A program made the position numbers and the translations under genes. Under the pieces are notes generated by a model. That model had not been told where the DNA came from and did not search any database. It saw only the letters and a list, made by a program, of their open reading frames with translations. A stretch of 64,000 nt of DNA from an uncultured delta proteobacterium (lineage in GTDB: Bacteria > Myxococcota_A > Polyangia > Polyangiales > Polyangiaceae): assembly GCA_963841435.1 (NCBI GenBank), contig CAWJCS010000002.1, forward strand, positions 64,001 to 128,000, in the 5' to 3' direction. Every line of letters begins with the position of its first letter. The stretch's first letter is position 1. Below are positions 1 through 64,000 of the stretch, piece by piece.

Positions 1-8604: not shown

Positions 8605-10858
8605 ATGAGAAGTTGGAGCTACGTCGCAGGCATCGCCTTCAGCGCCACGACCTACATGGTCGCATGCGGCACCGATAAGGCCGGAGGCTCCACCGGCGGC
8701 GCCGGAGGGACGGCCCCTTCCGGAGGGAATTTTTCGGGCGGCAGTGGGGGCACCGGCGGCAACGCGTCAGGCGGCTCGAGCGGGGCAGCGGGTGGTGCGG
8801 GCAGCGGCGGGACCAGCTCGCCTGGTGGGGCGTCAACGGGCGGGACGACGGGCGGCGCTGGGTCGGGCTCGGGCGGTGCTGCCGTAGGTGGCGCGTCTGC
8901 GACCGGCGGGACTTCGGCCACAGGGGGCAGCGCGGGTATGCCGGGCCCCGTCGTCGAACAAGCCCAGCACGGACTCGACCTGGAGCGACGGCCTGACGAC
9001 CGGTGCCAACGGGCCGATTCCGTGGATCGTCGTCGATCAATTCGGGTACCGCACGAACGACCAGAAAGTCGCCGTCATTCGTTCTCCCCAAACTGGCTAC
9101 GACAGCAACGCGCCCTTCACCCCCGGCACGCACTACGCCGTCGTGAGCAAGTCGAGCGGGCAACCGGTCAAGGAGGGCGCACCGGCCGCGTGGAACGGCG
9201 GCGGCACCGATGCCGCGTCAGGCGACAAGGTGTGGTGGTTCGACTTCAGCGACGTGACCACTCCAGGCACGTACACGCTCGTCAACACCGAGAAGAACGT
9301 GCGATCGGTGGAGTTCGAAATCGACGACGCCGTTTACCGCAGCGTCCTGAAACACGCCGTGCGGATGTACTTCTACCAACGCGCCGGTTTCGCAAAGACG
9401 GCAGCCTTCGCGGGCGCCGACTGGACGGACGGCGCGAGCCACTTGGGCACGGGCCAGGATTCCCAAGCGCACGCGTGGACGGCCAAGACGGACGAAAGCC
9501 TCGTCCGCGACCTTCGCGGCGGGTGGTACGACGCCGGTGATTCCAACCGCTACACGGCCTGGGCGTCGGGCACCGCGCTAACGCTCCTGCACGCGTTCGA
9601 GGAGAACCCGTCGGCGTTCGGCGACGACTTCGGCATTCCCGAATCCGGCAACGGCATTCCGGACCTGCTCGACGAGGTGAAGTACGCCATCGACTGGGTC
9701 GTGCGCATGCAGAACGCCGACGGCTCGCTTTTCTGCATCCTCGGCTCGGACGGAGCGAGCCCTCCGTCAGCCACAACCGGACCGAGCTACTACGGCCCGC
9801 CGACCACCAACGCCAGCCTGATGGCTGCAGCGCTGTTTGCCTACGCCAGCAAGATCTACGGCGCGCGATCCGAATCGAGCTTGAAGACCTTTGCCTCGGA
9901 CCTCGCGTCGCGAGCCTCCAAAGCGTGGACGTGGGCGGCCGCGAACCCGAACGCTGCTTATCACAACAACGACGACAGCAAGCAGGCCGGCTCGAGTGGA
10001 CTCGGAGCCGGAGACCAGGAAGTGGACGACGCAGGTCGTCTGTTTTCGAAGTTCCAGGCGGCCACCTACCTCTACGAGCTGACGGGAGACGCCGCCTATC
10101 GAACTTTCGCGGAGGAGAACTGGAACAGCATCCTCGGCCCCGGCAGCCCAACCGAATGGGACATGGAACGTGCGGATGCAGCCGTGCACTTTTCCCAACT
10201 CGACGGCGTGACCGGCAGCGTCGCGTCCGCGATCCTCAGCCAGGTAACGACCAACGTTGCGAACCAAATGGGCAACGTCACGAGCGAAAAGGACCCCTAC
10301 CGCGCCTACCTCAGTCAGTACACGTGGGGCAGCAACCAGATCAAGCTGGCGCAGGCTCGTCTCTTCCAACACCTCGCGAAGTACGGAGCCAGTGGCAACT
10401 CGGGGACGGCGGCCGCGGCGGCCGAGGATTACGTCCACTACGTGCACGGCGTGAATCCCCTTGGGCTCGTCTACCTCACCAACATGCAACGCGCGGGAGC
10501 CGAGCACTCCGCCAAGACCATCGCGCACCTCTGGTTCGCCGATAAGTCGCCGCTGTGGGACGAAACCACGGCGACGACTCCGGGCCCCGCGCCCGGTTAC
10601 CTGTCGGGGGGCCCCAATACCGGCTTTGCGCCTGACAGCTGTTGTACGGCCCCGGCCGGTGACCCCGCCTACCAATGCTACGGCTCCGCCGACTTCGCCC
10701 TTTGCAGTCAGAGCTGGTCGCCGCCCATGGGGCAGCCGCCACAGAAGTCGTACCTCGAATACAACGGAGGCTGGCCCGTTGGGTCGTGGCCCATCACCGA
10801 ACCCAGCACTGGCTATCAGGCGAAGTACGTCCTCGTCGTGTCGGCGCTGGCTCGCTAG
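8605..10858 (+). CDS. GH9 glycoside hydrolase lipoprotein (Ig-like CelD_N plus GH9), frameshift at ~8957
   Basis: Lipobox MVAC and Gly-rich linker, then IVVDQFGY, DLRGGWYDAGD, DLLDEVKY, WGSN, HYVHGVNPLG and C-terminal WPITE (catalytic Glu position). Confidence 0.88.
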
Positions 10859-10959
10859 TGCCAGACCCGCAGCCGGCAGTGGGGTCTTGGGCCCCAGCAA
10901 AGAACCACGACGAGCGCCGGGCCTGGCCACCGCGCCCGGCGGCGCTATCCTCTTCTGCC

Positions 10960-11322
10960 ATGACCGATGAGCGCCCGTCCCTTCCGCCTTCTCTGTCTCC
11001 GCGCAGCCGTCTGCTGCGAGCTGCCGTGGCTGGTCTGATCTCGGGGAGCATGGCGGCCTGCTCGTCGTCGTCGTCCGCGACTCCGGAGCAGCAGCCCAAG
11101 CAGGGGACGATCACCTCGACCGAGTACGTCGGGGCGCTCAGTGCCGAGGAGTTTCAGGCGATGTGCGACGAGGCCGGAGGCACCGTCGAAGCGATCGCCC
11201 ACTGCGGTGGGCTCGCCACCGCGGCTGGTTTTGCTTACGACTCGGGCGACGGGACCCTCTCCAAGCACACGTGCGCCGCTGCCAACACCTGCGGCGGCTG
11301 GAACTGCATCACCGACGGCTGA
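10960..11322 (+). CDS. Small Cys-containing lipoprotein
   Basis: Lipobox MAAC; HCGGL...KHTCAAANTCGGWNC. Confidence 0.7.
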   Translation: MTDERPSLPPSLSPRSRLLRAAVAGLISGSMAACSSSSSATPEQQPKQGTITSTEYVGALSAEEFQAMCDEAGGTVEAIAHCGGLATAAGFAYDSGDGTLSKHTCAAANTCGGWNCITDG

Positions 11323-11515
11323 CCGACTGCTCGGCTGGGGTTGCGCGCGAGCGGAGCCCATTTTCCGCCTCCGCTGTCAACCTACAGGGAGACTCGCGAA
11401 GACGCTGCCCAAGTGGGCGCATCTGCTCGCCGCCCATGCGCGCGCTTTGCATTCATGCTTCACTCTCGGGCCCGTGGCGAGGTCAGTGGGTTCCTGCGAT
11501 GCTCGGAAGGTCAGG

Positions 11516-13618
11516 GTGATCGGCAGGGGAGCGTGGGTGCTCGGCGCGGCGGCGACGGTGCTCGCGTGCTCGTCAGCCGGCAGCGGTCCCGGCGGGCTCG
11601 GCGAGAACGGTGGAGGCGCGGGCATCGTCGGTCTGGGTGGTAAGAACGGCGCAGGTGCGAACGGGGGGGCGGGCCCGAGTGGAGGCTCGGGTGCGAGCGT
11701 TGCCGTCGGAGGCACCGCTGGGAACGGCGGGACCGCGGGGAGCGCGGGTGAGGACGACACGCCGACTTACTGTGGCGACGGCCTCATCAATCGCGGTGGA
11801 GAGGTCTGTGACGACGGTAATTCGGTGTCCGGTGACGGCTGCACCGCGGAGTGCGACCAGATCGAGGCGAACTACGCCTGTCCGACGCCCGGGATGCCCT
11901 GTGTGAACACGGTCCGATGCGGCGACGGCCGCGTCGCCGGTACCGAAACCTGTGACGATACGACGCAAACGCCCGTGTCCGGTGACGGCTGCGATGAAAG
12001 CTGTCAGCTCGAAGCGGGCTACGTCTGCCCGGTGCCAGGCGCTGCGTGTCGCCCGATTTGCGGCGACGGCCTCGTGCTCGGGCGTGAGCAGTGCGACGAC
12101 GGCGGCGCGACACCCGGCGACGGCTGTGACGAGAATTGCGCGCTCGAGCCCGGCTGGGTTTGCCCGCCGGGCGAGCCGTGCCGTGAAACCGTTTGCGGCG
12201 ACCAAGTGGTCGAAGGCTCCGAGCAATGCGACGACGGCAACGCCCACCCTTACGACGGCTGCGCCCCGGACTGCACGAAGGAGCCGTCGTGCGGCACGAC
12301 CACGGATCCGGTCGGGAAGTGCGTCTCCACGTGCGGAGACGGCATCCTGCTCGCGTCCGACGGCGAGGAATGCGACGACGGCAACGACCTGCCGAACGAC
12401 GGATGCAGTGCCGATTGCAAGCTCGAGCCCGGCTACGAATGCACGACGTTGCTGGACGATCCCCCCGAGCTCATCGACCTGCCGATCGTGATCCGGGACT
12501 TCCACAATGGGGGCAACAACGGCGGACACCCCGATTTCGGCCCGTTCTGCTGCAACGTGCAGACGGGCATCGTCCTTTCGCTACTCGGGGCCGACAGGAA
12601 GCCCGTCTACGCCGGCACGGATACCGCACCGATCGGCATGACGAGCGGAAAGACCAACTTCGACCAATGGTACCGCAACGTCAACGGCGTGAGCCCGACC
12701 GGCACCAACCTGCGCTTCGACCAGACGATCCGGCTGGTTCGCACCGCGAGCGGCACCTACGAGATGAACAGCGCGACCGACATGCCATGGGCGGCCCTCG
12801 ACCCGCCGGGCTTCTTCCCCATCGACGACCTCGGCTTCGGCAACGAGTATCTCTCCCACAACTACTCCTTCACGAGCGAGCTTCGCTACTGGTTCGAGTT
12901 CAAGGGAAACGAGATCTTGAACTTCAGCGGTGACGACAACGTCTGGGTGTTCGTGAACGGCCACCTTGCCGTGGATCTCGGAGGTGTCCACGACCGGCAG
13001 TACGGCACGATCGCGTTCGACGCGCTGGGCCACGGAAAGGCCTGCACCGGCCAAACCTGCACCCCGGCGGGCGACAGCGATTTTGCCATGCAAGTCGGCA
13101 ACATCTACGAGACGGTCGTTTTCCAGGCCGAGCGGCATCCCGGCGACTCCAACTACTGGCTCACACTCACGAACTTCCTTGCCGGCAAGAGCCAGTGCAC
13201 GCCGGTCTGCGGTGACGGAGTCGTCACGCGGGACGAAGCGTGCGACCTCGGCACCGCGAACAACACCGGTGACAACGGCGGCTGCAACCCCGACTGCACG
13301 CTGGCCGTCTACTGCGGCGACGGCCACGTCAACCCGGGCGAGACTTGCGACGACGGCGCGAATACGAGCCTCTACGGCGGGTGCGCGCCCGGTTGCGTGC
13401 CGGGGCCGACCTGCGGCGACGGCGTGGTGCAACCCCCGTTCGAAGAGTGCGACGACGGCGTCAACGACGGCGGCTACCGCGAATGCAACGAGGACTGCCA
13501 GTACGGGGCGCGCTGCGGAGACGGCAAAGTCGAGCCCGGTCTCGAAGAATGTGACGATGGCGCCGACAACGGAAAGGGCAACTGTCGCGCCGACTGCACC
13601 TTGGTCATCGTGCGCTAA
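11516..13618 (+). CDS. Fibro-slime (PA14-like) lipoprotein with Myxococcus cysteine-rich (DUF4215-type) repeats
   Basis: Lipobox VLAC; many CGDG...E.CDDGN...DGC repeats; IRDF..HPDF, FDQWY, FFPID, HNYSFTSELRYWF, GDDNVWVFVNG and VDLGGVH. Start (GTG 11516) is uncertain. Confidence 0.9.
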   Translation: MIGRGAWVLGAAATVLACSSAGSGPGGLGENGGGAGIVGLGGKNGAGANGGAGPSGGSGASVAVGGTAGNGGTAGSAGEDDTPTYCGDGLINRGGEVCDDGNSVSGDGCTAECDQIEANYACPTPGMPCVNTVRCGDGRVAGTETCDDTTQTPVSGDGCDESCQLEAGYVCPVPGAACRPICGDGLVLGREQCDDGGATPGDGCDENCALEPGWVCPPGEPCRETVCGDQVVEGSEQCDDGNAHPYDGCAPDCTKEPSCGTTTDPVGKCVSTCGDGILLASDGEECDDGNDLPNDGCSADCKLEPGYECTTLLDDPPELIDLPIVIRDFHNGGNNGGHPDFGPFCCNVQTGIVLSLLGADRKPVYAGTDTAPIGMTSGKTNFDQWYRNVNGVSPTGTNLRFDQTIRLVRTASGTYEMNSATDMPWAALDPPGFFPIDDLGFGNEYLSHNYSFTSELRYWFEFKGNEILNFSGDDNVWVFVNGHLAVDLGGVHDRQYGTIAFDALGHGKACTGQTCTPAGDSDFAMQVGNIYETVVFQAERHPGDSNYWLTLTNFLAGKSQCTPVCGDGVVTRDEACDLGTANNTGDNGGCNPDCTLAVYCGDGHVNPGETCDDGANTSLYGGCAPGCVPGPTCGDGVVQPPFEECDDGVNDGGYRECNEDCQYGARCGDGKVEPGLEECDDGADNGKGNCRADCTLVIVR

Positions 13619-13723
13619 ACGTTGGGTTTCGGTCTGGCGGCTCGGTGCGGCCTCGCCCCCGCGGCTGCCGCGGTTCCCAGCCGACCTCGAAAGAGGCATG
13701 ATGTCGGTGTGGGCCAATCCAGC

Positions 13724-14227
13724 GTGACTGCCGAATCCTTGGGACGGGAGGTCTTCCGGCTCTCCTTCCCGGTGCGGGTTCTGAAGACGTCCGTGGTCGT
13801 CGTGTTCGGCGGGCTCACTACGATGGTGGCAGTCTGGGCCGTGACCGCCCTTTCGACGGCGGAGCTCTGGGCCACCGGCGGCTCGCGACAGTTCTTCGTC
13901 ATGATTTCGATCCTGTTCGCGCTGCTCATCACGGTGGGATCGGGCACCGCGCTGTGGCTGCTCAGCCGGGTTCCCCAGGCGCTCGTGGTACGCGAGCGCG
14001 GTATCGTGCTCGAGCAAGGTGCCAGCACCCGATATGTGTCACTCGAAGAGATCGTCGGCATCGACCAGCAGGTCGAAAGGGACTCGCTGTCCTACGTCGT
14101 CTTGCTCGCCGACGGCAGCCACGCCGCCTTTGGCCTGGGCCAGCGACCCGAGGCGGCCGCGGCGGCCATCGTGAAGCAGGCTGGGCTCCTGTGGGTAAAA
14201 GAGCCGTTCAAGGCGCGGCGAGCCTGA
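13724..14227 (+). CDS. Hypothetical membrane protein (2 TM plus a small beta-rich domain)
   Basis: Two hydrophobic segments followed by a soluble beta-rich tail. Start is uncertain. Confidence 0.6.
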   Translation: MTAESLGREVFRLSFPVRVLKTSVVVVFGGLTTMVAVWAVTALSTAELWATGGSRQFFVMISILFALLITVGSGTALWLLSRVPQALVVRERGIVLEQGASTRYVSLEEIVGIDQQVERDSLSYVVLLADGSHAAFGLGQRPEAAAAAIVKQAGLLWVKEPFKARRA

Positions 14228-14292
14228 CATCTCTCGAGCAGGCGAAATTGTGCTCGACCATCCCGAGCCCGCGGGACTTTTCAGCAGAGGTC

Positions 14293-14620
14293 ATGGTGGT
14301 GCGCTCAACCCGCAACGGGTGCAGGGGCATGCATGCTCTGGTGGTGGTGCTCGGCATGGGGGCGCTGGGAGCCGGGTGCGGCGGCTCATGGACCAACGTC
14401 CACACCTGGGGAGCCGCTCCCGGCGCTCGTCTTCGGGGGACGCGCGCTCGGGCTGCAGGGCGGACAGTTTCAGAGCGTGACCGCGCCGCACAACGCGCTC
14501 TGGATGACGATCGCGCAAGCGTTCCTCGCGACGGCGGATCCATTGTCCGAATTCCAGGACGAGGTGTTCTTGAAGACGGACGCCAGCCCGATCCCGGGCC
14601 TCTGGCAGCCCGTTGCCTGA
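14293..14620 (+). pseudogene. Chimeric remnant: lipoprotein signal peptide joined to a DUF1552-like C-terminus
   Basis: AGAGG-ATG, then ...LVVVLGMGALGAGC-GGS, then (shift at gggg 14408-14411) HTW-EPLPALVFGGRALGLQGGQFQ...HNALWMTIAQAF...PIPGLW. Confidence 0.6.
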
Positions 14621-14764
14621 TCCGGGCGGGGCGGACGGGTAGCGCGCCATCGGTGCGAGGAACTTGAGGCGCCTCGTGACGTTTCGGGGTACGTTCCGCC
14701 ACCACGTCGCGGTCGTTGCCGGGAACGGGAGCAATCCGGCGCCACTGCCCGCGCCGGATCCATC

Positions 14765-15412
14765 ATGACCTCGACCATGCGCCTGTTGCCCCGTGAGCTT
14801 CTGGTTCGGACCGGTCCCGTCGACCACGCCGATTGGAACTACCGCGGCTTGCTCGGCTGGGTACAGATGACGCGTTTCCGGCTAATCCTGAAGTTGATGG
14901 GCGACGACCGCTTCGGGCGCCTTTGCGAGCTTGGCTACGGCAGCGGGGTGTTCATGCCCGAGCTCACCCGCCACGCGGGGACCATCTCCGGGGTGGACAT
15001 CCACGATCGCGTCGCGGACGTGACGCGTGCGCTCGCGAAGGACGGCGTGCCGGCGACGCTCAAGCAAGGCGTGGCCGAGGCAATCCCGTTCGACGACGCT
15101 GCGTTCGACGCCGTGGTCGCCGTCAGCGTGCTCGAGTTCGTGACCGACATGGACAAGACCGCCGACGAGCTCTTGCGCGTGCTTTCGCCCGGCGGCTCGC
15201 TGCTCGTGGTGACGCCTGGAGACTCGCCCCTGGTCGATCTGGGCCTGCGCGTGCTCACCGGAAAGTCGGCCAAGGACGACTTCGGCGATCGCCGAAAGCG
15301 CGTGATCCCGGCCCTTTTGTCGCGGTTTCGCCTCGTGCGCCGGGTGGACTTTCCGCGCCCGACCGTGCCGGGCGTGCGCCTTTACACCGCGCTCCGTCTC
15401 GCCCGCGATTGA
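14765..15412 (+). CDS. Class I SAM-dependent methyltransferase
   Basis: ELGYGSG, GVDIH, IPFDDAAFDAV, VLEF, RVLSPGG. Confidence 0.88.
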   Translation: MTSTMRLLPRELLVRTGPVDHADWNYRGLLGWVQMTRFRLILKLMGDDRFGRLCELGYGSGVFMPELTRHAGTISGVDIHDRVADVTRALAKDGVPATLKQGVAEAIPFDDAAFDAVVAVSVLEFVTDMDKTADELLRVLSPGGSLLVVTPGDSPLVDLGLRVLTGKSAKDDFGDRRKRVIPALLSRFRLVRRVDFPRPTVPGVRLYTALRLARD

Positions 15413-15529
15413 CGCCCGCGGGGTCTTCGCGCGCCGCGCGCAAAGCGCCGCCGGTGCCGCGCCGCGGACACCATTTTTGTGGGCCCCGCGACAGGTAGGC
15501 GCTAGATCCGTACCGCGGGTGGCGCGACC

Positions 15530-17044
15530 ATGAAACCTGGTTCGACAGCTGCGTGGGCGCGGCGCGCATCCATCGCTCTGCTTCTCGCTTTCATCGCCGC
15601 CGCCGTCGGCGCCTCGGCGACTCAGGGTGCGTGGATCGACGAGGGGTACTCGTTCGCGACGACCGCGGGTTCCCTCTCGCGCAGCGCTTCGCTCGCGCTG
15701 AACGTGGAAGCGCAGCCGCCCCTCTACTTCATCCTGCTGGATCTCTGGCGTGGCCTCGACGGGTCGCTATTCTTCGCGCGGCTGCTCTCGGCCGCTCTTG
15801 CGACGGTCGCCATCTGGTCGCTGGCGAGCGGCATCCGGGCCGCTCACCCGCGCACCACGCCCTGGCTCGAGCCCGTGACGCTGGCGTTCATCGCGGCACA
15901 TCCGTTCGTGTTCCTGGCCTCCGCGGAGGCGCGTGGGTACGCGCTGCAGCTCGCACTCGGCAGCCTGCTCACCATGACGCTTCTTCGCGCCTTGGCGAAC
16001 GGGCGAGCCACGCGGCGCCACGTCGCCGCCTTCCTGGTCTTCGGCGTGCTCGGGGCGTACACGCACTACTTCGTTGGGTTGACCGCGGCGGTGCTCGTGA
16101 TCGTGGCGCGAGTGTTCGGCTTGCTCTCGACGCGGGCCCTGTTGGTCATAGCCGGGGCGGCCGGCGTCGCATGCCTGCCACTTCTGCCGTTCCTGCACGC
16201 GCATCTGCAGGTCGTCACGACCAGCACCGACGCGGGCATCCTGCCTGGCGCTCAATCGGTGCTCGAGGTGATCGGCTCGAACATCGTGCCGACCGTGACG
16301 TGGCGCGCGCCCCTGCAGATCGGCCTACTCGTGCTCGTCGCCGCCGTCATCGCGGTCGGGCTCTTCCGTGCGAGGCCGGCGGCCTGGACCAGGGTGTCGA
16401 GACCGGCACGCGCCTTGTTGCTCGCCCTGGGTCTCGCCGCCGTGGTCCTTTACCCACTCGCCGTCGTGGGCGGCGCCTCGGCGGTGCGCGAGCGCTACCT
16501 CGCCTCGCTGTTTCCCGTGAGCTGGGGCGCTCTGATCCTGCTCCTCGACGGCGCGGTGGGCGCGCCCCTCGCTTGCTTGACCGTCGGTGGTCTCGCGCTG
16601 CTTTCGGCAGGGCGCTGCGCCAAGATCGTCACGACGGACAGCCGCTCGGGCGGTTGGAAGACGATGAGCGCCTTCATCCGGAACGCCGATGCCCGCGTCG
16701 TCTACGCGTTCCCGTCGGAAGAAGCGCTCGCCGGTCGTTTGATGCTCGGCGGCGACTACGTCGTGCGCGGGTTGCCCCGAGACTACGATGGCACGCGCAA
16801 GCTTTTGGAGAGCGACTTCGCGCTCGAGCCGCTCGACGCGCTTGCGCACCGCATCGAGGGCGTCGCGGGCACCCGACCCTTCTGGGTCACCCTCTCCAGA
16901 GAGCCCGTCGTCCCCGTGGGCACGCCGGACAACCTGACCCATCTGGAGCGCTTCGTCTCTTCGTGCACCAACGTGCTCGCCGCGCACGAGCTCAGAGACT
17001 CGACGTTGCGCCTCTGCACGCTGCGACCGAGCTGCCGGCATTAG
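15530..17044 (+). CDS. GT-C fold membrane glycosyltransferase (GT39/PMT-like)
   Basis: WIDEGYS, QPPLYFILL, RLLS, EARGYAL, YTHYF and ERY motifs with about 10 TM helices. Confidence 0.8.
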   Translation: MKPGSTAAWARRASIALLLAFIAAAVGASATQGAWIDEGYSFATTAGSLSRSASLALNVEAQPPLYFILLDLWRGLDGSLFFARLLSAALATVAIWSLASGIRAAHPRTTPWLEPVTLAFIAAHPFVFLASAEARGYALQLALGSLLTMTLLRALANGRATRRHVAAFLVFGVLGAYTHYFVGLTAAVLVIVARVFGLLSTRALLVIAGAAGVACLPLLPFLHAHLQVVTTSTDAGILPGAQSVLEVIGSNIVPTVTWRAPLQIGLLVLVAAVIAVGLFRARPAAWTRVSRPARALLLALGLAAVVLYPLAVVGGASAVRERYLASLFPVSWGALILLLDGAVGAPLACLTVGGLALLSAGRCAKIVTTDSRSGGWKTMSAFIRNADARVVYAFPSEEALAGRLMLGGDYVVRGLPRDYDGTRKLLESDFALEPLDALAHRIEGVAGTRPFWVTLSREPVVPVGTPDNLTHLERFVSSCTNVLAAHELRDSTLRLCTLRPSCRH

Positions 17045-17053
17045 ACAAGGCGC

Positions 17054-19203
17054 CTAACGCGTCCAACCCAGGCGCAACTCGGCTTTCAACCGGCTGGGAT
17101 CCGGCGTCGGCTGCTTGCAGGATCCGCGAACGCAGACGTACGCGACGGCCTTGCCGTCCCGAGCCCGTTTCCCGGCAGTCGTCGGCATGGCTCGCTCCTG
17201 CGCTCGGGTCGGGCCGTCCGAGCCGACCTCGACGCCCACGACCCAGGGAGGCAAAAGCCCGTTGTACGTCGTCGCCAGGCCCCCGCCCGTCCCGGCGATC
17301 ACGAGCTCGTAGAAGGGCCCTTCGGCGAGCAGGTCGGCGTCGAGCCACCCCGCCATGTCGATGCCACGCTCTCGGATCACGTCCGCGTGTGACCGGAGAG
17401 CGCGCTCTACGGGCTCGAGGAAGGCGTCCTTGCCGGAGAGGGCAGCCAGCTTCTCGAGGACGAGGAGCATCGTCGCGTTCCCCGAGGGCTCGACGCCGTC
17501 CGAGAGCTCAATCCGCCGACCGAGCGGCTCCTGCTCCGCCCCCGAGGTCAGAAACCAACCGCCGCTGGGACTGGCGAATCGATCCGTTGCCTGCTGGACC
17601 AGGCTGAGGGCCTGCGAAAGATAGTCCGGCTCGCCGGTGGCCTCGAACAGCGCGACGAGCCCCCCCGCGAGGAACGCGTAGTCGTCGAGCACGGCCGAGT
17701 TGCCCGCCCGTTTGCCATTCGAGCTTCGCGAAAGCTCGCCGCCGCCGCGACGGTTCAAGCGCCACGCGGCCCGTGCGGCCCGCTCGGCGGCGTCACGGAA
17801 GCGCCGTTCGCCGGAGGCTCGATACCCGAGTGCCAGGGCCCCGATGGCGAGCCCGTTCCAAGCGGTGACCATTTTGGTGTCGTAAGCCGGCTGTGGTCGC
17901 TGACGGCGGAAGGCGAGAAGCTTCGGCCGGCAGCGCTCCCAGAGCTTTTCGTCGAGAGCTCCCGTACGCCCGCTCGGGCGCAGCGTCGGAACGTTGGAGC
18001 CCTCGAAGTTGCCGGGTTGGGTCACGCCCAGGAGCGCTGCGACCGCACGCCCATCCTCTTCACCGAGGGCGGCGCCGAGCTCGCGCGGCGTGAAGAGGTA
18101 GGTGCTCCCTTCCTTGCCGGCCGCATCCGCGTCGAAGCTCGCGCCGAATCCCCCGCTCTCGGTCGTCATGTCCCTCAGCATGAAGTCGAGCGTGTCGAGC
18201 GCGACCAGACGATAGCGGGGCTCGTCGAGCGCAGCACCCGCCTCCAGGTACAGCGCGGCGAGCTGAGCGTTGTCGTAGAGCATCTTCTCGAAGTGCGGGA
18301 CCGTCCAGGTGGGCTCGGTGCTGTAGCGAAAGAAACCACCGCCGACGTGATCGCGAAGGCCGCCCTCCGCCATCGCATCGAGGGTCTTCCGAAGCGCCCG
18401 GCCGATTTCCTCGTCGCCCCACTTCCGGTACGCGTCGAGTAGGAACTTCCACTTGATCGGTGTCGGAAACTTGGTCCTGCCGCGAAATCCCCCCTGCTTT
18501 CGTCGACCATGCCGAGTGCCTGCCGCGCGAGGGCGTGAAGCTCGGACGGCTCGAGCGCCGCGCGGGCTTTTTCGGGCTGCATCGCCGCGATGCGCCGGTA
18601 GACCTCGGCACCGCTGTTCTCGACGCCGTTGCGATCGGTCCGGAACTTCTCCGCCGCGCTGCGAATCAGCTCGAGAAGACGTTCGTGCGGAAAGTACGTG
18701 CCTCCGAAGAAGGGCCGTAGCGACGGCGTGAGGAAGGTCGTCATGGGCCACCCGCCGCTTCCCGTCATCGTCTGGACGGCCTCCATGTAGACCTGATCGA
18801 GGTCCGGTCGCTCCTCGCGGTCAACCTTGATCGAGATGAAGTGCTCGTTCAAGAAGCTCGCCACGTCGTCCTGCTCGAAAACCTCCTGCTCCATGACGTG
18901 GCACCAATGGCAAGAGACGTACCCGATCGAGAGAAAGATCGGACGATCGAGCTTCACGGCGAGCGCCAACGCCTCGGGGCCCCAGGGGTACCAGTCGACC
19001 GGATTGTGGGAATGCTGGCGGAGATAGGCGGACGCCGCTCCAACGAGGTGGTTGCCCTGTTGGCGGATCTGCTCCGGGGTGCGAGTGAGAGCGGGCGCGG
19101 CTCGCGGCGGCGCCGCGTCGTGGCCGGCCTCGCGCGACGAGGCCCGGCACCCGAGAGCGAGCGCGAGCCCCAGGGCGGCGACGACTCGCAAGCGAACGAG
19201 CAT
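17054..19203 (-). CDS. YyaL/SPATA20-family thioredoxin-domain (DUF255) protein with lipoprotein signal, frameshift at ~18499
   Basis: [38 protein letters not shown]; second frame has [33 protein letters not shown] and EPSGN. Confidence 0.92.
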
Positions 19204-19239
19204 GTTTCCCAGCATAGTCCCAGAGTGAGCGTGCGCTCT

Positions 19240-19685
19240 GCCGAGTCCCACGGCGTGCTCTTTGCCGAGAAGGCCTACTACGCCCTGCTTTTTTCTCGCG
19301 GGAACGGCCGCCGACATCGCGCTCCTCACCCGACAGCTCACGGTCTTTTTCGTGTCCATCGACGCCAAGCGCGGTGCGGATCTCACGCGCACGCCGTTCG
19401 CCGCTTTCGAAGCGGCGATCAGCTCGCCGGCGAGCTACGCCGATTCCCAACCGCTCGGTCGGGAGCTGCGCGCCGCGGGGATCGAGGCGTGTCGCTATCG
19501 TTCGGCGCGGGATCCCGGCGGCGGCAAGAACTTCGCGCTCTTCGAGCCCGCCTTCGCCGTCAAGAAGCCGCGGCGTACCGAGCGCTGGATTGCGACCGCA
19601 AGTCGCTCGCTCGTCGAATTCAAGCCGGGCCTGGCCGTCAGGGGCGAGCGCGCCAGCTTCGCCCGCAGTGCTGCCGACCGCCGGG
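19240..19685 (+). pseudogene. RES-domain (NAD+ phosphorylase toxin family) C-terminal remnant
   Basis: [10 protein letters not shown] (shift in the T-run at 19289-19294) LAGT...[39 protein letters not shown]. The N-terminus is absent and no antitoxin is adjacent. Confidence 0.75.
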
Positions 19686-19814
19686 TGACCTGGCGGCCGG
19701 CGCGAATCTCGAATTTCATCACGAGCATCACGTCACGATGACGGCCCGCCCCGTTCGTGCGGCGCGGCGCTCGACCGGACGCAACACGGGCCGCGGAGTG
19801 CTACCCTGGCTCGC

Positions 19815-20969
19815 TTGGCCCGCGTTTCGCTCACCGCTTGCTTTGCGTTCGTCGGCGCGCTCGCCGTTTCGACGAGCGCGTACGCAAAGCCACCGATCCG
19901 CCTGCGAGTGCTCACCTGGAACGTGTGGGGTCTGCCGGCCGTTTCGACGAACCTCGAAGCACGCATGGCCGCGCTGCCGGACGCGATCACGAGCGTCAAC
20001 CCCAACGTCGTGCTCCTGCAGGAGCTCTGGGCCGAAGGCGACGGCGACCGGCTGACCGAGAACCTCGCTCACCGTGGCTATCCGTACGCCAGCCATCTCG
20101 CGCACACTGAGTCCGGGATGACGGGTCTGTTCGCCGCCTCCAAGCTTCCGCTCAAAAACGTCGGCTTCCTGCCGTTCGCGAGCGGGCGCGTCGGCCACTC
20201 GTTCTGGCACCTGGAGTGGATTGCCTCCAAGGGGGTCGGCAGCTTCCTCGTCGAGACACCGCTCGGCGAGCTCGCCGTCCAGAACACCCACCTTCAAGCT
20301 CAGTACGACACCGACCGCTATGCGGCGGAGCGGCTCTCGCAGGCGAGCGAAATCCTGTTGATGCACCAGGACCGCGCGCTCCCGCTCGTTTTGGCCGGCG
20401 ACTTCAACAGCGGCGCCGAAGAGCTACCGCGCCGAGCGCTGCTCGACCTCGATGCGCTGAGGGACACGACGCCGTCCCCGCGTCCGGACACCATTTACGT
20501 CCGGAGCGGCGGCAGCACGAGCATCCGTGTCCTCGACACGCGCCAGGCCCTCACCGAGGCCGTGAAGCTCGACAACGGTGCCACGGTCGAGCTTTCCGAC
20601 CACCCCGCCGTCGTCGTCGACCTCGAGCTCTCGTCGTGCGCGACGTGCGCGCCGGCCGCCGTCCCTGATTCGAGCATGCGTGAGACGGCACGCTCGGCGC
20701 TCATCGAGGCCGCTGCCATCACGCCGTTTCGCGTAGCGCTCGCGCTCTCCGCGGCCGCGGCGCTGCTCGCCGTCGCCGTGTCGTTGTTCCGTCGCACGCG
20801 CTCGCTCGGAGGCCGATCCCGGGGCTTTCGTCTCTTTCGCCAGATGAGCCTCGCCCTTTTGACGGCCGGCTTCGTCTGGATGACCTACCTCGGCGGCCTC
20901 TACTACCCGTCGCGCGCGAAGGCGCTCCGGCTAGTTGCCGGGGAGCTCGAGACGCTCCGATCCCGGTGA
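19815..20969 (+). CDS. EEP-family phosphodiesterase, neutral-sphingomyelinase-like, with two C-terminal TM helices
   Basis: LRVLTWNVWGLP, LLQELW, GLFAASKLP, WIASKGVG, NTHLQAQY, LAGDFN and LSDH; signal peptide; two C-terminal hydrophobic helices. Confidence 0.85.
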   Translation: MARVSLTACFAFVGALAVSTSAYAKPPIRLRVLTWNVWGLPAVSTNLEARMAALPDAITSVNPNVVLLQELWAEGDGDRLTENLAHRGYPYASHLAHTESGMTGLFAASKLPLKNVGFLPFASGRVGHSFWHLEWIASKGVGSFLVETPLGELAVQNTHLQAQYDTDRYAAERLSQASEILLMHQDRALPLVLAGDFNSGAEELPRRALLDLDALRDTTPSPRPDTIYVRSGGSTSIRVLDTRQALTEAVKLDNGATVELSDHPAVVVDLELSSCATCAPAAVPDSSMRETARSALIEAAAITPFRVALALSAAAALLAVAVSLFRRTRSLGGRSRGFRLFRQMSLALLTAGFVWMTYLGGLYYPSRAKALRLVAGELETLRSR

Positions 20970-21142
20970 CCCCCGCGGGGTCCAGCGCGTGAGCACGCTC
21001 GGACCCCCTCGAGACCGCGATCTCGGCGCCCGCGAAACCCCGTAGGGTCTCTCACGGTCGAGCGATTGGCCCACCCGTGATGGCGGGCGCCGAGCTCATC
21101 GAGGCCCGGCTTGCGCCGGGCATCGATGCAACGCGGGGCGTC
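20968..21142 (-). ncRNA. Candidate ~175-nt multi-branch structured RNA (3' UTR of the RRM gene)
   Basis: Nested stems cover almost the whole intergenic region, with GCAA and c(UACG)g tetraloops on the minus strand (see findings). Confidence 0.45.
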
Positions 21143-21502
21143 TTACCAGCGGTGACCGCCGCCGCCGCCGCCGCCGCGACGCGGGCCACCACGGCCACGG
21201 TCGCCGCCGCCGCCGCCGCCGCCGCCCCTGAAGCCGCCGCCGTCCGGGCGCGGCCGACGCTCCTCGGCGATGTTCACGCGGAGCGGACGCCCCTCGAGAT
21301 CGGCGCCGTTCAGCTCGTCGATGGCACGCTGCGCTTCCTCGTCCGTCGACATGGACACGAATGCGAAGCCGCGCGAACGGCCGCTCTCGCGGTCGATGAC
21401 GAGCTTGACCTCCGCGACCGCACCGCACTGAGCGAAGGTGCGTTGCAGCACGTCCTCAGTGGTGTGAAAGGAGAGGTTTCCCACGTAAAGCCTGTTGTTC
21501 AT
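21143..21502 (-). CDS. RRM RNA-binding protein with Gly/Arg-rich tail
   Basis: RNP2 LYVGNL, RNP1 RGFAFVSM and an RGG tail; AAGGA RBS. Confidence 0.95.
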   Translation of the reverse strand: MNNRLYVGNLSFHTTEDVLQRTFAQCGAVAEVKLVIDRESGRSRGFAFVSMSTDEEAQRAIDELNGADLEGRPLRVNIAEERRPRPDGGGFRGGGGGGGGDRGRGGPRRGGGGGGGHRW

Positions 21503-21700
21503 CAGCGTTCCTTTTGTTGCGGCCTTCTTGCGCCTGTGTGGCGCTCTAACTGTCCCGAGCCCGGAGACCGCGATCCCGAACGCCGGCTGGCAACGAACTG
21601 TCTTGCCTCACAGGCTTGGAAACGACTTTCCGCAATCGCCGGAGGGCGACGGACAGCCAGGCGGTTACCGAAAACGCTGTGTGGCGCCTCACATAGCGCC
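21503..21700 (-). promoter_or_regulatory. Long structured 5' leader of the RRM gene
   Basis: Four-way junction at 21597-21657, two GCGCCACACAG copies, and a GCGCC-ACACA-GGCGC hairpin near the RBS. Confidence 0.5.
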
Positions 21701-21742
21701 TCCGAAAGCGTGGCGCAACGGCGGCGCAGGGGGGGGTCAAGC

Positions 21743-21771
21743 TTGACTTCTACGCGAGAAAAACCTACTAT
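21743..21771 (+). promoter_or_regulatory. Sigma70-type promoter for the second RRM gene
   Basis: TTGACT-N17-TACTAT in an AT-rich patch. The -35 lies within the palindrome GTCAAGCTTGAC. Confidence 0.7.
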
Positions 21772-21972
21772 CTCTAGAGAAACGCGAGCGTTCTCGGCAG
21801 GATCCTGCTGCGTGGCGCTCGGCGCGCACGCGGCCCGCCCGGTGGCCGTCTGGCGTTCGACGGCGGCGTTCGGGCCGCGTCGAGGATTCGCCGCGGCTTG
21901 CCCGGGCCGTGAACCCTCCTCGATCACCCAAGCGGCGAGCCGCCGTGCCACCAGAACCAGCAGCGGAGCCCG

Positions 21973-22578
21973 ATGACGACCAAGCTCTACGTAGCGAGCC
22001 TGCCGCTCGACCCGAGCACCGACGACCTCACGGCGTACTTCGGCCGTTGCGGCGAAGTGCTGAGCGTCCGGCTCGTCGCCGACCGCGAGACGGGGCGCGC
22101 CCGCTCCGCGGCGATCGTCACGATGGGTGCCCACGGTGACGCTCGGCGCGCCGTGACGGAGCTCGACGGCATGGTCTACGAGCGCAAGGTGCTGGCCGTG
22201 AGCATCGTGCGCGAGCAACCGTTTGGCGACGACGATCGCTCCGCGAAGAAGGGCACGCCGCGTCGTGACCTCAAGGCACGCATCACGCAGCAGTTCCGTC
22301 AGCTCGAGAATCTGACGTACGAGCTCGACTGCGCGGGCACGCCACTCGTCCTCCGCATGTTCTTTCCACTCGAGCAGGGCCCCACCGGCCAGTGGCGCCT
22401 CGAGGCGCGGGCGAGCCATGCCGACGACGCTGCCGTCGTGCACGCCAGCGCCACGACGCGCCGCCAAGCTCTGCTCAACGTCGCGGCGCGCTGTCGTTCC
22501 GACGACCCGCTTCACCCTTTCCCCAACGTCGACTGGGAAGCCGTCGAGCAGGCCCTCGGCGACGTGCGCGCGCTCTGA
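21973..22578 (+). CDS. Degenerate RRM domain fused to an unknown C-terminal domain
   Basis: KLYVASLP and VADRETGRARSAAIVTM (RNP1 aromatics lost), plus about 110 additional aa. Confidence 0.85.
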   Translation: MTTKLYVASLPLDPSTDDLTAYFGRCGEVLSVRLVADRETGRARSAAIVTMGAHGDARRAVTELDGMVYERKVLAVSIVREQPFGDDDRSAKKGTPRRDLKARITQQFRQLENLTYELDCAGTPLVLRMFFPLEQGPTGQWRLEARASHADDAAVVHASATTRRQALLNVAARCRSDDPLHPFPNVDWEAVEQALGDVRAL

Positions 22579-22621
22579 GTCGCGTTCGAAGGCGCGGCAT
22601 CGAGCCGCCGTCGCGGCGCGC

Positions 22622-22730
22622 TCAGGGCACCGTGAGCGAGAGCACGTTTTCGTTGGGGTCTTTGAACCACGCCACCGCCCGAACGGCATCGGGCTCGGGT
22701 GTTGCTCGTCGACGACGACCCCGCGCAGCG
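22622..22730 (-). pseudogene. VOC/glyoxalase-family C-terminal remnant
   Basis: Not in the ORF track. The minus strand reads VAWFKDPNENVLSLTVP*, matching the AWFKDPDGNxL VOC terminus. Confidence 0.6.
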
Positions 22731-22940
22731 CCGAACGGGTCGACGCCGGCTTGCCCGCCGCCGAGCAAATCCGCCGCATCTTTCCACGGCAACGAGCGCT
22801 CATCGCGAGTGACGATGTCTTGGTCCGTTCATCGGTGCGCGATCATCGCCCGAGCCGCCGAGTTGCTCTTCGGACCGCGTCACACGAGCGTCACCGTCGC
22901 TTTGGTGGCCCGCTCGGTCGGAGATGCTAATTTGTCAGGT

Positions 22941-23726
22941 GTGTCCTCGTCGGAGTTCGCTCGCGAGTTCTTCGATACCGGCTACCTGGTCCTCAGGGGC
23001 TTCTTCCCCCAGGCCCAGGTGGCCGTCCTGGCGGCGGCCTTCGACCGCCTCGAAGCCCGGGCCCAATCCCTCACCTCCACGGGAAACGTCGGCGAAGCCC
23101 TGTTCGTGGTGGAGGCGGGGTCGTCTCCCGTGCGCATCGATCGCATCGTGTGGTGCGGGGGAGCCGAGCCGGTCCTCGGGGAGCTCGGCCGCGCGCCCCG
23201 GCTGCTCTCGCCCGTGGCGGCCCTGCTCGGGAGCCGCGAGATGGACCAGCTCATCAACCAGGCTCACATCAAAAACCCCGGGGACGGCGTGGCCTTCGCC
23301 TTCCACCAGGACAGCTCCCACCGCCGGTATGGCACGGACCTTTTCCACGACGTGAACGGTCGCGGCAGTTTCGTCCAGACCATCACCGCGCTCGACGCCA
23401 TGAACGAGGACAATGGCGGGCTGTTCGTGCTGCCCGAAAGTCATGGTCGCGGGCACGTGCCGACCCAGGACGGCCGCCTGCCCCCCGAAGCGTTCGACCT
23501 CTCGCACGCGGTCCCGCTGCGGCTCGACCCGGGCGATACGGCGCTTTTGAGCCCGTTCGTCGTTCACGGCAGCGGGCCGAACCACGGAGCCACCAAGCGC
23601 CGCTTGTTCATCAACGGTTTCGCCTCGCCCGGTGCAAACCGGCGCGAGTACCCCGGCGCCGGTCGCGGGCTCCGAGTCGTCGCCCCCGGAATGCGCAACG
23701 GCGTGGGCCCGTCGCGGGCGGCCTGA
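22941..23726 (+). CDS. PhyH-family Fe(II)/2-oxoglutarate dioxygenase
   Basis: GYLVLRGFF, FHQD, ALD...NGGL.VLP.SH, VHGSGPN and RR: HxD...H triad present. Confidence 0.88.
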   Translation: MSSSEFAREFFDTGYLVLRGFFPQAQVAVLAAAFDRLEARAQSLTSTGNVGEALFVVEAGSSPVRIDRIVWCGGAEPVLGELGRAPRLLSPVAALLGSREMDQLINQAHIKNPGDGVAFAFHQDSSHRRYGTDLFHDVNGRGSFVQTITALDAMNEDNGGLFVLPESHGRGHVPTQDGRLPPEAFDLSHAVPLRLDPGDTALLSPFVVHGSGPNHGATKRRLFINGFASPGANRREYPGAGRGLRVVAPGMRNGVGPSRAA

Positions 23727-23808
23727 CTTCGCGCGGCCCCTCCGGGCCGTGCGGGCTTGCCGGACGGGCGAGCGCGCCCTATGTACGGTCGAAATTCGGA
23801 GGAAGCCC

Positions 23809-24321
23809 TTGAATCCAGCCTTGATTCGCTGTGTCCTTGCCGCGAGCTTCGTGGCGTGCGGCGGCAGCCAGCCGCCCGCGGAGTCCGCGCCTGCGCCCGC
23901 TCCCGCGGCGTCGGCGCCGGCGTCGGTGTCAGAGCCGGTCGCCACCGAAGCCCCCATGCCTGACGCCTTCGACGACATGAACCGTGACCAGCGCATGACG
24001 TTCATGAAGACGAGCGTGATGCCCAAGATGCGCGAGCTGTTCCAGAACTACGACTCGGCTCGCTATGCGGACTTCGGTTGCGTCACTTGCCACGGTGCCA
24101 GCGCCAAGGACGGCACCTTCAAGATGCCGAACCCCGAGCTGCCGAAGCTGCCGAGCACGCCAGAAGGCTTCAAGGCGCTCGGGGAGAAGAACCCCGGCGC
24201 TATGCAGTTCATGGGCAAGGAGGTAAAGCCGACGATGGCCTCCCTGCTCCATGAGGAGCCGTTCGATCCGAAGACGGGCAAGGGCTTCGGTTGTCCCGAA
24301 TGCCACACGTCCGGGAACTGA
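23809..24321 (+). CDS. Diheme c-type cytochrome lipoprotein
   Basis: GGAGG RBS plus TTG start; lipobox FVAC; CVTCH and CPECH. Confidence 0.85.
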   Translation: MNPALIRCVLAASFVACGGSQPPAESAPAPAPAASAPASVSEPVATEAPMPDAFDDMNRDQRMTFMKTSVMPKMRELFQNYDSARYADFGCVTCHGASAKDGTFKMPNPELPKLPSTPEGFKALGEKNPGAMQFMGKEVKPTMASLLHEEPFDPKTGKGFGCPECHTSGN

Positions 24322-25055
24322 GCGAGCTTCTCGCGCGAGCCGAGCGGGTGCTCGCGTTCACGGGCGCCGGCGTGTCCACGGCGAGCAACATCCCGGATTT
24401 TCGAGGGCCAAATGGCGTTTGGCGCACGCGCACGCCCGTCGAGTTCGACGCTTTCATGAGCGACGAGGAAGCGCGCGCCGAGTACTGGTCCTTCAAGCTC
24501 GAGGCGCACGCCGGCTTCCGTAGCGCGCGTCCCAACGCCGCACACACCGCCCTCGTCGCGCTCGAACGTTTGGGCAAGCTCGAGGCCATCGTCACGCAGA
24601 ACATCGACGGTCTTCACCGCGATGCCGGCACCTCGCTCGAAAAGCTCGTCGAGCTGCACGGAACGCAAGCCGAGGTCGTGTGCATGAGCTGCGGGCGCCG
24701 CCAGCCCGTCCAGGGGCCCATGGAGGAGTTCGAGCGCACGCGGCGGCCGCCTTCGTGTGTGCCGTGCGGTGGCATCCTCAAGCCGGGCGTCGTCATGTTC
24801 GGCGAGGCGCTCGACGAAGACACGCTGCGGCGCGCGTACGCGGCCGCGCGGCGCGCCGATCTCGTGCTGTCGCTCGGATCGTCGCTCGTGGTCACGCCCG
24901 CGGCCGACGTGCCGCTCGTCGCCGCGCGGCGCGGTGTGCCCTACGTCATCGTGAACCGCGGCGCGACACCGCACGACGCGGTCGCCACCCTCACCCTCGA
25001 CGACGAGGTGGGCGCGGTGCTCGAGGCGGCTGTCGCGCCACTCGTTGCCGGCTGA
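24300..25055 (+). CDS. cobB: Sirtuin NAD-dependent protein deacylase
   Basis: FTGAGVSTASNIPDFRG, TQNIDGLH, ELHG, CxxC...CxxC, KPGVVMFGE, GSSLVV, IVN. Confidence 0.93.
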   Translation: MPHVRELSELLARAERVLAFTGAGVSTASNIPDFRGPNGVWRTRTPVEFDAFMSDEEARAEYWSFKLEAHAGFRSARPNAAHTALVALERLGKLEAIVTQNIDGLHRDAGTSLEKLVELHGTQAEVVCMSCGRRQPVQGPMEEFERTRRPPSCVPCGGILKPGVVMFGEALDEDTLRRAYAAARRADLVLSLGSSLVVTPAADVPLVAARRGVPYVIVNRGATPHDAVATLTLDDEVGAVLEAAVAPLVAG

Positions 25056-25100
25056 GCGGGCCGAGGCCGGGCACTCCCGGAACCGCCGCCCCGTGGCTCC

Positions 25101-25146
25101 CCATGTGTTGCCAAATGCAACATATGGTTTGATGCTATTTGGGACA
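25101..25146 (+). promoter_or_regulatory. Tandem enhancer-like (bEBP) binding sites
   Basis: Inverted repeat CCATGTGTTGC-caaat-GCAACATATGG plus a degenerate second copy TGATGCTATTTGGGACA, offset by 24 bp. Confidence 0.6.
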
Positions 25147-25185
25147 CCAGCTGATATTGTCCATGAAATCATTGTGTTTTTTGGA

Positions 25186-25201
25186 TGGCACGCGACGTGC
25201 T
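25186..25201 (+). promoter_or_regulatory. Sigma54 -24/-12 promoter
   Basis: TGGCAC-GCGAC-GTGCT, one mismatch to consensus, 29 nt before an ATG and upstream of a bEBP gene. Confidence 0.75.
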
Positions 25202-25229
25202 CAAGGGGTTGGCTCAAGGAGGCTTCCTC

Positions 25230-25409
25230 ATGAAGCACGTTCTCGGAAAATCGATCGCCATCGCGACCCTGCTCGCCATCCCGTCCGCCGCCATTGCGAG
25301 CACCCTTGCGCCACCCGCCAGCCCCATGGCTGACGAGAAGCCCAAGGCCAAGCCGAAGGCGAAGGACATGAAGAAGAAGGATCATCCGGCTCCGGCTCCG
25401 TCGAAGTGA
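25230..25409 (+). CDS. Small secreted Lys/Pro-rich peptide (59 aa)
   Basis: AAGGAGG RBS; signal peptide MKHVLGKSIAIATLLAIPSAAIA; mature part ...DEKPKAKPKAKDMKKKDHPAPAPSK. Confidence 0.75.
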   Translation: MKHVLGKSIAIATLLAIPSAAIASTLAPPASPMADEKPKAKPKAKDMKKKDHPAPAPSK

Positions 25410-25532
25410 CGGGTGGCCCGCGAGGGGTTCCAAGCGGGCAGAAATTCGAACGCCTGGCGCGCGCGGGGTCTCCAAGAGCCCCCGCGCGCCAGGGCGCAGG
25501 GGCGGAATTCGTTCGTCGCCGTCGAGGTCGCC

Positions 25533-25973
25533 ATGAAGAGCGTCGAGAACTACACCCCTTTGAGCCTTGCCGTTTCGCCGCGGGTTTTGCTGGCGGAGGA
25601 CGACTCGAGCCTGAGGATCTTGATCGCCCAGGCGCTGCGGCAAGATGGCGTCGAGGTGATCGAGATTGCCGACGGCAATGCGCTCGTCGACCATCTCGCC
25701 GAAGGGGTGGCGAAGGACGGGTCGCTCGACGGTTTCGACCTGATCGTTTCCGACATCCGCATGCCTGGCTTCAATGCCCTCGAAGTGATGGGTGGCCTGC
25801 GGCGGCTTCTCTCGCGCACGCCCGTCGTTTTGATCACCGCGTTCGGCGATCCGCGGACGCATCAACGCGCGAAGCAGCTCGGCGCCGCGGCCGTGCTCGA
25901 CAAACCTTTCGACATCGATCAGCTGCGTGCCACGGTGGCGCGCTTGCTCGAACAGCGGAGGGCGAGCGGCTGA
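25533..25973 (+). CDS. Stand-alone response-regulator receiver
   Basis: VLLAEDD, SDIRMPG, ITAFG, KPF. Confidence 0.92.
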   Translation: MKSVENYTPLSLAVSPRVLLAEDDSSLRILIAQALRQDGVEVIEIADGNALVDHLAEGVAKDGSLDGFDLIVSDIRMPGFNALEVMGGLRRLLSRTPVVLITAFGDPRTHQRAKQLGAAAVLDKPFDIDQLRATVARLLEQRRASG

Positions 25974-26042
25974 TGTGCCGTGCCGCCCGCGGCTTCTTCG
26001 CGTCTCGGGTGAGTGACGCCCCGCGCGCGCTATCTTCCGGGC

Positions 26043-28900
<2,858 letters not shown>

Positions 28901-28970
28901 CACCACTTTACCGGTGCCGGAGCGCTTCCGAAATGGGCTCGGGTGCCCGAGACCCGGCCGCGCGCACGGC

Positions 28971-29825
28971 TCAGCTCTCTTCGAGCAGGCCGCGGAGGCG
29001 TGCGGGCGCGATGCGGTACTCGTGCTTGCAGTATTCGCAAGAAATTTCGAGCACTTCACCACCTTCGAGCAAATGCTCGACGTCCGCCTTTGGCAGTGTG
29101 GCGATCGCGGAGACGACACGGAGCTCGTCGCACCAGCACTCGAAGCCGACGCTGCTCTCTTCGAGGCGCGTGAACGGCATGCCGTAAAGCAGCTGATCGA
29201 GCAGCCCCTCGGGCGAGAAGTCGGCCTCGCCGACGCGCTCGTCGATGCTCTCGAAGTCTCGCAGGCGCTCGGTCATGACCATCAACGGGCCGCGCCCGAC
29301 CTCGGGCAAGAGCTGGACCATGTAGCCCCCGGCCGCGACGACCTGATCGCCTTCGAGCACCGTGCTCACGGAGATCATCGACACGACCTGCTCCGAGGTC
29401 TGCATGTACTCCATGAGAGCCTGGGAGATGCCGCCGCCGCTCGGCAGCTCGACGATTCCCTGAGCGACGCGGCCGCTCGGTAGCGTGCGCATCATTTGAA
29501 TCACGGCACCGCCGTCCAGCCCGAGCTCGCCGCCCGGCTTGACCTGCACGAGCCCGCGCGTGCGCCCGGAGGGATGCGAGTCGGCGACGAGGCTGCCCGA
29601 CTTTCCCGCGCCCTTGAGCACGCCCTGCACGCGCAGCTGTGGGGCCATGGTTTCGCGGTACAGAATGGCGCCCGTGATGAGCTCGCCGAAGGCGCGCGCC
29701 GTGCCGCCCGTCGCGCCCTGGATCGCGACGGCGCCGCGCACGGTGTCGGTGGTGCGGGCGGTGATGACGCGAAACGCGCCGTCGTCCGTGATGGCGCGCA
29801 GCACGCTGTCGGACGAAGCCGCCAT
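28971..29825 (-). CDS. hslO: Hsp33 redox-regulated chaperone
   Basis: QGIVEL, YMQTSEQ, AAGGYMVQLLP, CxC...CxxC zinc motif (CWC, CEYC). Confidence 0.93.
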   Translation of the reverse strand: MAASSDSVLRAITDDGAFRVITARTTDTVRGAVAIQGATGGTARAFGELITGAILYRETMAPQLRVQGVLKGAGKSGSLVADSHPSGRTRGLVQVKPGGELGLDGGAVIQMMRTLPSGRVAQGIVELPSGGGISQALMEYMQTSEQVVSMISVSTVLEGDQVVAAGGYMVQLLPEVGRGPLMVMTERLRDFESIDERVGEADFSPEGLLDQLLYGMPFTRLEESSVGFECWCDELRVVSAIATLPKADVEHLLEGGEVLEISCEYCKHEYRIAPARLRGLLEES

Positions 29826-29864
29826 CATCAGATTGTACCACGCCCTAGCGACCGCTTCATGCGC

Positions 29865-30050
29865 TCAGGAGAGCTCCATCTCGTCGTCCGTTTCCCCGTC
29901 GGACGAAAGCGGTGTGCTGATGCGGTAGGTCCCGGTGAGCCAGTGGTAGAGGTCCACCTTCTTGCAGCGCTGGCTACAGAAGGGGCGCGAGGGGTGGTCG
30001 TCGGGGGCGTCCTCGATGACCGACTTGCAGATGGGGCATACGATGCGCAT
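29865..30050 (-). CDS. yacG: DNA gyrase inhibitor YacG
   Basis: CPIC...RPFCSQRCKKVDL..W...YRI. Confidence 0.92.
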   Translation of the reverse strand: MRIVCPICKSVIEDAPDDHPSRPFCSQRCKKVDLYHWLTGTYRISTPLSSDGETDDEMELS

Positions 30051-31336
30051 CACGACCTCGACGCCTCGAGCGCTTCGCGGGCGGCCCGGATGGTCCTGTC
30101 GATGTCGTCGTCGGTGTGGGCAACCGACAGGAACGCTGCCTCGAACTGCGACGGCGGAAAGTACACGCCGCGAGCGAGCAGCTCCCTGAAAAAGCGAGCG
30201 AATCGCTCGGTGTCGCTCGCGAGCGCGGCGCGGAAATCCCGCACGGGGCCAGCGTGGAAGAACAACGTGAGCATGGAGCCTACACGCTGCACGACGCCGA
30301 CGCTCTGGGTCGCTTCGAGCGCGTGCGAAAGCCCCGCCTGGAGCCGCGCGCCGAGCGCTTCGAGGCGCTCGTAGGCTTCGGCGTCGAGCCGAGCGAGCGT
30401 CGCGAGACCCGCTGTCACGGCGAGCGGATTGCCGCTGAGCGTGCCCGCCTGGTACACGGGCCCGAGGGGCGCCACGACCTCCATCACCTCACGGCGGCCG
30501 CCGTACACGGCGAGTGGCAGCCCCCCGCCGATCACCTTGCCGAGGCACGTGAGGTGGGGCCGGAGCCCGAACCGCTCCTGGGCGCCGCCGCGCGCCAGGC
30601 GCGAGCCGGTCATCACCTCGTCGAAGATGGCGAGCGCACCGTGCTCGTCGGCGAGCCGGATGATGGCCTCGAGAAAACCGGGAAGCGGCGGGACGCAGCC
30701 CATGTTGCCCGCGACGGGCTCGACGATGACCGCGGCGATCTCGCCGCCACGCGCACGAAATAGCTCCTCGAGCGCCGCGGCGTCGTTGTACGGGAGCGTC
30801 GCCGTGGTCGCCACCATGCCTTGGGGGACGCCCGCCGAGTCGGGGTTGCCGAACGTGGCCGCACCGCTGCCCGCCTTGACGAGCAGGGCGTCGGCATGGC
30901 CGTGGTAGGCGCCGTCGAACTTGACGATCACGCTGCGTCCCGTGAAGCCGCGTGCGACGCGGAGCGCGCTCATGGTCGCTTCCGTGCCGCTCGACACGCA
31001 GCGCAGCATCTCGATGCTCGGGTAGCGTTCGCGTATGGCGCGCGCGAACTCGACCTCGAGCGCCGTCGGGGCGCCGAACGAGAGCCCGCGCTCGGCGGCG
31101 GCCTGGACGGCGGCGGTGACGTGCGGCTCGGCGTGACCGAGGATCGCCGGGCCCCAGGAGCCGATGTAGTCGATGTACTCTCGGCCGTCGGCTCCGAACA
31201 GGCGCGAGCCGCGGGCGCGGTCGATGAACACGGGGTTGCCGCCGACGGCGCGAAAAGCGCGCACGGGGCTGTTCACCCCACCGGGGAAGAGCTCCTTGGC
31301 GGCGCGGAAAAGCTCCTCCGAGACGGCGTCGGCCAT
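30050..31336 (-). CDS. hemL: Glutamate-1-semialdehyde 2,1-aminomutase
   Basis: PGGVNSPVRAF, SWGPAILGH, SGTEATM, YHGHAD, FDEVMTG, GKVIGGGLP, YQAGTLSGNP, PSQFE. Confidence 0.98.
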   Translation of the reverse strand: MADAVSEELFRAAKELFPGGVNSPVRAFRAVGGNPVFIDRARGSRLFGADGREYIDYIGSWGPAILGHAEPHVTAAVQAAAERGLSFGAPTALEVEFARAIRERYPSIEMLRCVSSGTEATMSALRVARGFTGRSVIVKFDGAYHGHADALLVKAGSGAATFGNPDSAGVPQGMVATTATLPYNDAAALEELFRARGGEIAAVIVEPVAGNMGCVPPLPGFLEAIIRLADEHGALAIFDEVMTGSRLARGGAQERFGLRPHLTCLGKVIGGGLPLAVYGGRREVMEVVAPLGPVYQAGTLSGNPLAVTAGLATLARLDAEAYERLEALGARLQAGLSHALEATQSVGVVQRVGSMLTLFFHAGPVRDFRAALASDTERFARFFRELLARGVYFPPSQFEAAFLSVAHTDDDIDRTIRAAREALEASRS

Positions 31337-31365
31337 GCCAGGGTTTTAGATCGAGGGCCGCTCGC

Positions 31366-34351
31366 GTGCCATGCTTCTCGGGCGTGGTGTCGTTGGGAGC
31401 CGAACACGAGCTTTCTCGGGCTTGCTTCTTGCCGACTTGCTTGGTCCTCGCCGGGCTAACGGTCGGCTGCGGCTCGCTCGATCCCGAGGCGCTGCCGCTC
31501 GCCCGCGATCTTCGCTTCAACGAGGTCGTTTCCGCCAACGGGGGCGTTTGGGTGGACGAGCTCGGCGAGACCGACGACTACGTCGAGCTCTACAACGCGA
31601 GCGACCGGACGCTCGGCCTCACCGACTACGTCATCGAGGATCGCGGCGGCGAGCACGCGCTCCCGAACGTGAGCGTCGAACCAGGAAAGACCCTGCTCTT
31701 GTGGGCGGACGGCACCCCCGGGCAAGGTCCGTTGCACTTGCCGTTCAAGATCGCGTCCGAGGGCGAGCACCTCGCGCTCCTGCGTCGCGAAAGCCGCGAG
31801 GAGCTCGATCGCGTCCAGGTCCCGCCGCTCGAGGAGCACCACGCGTTCGAGCGGCTGCCGAGTGGCGACGGGCCGTTCGTCGACTGCGGCTGGGCGACCC
31901 CGTCGCGCGACAACGGGCGCCGCTGCGGGCCCGGCCCGCCACCCCCGCCGCCCGGCGACCTGTTCTTCTTGCCCTACACGTGGCCCGAGGTATGGCCCGA
32001 TCCCGTCACGCCGCTTTCGCTCACCGAGATCGATCTCGGCCCGTCGGGCTTCGTCGAGGTGGAGAACACCTCGGGCGGCGAGCTCGGGCTCGACGCGTTC
32101 GAGCTCGGCGTGGCCGCGAACGAAAGCGTCGGTGTCGCGTTCCCAGGGCCCGAGGGGGGCGTGCGGGTCGAGTGGCCGAAGGCGAGGCTCGGCGCGGGTG
32201 AGCGCCTTTCGGTGCCGCTCGACCCCAATCTGCTCGACGAGCTCGGCGACGCGCTCCTCGCCGACGGCGCGGTGTCGCTGTTTCGTCGCGAAGGCGGCAG
32301 CGTGGATCGCGTGCCGTTCACCGGGTTCCCGCGGGGCGCGGTGCTCGCGCGTGCCGAGCCGGGCGGCACCTTCCGCTTCTGCACCAACCGCACCCCGGGA
32401 GCGCCGAACGACGAATGCGACGAGCTTGGCGAGCGCAGCGTCGGGGACTACGAGCGAGCGCTTTTGACCCCCGACGACTTTCACGAGCTCGCCAAGGCAC
32501 GCGGTGGCGTCGGCGCGGAGTCGGTCGAAGTCGTCGTCAACCTGCAAAATGACGATGCCGTCTATTTCCTGAACTCTGGGAGCTTCGACCTTCACTACAC
32601 CTTCGTGCGCGAGCGTATCGACGGCGATCCGCATCTGGATCGCTGCGACCCCGAGCAGGGTCGCGAATACACCGACGGCTGGGTCGCGTTCAGCCGCGAG
32701 CAGTACTTCCAGGTGACGGGGCGGCGCTACCTACTCGGCACGCTGGTCCGGCACGCGGGCACCGACCTTTCGACGATCGAGTTCGCTCCGGGCGACGTGA
32801 TCAGCGCCGAGCAGATGACGCGCCTGTTCTTCGACGTGACGGCGCGGCTCCCCGATCCGAAGGCCTGGAAGCTGCGCCCGCAGACCCAGGACCAGATCGA
32901 CCGGCTGCGCGCCATCGAGGGGTCGCTGCCGATCGTCGGCCCCAACGCGCCGTTCGTCGGGCTCACGTTCCAGGCGCTCACGCCGGGCGTCGCCTACGGC
33001 ACGCTGCGCTTCGTGCCGTCACAGGAGGTCGAACTCGGCCCCGATCGGCCCGCGCGACATCGTCGTCACCGACGAGGTGCCGAACGACATCCCTCTCATC
33101 GGCGGGCTCGTCACCGAGGCGTTCCAGACGCCGCTCGCCCACGTCAACGTGCTGAGCCGCGGACGCGGCACGCCGAACATGGCGCTCCACGACGCGCGTC
33201 ACGACCCGCGCCTTTTGCCCTACTTCGACCAGGTGGTGCGACTCGAGGTGTCGGGAACCGACTTCGACGTGGCGCCCGCCGTGCCCGAGGAGGCGCTTGG
33301 GTACTGGCAGAGCAGGCTACCGTCCGAGCCGCGCGTTCCCAGGATGGACACGAGCGTTCGCGGCGTGCAGCCGCTCTCGGAGCGTGGGCTCGCCGACATC
33401 CCGTCGATCGGTGGGAAGGCCGCGCAACTCGCAGAGCTCGGGCGCGTTTCGCTTTGTCAGGGTCCCGTGTCGACGCCGGATCGCCCGTTCGCGATTCCGG
33501 TCGTGCATTCGCTCGAGCACTACCGGGCGAGCGGGGCGCTCGCTCTCTTGGATCGGCTGCGGGCCGACCCGAATTTCGAGGTCGATCCGCTGGCGCGCAG
33601 CCGCGGCCTCGCTGAGGTTCGCTCGCTCGTCACCCGCTACCCGATGGATGCCGACCTGCTCGCCGAGGTTCGCGCCGCCGTGCTCGAGCGCTGGCCGGGC
33701 GTGGCCGTGCGCTTTCGGAGCAGCAGCAACACCGAGGATCTGCCGGGCTTCAGCGGCGCCGGGCTCTACACCTCCGAGGGCGTCGACGCCCAGGACATCC
33801 CCGCCGGCATCGAGGACGCCGTGCGTACCGTTTGGGCGAGCTTGTGGGAGCGACGCGGCTACGAGGAGCGGGAGTTCTCGGGCGTCGACCAGCACTCGGT
33901 GGCGATGGCTGTGCTCGTCCACCCGGCGTTTCGCTCGGAACGCGCGAACGGCGTTGCCATCAGCCGGGACGCGCTCCAGCCGACGCGCAACGACCGCTAC
34001 TACGTGAACGCCCAGATCGGCGAGGCGCTCGTCACCAACCCCGCGCCCGGCATCGAAAGCGACGAGCTGACTTACTCGCTCTTTCGCGTGCCGCGCGTGC
34101 AGTATTTCTCGCACAGCACCTTCTCGCCCGCCGTGCCCGTGGCGAGCGAGGCCGAGCTCGGCTTCCTCGTCTGCAACCTCCAGCAGATCCACGAGCATTT
34201 CCGGCCGCTGCTCGATCCCGAACAGAAGAACCCGTGGTTTGCGATGGACATCGAGTGGAAGCTCATGGGCGACGAGCGCGCGCTCGTCATCAAGCAAGCG
34301 CGCTCGTACTCGTTCGGCGCCGAGACGCAGTATGGCTGGTGCGATTTTTGA
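31366..34351 (+). CDS. Lamin-tail-domain lipoprotein with phospho-His and PEP/pyruvate-binding (ATP-grasp) dikinase domains, frameshift at ~33032
   Basis: Lipobox LTVGC; LTD motifs FNEVVSAN, DYVELYN and HLPFKI; TPLAHVNV; IGGKAAQL; RSSSNTEDLPGFSGAGLY; VWASLW; MDIEWK..IKQAR. Start is uncertain. Confidence 0.82.
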
Positions 34352-34370
34352 GCGCCGCGCGGAAGGGGTG

Positions 34371-37300
34371 TTAGCCCTGCACGCGCCGCGCGCGGTCGTT
34401 CAAGACGACGCGCCAGGCATCGAGCCGGCCGCGCGCGAGGTCGGACCAGCGAAAGTGAAAGAGCCGAGCGAGCAGCTGCGGGGCGTGGTCGCCGGCGCGG
34501 GATCGCGGACCGAAAACCTCCGCGGCCGATTCGACGGATTCGAGCGCCTGATCGAGGTCGTTGTTCTCGGCCTCGAGCCAGGCACGCGTGAGCAAGAAAT
34601 GCTGGCGCGGCTCGGGATCTTCCACGGCGATGCGGCTGCACTCTTCCAGTAGCTCGCGCGCCCGCGCGGAATCGTGTCGGAAGAGCGAGACCTGCGCGAG
34701 GATGAGCTTGGTCTCCATCACGCCCCAGGGGTCGTTCGTCTTGGCGTAGAGGCGATGCGCGCGCTCGCCGTGCATCTCGGCCATTTCAACGTCGTCGGTG
34801 TCGATGCCGATCATCGCGAGCAGGCGGTCGCAGGCGGCCTGGCCGCGCGGCGTGCGTAGCGTCTCGAAGACGGCGAGTGCCTCGAGCGCGCCGACCTCCG
34901 CGCCGTGGTAGTTCATCAAACGGTGCTCGACGTGCGCGAGCGACGCGTCGGCCTGCGCCGTGCCGAGGCGGTAACCAGCGCGCTCGAACTCGGCGCGGGC
35001 TTCGGACGCGAAGCGCCGGGAGCGCTCCGTGGCGCCCTCGGAATGCTCGATCCACGAGAGCAGGAGCAGACATTGCCCTCGACCGAGCGGCTGATCGAGC
35101 TCCGCGAAGTTTCGCTCCGCGTGCACGATGGTGTCGCGGGCCTGCTCGTAGTCGCCCAGCATGTACTCGATTTCCCCGGCCACCGACTGACACAGCGCCT
35201 TGCCGAGCACGTTGCCGAGGCCCTCGAAGGTCGCGAGCGCGCGGCGCACGAGCTCCAGGCCCTCCGCGGACGCGCCCTGCTCGCTCGCGAGGTGACCGAG
35301 CAGGCGCTGGCAATGTGCGATGTTTTCGCCGTCGCCGAGCTCCTCGAAACGCGAGCGAGCGAGCTCGGCGTACGTGCTCGCCTCCGCCATACGCCCGACG
35401 TGCCCCAGCGCCTCGGCTTGCCAGCGGTTCTTGAGAGCCAGGGTGCGCCCGCGCAGCTTGCCCTTGAGCAGCTCGAGGTCGGACAGCGTGGCGAGCGGCT
35501 CGCGCGCACCGTTCCAGCTTTGCTGCAAGAAGTCGAACAGCAGAAGCGCGGCGGTGTCCGAATCGTTCGCCTCGATCAGGTTTACCATCCGCTGGCGCAC
35601 GATGCGGCGCTCGTTCGCGAGCGGGTGCAGCGTGAGCGCGGCGGCGGCGGCACGGAAGATCTTCGCGCGATCGGCGCGGCCCTGGAGCCGTGACAGGAGG
35701 TGCTCCTGCAAGAGCTCGTGGGGCCAGCTGTAGCGGCCGGGCCCACGCGGGATCAGGACTTCGGCGTTGGCCAGGCTCAGCATGGCGCTGTCGGCGGGCT
35801 GCCCGAGCGAGCTCAAAAGGGCGTGCAGCACGTTGCGCCGCACGTCGCCGCCGAGCGTCGCCGCGGCGTAAGCGGCGACGCGGTGCTGCTCCGGCACGGC
35901 CGCGAGCCGGCTGTCCCAGAGCTCCGCGGTCGTCTGCGGGCGCACCAGCAGCACGTCGTTCGGGACCTTGTAGACGCTGCCGCGAAACTCCATGTGCCCG
36001 GAGAGCGCCCACGCGTGGAGCTGCTGCAGCGCGAACAGCGGGTTGCCGCGGCTGCGCCGCGCCGCTTCCTCCGCGGCGGCTTCGTCGAGGGGCAAGGACT
36101 GGCGGATGAGCTCGAGCGTGCGCTCGGGTGTGAGCGGCGGCACCTCCATCACGGCGCCCCTCGTCGCCTCGCGGAGCTGCCTGAGGCGCTCGGCGGCCGA
36201 CGTGCCGAGCGCGACCTCCTCCGAGCGCGCGGTGACGAGCATGAGAATCCGCTGGTCGGGCTCGTCCTCGAGAATGCGCAAGAGGCCGTCGATCGTCGCG
36301 GGCCCGGCGTTGTGCAAGTCGTCGAGCCAGAAAAGGAGCGGGCGCTTGCGCGAGATCTTGCGCAGGGTGTAGCGGATCACCATGCGCCGCGTCTCGAGCG
36401 TGTCGAGCGTGAAGCGGATGCCGCTCGGACCGATGGTCTGCTCGGGGCCCATCGGACGCAGCCATTCCGCTGCGCCGGCGACCCAGGCGCGCCCGTTCTT
36501 GTCGTCGCGGCGCACCTTCCAGCGATCGAGCAACGAGCGCTCGATGGTGTGCCGGTCGACGCGCTCGAAGTTGTAATAGGAAAGGACGGCGCCGAGCATG
36601 CCGTCGAGGGGGCTTCGGATGGCGCGGTAGCGGGCGCGCAACGGCACCATCGCGCCTTCCTCGTGCGTCACCTCGCACAGCCACTCGGCGATGCGGCTCT
36701 TGCCCGATCCGGCGGGCCCGACGAGCATCGCCATGCGGTGCGGCGTGCCTTCGCCGTCGACGAGCTCGTTGTACATCTGGCGCAGCGTCGAGCGCACTTC
36801 CTCGCGACCCACGAGTGGGCTCGGGCGGATGCTGAGCAAGCCCGGCGGGCGGTCGGGCGCCGGCTCGAGATCGGGGTTCGGCGACTGCGCGCCGCTCGGA
36901 CGCGTGGGCGCCGGTTGCTCGCTCGCGCGCTGCGGCATCTGGAAGCGCCAGGTCTTGACGTCGGCGCCCGGTCGCCAGCGCGACCAATCCGCGCGTGCCT
37001 CCGCCGCGAACTCCCAGCGATCCCAGGGTCGCTTGGCGAGCAGGCGCATCACGAACTCGACCACGCCGGTCGGCAGCTCGGTGACCGGTTTGAGCTCGGG
37101 CGGCGGGTCGAACGCGTGCACCCGGAGTAGCTCCTTCGAGTTCCCCGAGAACGGCGCCTTGCCGCCGAGCATTCGGTAAAGGACGCAGCCGAGCGCGTAG
37201 AGGTCGGTGGCCCCGCACACGTGGTGCATCTCGTGCTGGATCTGCTCGGGCGCCATGTAGCCCGGCGTCCCGGCGCCGGCGTGCGGCGCAAACTCCATGG

Positions 37301-38192
37301 GTTTCGAGCCGCTCAGGCGCTCGTCCTGGGCGTCGAGGCGCAGCCAGGCGAGCCCGAAATCCAGCACGTGGATCGTGGGAGGCTCGGTGTCGTGGCGCTC
37401 GACGAGAACGTTCGAGGGCTTGAGATCACCGTGGATGACGCCGCGTGCGTGAGCGTGGGCGAGCGCCGCGAGGATCTGATCGACGATCGACCAAATGATC
37501 GGAAATCCGAGGCGTGCGTGCGTGAGATCGTGCAGGGACGCCCCCGTCACGAGCTCCATGGCCAAGAAGGGCGAGCCGTCGCGCAGCTGTCCGAAGTCGT
37601 GGGCGCGCACGATGTTCGGGTGGTCGAGGGCCGCGAGCGCGCGCGCCTCCTTGTAGAACCACATCACGTACTCGTGAGCGAGGTTGCCGGGCGGCGGGAT
37701 GACGCGCTTGATCGCAACGTGCTGCTGCGTCGAACGGTCCCGGCAGCGATAGACGATGCCCATGCCGCCCTCGCCGAGCACGCCGAGCACGTCGTAGCGG
37801 TTCGCGATGATGTGCCCGGGCAGCACGGCGGTGCTGCCGCGCGGGCTCGGATGGACCGAAGCCGCAGCGGCCGAGGGAATGCTCGGGGGCGCGCTGTCCG
37901 GGCCCTCGCCGCGCTCCGCGACCACGCGTGGGGCGGGCTCCGGATCCGTCTTTGGAGGCTCGGGACGGTCGGCGTCGACCTCTGCGATGTCGCTCTCGTC
38001 GATGCGCGCGTCCTCCTCGACGGGATCCCTGGTCACCGCGCCCGTGCCGGGCTGGGCCGTCGGGGCTCGGGCGTCACCGGTCGAGCGCGAGTGGGTGCTC
38101 GGATCTGGACGCACGGCGGCCTGTGGCCGGGGCTCCGATGATTCTTCCGGCGCTTCGCCCTCGTCGTTGCCGGCTCGGCTCGGCGTTGGCAT
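34371..38192 (-). CDS. Ser/Thr protein kinase with AAA (STAND-like) ATPase and TPR domains
   Basis: GEGGMG, AIK, HGDLKPSN, DFG, GTPGYMAPE; GPAGSGKS; LDDLH; GNPLFA; C-terminal TPR-like helices. Confidence 0.93.
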   Translation of the reverse strand: MPTPSRAGNDEGEAPEESSEPRPQAAVRPDPSTHSRSTGDARAPTAQPGTGAVTRDPVEEDARIDESDIAEVDADRPEPPKTDPEPAPRVVAERGEGPDSAPPSIPSAAAASVHPSPRGSTAVLPGHIIANRYDVLGVLGEGGMGIVYRCRDRSTQQHVAIKRVIPPPGNLAHEYVMWFYKEARALAALDHPNIVRAHDFGQLRDGSPFLAMELVTGASLHDLTHARLGFPIIWSIVDQILAALAHAHARGVIHGDLKPSNVLVERHDTEPPTIHVLDFGLAWLRLDAQDERLSGSKPMEFAPHAGAGTPGYMAPEQIQHEMHHVCGATDLYALGCVLYRMLGGKAPFSGNSKELLRVHAFDPPPELKPVTELPTGVVEFVMRLLAKRPWDRWEFAAEARADWSRWRPGADVKTWRFQMPQRASEQPAPTRPSGAQSPNPDLEPAPDRPPGLLSIRPSPLVGREEVRSTLRQMYNELVDGEGTPHRMAMLVGPAGSGKSRIAEWLCEVTHEEGAMVPLRARYRAIRSPLDGMLGAVLSYYNFERVDRHTIERSLLDRWKVRRDDKNGRAWVAGAAEWLRPMGPEQTIGPSGIRFTLDTLETRRMVIRYTLRKISRKRPLLFWLDDLHNAGPATIDGLLRILEDEPDQRILMLVTARSEEVALGTSAAERLRQLREATRGAVMEVPPLTPERTLELIRQSLPLDEAAAEEAARRSRGNPLFALQQLHAWALSGHMEFRGSVYKVPNDVLLVRPQTTAELWDSRLAAVPEQHRVAAYAAATLGGDVRRNVLHALLSSLGQPADSAMLSLANAEVLIPRGPGRYSWPHELLQEHLLSRLQGRADRAKIFRAAAAALTLHPLANERRIVRQRMVNLIEANDSDTAALLLFDFLQQSWNGAREPLATLSDLELLKGKLRGRTLALKNRWQAEALGHVGRMAEASTYAELARSRFEELGDGENIAHCQRLLGHLASEQGASAEGLELVRRALATFEGLGNVLGKALCQSVAGEIEYMLGDYEQARDTIVHAERNFAELDQPLGRGQCLLLLSWIEHSEGATERSRRFASEARAEFERAGYRLGTAQADASLAHVEHRLMNYHGAEVGALEALAVFETLRTPRGQAACDRLLAMIGIDTDDVEMAEMHGERAHRLYAKTNDPWGVMETKLILAQVSLFRHDSARARELLEECSRIAVEDPEPRQHFLLTRAWLEAENNDLDQALESVESAAEVFGPRSRAGDHAPQLLARLFHFRWSDLARGRLDAWRVVLNDRARRVQG

Positions 38193-38357
38193 CGCTGAAG
38201 CGCACGATCCTACTCGCTAGTGAGCGCTCGTCGAGCAAACACGTCGAAGCCGTCAGCCGGCCTTCCAGCCAGCCTGCACCTTGCTTCGGGAATGCGAAAC
38301 CCGGCCGCCACGGGGGCGTCCGCAGGGGCTTTTGGTGGTGCTAGCCTCCGCGCTCCC

Positions 38358-39614
38358 ATGTCGAGCCGTGACCCCGAGCTTAGCGAGCGTGACCCCGAGA
38401 TTCACCGCCTGATCTGCGAAGAAGAGGCCCTCGAGAGCCGTACGCTACGGCTCATCCCGAGTGAGAACTACGTTTCGCGCGCCGTGCTCGAGGCGTCCGG
38501 GTCGATCCTCACGAACAAGTACTCGGAAGGATACCCCGGAAAAAGATACTACGAGGGCCAAGCGGTCATCGACAAGGTCGAGGAGATCGCGCGCACACGC
38601 CTCCGGGAGCTCTTCGGTGCCGAGCACGTGAACGTGCAGCCCTACAGCGGCAGTCCGGCGAACCTCGCCGTTTACCTTGCGTTCTGCGCGCCCGGAGATC
38701 CGATCATGGGTCTCGGCCTGCCGTTCGGCGGGCACCTCACGCACGGCTGGAACGTGAGCATCACGGGTCGCTACTTCAAGAGCGTTCCCTACGGCGTGAG
38801 CCCGAAGGATCATCGCATCGACCTCGACGAGGTGCGGCGCCTCGCCCGCGAGCACCGTCCGAAGATCCTTTGGTGTGGCACGAGCGCCTACCCGCGCACG
38901 CTGGATTTTCCGGCCTTTCGCGCGATCGCCGACGAAGTGGGCGCGAAGCTCTGCGCCGACATCGCGCACATCGCCGGGCTCGTCGTGGGCGGCGCGCATC
39001 CGTCCCCCGTCGGCATCGCCGACGTCGTGACGAGCACCACGCACAAGACGCTGCGTGGTCCGCGTGGCGGCATCATCTTGTGCAAGACCGAGCACGCCAA
39101 GGATATCGATCGTGCCGTGTTCCCCGGTCTGCAGGGCGGCCCGCACAACCACACGACGGCCGCCATTGCCGTCGCCGCCAGAGAAGCGGCTGAGCCTTCG
39201 TTTCGCACGTACGCCAAGAACGTCGTCGAGAACGCGAAGACGCTCGCGGAGGGTCTGCTCTCGCGCGGGTTTTCGCTCGTCACGGGTGGCACCGACAATC
39301 ACCTCGTGCTCATCGACCTCACGGCCCGCGGCGTGCCCGGCAAGGTTGCGGCCAAGGCGCTCGACCGCGCGGGCATCACGGCGAACTACAACGCCGTGCC
39401 CTTCGATCCGCGAAAGCCGTTCGACCCGTCGGGGCTTCGGCTCGGCACGCCCGCCGTGACGTCGCGGGGCATGGGCCCAGGCGAAATGACGCGCCTTTCC
39501 GGCTGGATCGACGAAGTCGTCAAGGCTCCCGACGACAGCGCGACGATCGCGCGCATCGCCGGCGAGGTTGCCGACCTCTGCAAGAGCTTCCCCGCGCCGG
39601 GTCTGCGCGTCTGA
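38358..39614 (+). CDS. glyA: Serine hydroxymethyltransferase
   Basis: LIPSEN, NKYSEGYPGKRYY, GGHLTHG, TTHKTLRGPRGG, FPGLQGGP, GTDNH. Confidence 0.98.
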   Translation: MSSRDPELSERDPEIHRLICEEEALESRTLRLIPSENYVSRAVLEASGSILTNKYSEGYPGKRYYEGQAVIDKVEEIARTRLRELFGAEHVNVQPYSGSPANLAVYLAFCAPGDPIMGLGLPFGGHLTHGWNVSITGRYFKSVPYGVSPKDHRIDLDEVRRLAREHRPKILWCGTSAYPRTLDFPAFRAIADEVGAKLCADIAHIAGLVVGGAHPSPVGIADVVTSTTHKTLRGPRGGIILCKTEHAKDIDRAVFPGLQGGPHNHTTAAIAVAAREAAEPSFRTYAKNVVENAKTLAEGLLSRGFSLVTGGTDNHLVLIDLTARGVPGKVAAKALDRAGITANYNAVPFDPRKPFDPSGLRLGTPAVTSRGMGPGEMTRLSGWIDEVVKAPDDSATIARIAGEVADLCKSFPAPGLRV

Positions 39615-39654
39615 CGCGGCGTCACGAAACGCTTCGACCCCGCGCCGCGTGTTT

Positions 39655-42600
39655 TCAGGGCACGGAGCCGGCGGCCCCGCGTGCGCGCCGTGACAGCGAC
39701 GCGTTCGGGCCGGCGCTGCCGAGGTACGCGCGGACGCCTGGTGCGAGCGGGCGGCGGATGAGCGCGGCGTCGAGCTCGGCCTCTTCCACGGCGGTCGCGT
39801 CGACGAGCAACCGCGTTTCGGCGCCTTCACGCGCGGCGACCGGGACTCCATCCCGATAGAGCACGCGGTTGCCGGCGAGCGCGGCGACGCGGCGCCCCGG
39901 CGTGAGCACTCCCACCACGTTGAGCGGATCGGCGGCGCTCACGGCGAAGAGCGTGCCGTTCTTCGGCAGCTTGCGCGCCGCGCGAAGGCCCGTGACGGCC
40001 TCGGGCAGCGCGTACTGCTCGCCCGTGAAGCCCGCGACGAAGCGTCCGCCGCGGATTTCCCCGCGCGCCTCGAGCCTGCGGTAGCAAGCGAGCAAGTCGC
40101 GCCAGGGTGGCAACGCGCCCTCGCGGTCGATGACGCGCCGGAACACGATGCCCCAGCGCCTCAAGAGCGCGCGAGCGATCGCCTCGACGTCCTCGTCGCT
40201 CGCCTTTTCTTCGCGGCTCGGCGCGGAGAACAACGCCCAGCGGCCGGCGCTCTCCATGCCGAGCACGGCCCCGCGGCCGCGGCGCCGTCCGTGCTCGCTT
40301 TCGCGGCGGCGGCTCGCCGGCACGAGCAGCGCGCGCAGCCCCGTGAAACCGTCGGAGCCAACGAGCCCCCGTGACACGAGCTCGCCGAGCGCCTCCTCCA
40401 CCTCGATACGCAAGAGCCCCGTGGCGCTCACGACGTCGTCGAAGAACGACGCGCCCGAGCGCTCGAGCGCCGTCTTCACCTTCGCGGCGGCATGCGACAC
40501 GGCTTCGCCGGACCCGGCGGGCGCGAGCGAGGACCAGCGCTCGACGGCGCTGCGCGGCACGAGCGCGATGGGCGTGGAGCGCACGGGCGTCGAGCCCGAT
40601 TCGGTCGGAGTGCGCCGCAGCCAGCTCACCGTGCCCGAAAGACACAGGCCGTCGAGCCACGCCGGATCGTAGTGCGTGACGCGGACCGGCAACGAATCCG
40701 CCTCCCACGAGCCAGCCGGTGCCTCGAACCCTTCGAGCAGCTCGAGCGCGGCGCGCACGCCTGTCGGGCCTTCGAGGCGCTCCGTGCCGGCACGCTGCCA
40801 CGCAAATAGGAAGCGCACGAAATCCTGCTGGGTGACGGGCTCGATCTCGGCGCGCAGCCGGTCGATCGTCATGCGGTGAATGCGCGCGAGCAGGCGCCGC
40901 TCGCACCACTCGACGGCCGCCCGCGGCGGCGAGCGGAAGGTGCCACGGAAGATCACGCCCTCGCTCTCGAGCGCGGCGAGTGCCACCTCGACGTCCGGCT
41001 CGGGCACGTCGAGCGACGCCGCGAGCTCGGCGGCCGTCGTGGGACCCACGCCTTCGAGCCGCGAGCGAAGAAGCTCGCGCAGCGCGACATCGGGCGGCAC
41101 GGGCTCGCCCAGAGCGAGGTCGAGCTCAGGCGACACCGCGGCGCCGGGGTGCACGCTTCGCACCTCCGCGAGCCGGTCGGCCGCGACCCAGAGACCGCCC
41201 GCGGCTTCGACGCGCGCTGCACGCCGGCCGGTCGTCAACGCCGTGAAGAGAGGCGCGAGCCCGCCGCGCATCCCCTCGGCCTCGCTGAGGTAGCCGAGCA
41301 CGCCGAGCATGTCGACGAGCTCGTCGGCGTCGCGCGGATCGGGCCAGGCGTCCTCGCAGACGCGGGCGATCGCCGCCTGGTCGAGCGCGCCGAGGTCCTT
41401 GGCCCGGGCCGGATCGAGCCAGCGGCGGCCGAGCACGGCTTGAGTTCGCCGCTCCTCGAGGGGTGCGTCGTCGAGGAACGCGTAGGGCTTGGCCGTGAGG
41501 ATGCCCGCGGCGAACGGCGAGGGCTCGGTGAGATCGCGCGCCACGAGCTCGACCTCGCGCCGTTCGATGCGCTCGACGAGGCGCACGAGGCCGGGACCGT
41601 CCATCGCCTCGGTGGTGGCGTCGTCGAGCGTCTGGCGGACCAGCGGATGGTCGGGGATCTCGCGCTCGCCCACGAGGTTCTCGGCACAGGCGACTTGATC
41701 AGGGAAGCACACCGTCAGAAGGTCGTCGGCATCCATGCGCTGGAAGCGCGGGGGCACCTTCTTGCCACCGCGGAAGCGCAGGACGGCGAGCGAGCGCTGC
41801 GCGTTCCAGCGAAAGCGCGTGCCGAAGACGGGCGCGACGAGCAGCGCCTGAATCAGAGACGTCGAGCGCGTTCTTGCTCTTCAAGAACGACCACACGTCG
41901 GTCACGTCGAAGCTGTGGGTCGGGCCGAGCGAGAGCACGATGGCGTCCTCGTTGGCGGCGGCCTGCAGCTCGAAGTCGAACTTCCGGCAGAAGCACTTCC
42001 TGAGCGCCAGGCCCCAGGCGCGATTGATGCGCCCGCCGAGCGGCGCGTGAACCACGAGGTGCATGCCGCCCGTCTCGTCGAAGAAGCGCTCGAGCACGAG
42101 GCGATCTTCGGTCGGCATGGCGCCGAGCGCCGCGAGGCCGAGGGCGAGAAAATCCACGATCTGGCGGGCGGCGGCCTCGCCGAGGCCGATCTCGCGCTCG
42201 ACGAACCGGCGAGCTTTTTCCGCACCGTCGGGGTCGGCGAGGAGGTCGGCGACGGTCTCGCGTAGCCGCGACACGGCGTGCGACAGCTCCGCCGTACGCG
42301 CCGGTGCCTCACCGAGCCAGAACGGAATCGTCGGCGCCGCACCGCGGGCGTCCTCGACGCGCACGCGCCCCGGCTCGACGCGGCGGATGACGTAGCTCTG
42401 ATTGCCGAGCTGGAACACGTCGCCCGCCATGCTCTCGATCGCGAAATCCTCGTGAATCGAGCCGACCCGCACGCCCTCGGGCTCGAGGATCACTTCGTAG
42501 TCGGCAACGTCCGGAATGGCGCCGCCCGACGTGATGGCCGTGAGGCGCGCGCCGCGGCGCGGCCGGAGCTTCTTCTCCACCGTGTCGCGATGCACGTGCG

Positions 42601-44041
42601 CGCCGCGGCGGCCGCGCGCCGTGGCGAAGCCTTTGGCGAGCATCGTGACGACGGCGTCGAAGGCGTCGCGCGAGAGCGCGCGATACGGATACGCTCGCCG
42701 GCACAGCCCGAAGAGCGCATCCTCGTCCCATTCGCCCTCGGCGGCGACGGTCGCCACGATCTGCTGCGCGAGGATGTCGAGCGGGGCCTCGGGAAGGCGC
42801 ACCTGGTCGAGCTCGCCGCGGCGCACGGCGTCGACCAGCGCGGCCGCCTCGACGAGCTCGTCGCGCGACAGTGGGAACAGGCGCCCCTTGGGCATCCCGC
42901 CCAGAAAATGGCCGGAGCGGCCGACACGCTGCACGAACGCCGCGATCGAGCGCGTCGCGCCCACTTGTACGACGAGATCAACGTCGCCCACGTCGATGCC
43001 GAGCTCGAGTGACGCCGTCGCCACGAGCGCCGACAGCGCGCCGGACTTCAGCCGCTGCTCGGCGAGCAGGCGATGCTCCTTCGACAGGGAGCCGTGGTGC
43101 GACGTGACGCGTTCCTTCCCGAGCCGGTCACCGAGGTTCTTCGCGAGGCGCTCGCAGAGCCTCCGCGTGTTGACGAAGACGAGCGTCGTCTTGTGCTCGC
43201 GGACGAGCTCGGCGATGCGGTCGAATACTTCCTCCCAAACTTCGCCGCTCATCACGGCCTCGAGCGGCGAGGCGGGAACCTCGATCGCGAGATCGCGCGC
43301 GCGCACGTGTCCCGTGTCGACGATCGCGCAGCGCGGGGTGCCGTCGTCCCCGAGACGTCCCGCGCCGACGAGGAAGCGCGCCACCTCCTCGATGGGCTTC
43401 TGCGTGGCGGAAAGGCCAATGCGCTGCACGCGCCGCCCCGTGAGGGCGTCGAGCCGCTCGAGCGACAGCGAAAGGTGGCTGCCGCGTTTGTCCCCGACGA
43501 GCGCGTGGATCTCGTCGACGATGACGGTGCGCACGCTCGAGAGCATGCGGCGCCCCGACTCCGACGTGAGCAGGATGTAGAACGATTCAGGCGTCGTGAC
43601 GTAGACGTGCGGTGGCCGCCCCGTGGCGCGCGCCCGCTCCTTCTGCGGCGTATCGCCGGTGCGGACGGCCGTGCGCACCTCCACGTCGGGGAGGCCGAGG
43701 GCGGCGAGCGACTCGCGAATGCCCGCGAGCGGCTCCACGAGGTTCTTCTGGATGTCGTTCGAGAGCGCGCGGAGAGGGGAGACGTAGAGCACGCGCGTCT
43801 CGTCCGGCAGCGCGCGCTCGACCCCTTCGCGAATCAGCTGATCGATGGCCGAAAGGAACGCCGCGAGCGTCTTCCCCGAGCCGGTGGGCGCTGCGAGCAA
43901 AACGTCCGTCCCGACCTGCGCGTGCGGCCAGGCGCCTGCCTGAGCGTCCGTGGGCGCGTCGAACTTCGCGCAGAACCAGCGCGCGACCGCGGCGTGCAGC
44001 CCCTGCGTCACTTCCCTCGAAATCGGTGCAGCGCTCGACAC
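39655..44041 (-). CDS. lhr: Lhr-family ATP-dependent helicase, frameshift at ~41857
   Basis: [45 protein letters not shown]-terminal half ends with [17 protein letters not shown]. Confidence 0.93.
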
Positions 44042-44109
44042 GATTCGTTCCAAACGTAGCGCCGGCACCCACTTGACGCGAGAGGGTCCGGGTCCGAAGT
44101 GTTTAGAGC

Positions 44110-44718
44110 GTGACGCTCGGCTCCCTTTCCGCCAAAATCCGCGACCTTGCCGTGTTTCCGCTGGCGTTCGTGGCGGCTTGCGGGCGCGGGCAAGGGTCGT
44201 CGGGTCCAAAACCCACCACGGAGGACAGAAACATGAGCCTCTACACGCTCAGCGCGAAAACGCTCGAGGGCAAAGAGCAGGCGCTCGGCGACTTTTCCGG
44301 CAAGGTCACGCTGCTCGTCAACGTGGCAAGCCACTGCGGGAACACGCCGCAGTATACTGGCCTCGAAAAGCTCCACGAGAAGTACGCCGCGCGGGGCTTT
44401 TCCGTGCTCGGCTTTCCGAGCAACGATTTCGGCAAGCAGGAACCGGGCAGCGCTCAGGAGATCCGCGAATTTTGCTCGACGAAGTACAAGGTCAGCTTCC
44501 CGCTCTTCGAGAAGGTGCAGACCAAGCCGGGTGCCGGGCAGTCGCCCGTGTACGCGACGCTCGAGCGTGCGTCGGGTCAGCTACCGAACTGGAATTTCGG
44601 CAAGTACCTCGTCGGGCGCGACGGGCGTGTCGTCGAGTACTTCAGCCCGCGCACCAAGCCCGACGATCCGAAGGTCGTCGCCGCCATCGAGAAGGCGCTG
44701 GACGCGCCGGCGAGCTGA
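44110..44718 (+). CDS. Glutathione peroxidase (Cys-type), possibly with lipoprotein signal
   Basis: [33 protein letters not shown]. Alternative start at ATG 44233 has a GGAGG RBS. Confidence 0.92.
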
Positions 44719-44806
44719 GCGCCGGGCCGAGCGGCGTGGCGCGAAGTGTCGCCGCGCCGGGCCCCGCGGCACGCGCGCGCACCCCCGCGCCGCTCGTGAG
44801 GCGCTC

Positions 44807-45668
44807 ATGATCGCGCCCGAGCTCGCGACGCTGCTCGTCGCCTGCCCCGACCGTCGGGGCATCGTCGCGGCGCTCGCGCAGGTGCTCTACGGGCACGGCG
44901 CGAACATCCTCGACTCCGATCAGCACACGGACGCGGTCGCCGGGATGTTCTTCCAGCGCATCCGGTTCGATCTGTCCGCGCTGCAAACCGATCGGCTCAC
45001 GCTCGAGCGCGCCATCAAGGAGGTGGGCGGGCGTTTCGAGATGCGCTACCGGCTGGTCTACGCCGAGCGGCCGAAGCGCGTCGCCATCTTCGTGTCGCGT
45101 CACGACCATTGCCTCTATGATCTCTTGCTCCGCCACCGCGGCAAGGAGCTTGCCTGCGATCTTCGGCTCATCGTCAGCAATCACGTTGACCTCGAGGGCG
45201 TTGCGCGCGACTTCGGTGTCCGGTTCGCCCACTTTCCCGTCGCGCCCGCCACCAAGGCCGAGGTCGAGGCGCAGGAGATTGCGGTGCTCGACGGAGAGGA
45301 CGTTCGAGCTGGTGATCCTCGCGCGGTACATGCAGATCCTCGGCGAGGCGATGGTGACGCACTTCGAGGGCCGCATCATCAACATCCACCATTCGTTTTT
45401 GCCGGCGTTCGTCGGCGGCAAGCCATACCACCAGGCCTACGAGCGCGGCGTGAAGCTCATCGGCGCGACGGCGCACTACGCCACCCCCAGCCTCGACCAG
45501 GGCCCCATCATCGAGCAGGACGTCGTGCGCTGCTCGCACAAGGATTCGATCGAGGACTTGGTGCGCAAGGGGCGCGACCTCGAAAAGGTCGTACTGGCGC
45601 GCGCCGTTCGCTGGCACCTCGACGATCGCGTGCTCGTCTACGGCAACAAGACCGTCGTCTTCGACTGA
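44807..45668 (+). CDS. purU: Formyltetrahydrofolate deformylase, frameshift at ~45303
   Basis: CPDRRGIVA (ACT domain), [45 protein letters not shown]. Confidence 0.95.
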
Positions 45669-45741
45669 CACGAGGGCGCTGCCGCGCCGTCGAAAGAAAC
45701 GCCGGCGGACCCGCGCGCGGCCTCGCACGACGCTCGCGCGA

Positions 45742-46482
45742 CTACAGCGTCTTCGCGTTCTGCGCCGCGCGGATGGCCTGGTCGAGGGCGCCGGGGCTGT
45801 AGCCCACCATGAGCTGGCCCATGATGTCGATGACGGGGATCGAGGCGCCGCCACGTCCCGCGCGCGCCAGCTTGTCCTGCATCTCGGCCTGCGCGGCCTC
45901 GCTCGCCTCGATGTCCTTCATGATCACCGTGACGCCGCGACTCCTGAGGTAGTCCGCCGCAGCGTGGCAGGGCTTGCACCAGGATGCCCCGTAGATGATG
46001 GCCACGATCTTTTTGGTCGGGCTTGCTGCGCGCTCGGAGCCCCCGGGCGCAGAGCTCGGCGCTGGGGGCGCAGCGCTCGGGGCGAGGGACTCGAGCCGCT
46101 CCTTGCGGAGCGATGCGCCGAGCTCGTCCCAGGCGGCGCGCGACATGGTCTTCAAGCGGTAGCTGCCGTCGGGCGTCGTCTCGTCGAGGTTCGCGACGTA
46201 GACGAGGTCGGCCGTGCCGGCAGGCTTGTCGACGACGACGACTCGCACCCGATCACGATGCGTGGCCGGCACGTCGGATGGCTTCTGGACGACGTGAAAA
46301 TCGCCCTTCTCGTCGATCCAGGTCAAAAGCAGGTTCGGCGTGTCGGGTTTCACGACGAGAGCGGGCAGCGCGCTCGAGCTCGGCGCCGCCGACGCCGGGT
46401 CCTGACGTTCGTCGCCGCCTGCCTGCTTGCAGGACACGGCGAAAAAAAGCAGCGCGAACGCCCAGGCAAGCCCCGATTTCAC
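45742..46482 (-). CDS. Lipoprotein with C-terminal glutaredoxin (NrdH-like) domain
   Basis: Lipobox AVSC; WCKPC; IPVID; GTGA overlap with the ABC-F stop codon. Confidence 0.85.
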   Translation of the reverse strand: MKSGLAWAFALLFFAVSCKQAGGDERQDPASAAPSSSALPALVVKPDTPNLLLTWIDEKGDFHVVQKPSDVPATHRDRVRVVVVDKPAGTADLVYVANLDETTPDGSYRLKTMSRAAWDELGASLRKERLESLAPSAAPPAPSSAPGGSERAASPTKKIVAIIYGASWCKPCHAAADYLRSRGVTVIMKDIEASEAAQAEMQDKLARAGRGGASIPVIDIMGQLMVGYSPGALDQAIRAAQNAKTL

Positions 46483-48539
46483 GCCGAGCCCTCGCCTTCG
46501 CGCGCCTTCCCGAGCTCCTCCGACAGCGAGACCCATGCTTCGATGACTTTCGCGAGCTCGTGACTGAGCTCACGCTCCCTTCTAGCCCATTCGTGGAGCT
46601 TCTCCCAGTCGCCCCCGCCCGCCTCGACCAAAAGCTTCTTGTAGTGGTCGACTTCCGCTTGAAGCTCCGTGCTTCGCGCCTCGAGCAATGCCACCTGCTT
46701 CGTCTTGCGTTCGAGGTCGCGCGCCTGGTCGCGGCGCGCTCGGTACGCCGCGGCGCCGCGATCGGGTTCCGCTTTCTTGTCGCCGTCGGCTTTGTCGCCT
46801 TCGGCCTTGCCGCCGGCTTCGCTGCCGCGACCACCCGCCGACGCCCCGGGCCCACCCGCCTTGCGTCCCCGTTCGCCGTTGCCGCGGCCCGACATGCCAC
46901 GCGGGTGCGGCTCCGCCGCCTCCTTCGCCGCGCGCTCCGCGCGCGCCAGCGCTTCGCCGTAGTCCTTGAAGCCGCCTTCGAACGGATCGAGCCCGCTCGG
47001 CGTGAACGCGAGCGTCCGCGTGCTCACGTTCTCGAGGAAGCGACGGTCGTGCGAAACGAACAGCACGGTGCCCTCGAAGCCGACCAGCGCCTCCTCGAGG
47101 ATCTCGGCCGCGGGGATGTCGAGGTGGTTCGTGGGCTCGTCGAGGAACAAGAGATTGCGCGGCTCGAGGAGCAGCTTCGCGAGCGCGAGCCGCGTGCGCT
47201 CGCCGCCCGACAGGCTCTGCACGGGGCGCAGCGGGTCGTCGCCGTGGAAGCGGAACCGCGCGAGATACTGCCGCGTGCCGTCGACGTTCAAATCGCCGCG
47301 CACGCTGCGGATCTCCTCGACGCAGGTGCGCGCCGGGTCGAGCGTGCCGAGCTGCTGGTCGAAGTAGCCGTCGGCGAGGTTCGTGCCCCGTCGCACGTCG
47401 CCGCGGTCGCCGGCTGCTCCGAGCCCCGCGAGCAGCTTGAGCAGCGTCGACTTGCCGCAGCCGTTCGGACCCACGAGCGCCATGCGATCACCACGCCGCA
47501 CGAGCAGGTCCAGCCCCGAAAATAGCGTGACCCCGCCGCGCTCGGCGGTGAGCCCCTTCGCCTCCAGCACGATGTCGCCGCTGCGCGGTGGGTCGGCGAA
47601 GCGAAAGCGCACGCGCCCCGCGCGCGCCCACACGTCCTCGGGTCGCTCGATGCGCTCGAGCTTGTCGAGCATGCGGCGGCGTGACTGTGCCTGCTTGGTC
47701 TTTTGCCCCGCAATGTTCTTGCGGATGAAGTCTTCCGTCTTCTCGATCATGCTCGCTTGCTCCTCGGCGAGCTTCTGCTCCCGCTCTAGATCGGCGGCGC
47801 GTTCGCGGTGGTAGTCGCTGTAGCAGAGCGGGTAGGTGCGAAACGCGCGTCGGCCGAGCTCGAACGTGAACGGGCAGGCCGCGTCGAGGAACGCGCGATC
47901 GTGCGACACGACGAGCATGGCCGCCCGGAGGCTCGTGAGGTGGCCCTCGAGCCAGCGAATCGTGTCGAGATCGAGGTGATTGGTCGGTTCGTCGAGCAAA
48001 AAGAGCTCGGCCTCGCCCGCGAGCACGAGGCCGAGCTCGAGTCGTCCCCGCTCGCCGCCCGAGAGCGTCGTCACGTCGCGCTCGAGGTCGCTTTCCCTGA
48101 ACCCGAGCTTCGTGGCGATGGCTTCGACGCGATGCTCGAGCGCGTCGGCGCCGGCGTGGTGGTAGCGTTCCGTGAGCTCGGCGAGGCGCTCGAGCGTTGC
48201 CCGGTCGCCGCTCGCGGCGTCTGCCTGTGCCCTGCCGAGCTCGCGCCGGAGCGCCACGATGTCCCCGAAGCCGCGCAGCAGCGCATCGCGCACGCTGCCC
48301 TCGAGGTTGGATTCGTGGCTCTGGTGGTAGTAGCCGACGCCGGCTCCCTTCTTGACGACCACCGAGCCCGCGTCGGGCGACACCTCGCCGGAGATGACGC
48401 GGAGCAGCGTGCTCTTGCCGGCGCCGTTCGGCGCGACGAGCCCGGCGCGCTCACCCGGTTCGAGCCGGAACGTCACGTTCTCGAACAGGGGCTCGTTGGT
48501 GAACCCGAATTTCAACTGGGCGACTTCGAGGACGGGCAC
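46479..48539 (-). CDS. ABC-F family ATPase (Uup/YheS-like)
   Basis: Two NBDs (NGAGKST and NGCGKST; LSGGE x2; LDEPTNHLD x2; SHDR x2), no TM segments, C-terminal coiled coil. Confidence 0.95.
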   Translation of the reverse strand: MPVLEVAQLKFGFTNEPLFENVTFRLEPGERAGLVAPNGAGKSTLLRVISGEVSPDAGSVVVKKGAGVGYYHQSHESNLEGSVRDALLRGFGDIVALRRELGRAQADAASGDRATLERLAELTERYHHAGADALEHRVEAIATKLGFRESDLERDVTTLSGGERGRLELGLVLAGEAELFLLDEPTNHLDLDTIRWLEGHLTSLRAAMLVVSHDRAFLDAACPFTFELGRRAFRTYPLCYSDYHRERAADLEREQKLAEEQASMIEKTEDFIRKNIAGQKTKQAQSRRRMLDKLERIERPEDVWARAGRVRFRFADPPRSGDIVLEAKGLTAERGGVTLFSGLDLLVRRGDRMALVGPNGCGKSTLLKLLAGLGAAGDRGDVRRGTNLADGYFDQQLGTLDPARTCVEEIRSVRGDLNVDGTRQYLARFRFHGDDPLRPVQSLSGGERTRLALAKLLLEPRNLLFLDEPTNHLDIPAAEILEEALVGFEGTVLFVSHDRRFLENVSTRTLAFTPSGLDPFEGGFKDYGEALARAERAAKEAAEPHPRGMSGRGNGERGRKAGGPGASAGGRGSEAGGKAEGDKADGDKKAEPDRGAAAYRARRDQARDLERKTKQVALLEARSTELQAEVDHYKKLLVEAGGGDWEKLHEWARRERELSHELAKVIEAWVSLSEELGKAREGEGSA

Positions 48540-48619
48540 GGCAGCTCGGCGGAGGCGGCGATGTTTAGCGCGGATCGCGCGTCGCCCGGGCGTCAACGGG
48601 AAATTCAGTCTCGCTGGAA

Positions 48620-48994
48620 TCAGAAGGCAGCGTCGTCGCGATCGCGACGACTTTGGCGCGGGCTACTCCTCGCTGAGCTACCTGCGCTGTTTGCCGCTCG
48701 ACAGCATCAAAGTGGACCGCTCGTTCATTCGCGACGCGACGACGAATCAGGATAGCGCCGCCATTGCTGCCGCGATCCTCGCCATGTCGAAGCAGCTCGC
48801 GACTCGAAGCGGTCGCCGAGGGCGTCGAAACGGCGGACCAGCTCGCATTTTTGATGAATCACCGCTGCCCGCTCGTCCAAGGGTTTCTCTTTAGCCGACC
48901 GCTCCCGCCCGACGAGCTCGTGGCGTGGGTGCGTGGGCGACAGCGTGACAGCCGCCACCCTTCCGGCGTGATCGGCGCGCTCGGCGCCGCCTGA
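48620..48994 (+). pseudogene. EAL (c-di-GMP phosphodiesterase) C-terminal remnant
   Basis: DDFGAGYSSLSYL..LP.D.IKVDRSF (shift ~48800) VAEGVET.DQL...QGFLFSRP. The N-terminal half is missing. Confidence 0.88.
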
Positions 48995-49077
48995 CCGAGC
49001 CTTCGGCCCGAAAGGCGCGGAAACGCCGACCCGATGCGCGGCGCCCCCGAGCGCGCGAGCCCGCGAGGCGTTCGGGC

Positions 49078-49923
49078 TCAGCTCGCCGGGGCTTCGGGTG
49101 GGGGGAGCGAGCCACGCTCCCTGCCGGAGAGGCGTGCAAGGAGGGCGCGGAGCGTCTCGACGATGCCGATCAAGAGGTAGACGCTGAGCAGCCAGATGAG
49201 CACGAATTCGGGGCGGAAGCGTCGCCACACGAAGGCGCTCGACGCGATCACGAAGAGCACGAGCAGCACGGTGCCCGTGTCGAGCCTGAGATCCTTGAAG
49301 GAGCGAAAGCGCACGTTCGACACCATGAGCAGGCTCAGGCCCACCGTCACGAGCAAGAGCACGAGCGTGTATTCCGAGCGCCCGATCAGCCCGCCCGCAG
49401 CGTGGTTTGCCACGACGAGCGAGACGAGAATGCCCGAGGCCGGCGGCGTGGGAAGCCCGATGATGTGGCGGCCAGGCTTGACCGGGGCGCCGCTCGAGCC
49501 CGAAGACAGCACGTTGAAGCGTGCGAGCCGCACGGCGGCGCACGCGACGTACAAGAAGGCCGCCAACAGCCCCGGCACGGGAAAGCGGTAGAGCACCCAC
49601 TTGTAGACGAGGAGCGCGGGCGCGAGTCCAAAGGAAATCACGTCGGCGAGTGAATCGAGCTGCAAGCCGAACGCGCTCTGGGTCTTGGTCATGCGTGCCA
49701 CGCGCCCGTCCATGAGATCGAACAGCATGGCGAAGATGAGCAGCACGGCCGCGCGGTAGACATCGGCGTCCGTCGGCTGCTCCTTGGCGACGAGCCGAAT
49801 GGCGTTGAATCCGCAGAAGACGCTGCCGAGCGTGATGAGGTTCGGCAACACGAATAGCGTCTTCCGAAGGTCGAGCTTCCTCCTCGGACGACTCGAGGCC
49901 CGGCCTGGCCGGCGAAACGCCAT
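49078..49923 (-). CDS. pssA: CDP-diacylglycerol-serine O-phosphatidyltransferase
   Basis: LPNLITL, DLMDGRVAR...SAFG.QLDSLADVISFG, RLARFN, GLPTP, LMVS. Confidence 0.93.
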   Translation of the reverse strand: MAFRRPGRASSRPRRKLDLRKTLFVLPNLITLGSVFCGFNAIRLVAKEQPTDADVYRAAVLLIFAMLFDLMDGRVARMTKTQSAFGLQLDSLADVISFGLAPALLVYKWVLYRFPVPGLLAAFLYVACAAVRLARFNVLSSGSSGAPVKPGRHIIGLPTPPASGILVSLVVANHAAGGLIGRSEYTLVLLLVTVGLSLLMVSNVRFRSFKDLRLDTGTVLLVLFVIASSAFVWRRFRPEFVLIWLLSVYLLIGIVETLRALLARLSGRERGSLPPPEAPAS

Positions 49924-50049
49924 GATCAAAAGGGTACGCCGCCCTCGCTCCACCGTCGAGCCCGACCGTAGCGGCCCCCGCGCTCGGCTGCTCTCGGTGC
50001 CGACCCCGCGTATTTGGCCAGGCTCGGCGCGCGGGCGTACGCTCGCGGC

Positions 50050-50490
50050 ATGCGCTCCCCGTGTGGCACGGCCCTTTGCCGGCTTCTCCCGCTCTTCCTC
50101 GTCGCAGGCCCGCTCGCGTGCGCGAGTGATCGCGATGCCGTCGAGAAACAGCTATCGAAGCTTCGCGAACAGGTCACGGAACTGCAGAACGAGACCGACC
50201 TCATGGGGGAGCGGCTCGACGCGGTCGAGCAGCACGGCCCGGCCCGATCCGAGGGCACGAGGACGGCCGCCACGGCGCCCGAGACGCTCACGCGACCGAA
50301 CCTCAAGGTCGTGCGGGTCGAGCCCCCGGGACAGGCCGACGCCGCCGACGCTCAGACGCCCGACGCCGACGCTGATCCGGGGCCGCGCGTCGTGATCCAG
50401 GGCGAAGGCAAGGACCTCGAAACGAAGACCCTGCCGCCCATTGCCAAGGCGCAACCCCGGCCCGAGGCCGCGCGCCCAGCGAAGAACTGA
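50050..50490 (+). CDS. Coiled-coil lipoprotein
   Basis: Lipobox PLAC and heptad segment LSKLREQVTELQNE...LDAVE; 3 bp upstream of the LysM gene. Confidence 0.7.
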   Translation: MRSPCGTALCRLLPLFLVAGPLACASDRDAVEKQLSKLREQVTELQNETDLMGERLDAVEQHGPARSEGTRTAATAPETLTRPNLKVVRVEPPGQADAADAQTPDADADPGPRVVIQGEGKDLETKTLPPIAKAQPRPEAARPAKN

Positions 50491-50493
50491 TCG

Positions 50494-51867
50494 ATGCGCA
50501 CCCACGGCCTTGCCCTCCTTTCCGCGCTGTTCGTGGCGCCCGCCGCCCTCGCGCAGGCACCCGGGCCGAGTGACGCACCGATGGCGCCCGCGACCCCCGC
50601 GCCACAGGCCGCTCCGGCGCCCATCGTCACTTCGCCCGGTCCTGCCGGCGGCGTCATCCTCACGCCCATCACCGGCGTCAACCCGAACGCCGGTCTGCCC
50701 TCGAGCTCGCGGCCCAAGACCGGCAACGAGAGCGACAGCTTCGACCTCGGCAACCGCACTGGCGGCCCCGCGGTCGTCGGCAATCCGGGTGGCTCCGCCG
50801 TGATCGCCGATTCCGCCGGGTCGCGCGCGCTCTCCGTGCCTTCGATCCACCTCGTGCGCCGCGGTGACACGCTCTGGGATCTTTCGGGCCACTACTACGG
50901 CAATCCGTGGCAGTGGCCGCGCATCTGGAGCCAGAACCCGCAGGTCGAGAACCCGCACTGGATTTACCCCGGCGACCAGCTCCGCCTGCAACCCGGCGAC
51001 GGTACGGGCTCGCTCTATGATCGTCTCGGTTCGGGTCGCGGAGGGAGCGGCAGGAACGGCATCACGCGCCGCCCGGGCCTCGTCGACGAGCGACAGAGCC
51101 TCGCGAAGGGCACGCTCGTGCTGCGCGATCAGGGCTTCATCGGCGACCCGGACACCGACGTTTGGGGTGAGATTGCCGGTGCCGTCGAGGAGCAGATGCT
51201 GCTCTCCGAGGGCAATCACGTCTACCTCCTACTCAAGCCCGGCAAGACGGTGAAGCCGGGTGAAGAGCTCACGCTGTTTCGCACGCTGAGGCAGCCCAAG
51301 GACGTACCGGGTGCGCGCACGCCCCCCGGCGAGATCGTCGCCGTGCTCGGCACGGTGAAGCTCGAGAGCGTGGACCCGAAGAACAACATGGCCCGCGCCA
51401 AGATCACCGAATCGGTCAACGTGATCGAGCGGGGTGCGCGCGTCGGACCCGTGCGTCGCCGGTTCGACATCGTTCCACCGTTGAAAAACACGGCGAACGT
51501 GTCCGCCCGCGTGCTCACGAGCCTCTACCCGCACGTATTTCTGGCGCAAAACCAGGTGGTCTTCCTCGATCACGGCAGCCAGGACGGGCTCAAGCCGGGA
51601 AACCGCATGTTCGTTCAGCGCCGCGGGGACGCCTGGCGCCAATCCCTGACGGCAAAAATGAACGGTGACAGACTGCGCACCGACGCCCCCGAGGCGGTCC
51701 TGGTCGAGCGCACCCCGCTCCGCGGCGAAAACGAGAAATTCCCCCAGGAGATCGTGGGCGAGCTCCGGATCCTCACGACCGAGCGCTACAGCTCGCTGGC
51801 CCTCGTCGTGCAGTCCATCCGGGAGGTCGTTCCCGGGGACCTGGTGGTCGCGCGGGCGGGCGAGTAG
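50494..51867 (+). CDS. LysM peptidoglycan-binding protein, TsaP-like
   Basis: Signal peptide; HLVRRGDTLWDLS..YYGNPWQWPRIWSQNPQVENPHWIYPGD; beta-rich C-terminal domains. Confidence 0.85.
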   Translation: MRTHGLALLSALFVAPAALAQAPGPSDAPMAPATPAPQAAPAPIVTSPGPAGGVILTPITGVNPNAGLPSSSRPKTGNESDSFDLGNRTGGPAVVGNPGGSAVIADSAGSRALSVPSIHLVRRGDTLWDLSGHYYGNPWQWPRIWSQNPQVENPHWIYPGDQLRLQPGDGTGSLYDRLGSGRGGSGRNGITRRPGLVDERQSLAKGTLVLRDQGFIGDPDTDVWGEIAGAVEEQMLLSEGNHVYLLLKPGKTVKPGEELTLFRTLRQPKDVPGARTPPGEIVAVLGTVKLESVDPKNNMARAKITESVNVIERGARVGPVRRRFDIVPPLKNTANVSARVLTSLYPHVFLAQNQVVFLDHGSQDGLKPGNRMFVQRRGDAWRQSLTAKMNGDRLRTDAPEAVLVERTPLRGENEKFPQEIVGELRILTTERYSSLALVVQSIREVVPGDLVVARAGE

Positions 51868-51983
51868 TTTCGCGCTGCGTTCTCAGTTTACCGTCCTCTT
51901 GAAACTGGCGTCGGGGGCGGGGTTGACCCGAGGGCCGCCCTGCGGGAAAGACACTGTCGCGGTTTCATTAGCTTCACGGGTCC

Positions 51984-53594
51984 ATGTCGCACGCGGGTCG
52001 TTCACGAATTCGGCGCTGGCTGGCGGGAGCTATTCTCGCGCTGCTCGCGCCGGTCGGCTGCGGCGGGGGTCACGATGACCTGTTCAGCACACCCGGCGAC
52101 AGCGGCTCCGAGACGGGCGGCAGCGCGGGCTCGAGCGGGTCGGCCACGGGCGGTGACGGCGGAAACGGGGGCGTCGGCGGCGGCGGCGCGGGTGGCAGCG
52201 CCGGCGCGAGCGTCGGCGGCAGCACCGGGGGCGACGGAGCGGCGAGTGGCACCGGCGGCGCGGCGGCGACGAGCGCCGCGGGCGGCGGGGCCGGCATGGC
52301 AACCTGTGACAAGGGTGAGACGCTCTGCGATGCCGCCTGCGTCGACACCGACGCGGACGACGACAACTGCGGGGACTGCGGACACGCTTGCCCGGCCCGC
52401 TCTAGTTGCGACTCCGGCGCGTGCGTGTGCGACGGTGACCAGACGCTATGCGACGAGCGTTGCGTCGATACACTCACCAACACGTCGCACTGCGGCGATT
52501 GCGGCATCGCCTGCCCACCGCGCGCGAGCTGCGACGACGGCGAGTGCGTCTGCCCCGACATGGAAACCGAATGTCAGGGCCAGTGCGTCAACACGCAGAC
52601 CAGTCAGACCCACTGCGGCGTCTGCGGCCACGGTTGCCCCGCCCGCGCCATGTGTACCGCGGGCGAATGCCTCTGCCCCGAGGCCGAAACCTTGTGCGTC
52701 AACGTGTGCGCGGACCTCGAGACGAGCAACCAGCATTGTGGCGCCTGCGGCAAACCTTGCGTGGGTGGAACGTGTGAGGGCGGCGACTGCATGTGCCCTG
52801 CGGGCACGGAAAACTGCGACGGCTACTGCTCCGACCTCGACATGGACGTGGACCATTGCGGCGACTGCGACATCGCTTGCCGCTCCGACGAGATCTGCGA
52901 CACGGGGCTCTGCACCTGTGCGCCGAACGAAACGGAATGCGACGGGGTTTGCGCCGACCTCGACAACGACAAGGCGCACTGCGGCGACTGCGACACCGCG
53001 TGCATCAACAACCAGATCTGTGTGAGCGGCGACTGCACCTGCCCGCCCGGTCAGACCGATTGCGACGGCACCTGCTACGATCTCGACAACGATGCCAAGC
53101 ACTGCGGTGGCTGCGACACCGCGTGCATCAACAATCAAATCTGCGCGACGGGTGTCTGTGGCTGCCCCGCCGGTGAAGCGCTGTGCACCGACACCTGCGT
53201 CAACTTCGAGACCGACACCCAGAACTGCGGCAGCTGCGGCCACGCCTGCCCCGCGAACTACCTGTGCTCGGGCGGTACCTGCCTGCGCTCGCCCTGCGAC
53301 ATGATCTGCAACAGCCCCGAGGCCGTGAGCCAGGGCTCGGACGGCTACCGGGTCGAGCCGCTCGGCACCTCGGCGCGCTGCCTCGAGGTGAAGGGCTACG
53401 CCCCCACGGCCACGGTGCCGCGCATCGTTTGCTGGGAATTCACCGGCGGGCGTACCCTCAGGGTCAACGGCATGACCACCCCCTGCCTCAACAACGAGGG
53501 GTCACCGCTCGGCGACCCGCGCGCGGGCGGCTACTGCATCCAGGTGGGGGCTGGGGGCCAGGACTTCGCCGGGATCCTCCTGCCGACGCGCTGA
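51984..53594 (+). CDS. Gly-tethered lipoprotein with eight ~41-aa 8-Cys repeats (Stig1/MXAN_6577-like)
   Basis: Lipobox PVGC; repeat C..GET.C...C.D...D..HCG.C...C.....C..G.C x8. Confidence 0.85.
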   Translation: MSHAGRSRIRRWLAGAILALLAPVGCGGGHDDLFSTPGDSGSETGGSAGSSGSATGGDGGNGGVGGGGAGGSAGASVGGSTGGDGAASGTGGAAATSAAGGGAGMATCDKGETLCDAACVDTDADDDNCGDCGHACPARSSCDSGACVCDGDQTLCDERCVDTLTNTSHCGDCGIACPPRASCDDGECVCPDMETECQGQCVNTQTSQTHCGVCGHGCPARAMCTAGECLCPEAETLCVNVCADLETSNQHCGACGKPCVGGTCEGGDCMCPAGTENCDGYCSDLDMDVDHCGDCDIACRSDEICDTGLCTCAPNETECDGVCADLDNDKAHCGDCDTACINNQICVSGDCTCPPGQTDCDGTCYDLDNDAKHCGGCDTACINNQICATGVCGCPAGEALCTDTCVNFETDTQNCGSCGHACPANYLCSGGTCLRSPCDMICNSPEAVSQGSDGYRVEPLGTSARCLEVKGYAPTATVPRIVCWEFTGGRTLRVNGMTTPCLNNEGSPLGDPRAGGYCIQVGAGGQDFAGILLPTR

Positions 53595-53623
53595 TCGCGT
53601 CGCTTGCGGGTAGAATCCTCGGC

Positions 53624-53968
53624 ATGGGCAAGTGCCGGGTCTTTTTCCCGCAGACCGTCGTGGACCGCTGGCTCGCCATCGGCGAAGCCGAGCTCACCGG
53701 TGCCGAGCTGTGGTTGCACGCCGAGCGCCGCCGCTACCGGGTCGTCGAGTCGTTGCGGGTCGTGCGCGAGGTCACGGGCACCCCGGACGCCTTCGAGATC
53801 GTGGGCCGCGTGAAGACGTTCGGCTTCGTCACGGAGCTCGGCGCCGAGCTGCTCGGCGACTCGATGATCATCGGCGATAACGCCTACGAGACCGTGCCGG
53901 GCTGGCTGGGCACGCCGCTCATCCCGAAGGGCGAGCTCGAGCGCCGCGGCTCGGGAGCGGACCACTGA
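53624..53968 (+). CDS. Conserved-looking small hypothetical protein
   Basis: MGKCRVFFPQ...ELGAELLGDSMIIGDNAYETVPG; its stop overlaps the ccsA start (TGATG). Confidence 0.75.
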   Translation: MGKCRVFFPQTVVDRWLAIGEAELTGAELWLHAERRRYRVVESLRVVREVTGTPDAFEIVGRVKTFGFVTELGAELLGDSMIIGDNAYETVPGWLGTPLIPKGELERRGSGADH

Positions 53969-54783
53969 TGGCGACGCTCGCCACGATCGCCTTTTACCTC
54001 GGGGTGATCGCGTATTCGGCGGCGTCGACGCTGTTCTTCCTCGACATCGCGCGGCGCGACGCTTCGGTGGTCCGCTCGATCTGGGCGCCGCGTTTGCTCG
54101 CCGTGGCGGCGGGCCTGCACGCGCTCCACGTCGTCGCGGCGAGCCTGCTCTCGCGGCTCTGCCCCGTGGAGTCGTTGCACTTCGGGTTGAGCTTCAGCGC
54201 GCTGTGCGCTGTGTCCGTGTTCCTCGTGCTCCATCGGCGCACGAACCTGTTCGCGGCGGGCGCCATCGTCGCGCCGACGGCGCTCACCTTCCTGGTCGGT
54301 GCCCAGTTCGTGGCGACCGACGCCGGAAAGGAGGGCGACATCTCGCGCTCGCTGCTCGCCTTCCACATTGCGGCCAACGTGCTCGGCGTGGGCCTGTTCG
54401 TCGTCGCGGGCGCGTCGGGAGTGCTCTATCTCTTCCAGGAGCGTCGCCTGCGGCACAAGCTCGTCGGCGGCGCGCGCCTGCCCTCGCTCGACGCGCTCGA
54501 CCGCGTGACGCACCGGCTGCTCGTCGCGGGCTTTCCGCTCCTCACGTTCGGCGTCGTCACGGGAGCCGTGTTCGCGCGGCAGCTCGAGAGCTCCGGAGGC
54601 GCCGCGCTGGCGCGTACGGTGTTCGGGTTCACGACCTGGCTCGTGCTCGCGGGGGTGCTCGTCGCCCGGCGCGTCGCGGGGGTGCGGGGCCGGCGCGCGG
54701 CCTACGGCACGCTCGCTGGGGTCCTCTGCGTTCTGCTCGTCGTGCTCGTGTATGCCGTGCGCCCGGGAGGTCACGGCTCGTGA
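53968..54783 (+). CDS. ccsA: Cytochrome c assembly protein (CcsA/HemX-like)
   Basis: About 8 TM helices; H..A, YL.QER.L, LPSL..LD, GFPLLT.G..TG; sits directly upstream of hemA. Confidence 0.82.
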   Translation: MATLATIAFYLGVIAYSAASTLFFLDIARRDASVVRSIWAPRLLAVAAGLHALHVVAASLLSRLCPVESLHFGLSFSALCAVSVFLVLHRRTNLFAAGAIVAPTALTFLVGAQFVATDAGKEGDISRSLLAFHIAANVLGVGLFVVAGASGVLYLFQERRLRHKLVGGARLPSLDALDRVTHRLLVAGFPLLTFGVVTGAVFARQLESSGGAALARTVFGFTTWLVLAGVLVARRVAGVRGRRAAYGTLAGVLCVLLVVLVYAVRPGGHGS

Positions 54784-56165
54784 TCACGCTCGTGGGGCTC
54801 TCCCACAAGAGCGCGCCCATCGACGTGCGCGAACGCTTCGCGTTGCCCAAGGAGCGCGTTCCGGAGTTTTTGCTCGAGCTCGTCGGTCGCCCCGAGGTCG
54901 GCGAAGCGCTGCTCGTCTCGACCTGCAACCGCGTGGAGCTCCTCGCGGCGGCGCGCGCGGGCAGCGACCTCGAGCTCGTCGCGGCGTCCTGTCGCGACGC
55001 GTTGCGCGTGCTCGCCCCCGACGCGCCGCCGGACGCGCTGTACTCGCTCACCGGTCCCGAGGCGGTGCGGCACCTGTTCGGCGTCGCGGCGTCGCTCGAG
55101 TCGCTCGTGCTCGGCGAGCCGCAGATCCTCGGCCAGGTGAAGGACGCCTACGAGGTCGCTCGGCGCGCCGGCACGGTGGGCGCGGTGCTTCACCGCGTTT
55201 TGGCGCGCGCCATCCACGCCGCCAAGCTCGTCCGCTCCCAGACGGGCGTGGGCTCGGGGCAGGTCTCCGTGCCCACCGTGGCGACCGAGCTCGCCCGCCG
55301 CATCTTCGGTGAGCTCCGGGGCCACGCCGTGCTCTTGATCGGCTCGGGCGAGATGGCGGAGGCCGTGGCGCGGCTGCTCGCTGCGGCAGGCGCGCGGCTC
55401 TTCGTGATCGGTCGCACGCCGGAGAAAGTGAAAGCGCTCGCCGACGCGGTCGGCGGCGAGCCGCGCGAGCTCGGCGACCTCGTGGCGACGCTGCCCGAGG
55501 TCGACATCGTCATCAGCAGCACGAGCGCGCCAAGCTTCGTGATCGAGCGCGAGCCGGTCGCGCGGGCGCGCCGCTCGCGGCGCGGGCGGAGCCAGTTCTA
55601 CGTCAACCTCGCCGTGCCGCGCGACGTGGACCCCGCCATCGAAACGCTCGACGGCGTGTTCCTCTACAACATCGACGATCTTTCGCGCGTCGTGTCCGAG
55701 TCGCTCGCCTCGCGCTGGCGCGAGGCGGAGCGCGCCCAGGCCATCATCGACGCCGAGGCCAAGAGCTTCGATCGTTGGGTCGACGCCGAGCAGGCGACGC
55801 CGACCATCGTCGCATTGCGCGCGCACATCCGCGGCTCTCTGCGCACCGAGCTCGAGCGCAGCCTCGGCGGGCGGCTCCGGCATCTGGGCGGCCCCGAGCG
55901 CGCCGCCCTCGAAACCATGCTCGAGGCGGCCGTGAATCGCATCCTGCATCGTCCGACGACGCGCCTGCGACAGGCAGCCTCGCTCGATGGCTTCGACGGG
56001 CTGGCGCTGCCCGAGCTCAGCGCGGCGCTCGAAGGCCTGTTCGGGCTGGGCGAGGCCGCCGACAGTGACGCGAGCGACGCGAGTGACGCGAGCGACGCCG
56101 TGGAGGTCGACGATGCCTTCGAGCCGGCGGCGACGGGCGAGATGGCCAAGCGGAGGCTCAGCTGA
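54780..56165 (+). CDS. hemA: Glutamyl-tRNA reductase
   Basis: GLSHKSAP..VRE, STCNRVE, SLVLGEPQILGQVK, GSGEMA, LAVPRD. Confidence 0.96.
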   Translation: MITLVGLSHKSAPIDVRERFALPKERVPEFLLELVGRPEVGEALLVSTCNRVELLAAARAGSDLELVAASCRDALRVLAPDAPPDALYSLTGPEAVRHLFGVAASLESLVLGEPQILGQVKDAYEVARRAGTVGAVLHRVLARAIHAAKLVRSQTGVGSGQVSVPTVATELARRIFGELRGHAVLLIGSGEMAEAVARLLAAAGARLFVIGRTPEKVKALADAVGGEPRELGDLVATLPEVDIVISSTSAPSFVIEREPVARARRSRRGRSQFYVNLAVPRDVDPAIETLDGVFLYNIDDLSRVVSESLASRWREAERAQAIIDAEAKSFDRWVDAEQATPTIVALRAHIRGSLRTELERSLGGRLRHLGGPERAALETMLEAAVNRILHRPTTRLRQAASLDGFDGLALPELSAALEGLFGLGEAADSDASDASDASDAVEVDDAFEPAATGEMAKRRLS

Positions 56166-57067
56166 TGGTGGATCGCGTCGTCTACGCCACGCGCAAGAGC
56201 GCGCTCGCGCTCGCGCAGTCGCGCGCGCTGCTCGAGCGCCTCGCCACGTTCCACCCCGGGCTTGAAATCGTGGAGCTTACCGTCACCACGACGGGCGATC
56301 GGATTCAGGATCGCTCGCTCACCGAGATTGGCGGCAAGGGCTTGTTCGTCAAAGAGATCGAGGAAGCGCTCGTGGAGCGCCGCGCCGACGCCGCCGTGCA
56401 CTCGCTCAAGGACGTGCCCGCCGAGCTCATGCCCGGCCTCCACCTCGGTTGCATTCCCGAACGAGAGGACGCGCGAGACGTGCTCGTGACGCGGGGCGGC
56501 GAACGGCTCGCCGAGCTACCCGCGGGCAGCCGCATCGGCACAACGTCGCTGCGGCGCGCCATCCAGCTCAAGGCGGTGCGCCCCGACATCGAAATCGTGC
56601 CGCTGCGCGGTAACGTCGATACGCGCATCCGGCGCTGCCGCGAGGGGGTGGTCGACGCCGTCGTGCTCGCTCGCGCGGGGCTCCTCAGGCTCGGGCGGGA
56701 GGGCGAGGCGACCGAGATCCTCTCGCCCGAGGTGTCGCTTCCGGCCGTCGGGCAGGGGGCGCTCGCCGTGGAGCTTCGCACGGAGGATCGAAAAAGCGCC
56801 GGCTGGTTCGCGCCGCTCGCCCATCACGAGACGGGTGTCGCCGTGGCGGCCGAACGCGGGGTCCTCTTCGCCGTCGGCGGGAGCTGCCAGACGCCCATCG
56901 CCGCCCATGCGGTCCGCGCCGGGGGGATGCTGGAGCTCCGGGCGCTGCTCGCGGAACCGGACGGCTCGCGGCTCCGCCGCGGCGAGCGGCGTGTTGTTTT
57001 TCCCGAGAACGAAGCCGAAGCGACGCGCCTCGGCCGCGATCTCGGTCAGGAGCTTTCCGCACGCTGA
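56165..57067 (+). CDS. hemC: Hydroxymethylbilane synthase
   Basis: ATRKSALALAQ, GGKGLFVKE, VHSLKD, RGNVDTR, PAVGQGAL, GGSCQTP. Confidence 0.97.
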   Translation: MVDRVVYATRKSALALAQSRALLERLATFHPGLEIVELTVTTTGDRIQDRSLTEIGGKGLFVKEIEEALVERRADAAVHSLKDVPAELMPGLHLGCIPEREDARDVLVTRGGERLAELPAGSRIGTTSLRRAIQLKAVRPDIEIVPLRGNVDTRIRRCREGVVDAVVLARAGLLRLGREGEATEILSPEVSLPAVGQGALAVELRTEDRKSAGWFAPLAHHETGVAVAAERGVLFAVGGSCQTPIAAHAVRAGGMLELRALLAEPDGSRLRRGERRVVFPENEAEATRLGRDLGQELSAR

Positions 57068-57183
57068 AGAGAGCCGCTCCCCTGGTTCGCTCCCGCCCGG
57101 CAGGCCGGGTCGAGGCGGGGCGTTTCGGGGGCTTTCGATGGGCGCGGGGGTGGTGGTAAGGTCCCGCCCTCTACGAGGCCCCC

Positions 57184-57795
57184 ATGTCACTCAGAATGCT
57201 CTCTCGATGGGTTGGTATCGCAGCGGTCGGTGTGCCGCTGCTTTTCACGGTGGCTTGCGGCAGCAAGGACGAGGTGAAGCACGCGACCGTGCAAGCCGGG
57301 TCCATGCCCGAGGGCGGCGAGTGGCAGGGCGTCTACTACAGCCCCCTGTACGGGTATCTTCACATCATCGCCGACGGCAAGGCGGTCAACGGCGCCTGGC
57401 GTACCGCTGCCGGCGATCGCTTCGGTGAGCTCGCAGGCGAGGTCGACGGAAACCTGCTGCGCTACGAATGGAAGGAACGTCGCATCGGTGCCGTCGGCGC
57501 CGACGCCGTCAAGACGGGCAAGGGCTACTTCGTCTACTCGGTTCCGAAGGCCGGTGAGGCGCACCAGATCAAGGGCGAGTGGGGCCTTGGCGAGAGCGAC
57601 GCCGGCAACACCTGGGAAGCCATCAAGCAGACGAACATGCCGCCCGACCTCAAGAGCGTTCAGCCCGACGAGTACGAAGGCCGCGTGAGCGGCGGCGGTT
57701 GGGATCAAGGCGAAGGCGCAGGCGAAGGCAGCGGCGACTCGGGCAGCAGCGACGATTCGGGCAGCAGCGACGACTCGGGCGGCGAGCTGAAGTAG
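57184..57795 (+). CDS. Beta-rich lipoprotein with acidic Gly/Ser tail
   Basis: Lipobox TVAC; aromatic-rich beta strands; SGSSDD repeats at the C-terminus. Confidence 0.8.
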   Translation: MSLRMLSRWVGIAAVGVPLLFTVACGSKDEVKHATVQAGSMPEGGEWQGVYYSPLYGYLHIIADGKAVNGAWRTAAGDRFGELAGEVDGNLLRYEWKERRIGAVGADAVKTGKGYFVYSVPKAGEAHQIKGEWGLGESDAGNTWEAIKQTNMPPDLKSVQPDEYEGRVSGGGWDQGEGAGEGSGDSGSSDDSGSSDDSGGELK

Positions 57796-57808
57796 CGCCG
57801 GGGCCAAC

Positions 57809-59311
57809 GTGCCGAACGACGCAGCCCAGGGGCTCGAGTGGATCGAGCCCCCGATCTTCGAGCGCGGCGCGCCCGGACGCAGCGGCGTGTCGCTCGGACC
57901 TTCCGACGTCCCCGCCGTCGACCCTCGCGCGGCGCTCGGCGAGCTTTTACGGGTCGACCCGGCGGCGCTGCCCGAGGTGAGCGAGCCCGAGGCCATCCGA
58001 CACTTCGTGCGACTCAGCCAGTACAACTTCAGCATCGACACGCAGTTCTATCCGCTGGGCTCGTGCACCATGAAGCACAACCCGAAGGTCAACGAGTGGG
58101 CCGCGCGCTTGCCGGGCTACGCCAAAGCGCACCCGCTGATGCCGCCGCCCACGATCCAGGGCGCGCTAAAGCTCATGGTCGCGCTGCAGGCCATGATCGG
58201 CGAGATCGTCGGCATGGACGGCGTGTGCCTGCAGCCGGCCGCGGGCGCCCAGGGTGAGCTCACGGGGCTCATGATGATCCGCGCGCATCACCGAGCCGAG
58301 GGGCGCTCCCCGCGCAAGGTGTTCATCCCCGACAGCGCCCACGGCACGAACCCGGCGAGCTCGAACCTCAACGGCTTCGAATCCGTGGCGTTTCCGGCGG
58401 GGCCCGCCGGCGTGGTCGAGCCGGCGACGCTCGCCGCCGCGCTCGAGTCGGCCCCGGGCGATGTCGCGGCGCTCATGATCACGAACCCGAATACCCTCGG
58501 CCTCTACGAACAGGCCATGCCGCAGCTCGCCGAGCTCGTCCACGCCCGCGGTGGCCTCGTCTACGGTGACGGTGCAAACCTCAACGCCGTGCTCGGCCGC
58601 GCCCGCCCGGGTGACGCGGGCGTCGACGTGCTCCAGTTGAACCTCCATAAGACCTTCACGACGCCGCACGGCGGGGGCGGGCCCGGCTCCGGCCCGGTGG
58701 CCTTCAAGGGCGTGCTCGAGCCCTACCAGCCGATTCCCGTGGTGCGCGCCGACGGCGAGCGCGTCGTCGTGGACCACGATCGGCCCGCGAGCGTCGGTCG
58801 CGTGCGCTCGTTCTTCGGCAACTTCGGCATGATGGTGCGCGCGTACGCGTACATCCGCGAGCTCGGTCCCGAGGGCCTTTCGGCCGTCACGAACTACGCC
58901 GTGCTCAACGCACGCTACATCGCCGCGCGGCTCCGCGAGCACTACCCGCTCGCCGTCGCCACGCCGTCGTTGCACGAGGCCGTGTTCACCGATCGCGACC
59001 TCGAAGCCGCGACGGGCGTGAAGACGCTCGATATCGCCAAGCGCCTGATCGACTACGGCGTGCACCCGCCCACGGTGTACTTTCCACTCGTCGTGCGCGG
59101 CGCGCTGATGGTCGAGCCCACGGAGACGGAAACCAAGCAGACGCTCGACGAATTCGTGGCCGCGATGATCGCCATCGCGCGCGAGGCCCGCGAAACGCCC
59201 GACCTCGTGAAGCAGGCGCCGCACCTCACGCGTCTCGGCCGGCTCGACGAGGCGCGCGCTGCGCGGCGCCCACGCCTGCGCTGGAGCAAGCAGCCGCCGC
59301 CGCGCGCGTGA
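57809..59311 (+). CDS. gcvPB: Glycine dehydrogenase (decarboxylating) subunit 2
   Basis: FYPLGSCTMK.NP, QPAAGAQGE, SAHGTNPAS, NLHKTF.TPHGGGGPG, DIAKRLIDYG.HPPT, EPTETE. Confidence 0.96.
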   Translation: MPNDAAQGLEWIEPPIFERGAPGRSGVSLGPSDVPAVDPRAALGELLRVDPAALPEVSEPEAIRHFVRLSQYNFSIDTQFYPLGSCTMKHNPKVNEWAARLPGYAKAHPLMPPPTIQGALKLMVALQAMIGEIVGMDGVCLQPAAGAQGELTGLMMIRAHHRAEGRSPRKVFIPDSAHGTNPASSNLNGFESVAFPAGPAGVVEPATLAAALESAPGDVAALMITNPNTLGLYEQAMPQLAELVHARGGLVYGDGANLNAVLGRARPGDAGVDVLQLNLHKTFTTPHGGGGPGSGPVAFKGVLEPYQPIPVVRADGERVVVDHDRPASVGRVRSFFGNFGMMVRAYAYIRELGPEGLSAVTNYAVLNARYIAARLREHYPLAVATPSLHEAVFTDRDLEAATGVKTLDIAKRLIDYGVHPPTVYFPLVVRGALMVEPTETETKQTLDEFVAAMIAIAREARETPDLVKQAPHLTRLGRLDEARAARRPRLRWSKQPPPRA

Positions 59312-59320
59312 GCTTGCCGC

Positions 59321-59728
59321 TCAGGGCGTTCCGAACTCGCAGGCGAGCCACTCGCCGAGCGCGCGCCGCTCGGATTGTGTGGGCCGCGGGTCGCTCGGAG
59401 GCATGAAATCGTTGGAAGCGCGTGGTCCGGACGCCGCGACCGAATCGATGTCGGCCGCGTGCTCCGCGATGCTGTCGTAGTCGTCCCAGTTGTAGCCGGC
59501 GGGTGCGTGCTGCCGGTCGGCCCCCGACTTCGTCGTGCTGTGGCAGCGGGTGCAGTAGTCGTCGAAGAACCCCTGGGCGAAACCCTCGTAGGTGAGCGTC
59601 GAGCCGGACGGGCATGCGCTGCCCGACGCAGCGTTGGACGGGCCGGCGGGCGGGTCGTCGGGGCTGCCGCACCCGTACAAACCGGCCGCGCAAATCAACG
59701 AAATGAGTGACTTCATCGTGGATGTCAT
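59321..59728 (-). CDS. Small monoheme cytochrome c lipoprotein
   Basis: Lipobox LYGC; CTRCH; distal MPP; L.EWL.C. Confidence 0.82.
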   Translation of the reverse strand: MTSTMKSLISLICAAGLYGCGSPDDPPAGPSNAASGSACPSGSTLTYEGFAQGFFDDYCTRCHSTTKSGADRQHAPAGYNWDDYDSIAEHAADIDSVAASGPRASNDFMPPSDPRPTQSERRALGEWLACEFGTP

Positions 59729-59841
59729 CCGACCGCCACGGCCGTGCGCCGATCGAGAAGCGCCCCGAAACACGGCGGAATCGGGTGCGCGGCCAGATGA
59801 CCTGGCTGGCCGAGCAATCTGAAAAAAGGCACGGCTAGGCT

Positions 59842-59869
59842 TTGACAGGGTTGCATCCGAGCGTAGCAT
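59842..59869 (+). promoter_or_regulatory. Sigma70-like promoter for the kinase gene
   Basis: TTGACA-N16-TAGCAT. The -10 overlaps ATG 59868, which favours ATG 59880 as the start. Confidence 0.5.
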
Positions 59870-59879
59870 GCAAGACCGG

Positions 59880-61280
59880 ATGGCCGATCCACCGCTTGCG
59901 GCAGGGCAGATCATCGGGGGTAGGTACCGCGTCGAGGCAATGATCGGGGCAGGGAGCATGGGGTACGTCGTTTCGGCGTGGCATCTCGAGCTCGACCAGC
60001 GAGTAGCACTGAAGATTTTGAACCCTGATGTCTTCGAGCGGGGCGAGGCGCTCCAGCGCTTCCGGCGGGAGGTTCGGGCCGCGGCGCGGATCCGGAGTGA
60101 GCACGTGGCTCGGGTGACCGACGTCGGGACGCTCGAGGCGGGCGAGCCCTACATGGTGATGGAGCTCCTCCAGGGCAACAACGTGGAGGAGGAGATCACT
60201 CGTCGCGGAACGATCCCGCTCACGGAGGCCGTCGGCTACGTGCTCGAGGCCATGGAGGCGGTAGCGGAGGCGCACGCCGCCGGCATCGTGCACCGTGACC
60301 TCAAGCCTGCGAACCTGTTCATCACGCGCCGCGCCGATCGCACGCGGCTCGTCAAGGTGCTCGACTTCGGCATCTCGAAATCGCTCGCCGACAGCCAGGC
60401 GTCTCACGACATGTCGCTCACCAAGACGGGCGTCATCATCGGGTCGCCGCTCTACATGTCGCCCGAGCAGATGCGCTCGACCAAGGACGCCGACGCGCGG
60501 AGCGACATCTGGGCGCTCGGAGCGATCCTCTTCCAGCTCGTGACCGGCCGCCCGCCCTACATGGGAGAGACGATCCCCGAGCTCTGCGCGCAGCTTTTCA
60601 GCGAGGACGCACCCCCGCCGAGCACGCTCAGGCGCGATCTCCCGCCCGGCCTCGATCTCATCCTCGCGCGCGCACTGGCCCGCGACCCCAAGCAGCGTTA
60701 CCAGAACGTGGCCGAGTTCGGCGAGGCGCTCGTCGAGTTCGCCCCCGCGTCGCGGATCCACGTCGAGCGCGCCCGCCGCGTGCTCTTCTCGCAGGAGGGG
60801 CCGAGCTCGGAGTGGCCCGGCAGAGACCAGGCACCGGGCGCCCCGACGATTGCCGCGTCGGTTTCGACGCTCGAGCCGCAGGGGACCACCGCCGCGATTC
60901 GGGCGCGCCGCCGCTGGCCGGCCATCGTCGCCGTCGCGGCGCTGCTCGTCATCGGTGCGTTCGTCGTGAAGCAAGTCGGGCTCGGCGCCTCGCCGAAGGT
61001 CAACCCGGCGTCGGCTCCCGCGGCGCACCCGGAGGCCCCCACCGTCGCCCCGGCGCCGCAAGGAACCGCAGCGCCACCCGCGGAAGCCACGCAACCGGTA
61101 CCGTCCGTCCCCTCGGGCTCGGCGGACGCCGCCCACGTTTCGGTCGAGCCCGTCACGGGAGCAATTCCGACCGTAAGGCCCAGCACACGCGCGCCGAACG
61201 TCTCGCGGCCCAGCACACCCGGGCCCGCCGCTCCCCCGCCGCGCACCGACGGCATTTCGGATTTCGGCGGGCGCCGCTAG
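59880..61280 (+). CDS. Membrane Ser/Thr protein kinase
   Basis: GAGSMG, ALK, HRDLKPAN, DFG, GSPLYMSPE, one TM helix and a Pro-rich periplasmic tail ending DFGGRR. Confidence 0.95.
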   Translation: MADPPLAAGQIIGGRYRVEAMIGAGSMGYVVSAWHLELDQRVALKILNPDVFERGEALQRFRREVRAAARIRSEHVARVTDVGTLEAGEPYMVMELLQGNNVEEEITRRGTIPLTEAVGYVLEAMEAVAEAHAAGIVHRDLKPANLFITRRADRTRLVKVLDFGISKSLADSQASHDMSLTKTGVIIGSPLYMSPEQMRSTKDADARSDIWALGAILFQLVTGRPPYMGETIPELCAQLFSEDAPPPSTLRRDLPPGLDLILARALARDPKQRYQNVAEFGEALVEFAPASRIHVERARRVLFSQEGPSSEWPGRDQAPGAPTIAASVSTLEPQGTTAAIRARRRWPAIVAVAALLVIGAFVVKQVGLGASPKVNPASAPAAHPEAPTVAPAPQGTAAPPAEATQPVPSVPSGSADAAHVSVEPVTGAIPTVRPSTRAPNVSRPSTPGPAAPPPRTDGISDFGGRR

Positions 61281-61489
61281 CCGCGGGGCGCCGCGTTCCA
61301 GAACGAGGCCAGGCGCGCTCGCCGCACCGGCTTCGCGCCCGAGCGACGCGGTACCGAGGGGCCATCGTGTCGTCTCGTCAACGCAAGGCCGATCCGGGTC
61401 GGAGGCCTGGAAACATGGCCGTTTCGCGTGGCGAGTGGCGCACGGTGCTGGACGCCGCGCCGCTGAAGTGGTGTTAGGGTCCGACCGTG

Positions 61490-62533
61490 ATGGCTTCGAG
61501 GCAACGTTGGGGGATGTTGGTGTTGGCATTAATCGTTGGGCTTTGGTCCGTGCCCGCTCTTGCGGACGCGACGGCCCAAGACAAAGCGTCCGCCGAGGCG
61601 CTCTTCGACCGAGGCGTGAAGCTGATGCACGCCGGGAAGTTCGAAGAGGCGTGTCCCAAGCTCGAGGATAGTCAGCGCATCGATCCGGGTGTCGGAACGC
61701 TGCTCTATCTCGGCGAGTGCTACGAGAAGCTCGGTCGTCCCGCGAGCGCCTGGGCGACCTTCAGGGAGGCTGCTTCCTCGGCCGAGGCCTCGGGGCAGGC
61801 ACGTCGCGCTGGGCTCGCGCGCCAGCGCATCGCGAAGCTCGAGCCGGACCTCGCGTATCTCACGCTCGACGTCGCCGAGGCGACGCGCGGGCTCGAAGGG
61901 CTCACCGTCGTACGCGACGGCGTTGACGTCGGAGCCGGCATCGTCGGCGCCGCAGTGCCCGTCGACCCCGGCACGACCACGATCGAGGTCTCCGCCCCCG
62001 GCTACCAGCCGTACACGGTGACCGTGACGGTGTCTCCGAAGTCGAAGCAATCGCTGCTCATCCCCGTGCTCGTCGCTTTGCCAAAGCCGCCCCCCGAGCC
62101 CGAGGTCGCACCGCTGCCGCCGCCCACGCCCGAGGGCACGCAGCCGCCGCTGCCGTCTCCCGCGCCCCCACCCGAAAGGGGAGCGCATCCGCTGACCGTC
62201 GCCGGGATCGCCGTGGCGGCAGCGGGCGTGGTTGGGCTCGGTATCGGTACGTATTTCGGCGTCAAGGCCATCAACGAAGACAAGAAGGCCGACGACGGCA
62301 CCTGCGACGCGACCGTCTGCCAGGCGCAGGCCGACTACGACCACTCCCAGAACGCGCGCAAGGCTGCTACCGCCGCCAACGTGGCGATTGGCATCGGGGC
62401 CGGTCTGTTCGTCGCCGGCGGCGTGCTGTTCTTCCTCGCGCCGAGCTCGGACGAGAAAGACACGGGCTCGCTGCGCATCGGGCCCACGTTCGGTCCCGGC
62501 ATGGCCGGCGTGCTCGTGAAGGGGCGGCTGTGA
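61490..62533 (+). CDS. Secreted TPR plus PEGA-like protein with C-terminal membrane segments
   Basis: Signal peptide; AEALF..G..L...ACPKL..S..DP TPR; PVDPG...EVSAPG; hydrophobic helices; terminal beta-hairpin ending GRL. Confidence 0.82.
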   Translation: MASRQRWGMLVLALIVGLWSVPALADATAQDKASAEALFDRGVKLMHAGKFEEACPKLEDSQRIDPGVGTLLYLGECYEKLGRPASAWATFREAASSAEASGQARRAGLARQRIAKLEPDLAYLTLDVAEATRGLEGLTVVRDGVDVGAGIVGAAVPVDPGTTTIEVSAPGYQPYTVTVTVSPKSKQSLLIPVLVALPKPPPEPEVAPLPPPTPEGTQPPLPSPAPPPERGAHPLTVAGIAVAAAGVVGLGIGTYFGVKAINEDKKADDGTCDATVCQAQADYDHSQNARKAATAANVAIGIGAGLFVAGGVLFFLAPSSDEKDTGSLRIGPTFGPGMAGVLVKGRL

Positions 62534-63666
62534 AAAGCGCTCGCGTCAACGCTGCACGCGGCTTCGGCGCCGCGCTCATCGCGCTCATCGCGCTCGTCAC
62601 CGCGGGCGGTTGCCAGTCGATTGCCGGGATCGAAGAGCGCGAGCTCGGACCGTGCGGCGAATTTTGCGACACGGTGATGGCAAACTGCACGGGCGAAAAT
62701 CTGGTCTACGAGACGCGTGCAAAATGCATGGGCGTGTGCCAGCTCCTGCCGATCGGCGACAGCAACGAGCCGCAGGGCACCGACACCGTGGCCTGCCGTT
62801 TCCGCGAAGCGCGGCTCGCCAACACCTCCGTGGTCGAGGACATCCCTCGACACTGCCGCTCCGCCGGCCCAGAGGGCCTCGACTGCGGCGGAACCTGCGA
62901 AAGCTACTGCTTTCTCTACGAGAAGGCGTGTAGCGAGGTGCAGTGCGGCTCCCACGAGACGTGCGTTCAGAAGTGCGAGGCGCTGCTCGACAAGCCGACC
63001 TTCAGCCTCGTCGGCGACTACGAGGGCGACACGCTGCAGTGCCGCCTGGTGCACCTGAGCAACGCCACGATCCAGCCCGACCCCCACTGCGGGCACGCGC
63101 AGATGGTGGGCCCCACGTTGCATTGTTACTGGAACTCGGGCGAGACCGACATCCCCGGGCAACCCGACGAGCCGAGCTGCGAGGACTACTGTCGCGTGAA
63201 CGGCGTGGCGTGCACGGGCACGAGCGCGGTCTACGAGAGCCCCGAGCAGTGCATGGCACTCTGCGAGCACTTCGACCCGGGTGATTTCTCCGACACGTTG
63301 CAGAACACCCGCGGCTGCCGCATCTACCACTCGTACAACGGGCTCTGCGCGCCGGCGACGCACTGCCCCCATGCCGGGCCCCCGGGTGACGGACACTGCG
63401 GCGACGAGGACACGGGCAACTGCGATTCCTACTGCCACCTCGCGGCCGACATCTGTCCGAAGGAGTTCGACGACTCGTTCACCGACGAGGCGGACTGTCT
63501 CGCATCGTGCGCCAACGTCAACGGTGCCAAGAAGGACAGCGGCTACACCATTGCCGAGGCCAAGAAGGGCGGCGACAACCTCGCCTGCCGTTTCCTCGCC
63601 CTGAGCCGCGCGGCGCTCGACGATGCCGAGTGCGACGCGGCTTTCGGCGGCGATCCCTGCAACTAG
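62530..63666 (+). CDS. Cys-rich lipoprotein with four internal repeats
   Basis: Lipobox AGGC; GTGA overlap with the previous gene; repeats end GTDTVACR, GDTLQCR, QNTRGCR and GDNLACR. Confidence 0.82.
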   Translation: MKSARVNAARGFGAALIALIALVTAGGCQSIAGIEERELGPCGEFCDTVMANCTGENLVYETRAKCMGVCQLLPIGDSNEPQGTDTVACRFREARLANTSVVEDIPRHCRSAGPEGLDCGGTCESYCFLYEKACSEVQCGSHETCVQKCEALLDKPTFSLVGDYEGDTLQCRLVHLSNATIQPDPHCGHAQMVGPTLHCYWNSGETDIPGQPDEPSCEDYCRVNGVACTGTSAVYESPEQCMALCEHFDPGDFSDTLQNTRGCRIYHSYNGLCAPATHCPHAGPPGDGHCGDEDTGNCDSYCHLAADICPKEFDDSFTDEADCLASCANVNGAKKDSGYTIAEAKKGGDNLACRFLALSRAALDDAECDAAFGGDPCN

Positions 63667-63672
63667 GACCCC

Positions 63673-63695
63673 AACCCGGATCGAAGATCCGGGTT
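63673..63695. terminator. Hairpin between convergent genes
   Basis: AACCCGGATC-gaa-GATCCGGGTT, a perfect 10-bp stem with no long U tract. Confidence 0.5.
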
Positions 63696-63769
63696 CGTCG
63701 GCGAGCACGGGCGCGTCGGGGCGCGGGCAGCGCCCGCTTCGACGCTACTTGTCTGCGCGAAACTCGCCG

Positions 63770-64000
63770 CTAGCTCTTCGCGACGGCGACGCCGATGCGC
63801 GCCCGGAGGGCGGCGTGCTCGGTGCTCACGGCGAACAGCACGAGGTCGCCGACCTGCTCGGTCACCTCGCCCGCCGCCAGGTCGGCGAAGCGCTCGATGA
63901 GCCGCGCCGAAAGCTCGAGGTTGCCCGTGGCGAGCAGCCCCGCGCGGCTGCCGGCGCGCGCCACGGCACGCTGGAAGCTCGCGAGCCGTTCGGGGAGCCC
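63770..64000 (-). CDS. C-terminus of a larger protein (runs off window end), probably a myxobacterial TPR protein
   Basis: RAGLLATGNL...DLVLFAVSTEHAALRARIG, recalled as a common terminus of large myxobacterial TPR proteins. Confidence 0.6.
   Translation of the reverse strand, partial: GLPERLASFQRAVARAGSRAGLLATGNLELSARLIERFADLAAGEVTEQVGDLVLFAVSTEHAALRARIGVAVAKS

Follow-up and report, generated by a model that had tools for sequence, protein, structure and literature searches.

The question raised by this locus is why a protein whose catalytic end resembles that of the starch-phosphorylating enzymes should begin with what looks like the signal peptide of a lipoprotein. To our knowledge, the characterised dikinases (PPS, PPDK, RPH and GWD/PWD) all act where ATP is plentiful, either in the cytoplasm or in a plastid. 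The gene concerned lies at positions 31366-34351 of the window (the whole 64,000-nucleotide stretch of DNA that was analysed), on the + strand, as do all of the features described below. We consider that it probably encodes a phosphotransferase of the PEP-utilising dikinase type that is exported and lipid-anchored. The likeness of its catalytic end to the enzymes that phosphorylate starch implies that the protein probably phosphorylates something outside the cell, a setting in which ATP is scarce.

As deposited, the gene is broken by a single extra base within the GAAC of positions 33031-33034, with frame 1 being used upstream and frame 2 downstream. The frame-1 open reading frame (31366..33615) makes sense only as far as '...FVPSQEVE' (33033); past the break, frame 2 reads 'SAPIGPRDIVVTDEVPNDIPLIGGLVTEAFQTPLAHVNVLSR...' until the stop codon at 34349-34351. 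A first-pass annotation, made from the sequence alone, had repaired a frameshift at about 33032 to give one gene, and this repair is borne out by the homologues: a read-through taken with one four-base step over 33031-33034 is gap-free at the break against 14 intact homologues, which carry 'FVPSKEIDSTPLGPRDIVV' at this site. The unbroken product is predicted to have approximately 994 aa and aligns gap-free to single-chain homologues of approximately 980 aa. Confirmation of the fusion from homologues had also been called for, and 113 of the 120 matches listed are single proteins of 881-1059 aa that contain both a lamin-tail domain (LTD) and PPDK_N, at up to 71% identity. Two partial read-throughs were analysed, one covering 31681-33937 (with GAAC read as E) and the other 32635-34351 (with CATC read as H). 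A programmed frameshift was considered and rejected, the homologues being plain single ORFs with identical residues across the site.

It is quite possible, if somewhat short of an even chance, that the extra base is real and that the gene is dead in the source organism, leaving fragments only; this concerns the state of one copy and not the function of the family, but a gene broken in its source genome may have no activity there. The deposited assembly itself has the break, with gene calling there yielding a separate ORF of 424 aa (P0125), and the site lies outside any long homopolymer. Against this, the window keeps all 82 of the invariant family columns and 175 of the 181 that are near-invariant (at least 90%), on both sides of the break. 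This likeness is far above chance and implies that inactivation, if there has been any, is very recent. Added to this, the gene for the Lhr helicase, a second large conserved gene approximately 8 kb away (within 9 kb), is likewise split by a frame change, which suggests indel errors of assembly. A GC3 screen of the window for more broken genes was not discriminating. We thus slightly favour an assembly indel error, rather than a very recent inactivation, as the source of the extra base.

The clearest part of the product is its C-terminal nucleotide-binding domain (33362..34330), an ATP-grasp matched by Pfam PF01326 (PPDK_N) with E 3.4e-21 and 76 bits against a cut-off of 27, as had been claimed from the sequence; the same model matches 50 of 50 homologues. 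The domain contains the motifs IGGKAAQ, RSSSNTEDLPGFSGAGLY (33716-33769), DIEWK and KQAR, of which the GGK and RSS motifs align with those of E. coli PpsA and PEP synthases. In the numbering of P0006, the residues K673, R773, S774, S776, E950, K952, Q964 and R966 are invariant amongst 112 sequences and are kept in the window; the C-terminal E, Q and R residues presumably have the nucleotide- and Mg-binding roles carried over from work on PPDK. The full-length model has a pLDDT of 90.4, and the top Foldseek matches of its ATP-grasp are RPH (5hv1; E 1.9e-15), PEP synthase (2ols; E 4.9e-13) and HpeI (9goj; E 7.3e-13), with PPDK (1kbl) also being found. When the PDB was searched by sequence, only the ATP-grasps of PPS and RPH were matched, and no GWD entry.

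The protein is nevertheless not a PEP synthase or PPDK of the usual form. Its ATP-grasp is homologous to that of E. coli PpsA (29% identity over 222 aa; E 1e-10), but PEP synthase and PPDK have the ATP-grasp first and a PEP/pyruvate TIM barrel last, whereas no such barrel was found by Pfam in the window or in 50 homologues, so that its absence, already remarked on in the first-pass annotation, extends to these homologues. The statement that the known enzymes place the ATP-grasp first is likewise correct: the matched region is N-terminal in the models of PEP synthase (profile positions 6-226 of 798) and of RPH (4-218 of 864), and C-terminal in the window protein. The NCBIfam matches were all sub-threshold and were to PPS and RPH only, with the PEP synthase models scoring 62.3 against a cut-off of 598 (NF005057) and 58 against 739.75 (TIGR01418), and the RPH model (NF041857) scoring 52.7 against 999.

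Upstream of the ATP-grasp is a putative domain of the phosphohistidine swivel type (32959..33319), in which the frame break falls and which carries the motif QTPLAHVNVLSR. The phospho-His motif that had been proposed, TPLAHVNVLSR, is present with its His codon at 33140-33142, and this His shows no variation amongst 112 homologues. In BLASTP alignments the region is collinear with the pHis domain of P0252, which is recognised by Pfam (PF22973/PF00391), and both His residues are aligned. The model has seven strands and three helices, one of which has the His at its N-terminus; the His domain of StGWD1 is similarly described as having seven strands and three helices, the His being located on a short helix (PMC13553574). 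A profile of the domain matches 152 of 157 representatives. PF00391 and PF22973 themselves gave no match in the window read-through or in any of the 50 homologues (PF22973 does match P0251 and P0252), and this lack of recognition counts against the dikinase reading. An hhalign comparison of the family profile with the PWD-like P0251 aligned the ATP-grasp core alone. The conservation and alignment of its His lead us to predict that the domain is a phospho-His carrier.

Preceding the His domain is an alpha/beta domain of 176 aa (32431..32958), which had been noted as an unknown middle domain. That description holds: the fold model is a confident one (pLDDT 95.7, pTM 0.91) and Foldseek gave no match with E<=1e-3 in the PDB (copy to 2026-04-08) and none in BFVD, the RNase-H-like matches being weak and disregarded. 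A search of the ESM Atlas was uninformative, with a recognition of 1896 (under the guide value of 2300) and matches to phage hypothetical clusters. The domain has invariant His, Arg, Cys and Trp residues and occupies the position of the central domain of GWD; it is presumed to be the acceptor-binding domain. Its profile matches 80 of the 157 representatives, a class of lipoproteins of approximately 650 aa included, and did not detect it, in the same search, in the giant adhesin-like relatives described below. A specific acceptor is suggested by the fact that a conserved, confidently folded domain accompanies the catalytic module in 80 of the 157 representatives.

The N-terminal part of the protein bears on where it acts. 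A lipoprotein signal peptide is predicted at 31366..31470, with the lipobox LTVG-C and the lipidated residue as Cys35; the sequence 'LAGLTVGC', seen at first reading, is present with its Cys codon at 31468-31470. Alternative starts are possible at GTG 31384, GTG 31387 or TTG 31393. The rule applied was a simple one, namely [GASV]-C after a hydrophobic run. A lipobox-like [GASV]-C occurs in 98 of 112 homologues, as well as in 13 of the 14 in a smaller set, and an N-terminal hydrophobic segment in 101 of the 137 Met-started representatives (74%, compared with 5.6% of internal windows). The module of His domain and ATP-grasp also occurs in proteins with a Por_Secre_tail (T9SS) or with RTX, cadherin, fn3 or PKD domains; one further protein has it fused to GH11-CBM2-CBM10. 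Eight cysteines are conserved in the family.

It could be argued that the signal peptide is spurious and that the enzyme stays in the cytoplasm as a relative of PEP synthase whose domains are permuted, as export was judged from sequence rules and all of the nearest homologues that have been characterised act in the cytoplasm or in plastids. The frequency of the lipobox and of the hydrophobic segment amongst the homologues, and the occurrence of the module with T9SS sorting and the other surface domains listed, as well as with a secreted glycoside hydrolase and its CBMs, speak against this argument, as does the missing pyruvate barrel; it is already largely refuted, and we regard it as very improbable. 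The claim of export is upheld by the evidence from the lipobox and the surface domains, and the prediction that the protein is exported is well supported.

Between the signal peptide and the middle domain are two LTDs. The first (31507..31818), an Ig-like beta-sandwich, is matched by PF00932 with E 1.1e-13 and 52 bits against a cut-off of 34.3, and by Foldseek to the Ig domain of lamin A/C (1ifr; E 6.7e-4, TMt 0.60). The second (32017..32382) lies downstream of a linker that is rich in Pro and includes a conserved Cys-x12-Cys loop, and is assigned from a weak Pfam match in the window (E 0.054), from the homologues, 33 of 50 of which have two LTD stretches when scanned, and from the fold model of P0006, in which residues 207-328 form a beta-sandwich corresponding to the second LTD. 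One clear and one probable LTD had been proposed, which remains an apt description. A profile of the second LTD matches 21 of the 157 representatives.

The order of these parts is that of the plant starch dikinases. In GWD, as described in two studies, the His domain precedes the C-terminal ATP-binding domain (PMC11986951, PMC13553574), in agreement with the comparison made at first reading. The likeness extends to five domains of corresponding role and order, with two N-terminal beta-sandwich domains of a binding type, a central domain, the His domain and a C-terminal ATP-binding PPDK_N. The PWD-like eukaryotic protein P0251 shares RSSSNxEDLPGxSGAGLY with the window protein (42% identity over 114 aa; E 2e-17), and the GWD/PWD-type motif that had been given at first reading is found in it as 'RSSSNVEDLPGMSGAGLYES'. 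The ATP-grasp profile of the family scores 84 bits on P0251 (a partial match), 90 on P0252 and 59 on E. coli PpsA, compared with 190-550 on the exported relatives.

There are, however, differences. GWD and PWD have CBM45 or CBM20 domains N-terminally where the window protein has LTDs, and no CBM was found by Pfam in the window or in 50 homologues. The central domain of StGWD1, as described in PMC13553574, is large and all-alpha, with 444 aa (aa 483-926; PDB 9HA9 and 9QVI), whereas that of the window protein is alpha/beta and has 176 aa. Finally, GWD is plastidial and the window protein a predicted exported lipoprotein. Membership of the GWD/PWD family was considered and is ruled out by the lack of CBM45/CBM20 domains, by the 176-aa alpha/beta middle domain in place of one of GWD type, and by the failure of PF22973 to match any of 50 homologues. 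What is predicted, therefore, is a GWD-like mode of action.

In structure, the nearest ATP-grasps are those of small-molecule kinases (RPH and HpeI), an observation that counts against the idea of a polysaccharide acceptor. RPH, of which the Listeria enzyme is the best match, is like the window protein in combining an ATP-grasp with a domain that binds the acceptor and a His domain that swivels, but it has the three in this order, the reverse of that seen here, and it is cytoplasmic. The dikinases of phenols and acetophenones (HpeI from Rhodococcus and the phenylphosphate-synthase type) phosphorylate a hydroxyl of a non-pyruvate acceptor. In HpeI-type enzymes, ATP is bound by one subunit and the His is carried by another, both of them cytoplasmic. 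These enzymes lack an LTD or signal peptide and their acceptor part differs from that of the window protein. It is conceivable, if unlikely, that the window protein is a surface-displayed counterpart of such enzymes, phosphorylating a diffusible compound (a rifamycin-type antibiotic or a lignin-derived phenol) before it enters the cell, as the RPH and HpeHI types do intracellularly. The two best structural matches fit this, as does the GH11-CBM fusion, which suits a lignocellulose setting; the ATP domain of GWD is itself reported to be closest to LmRPH in the StGWD1 study (PMC13553574). On the other hand, the RPH model of NCBIfam scores far below its cut-off, the middle domain matches neither the rifampin-binding domain of RPH nor any other PDB entry, and a kinase of this kind faces the same problem of ATP supply as one that acts on polymers.

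Of 8000 candidates scored, 1849 matched, and the module of His domain and ATP-grasp falls into 841 clusters at 50% identity (E<=1e-30). The exported proteins that bear it come from several phyla and use several export routes, and the core of middle domain, His domain and ATP-grasp recurs in hundreds of exported proteins. Two uncharacterised classes of relative stand out: lipoproteins of approximately 650 aa, consisting of a signal peptide and this core, and giant adhesin-like proteins with one or two modules of His domain and ATP-grasp. Both resemble the window protein over the entire 430-aa module (30-57% identity) and have the 'QTPL[AS]HVN' and 'RSS[ST]N.EDLPGFSGAGLY' motifs; unlike it, they lack the two N-terminal LTDs or have one LTD elsewhere, and they take other routes of export, for instance by a T9SS tail or RTX repeats. 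A search for short relatives returned mostly fragments of the same family on short contigs. This is a large and unstudied family of exported proteins: the literature that was searched yielded nothing on an exported or LTD-bearing dikinase family, and no prior description of this one.

The gene neighbourhood gives no indication of the substrate, as no neighbour gene is conserved across 80 loci and the window. The best clusters occur at 13 of the 81 loci and are paralogous Ser/Thr kinases or sigma-54 regulators in variable positions; a CobW-type GTPase is upstream at only eight loci. In P0243, a complete LTD-dikinase (42% identity over 933 residues) follows a GH11 xylanase, CBM2 and CBM10, and this one fusion, together with the analogy to the starch dikinases, suggests that the acceptor may be a polysaccharide. 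We hold it possible, though doubtful, that the acceptor lies outside the cell and is in all likelihood a polymer, such as a polysaccharide.

A different use of the nucleotide is suggested by P0240 and P0241, which, in a precomputed Pfam list, join the module to Metallophos phosphoesterase and purple-acid-phosphatase-like domains. The protein might consume extracellular nucleotides without being a kinase, carrying out the half-reactions of a dikinase but passing the phosphate finally to water (ATP to AMP + 2 Pi), so as to scavenge phosphate or remove extracellular ATP, with the LTDs and adhesin-type stalks providing placement at the surface. The ATP-grasp and His are intact, as this would require, and LTDs are reported to accompany extracellular nucleases (PMC8289736, PMC4486849). 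Such a role is improbable in our view, because simpler phosphatases and apyrases already serve it and because the middle domain, which has invariant residues (His, Arg, Cys and Trp) and is present in 80 of 157 representatives, points instead to a specific acceptor.

For the phosphotransferase that we favour, a mechanism can be proposed from homology with PPS, PPDK, RPH and GWD. The ATP-grasp would bind a nucleoside triphosphate, the beta-phosphate of which would be received by the His encoded at 33140-33142 while the gamma-phosphate passed to water; the His domain would then swivel to the middle domain and hand its phosphate to the acceptor bound there. The two LTDs may form a stalk, or tether the protein to the envelope or to a polymer. 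We know of no ATP supply outside the cytoplasm, and this problem of the phosphoryl donor counts against the dikinase reading. Lysed prey or neighbouring cells might be the source of the nucleotide. A bolder proposal, which is put forward as speculation with the odds against it, is that the module of His domain and ATP-grasp defines a class of extracellular phosphotransferases, widespread and so far unrecognised, that are driven by nucleotides and use ATP from lysed cells to phosphorylate polymers covalently on the outside (polysaccharides of the matrix or cell wall, be they from prey, from plants or from the producer itself), and that this class is the bacterial counterpart, possibly even the evolutionary source, of GWD and PWD.

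Here, dikinase machinery with all of its conserved motifs intact is found on predicted exported proteins of several phyla. The family also adds a confidently predicted domain that has no relative amongst the solved structures (PDB, E<=1e-3). The existence of bacterial proteins with the domain order of GWD and PWD means that phylogeny can be used to test how starch phosphorylation arose. If the proteins are active outside the cell, then either extracellular nucleotides are used to phosphorylate external substrates or the fold has a novel donor or reaction. Were external phosphorylation to prove true, it would be a new extracellular chemistry, with relevance to predation, the breakdown of biomass and the matrices of biofilms.

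The gene at 31366–34351 (+) carries a frameshift and belongs to a large uncharacterised family of proteins that combine lamin-tail domains (LTD, PF00932) with an ATP-grasp (PPDK_N, PF01326). The first-pass annotation took its two halves for one gene, and this is borne out by the homologues: among the 120 matches listed, 113 are single proteins of 881–1059 aa that carry both PF00932 and PF01326, with identities of up to 71%, the other seven being partial. In the window, where G+C is approximately 69%, the frame-1 ORF (+; start GTG 31366) is protein-like until ‘...GVAYGTLRFVPSQEVE’ at 33033 and then continues as out-of-frame text rich in Arg, Pro and Ala, ending at 33615; frame 2 is open over the break, reading ‘SAPIGPRDIVVTDEVPNDIPLIGGLVTEAFQTPLAHVNVLSRGRGTPNM...’, and reaches its stop at 34349–34351. 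When the two frames are joined by a single four-base step at 33031–33034, the read-through (P0003) aligns gap-free at the break with 14 intact homologues, which have ‘FVPSKEIDSTPLGPRDIVV’ where the window has ‘FVPSQEVESAPIGPRDIVV’; there is thus one surplus base within GAAC 33031–33034. Apart from this base the gene is intact: in a 112-sequence alignment it keeps all 82 invariant family columns and 175 of the 181 that are near-invariant (≥90%), the six differences being conservative. The break is present in the deposited assembly, where the second half has been called as a 424-aa protein (P0125). A second large conserved gene is broken about 8 kb away: an Lhr-type helicase (39655–44209, −) is divided between two ORFs by a frame change inside DEAD_assoc, one (41699–44209, −) with DEAD, Helicase_C, WH_Lhr and DEAD_assoc profile positions 1–88 of 191, the other (39655–41757, −) with positions 124–191 of 191, WH3_Lhr and WH4_Lhr, the open frames overlapping at 41702–41880. 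Given this neighbouring frame-split gene, indel errors in the assembly are slightly favoured over the recent and independent inactivation of two genes. Because a divergent aminotransferase gene starts at 31336 (−), only 29 bases from GTG 31366, translation of the lipoprotein may in fact begin at in-frame GTG 31384, GTG 31387 or TTG 31393; from any of these the signal peptide would be of more usual length.

All of the parts first noted by eye (frame break, signal, LTDs, middle domain, His motif and ATP-grasp, with no barrel) were recovered. They can be placed on an AlphaFold2 model (mean pLDDT 90.4, pTM 0.81) of P0006, the closest full-length homologue (71% identical to P0003), for which the 112-sequence alignment was the input. 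In this model a signal helix (residues 6–22; signal peptide at 31366–31470 in the window, all parts being on the + strand) is followed by LTD1 (39–164; 31507–31818), a Pro-rich linker (165–205), LTD2 (207–328; 32017–32382), an alpha/beta middle domain (345–520; 32431–32958), a His domain (524–640; 32959–33319) of seven strands and three helices, in which the invariant His581 (codon 33140–33142) begins helix 581–589, and the ATP-grasp (660–975; 33362–34330). Pfam scores in the window are 52 bits for LTD1 (cut-off 34.3) and 76 bits for PPDK_N (cut-off 27); all 50 scanned homologues have both domains, 33 of them with two LTD stretches, and no PEP/pyruvate barrel was found by Pfam in the read-through or in these homologues. 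When the whole P0006 model was compared with the PDB using Foldseek, the first matches were rifampin phosphotransferase (RPH; 5hv1, E 1.9e-15) and PEP synthase (2ols, 4.9e-13), with HpeI (9goj, 7.3e-13) and pyruvate, phosphate dikinase (1kbl, 1.2e-7) among the further top matches; the LTDs were matched by lamin Ig domains (1ifr, 6.7e-4). Invariant features of the 112-sequence alignment include the GGK lysine, ‘R-SSSN-EDL’, ‘G-AGLY’, the E/K pair of ‘DIEFK’ and ‘KQAR’, the first two motifs aligning with their counterparts in E. coli PpsA and archaeal PEP synthases.

The His domain has no Pfam match to PF00391 or PF22973 in the window or in any of the 50 homologues. In BLASTP, the window protein is collinear with P0252, a bacterial protein resembling alpha-glucan, water dikinase (GWD), from ‘PGVAYGTLRFV’ through the His and into the ATP-grasp (27% over 368 aa, E 5e-14), with ‘TPLAHVNVLSR’ aligned on ‘GLLSHPAIQAR’; Pfam calls the matching stretch of P0252 GWD1_pHisD and PEP-utilizers. 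The predicted secondary structure of the P0006 His domain also agrees with that of StGWD1, described in PMC13553574 as three helices and seven strands with the His exposed on a short helix. Searched against 157 representatives, family-built profiles matched 152 for the His domain, 80 for the middle domain and 25 for LTD1; the five without a His-domain match are the GWD-like P0251 and P0252 and three fragments. A class of approximately 650 aa (P0274–P0300 and similar, ~630–700 aa) has a signal or lipobox, middle domain, His domain and ATP-grasp and nothing else. These lipoproteins are the minimal form of the enzyme, to which the window's family adds two LTDs, and biochemical work would probably do best to start with them. 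A model of the middle domain, built on the sequence of the window itself (pLDDT 95.7, pTM 0.91), has no fold match at E ≤ 1e-3 in the PDB (best E 0.08, TM 0.25) or in BFVD. The domain occupies the position of the GWD central domain and of the rifampin-binding domain of RPH, and is therefore likely to be the acceptor site.

The proposal of an exported lipoprotein with a GWD-like layout is upheld by the lipobox, the family-wide export signals and the domain order; its substrate class, phosphoryl donor and suggested link to GWD ancestry are not part of this agreement. The window N-terminus has a short charged stretch and then ‘LVLAGLTVG-C’. A [GA]-C lipobox is present in 13 of 14 homologues (15-row alignment), and a small residue plus Cys follows a hydrophobic run upstream of LTD1 in 98 of 112; five of the remainder are N-terminally truncated, and three of the other nine have a lipobox by eye. 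Eight conserved Cys, including two C-x12-C loops, one after each LTD, would fit disulfides. The strongest evidence for export comes from relatives of other architectures. A search limited to proteins >1316 aa (166 candidates, 13 matches) gave P0243 (1420 aa), in which a GH11 xylanase (aa 50–234), CBM2 (269–363) and CBM10 (396–424) precede a complete LTD-dikinase (42% identity over P0006 residues 38–970); P0246–P0248, in which the module (His domain plus ATP-grasp) is joined to CARDB, SprB, one LTD and a T9SS Por_Secre_tail; and the giants P0240–P0242, with two modules each and RTX, cadherin or fn3 domains. Secreted giants of 2000–3700 aa with two module copies among RTX, cadherin, fn3 and Calx-beta domains comprise P0240, P0241, P0242, P0264 and P0279, and a precomputed Pfam list also gives P0240 and P0241 a Metallophos phosphoesterase. 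All of P0240–P0249 have ‘QTPL[AS]HVN’ approximately 195 residues upstream of ‘RSS[ST]N.EDL..F.GAGLY’. When the second half of the window gene was searched with HMMER against 1.84 billion representatives, the numbers of matching proteins at E ≤ 1e-3, E ≤ 1e-10 and E ≤ 1e-30 were 3854, 1924 and 841, respectively. Apart from about twenty shorter or split matches, almost all of the 150 best (240–3769 aa) cover the module (query residues ~2–430). In a sample of 25, additional cadherin, fn3, PKD, Calx-beta, SWM or GSDH-type domains were seen in 12, and PPDK_N stood alone in 13. Of the 137 Met-started proteins among the 150 best, 101 (74%) have a strongly hydrophobic 10-mer within the first 60 residues, compared with 122 of 2168 internal windows of the same proteins (5.6%).

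How close is the enzyme to GWD and phosphoglucan, water dikinase (PWD)? In both, CBM45 or CBM20 modules stand at the N-terminus and PPDK_N at the C-terminus (PMC11986951), and the order in StGWD1 (CBM45_1, CBM45_2, central domain, His domain, ATP-binding domain; PMC13553574) is paralleled here by LTD, LTD, middle, His and ATP-grasp. With a single 571-aa window query, BLASTP gave 73 bits for the PWD-like eukaryotic P0251 (CBM20, PF22973 and PPDK_N; 42% over 114 aa), 63 bits for P0252 (27% over 368 aa) and 50 bits for E. coli PpsA (29% over 222 aa). The family ATP-grasp profile scores exported relatives at 190–550 bits, P0252 at 90, P0251 at 84 (a partial match) and PpsA at 59, a gap which, like the BLASTP ranking, suggests that the module is a distinct clade, seemingly somewhat closer to GWD/PWD-like proteins than to PpsA, yet far from them. 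The protein departs from GWD in three features that define it: the starch-binding CBMs are missing (Pfam, window and 50 scanned homologues), PF22973 has no match in the window or in any of 50 homologues, and the middle domain is alpha/beta, whereas the GWD central domain is described in PMC13553574 as 444 aa and all-alpha. The protein is therefore filed as working like a GWD-type dikinase, and not as a member.

Of 8000 candidates scored, 1849 are relatives of the read-through, and 280 relatives came from a scan in which each species was represented by a single genome. The best 80 of these are, by title, nearly all Myxococcota or the older ‘deltaproteobacteria’, or else unclassified, and include Polyangiaceae, Nannocystaceae, Bradymonadia, one Cellvibrionaceae MAG and ten complete Sorangium genomes (e.g. 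So ce56, L067). Source names for the family's proteins are only ‘hypothetical’, ‘lamin tail domain-containing’ or ‘PEP/pyruvate-binding domain-containing’, and no exported or LTD-bearing dikinase was found in the literature searched, which excludes ~1.7 million PubMed Central articles and most subscription-journal papers. The dikinase gene stands alone, with a class-III aminotransferase (30050–31336, −), YacG and Hsp33 (both −) upstream and a convergent Ser/Thr kinase with AAA_16 and TPR domains (34371–38192, −) downstream. No conserved neighbour was found across 80 related loci and the window; the best clusters, paralogous kinases or regulators in varying positions, reach 13 of 81 loci. Eight loci that form a sub-clade (L015, at 6558–7709; L017, at 5515–6720; L018, L020, L021, L029, L032 and L040) have a gene for a CobW/COG0523-type GTPase immediately upstream of the dikinase gene and in the same orientation, an arrangement that might indicate metal-limitation control; the window has none. 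Three long ORFs within 21502–25865 (−; 21502–22803, 22935–24026 and 24063–25865), each a putative gene, gave no Pfam hit at E ≤ 1e-3.

The individual parts, the order in which they stand, the intact motifs and the family-wide export signals are seen directly. By homology with related enzymes, the ATP-grasp would bind NTP and pass the beta-phosphate to the His, whose domain would swivel so that the phosphate could be handed to an acceptor at the middle domain. A polysaccharide is a candidate acceptor in view of the xylanase–CBM fusion P0243 and of the analogy with GWD; the structural matches to RPH and HpeI hint at small molecules, and the Metallophos domains listed for P0240 and P0241 hint at scavenging of nucleotides or phosphate. 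P0243 is the sole hint so far of a plant cell-wall substrate. The phosphoryl donor is the main difficulty of the mechanism: we know of no supply of ATP outside the cytoplasm, and the enzyme would therefore depend on nucleotides from lysed cells or on another donor.
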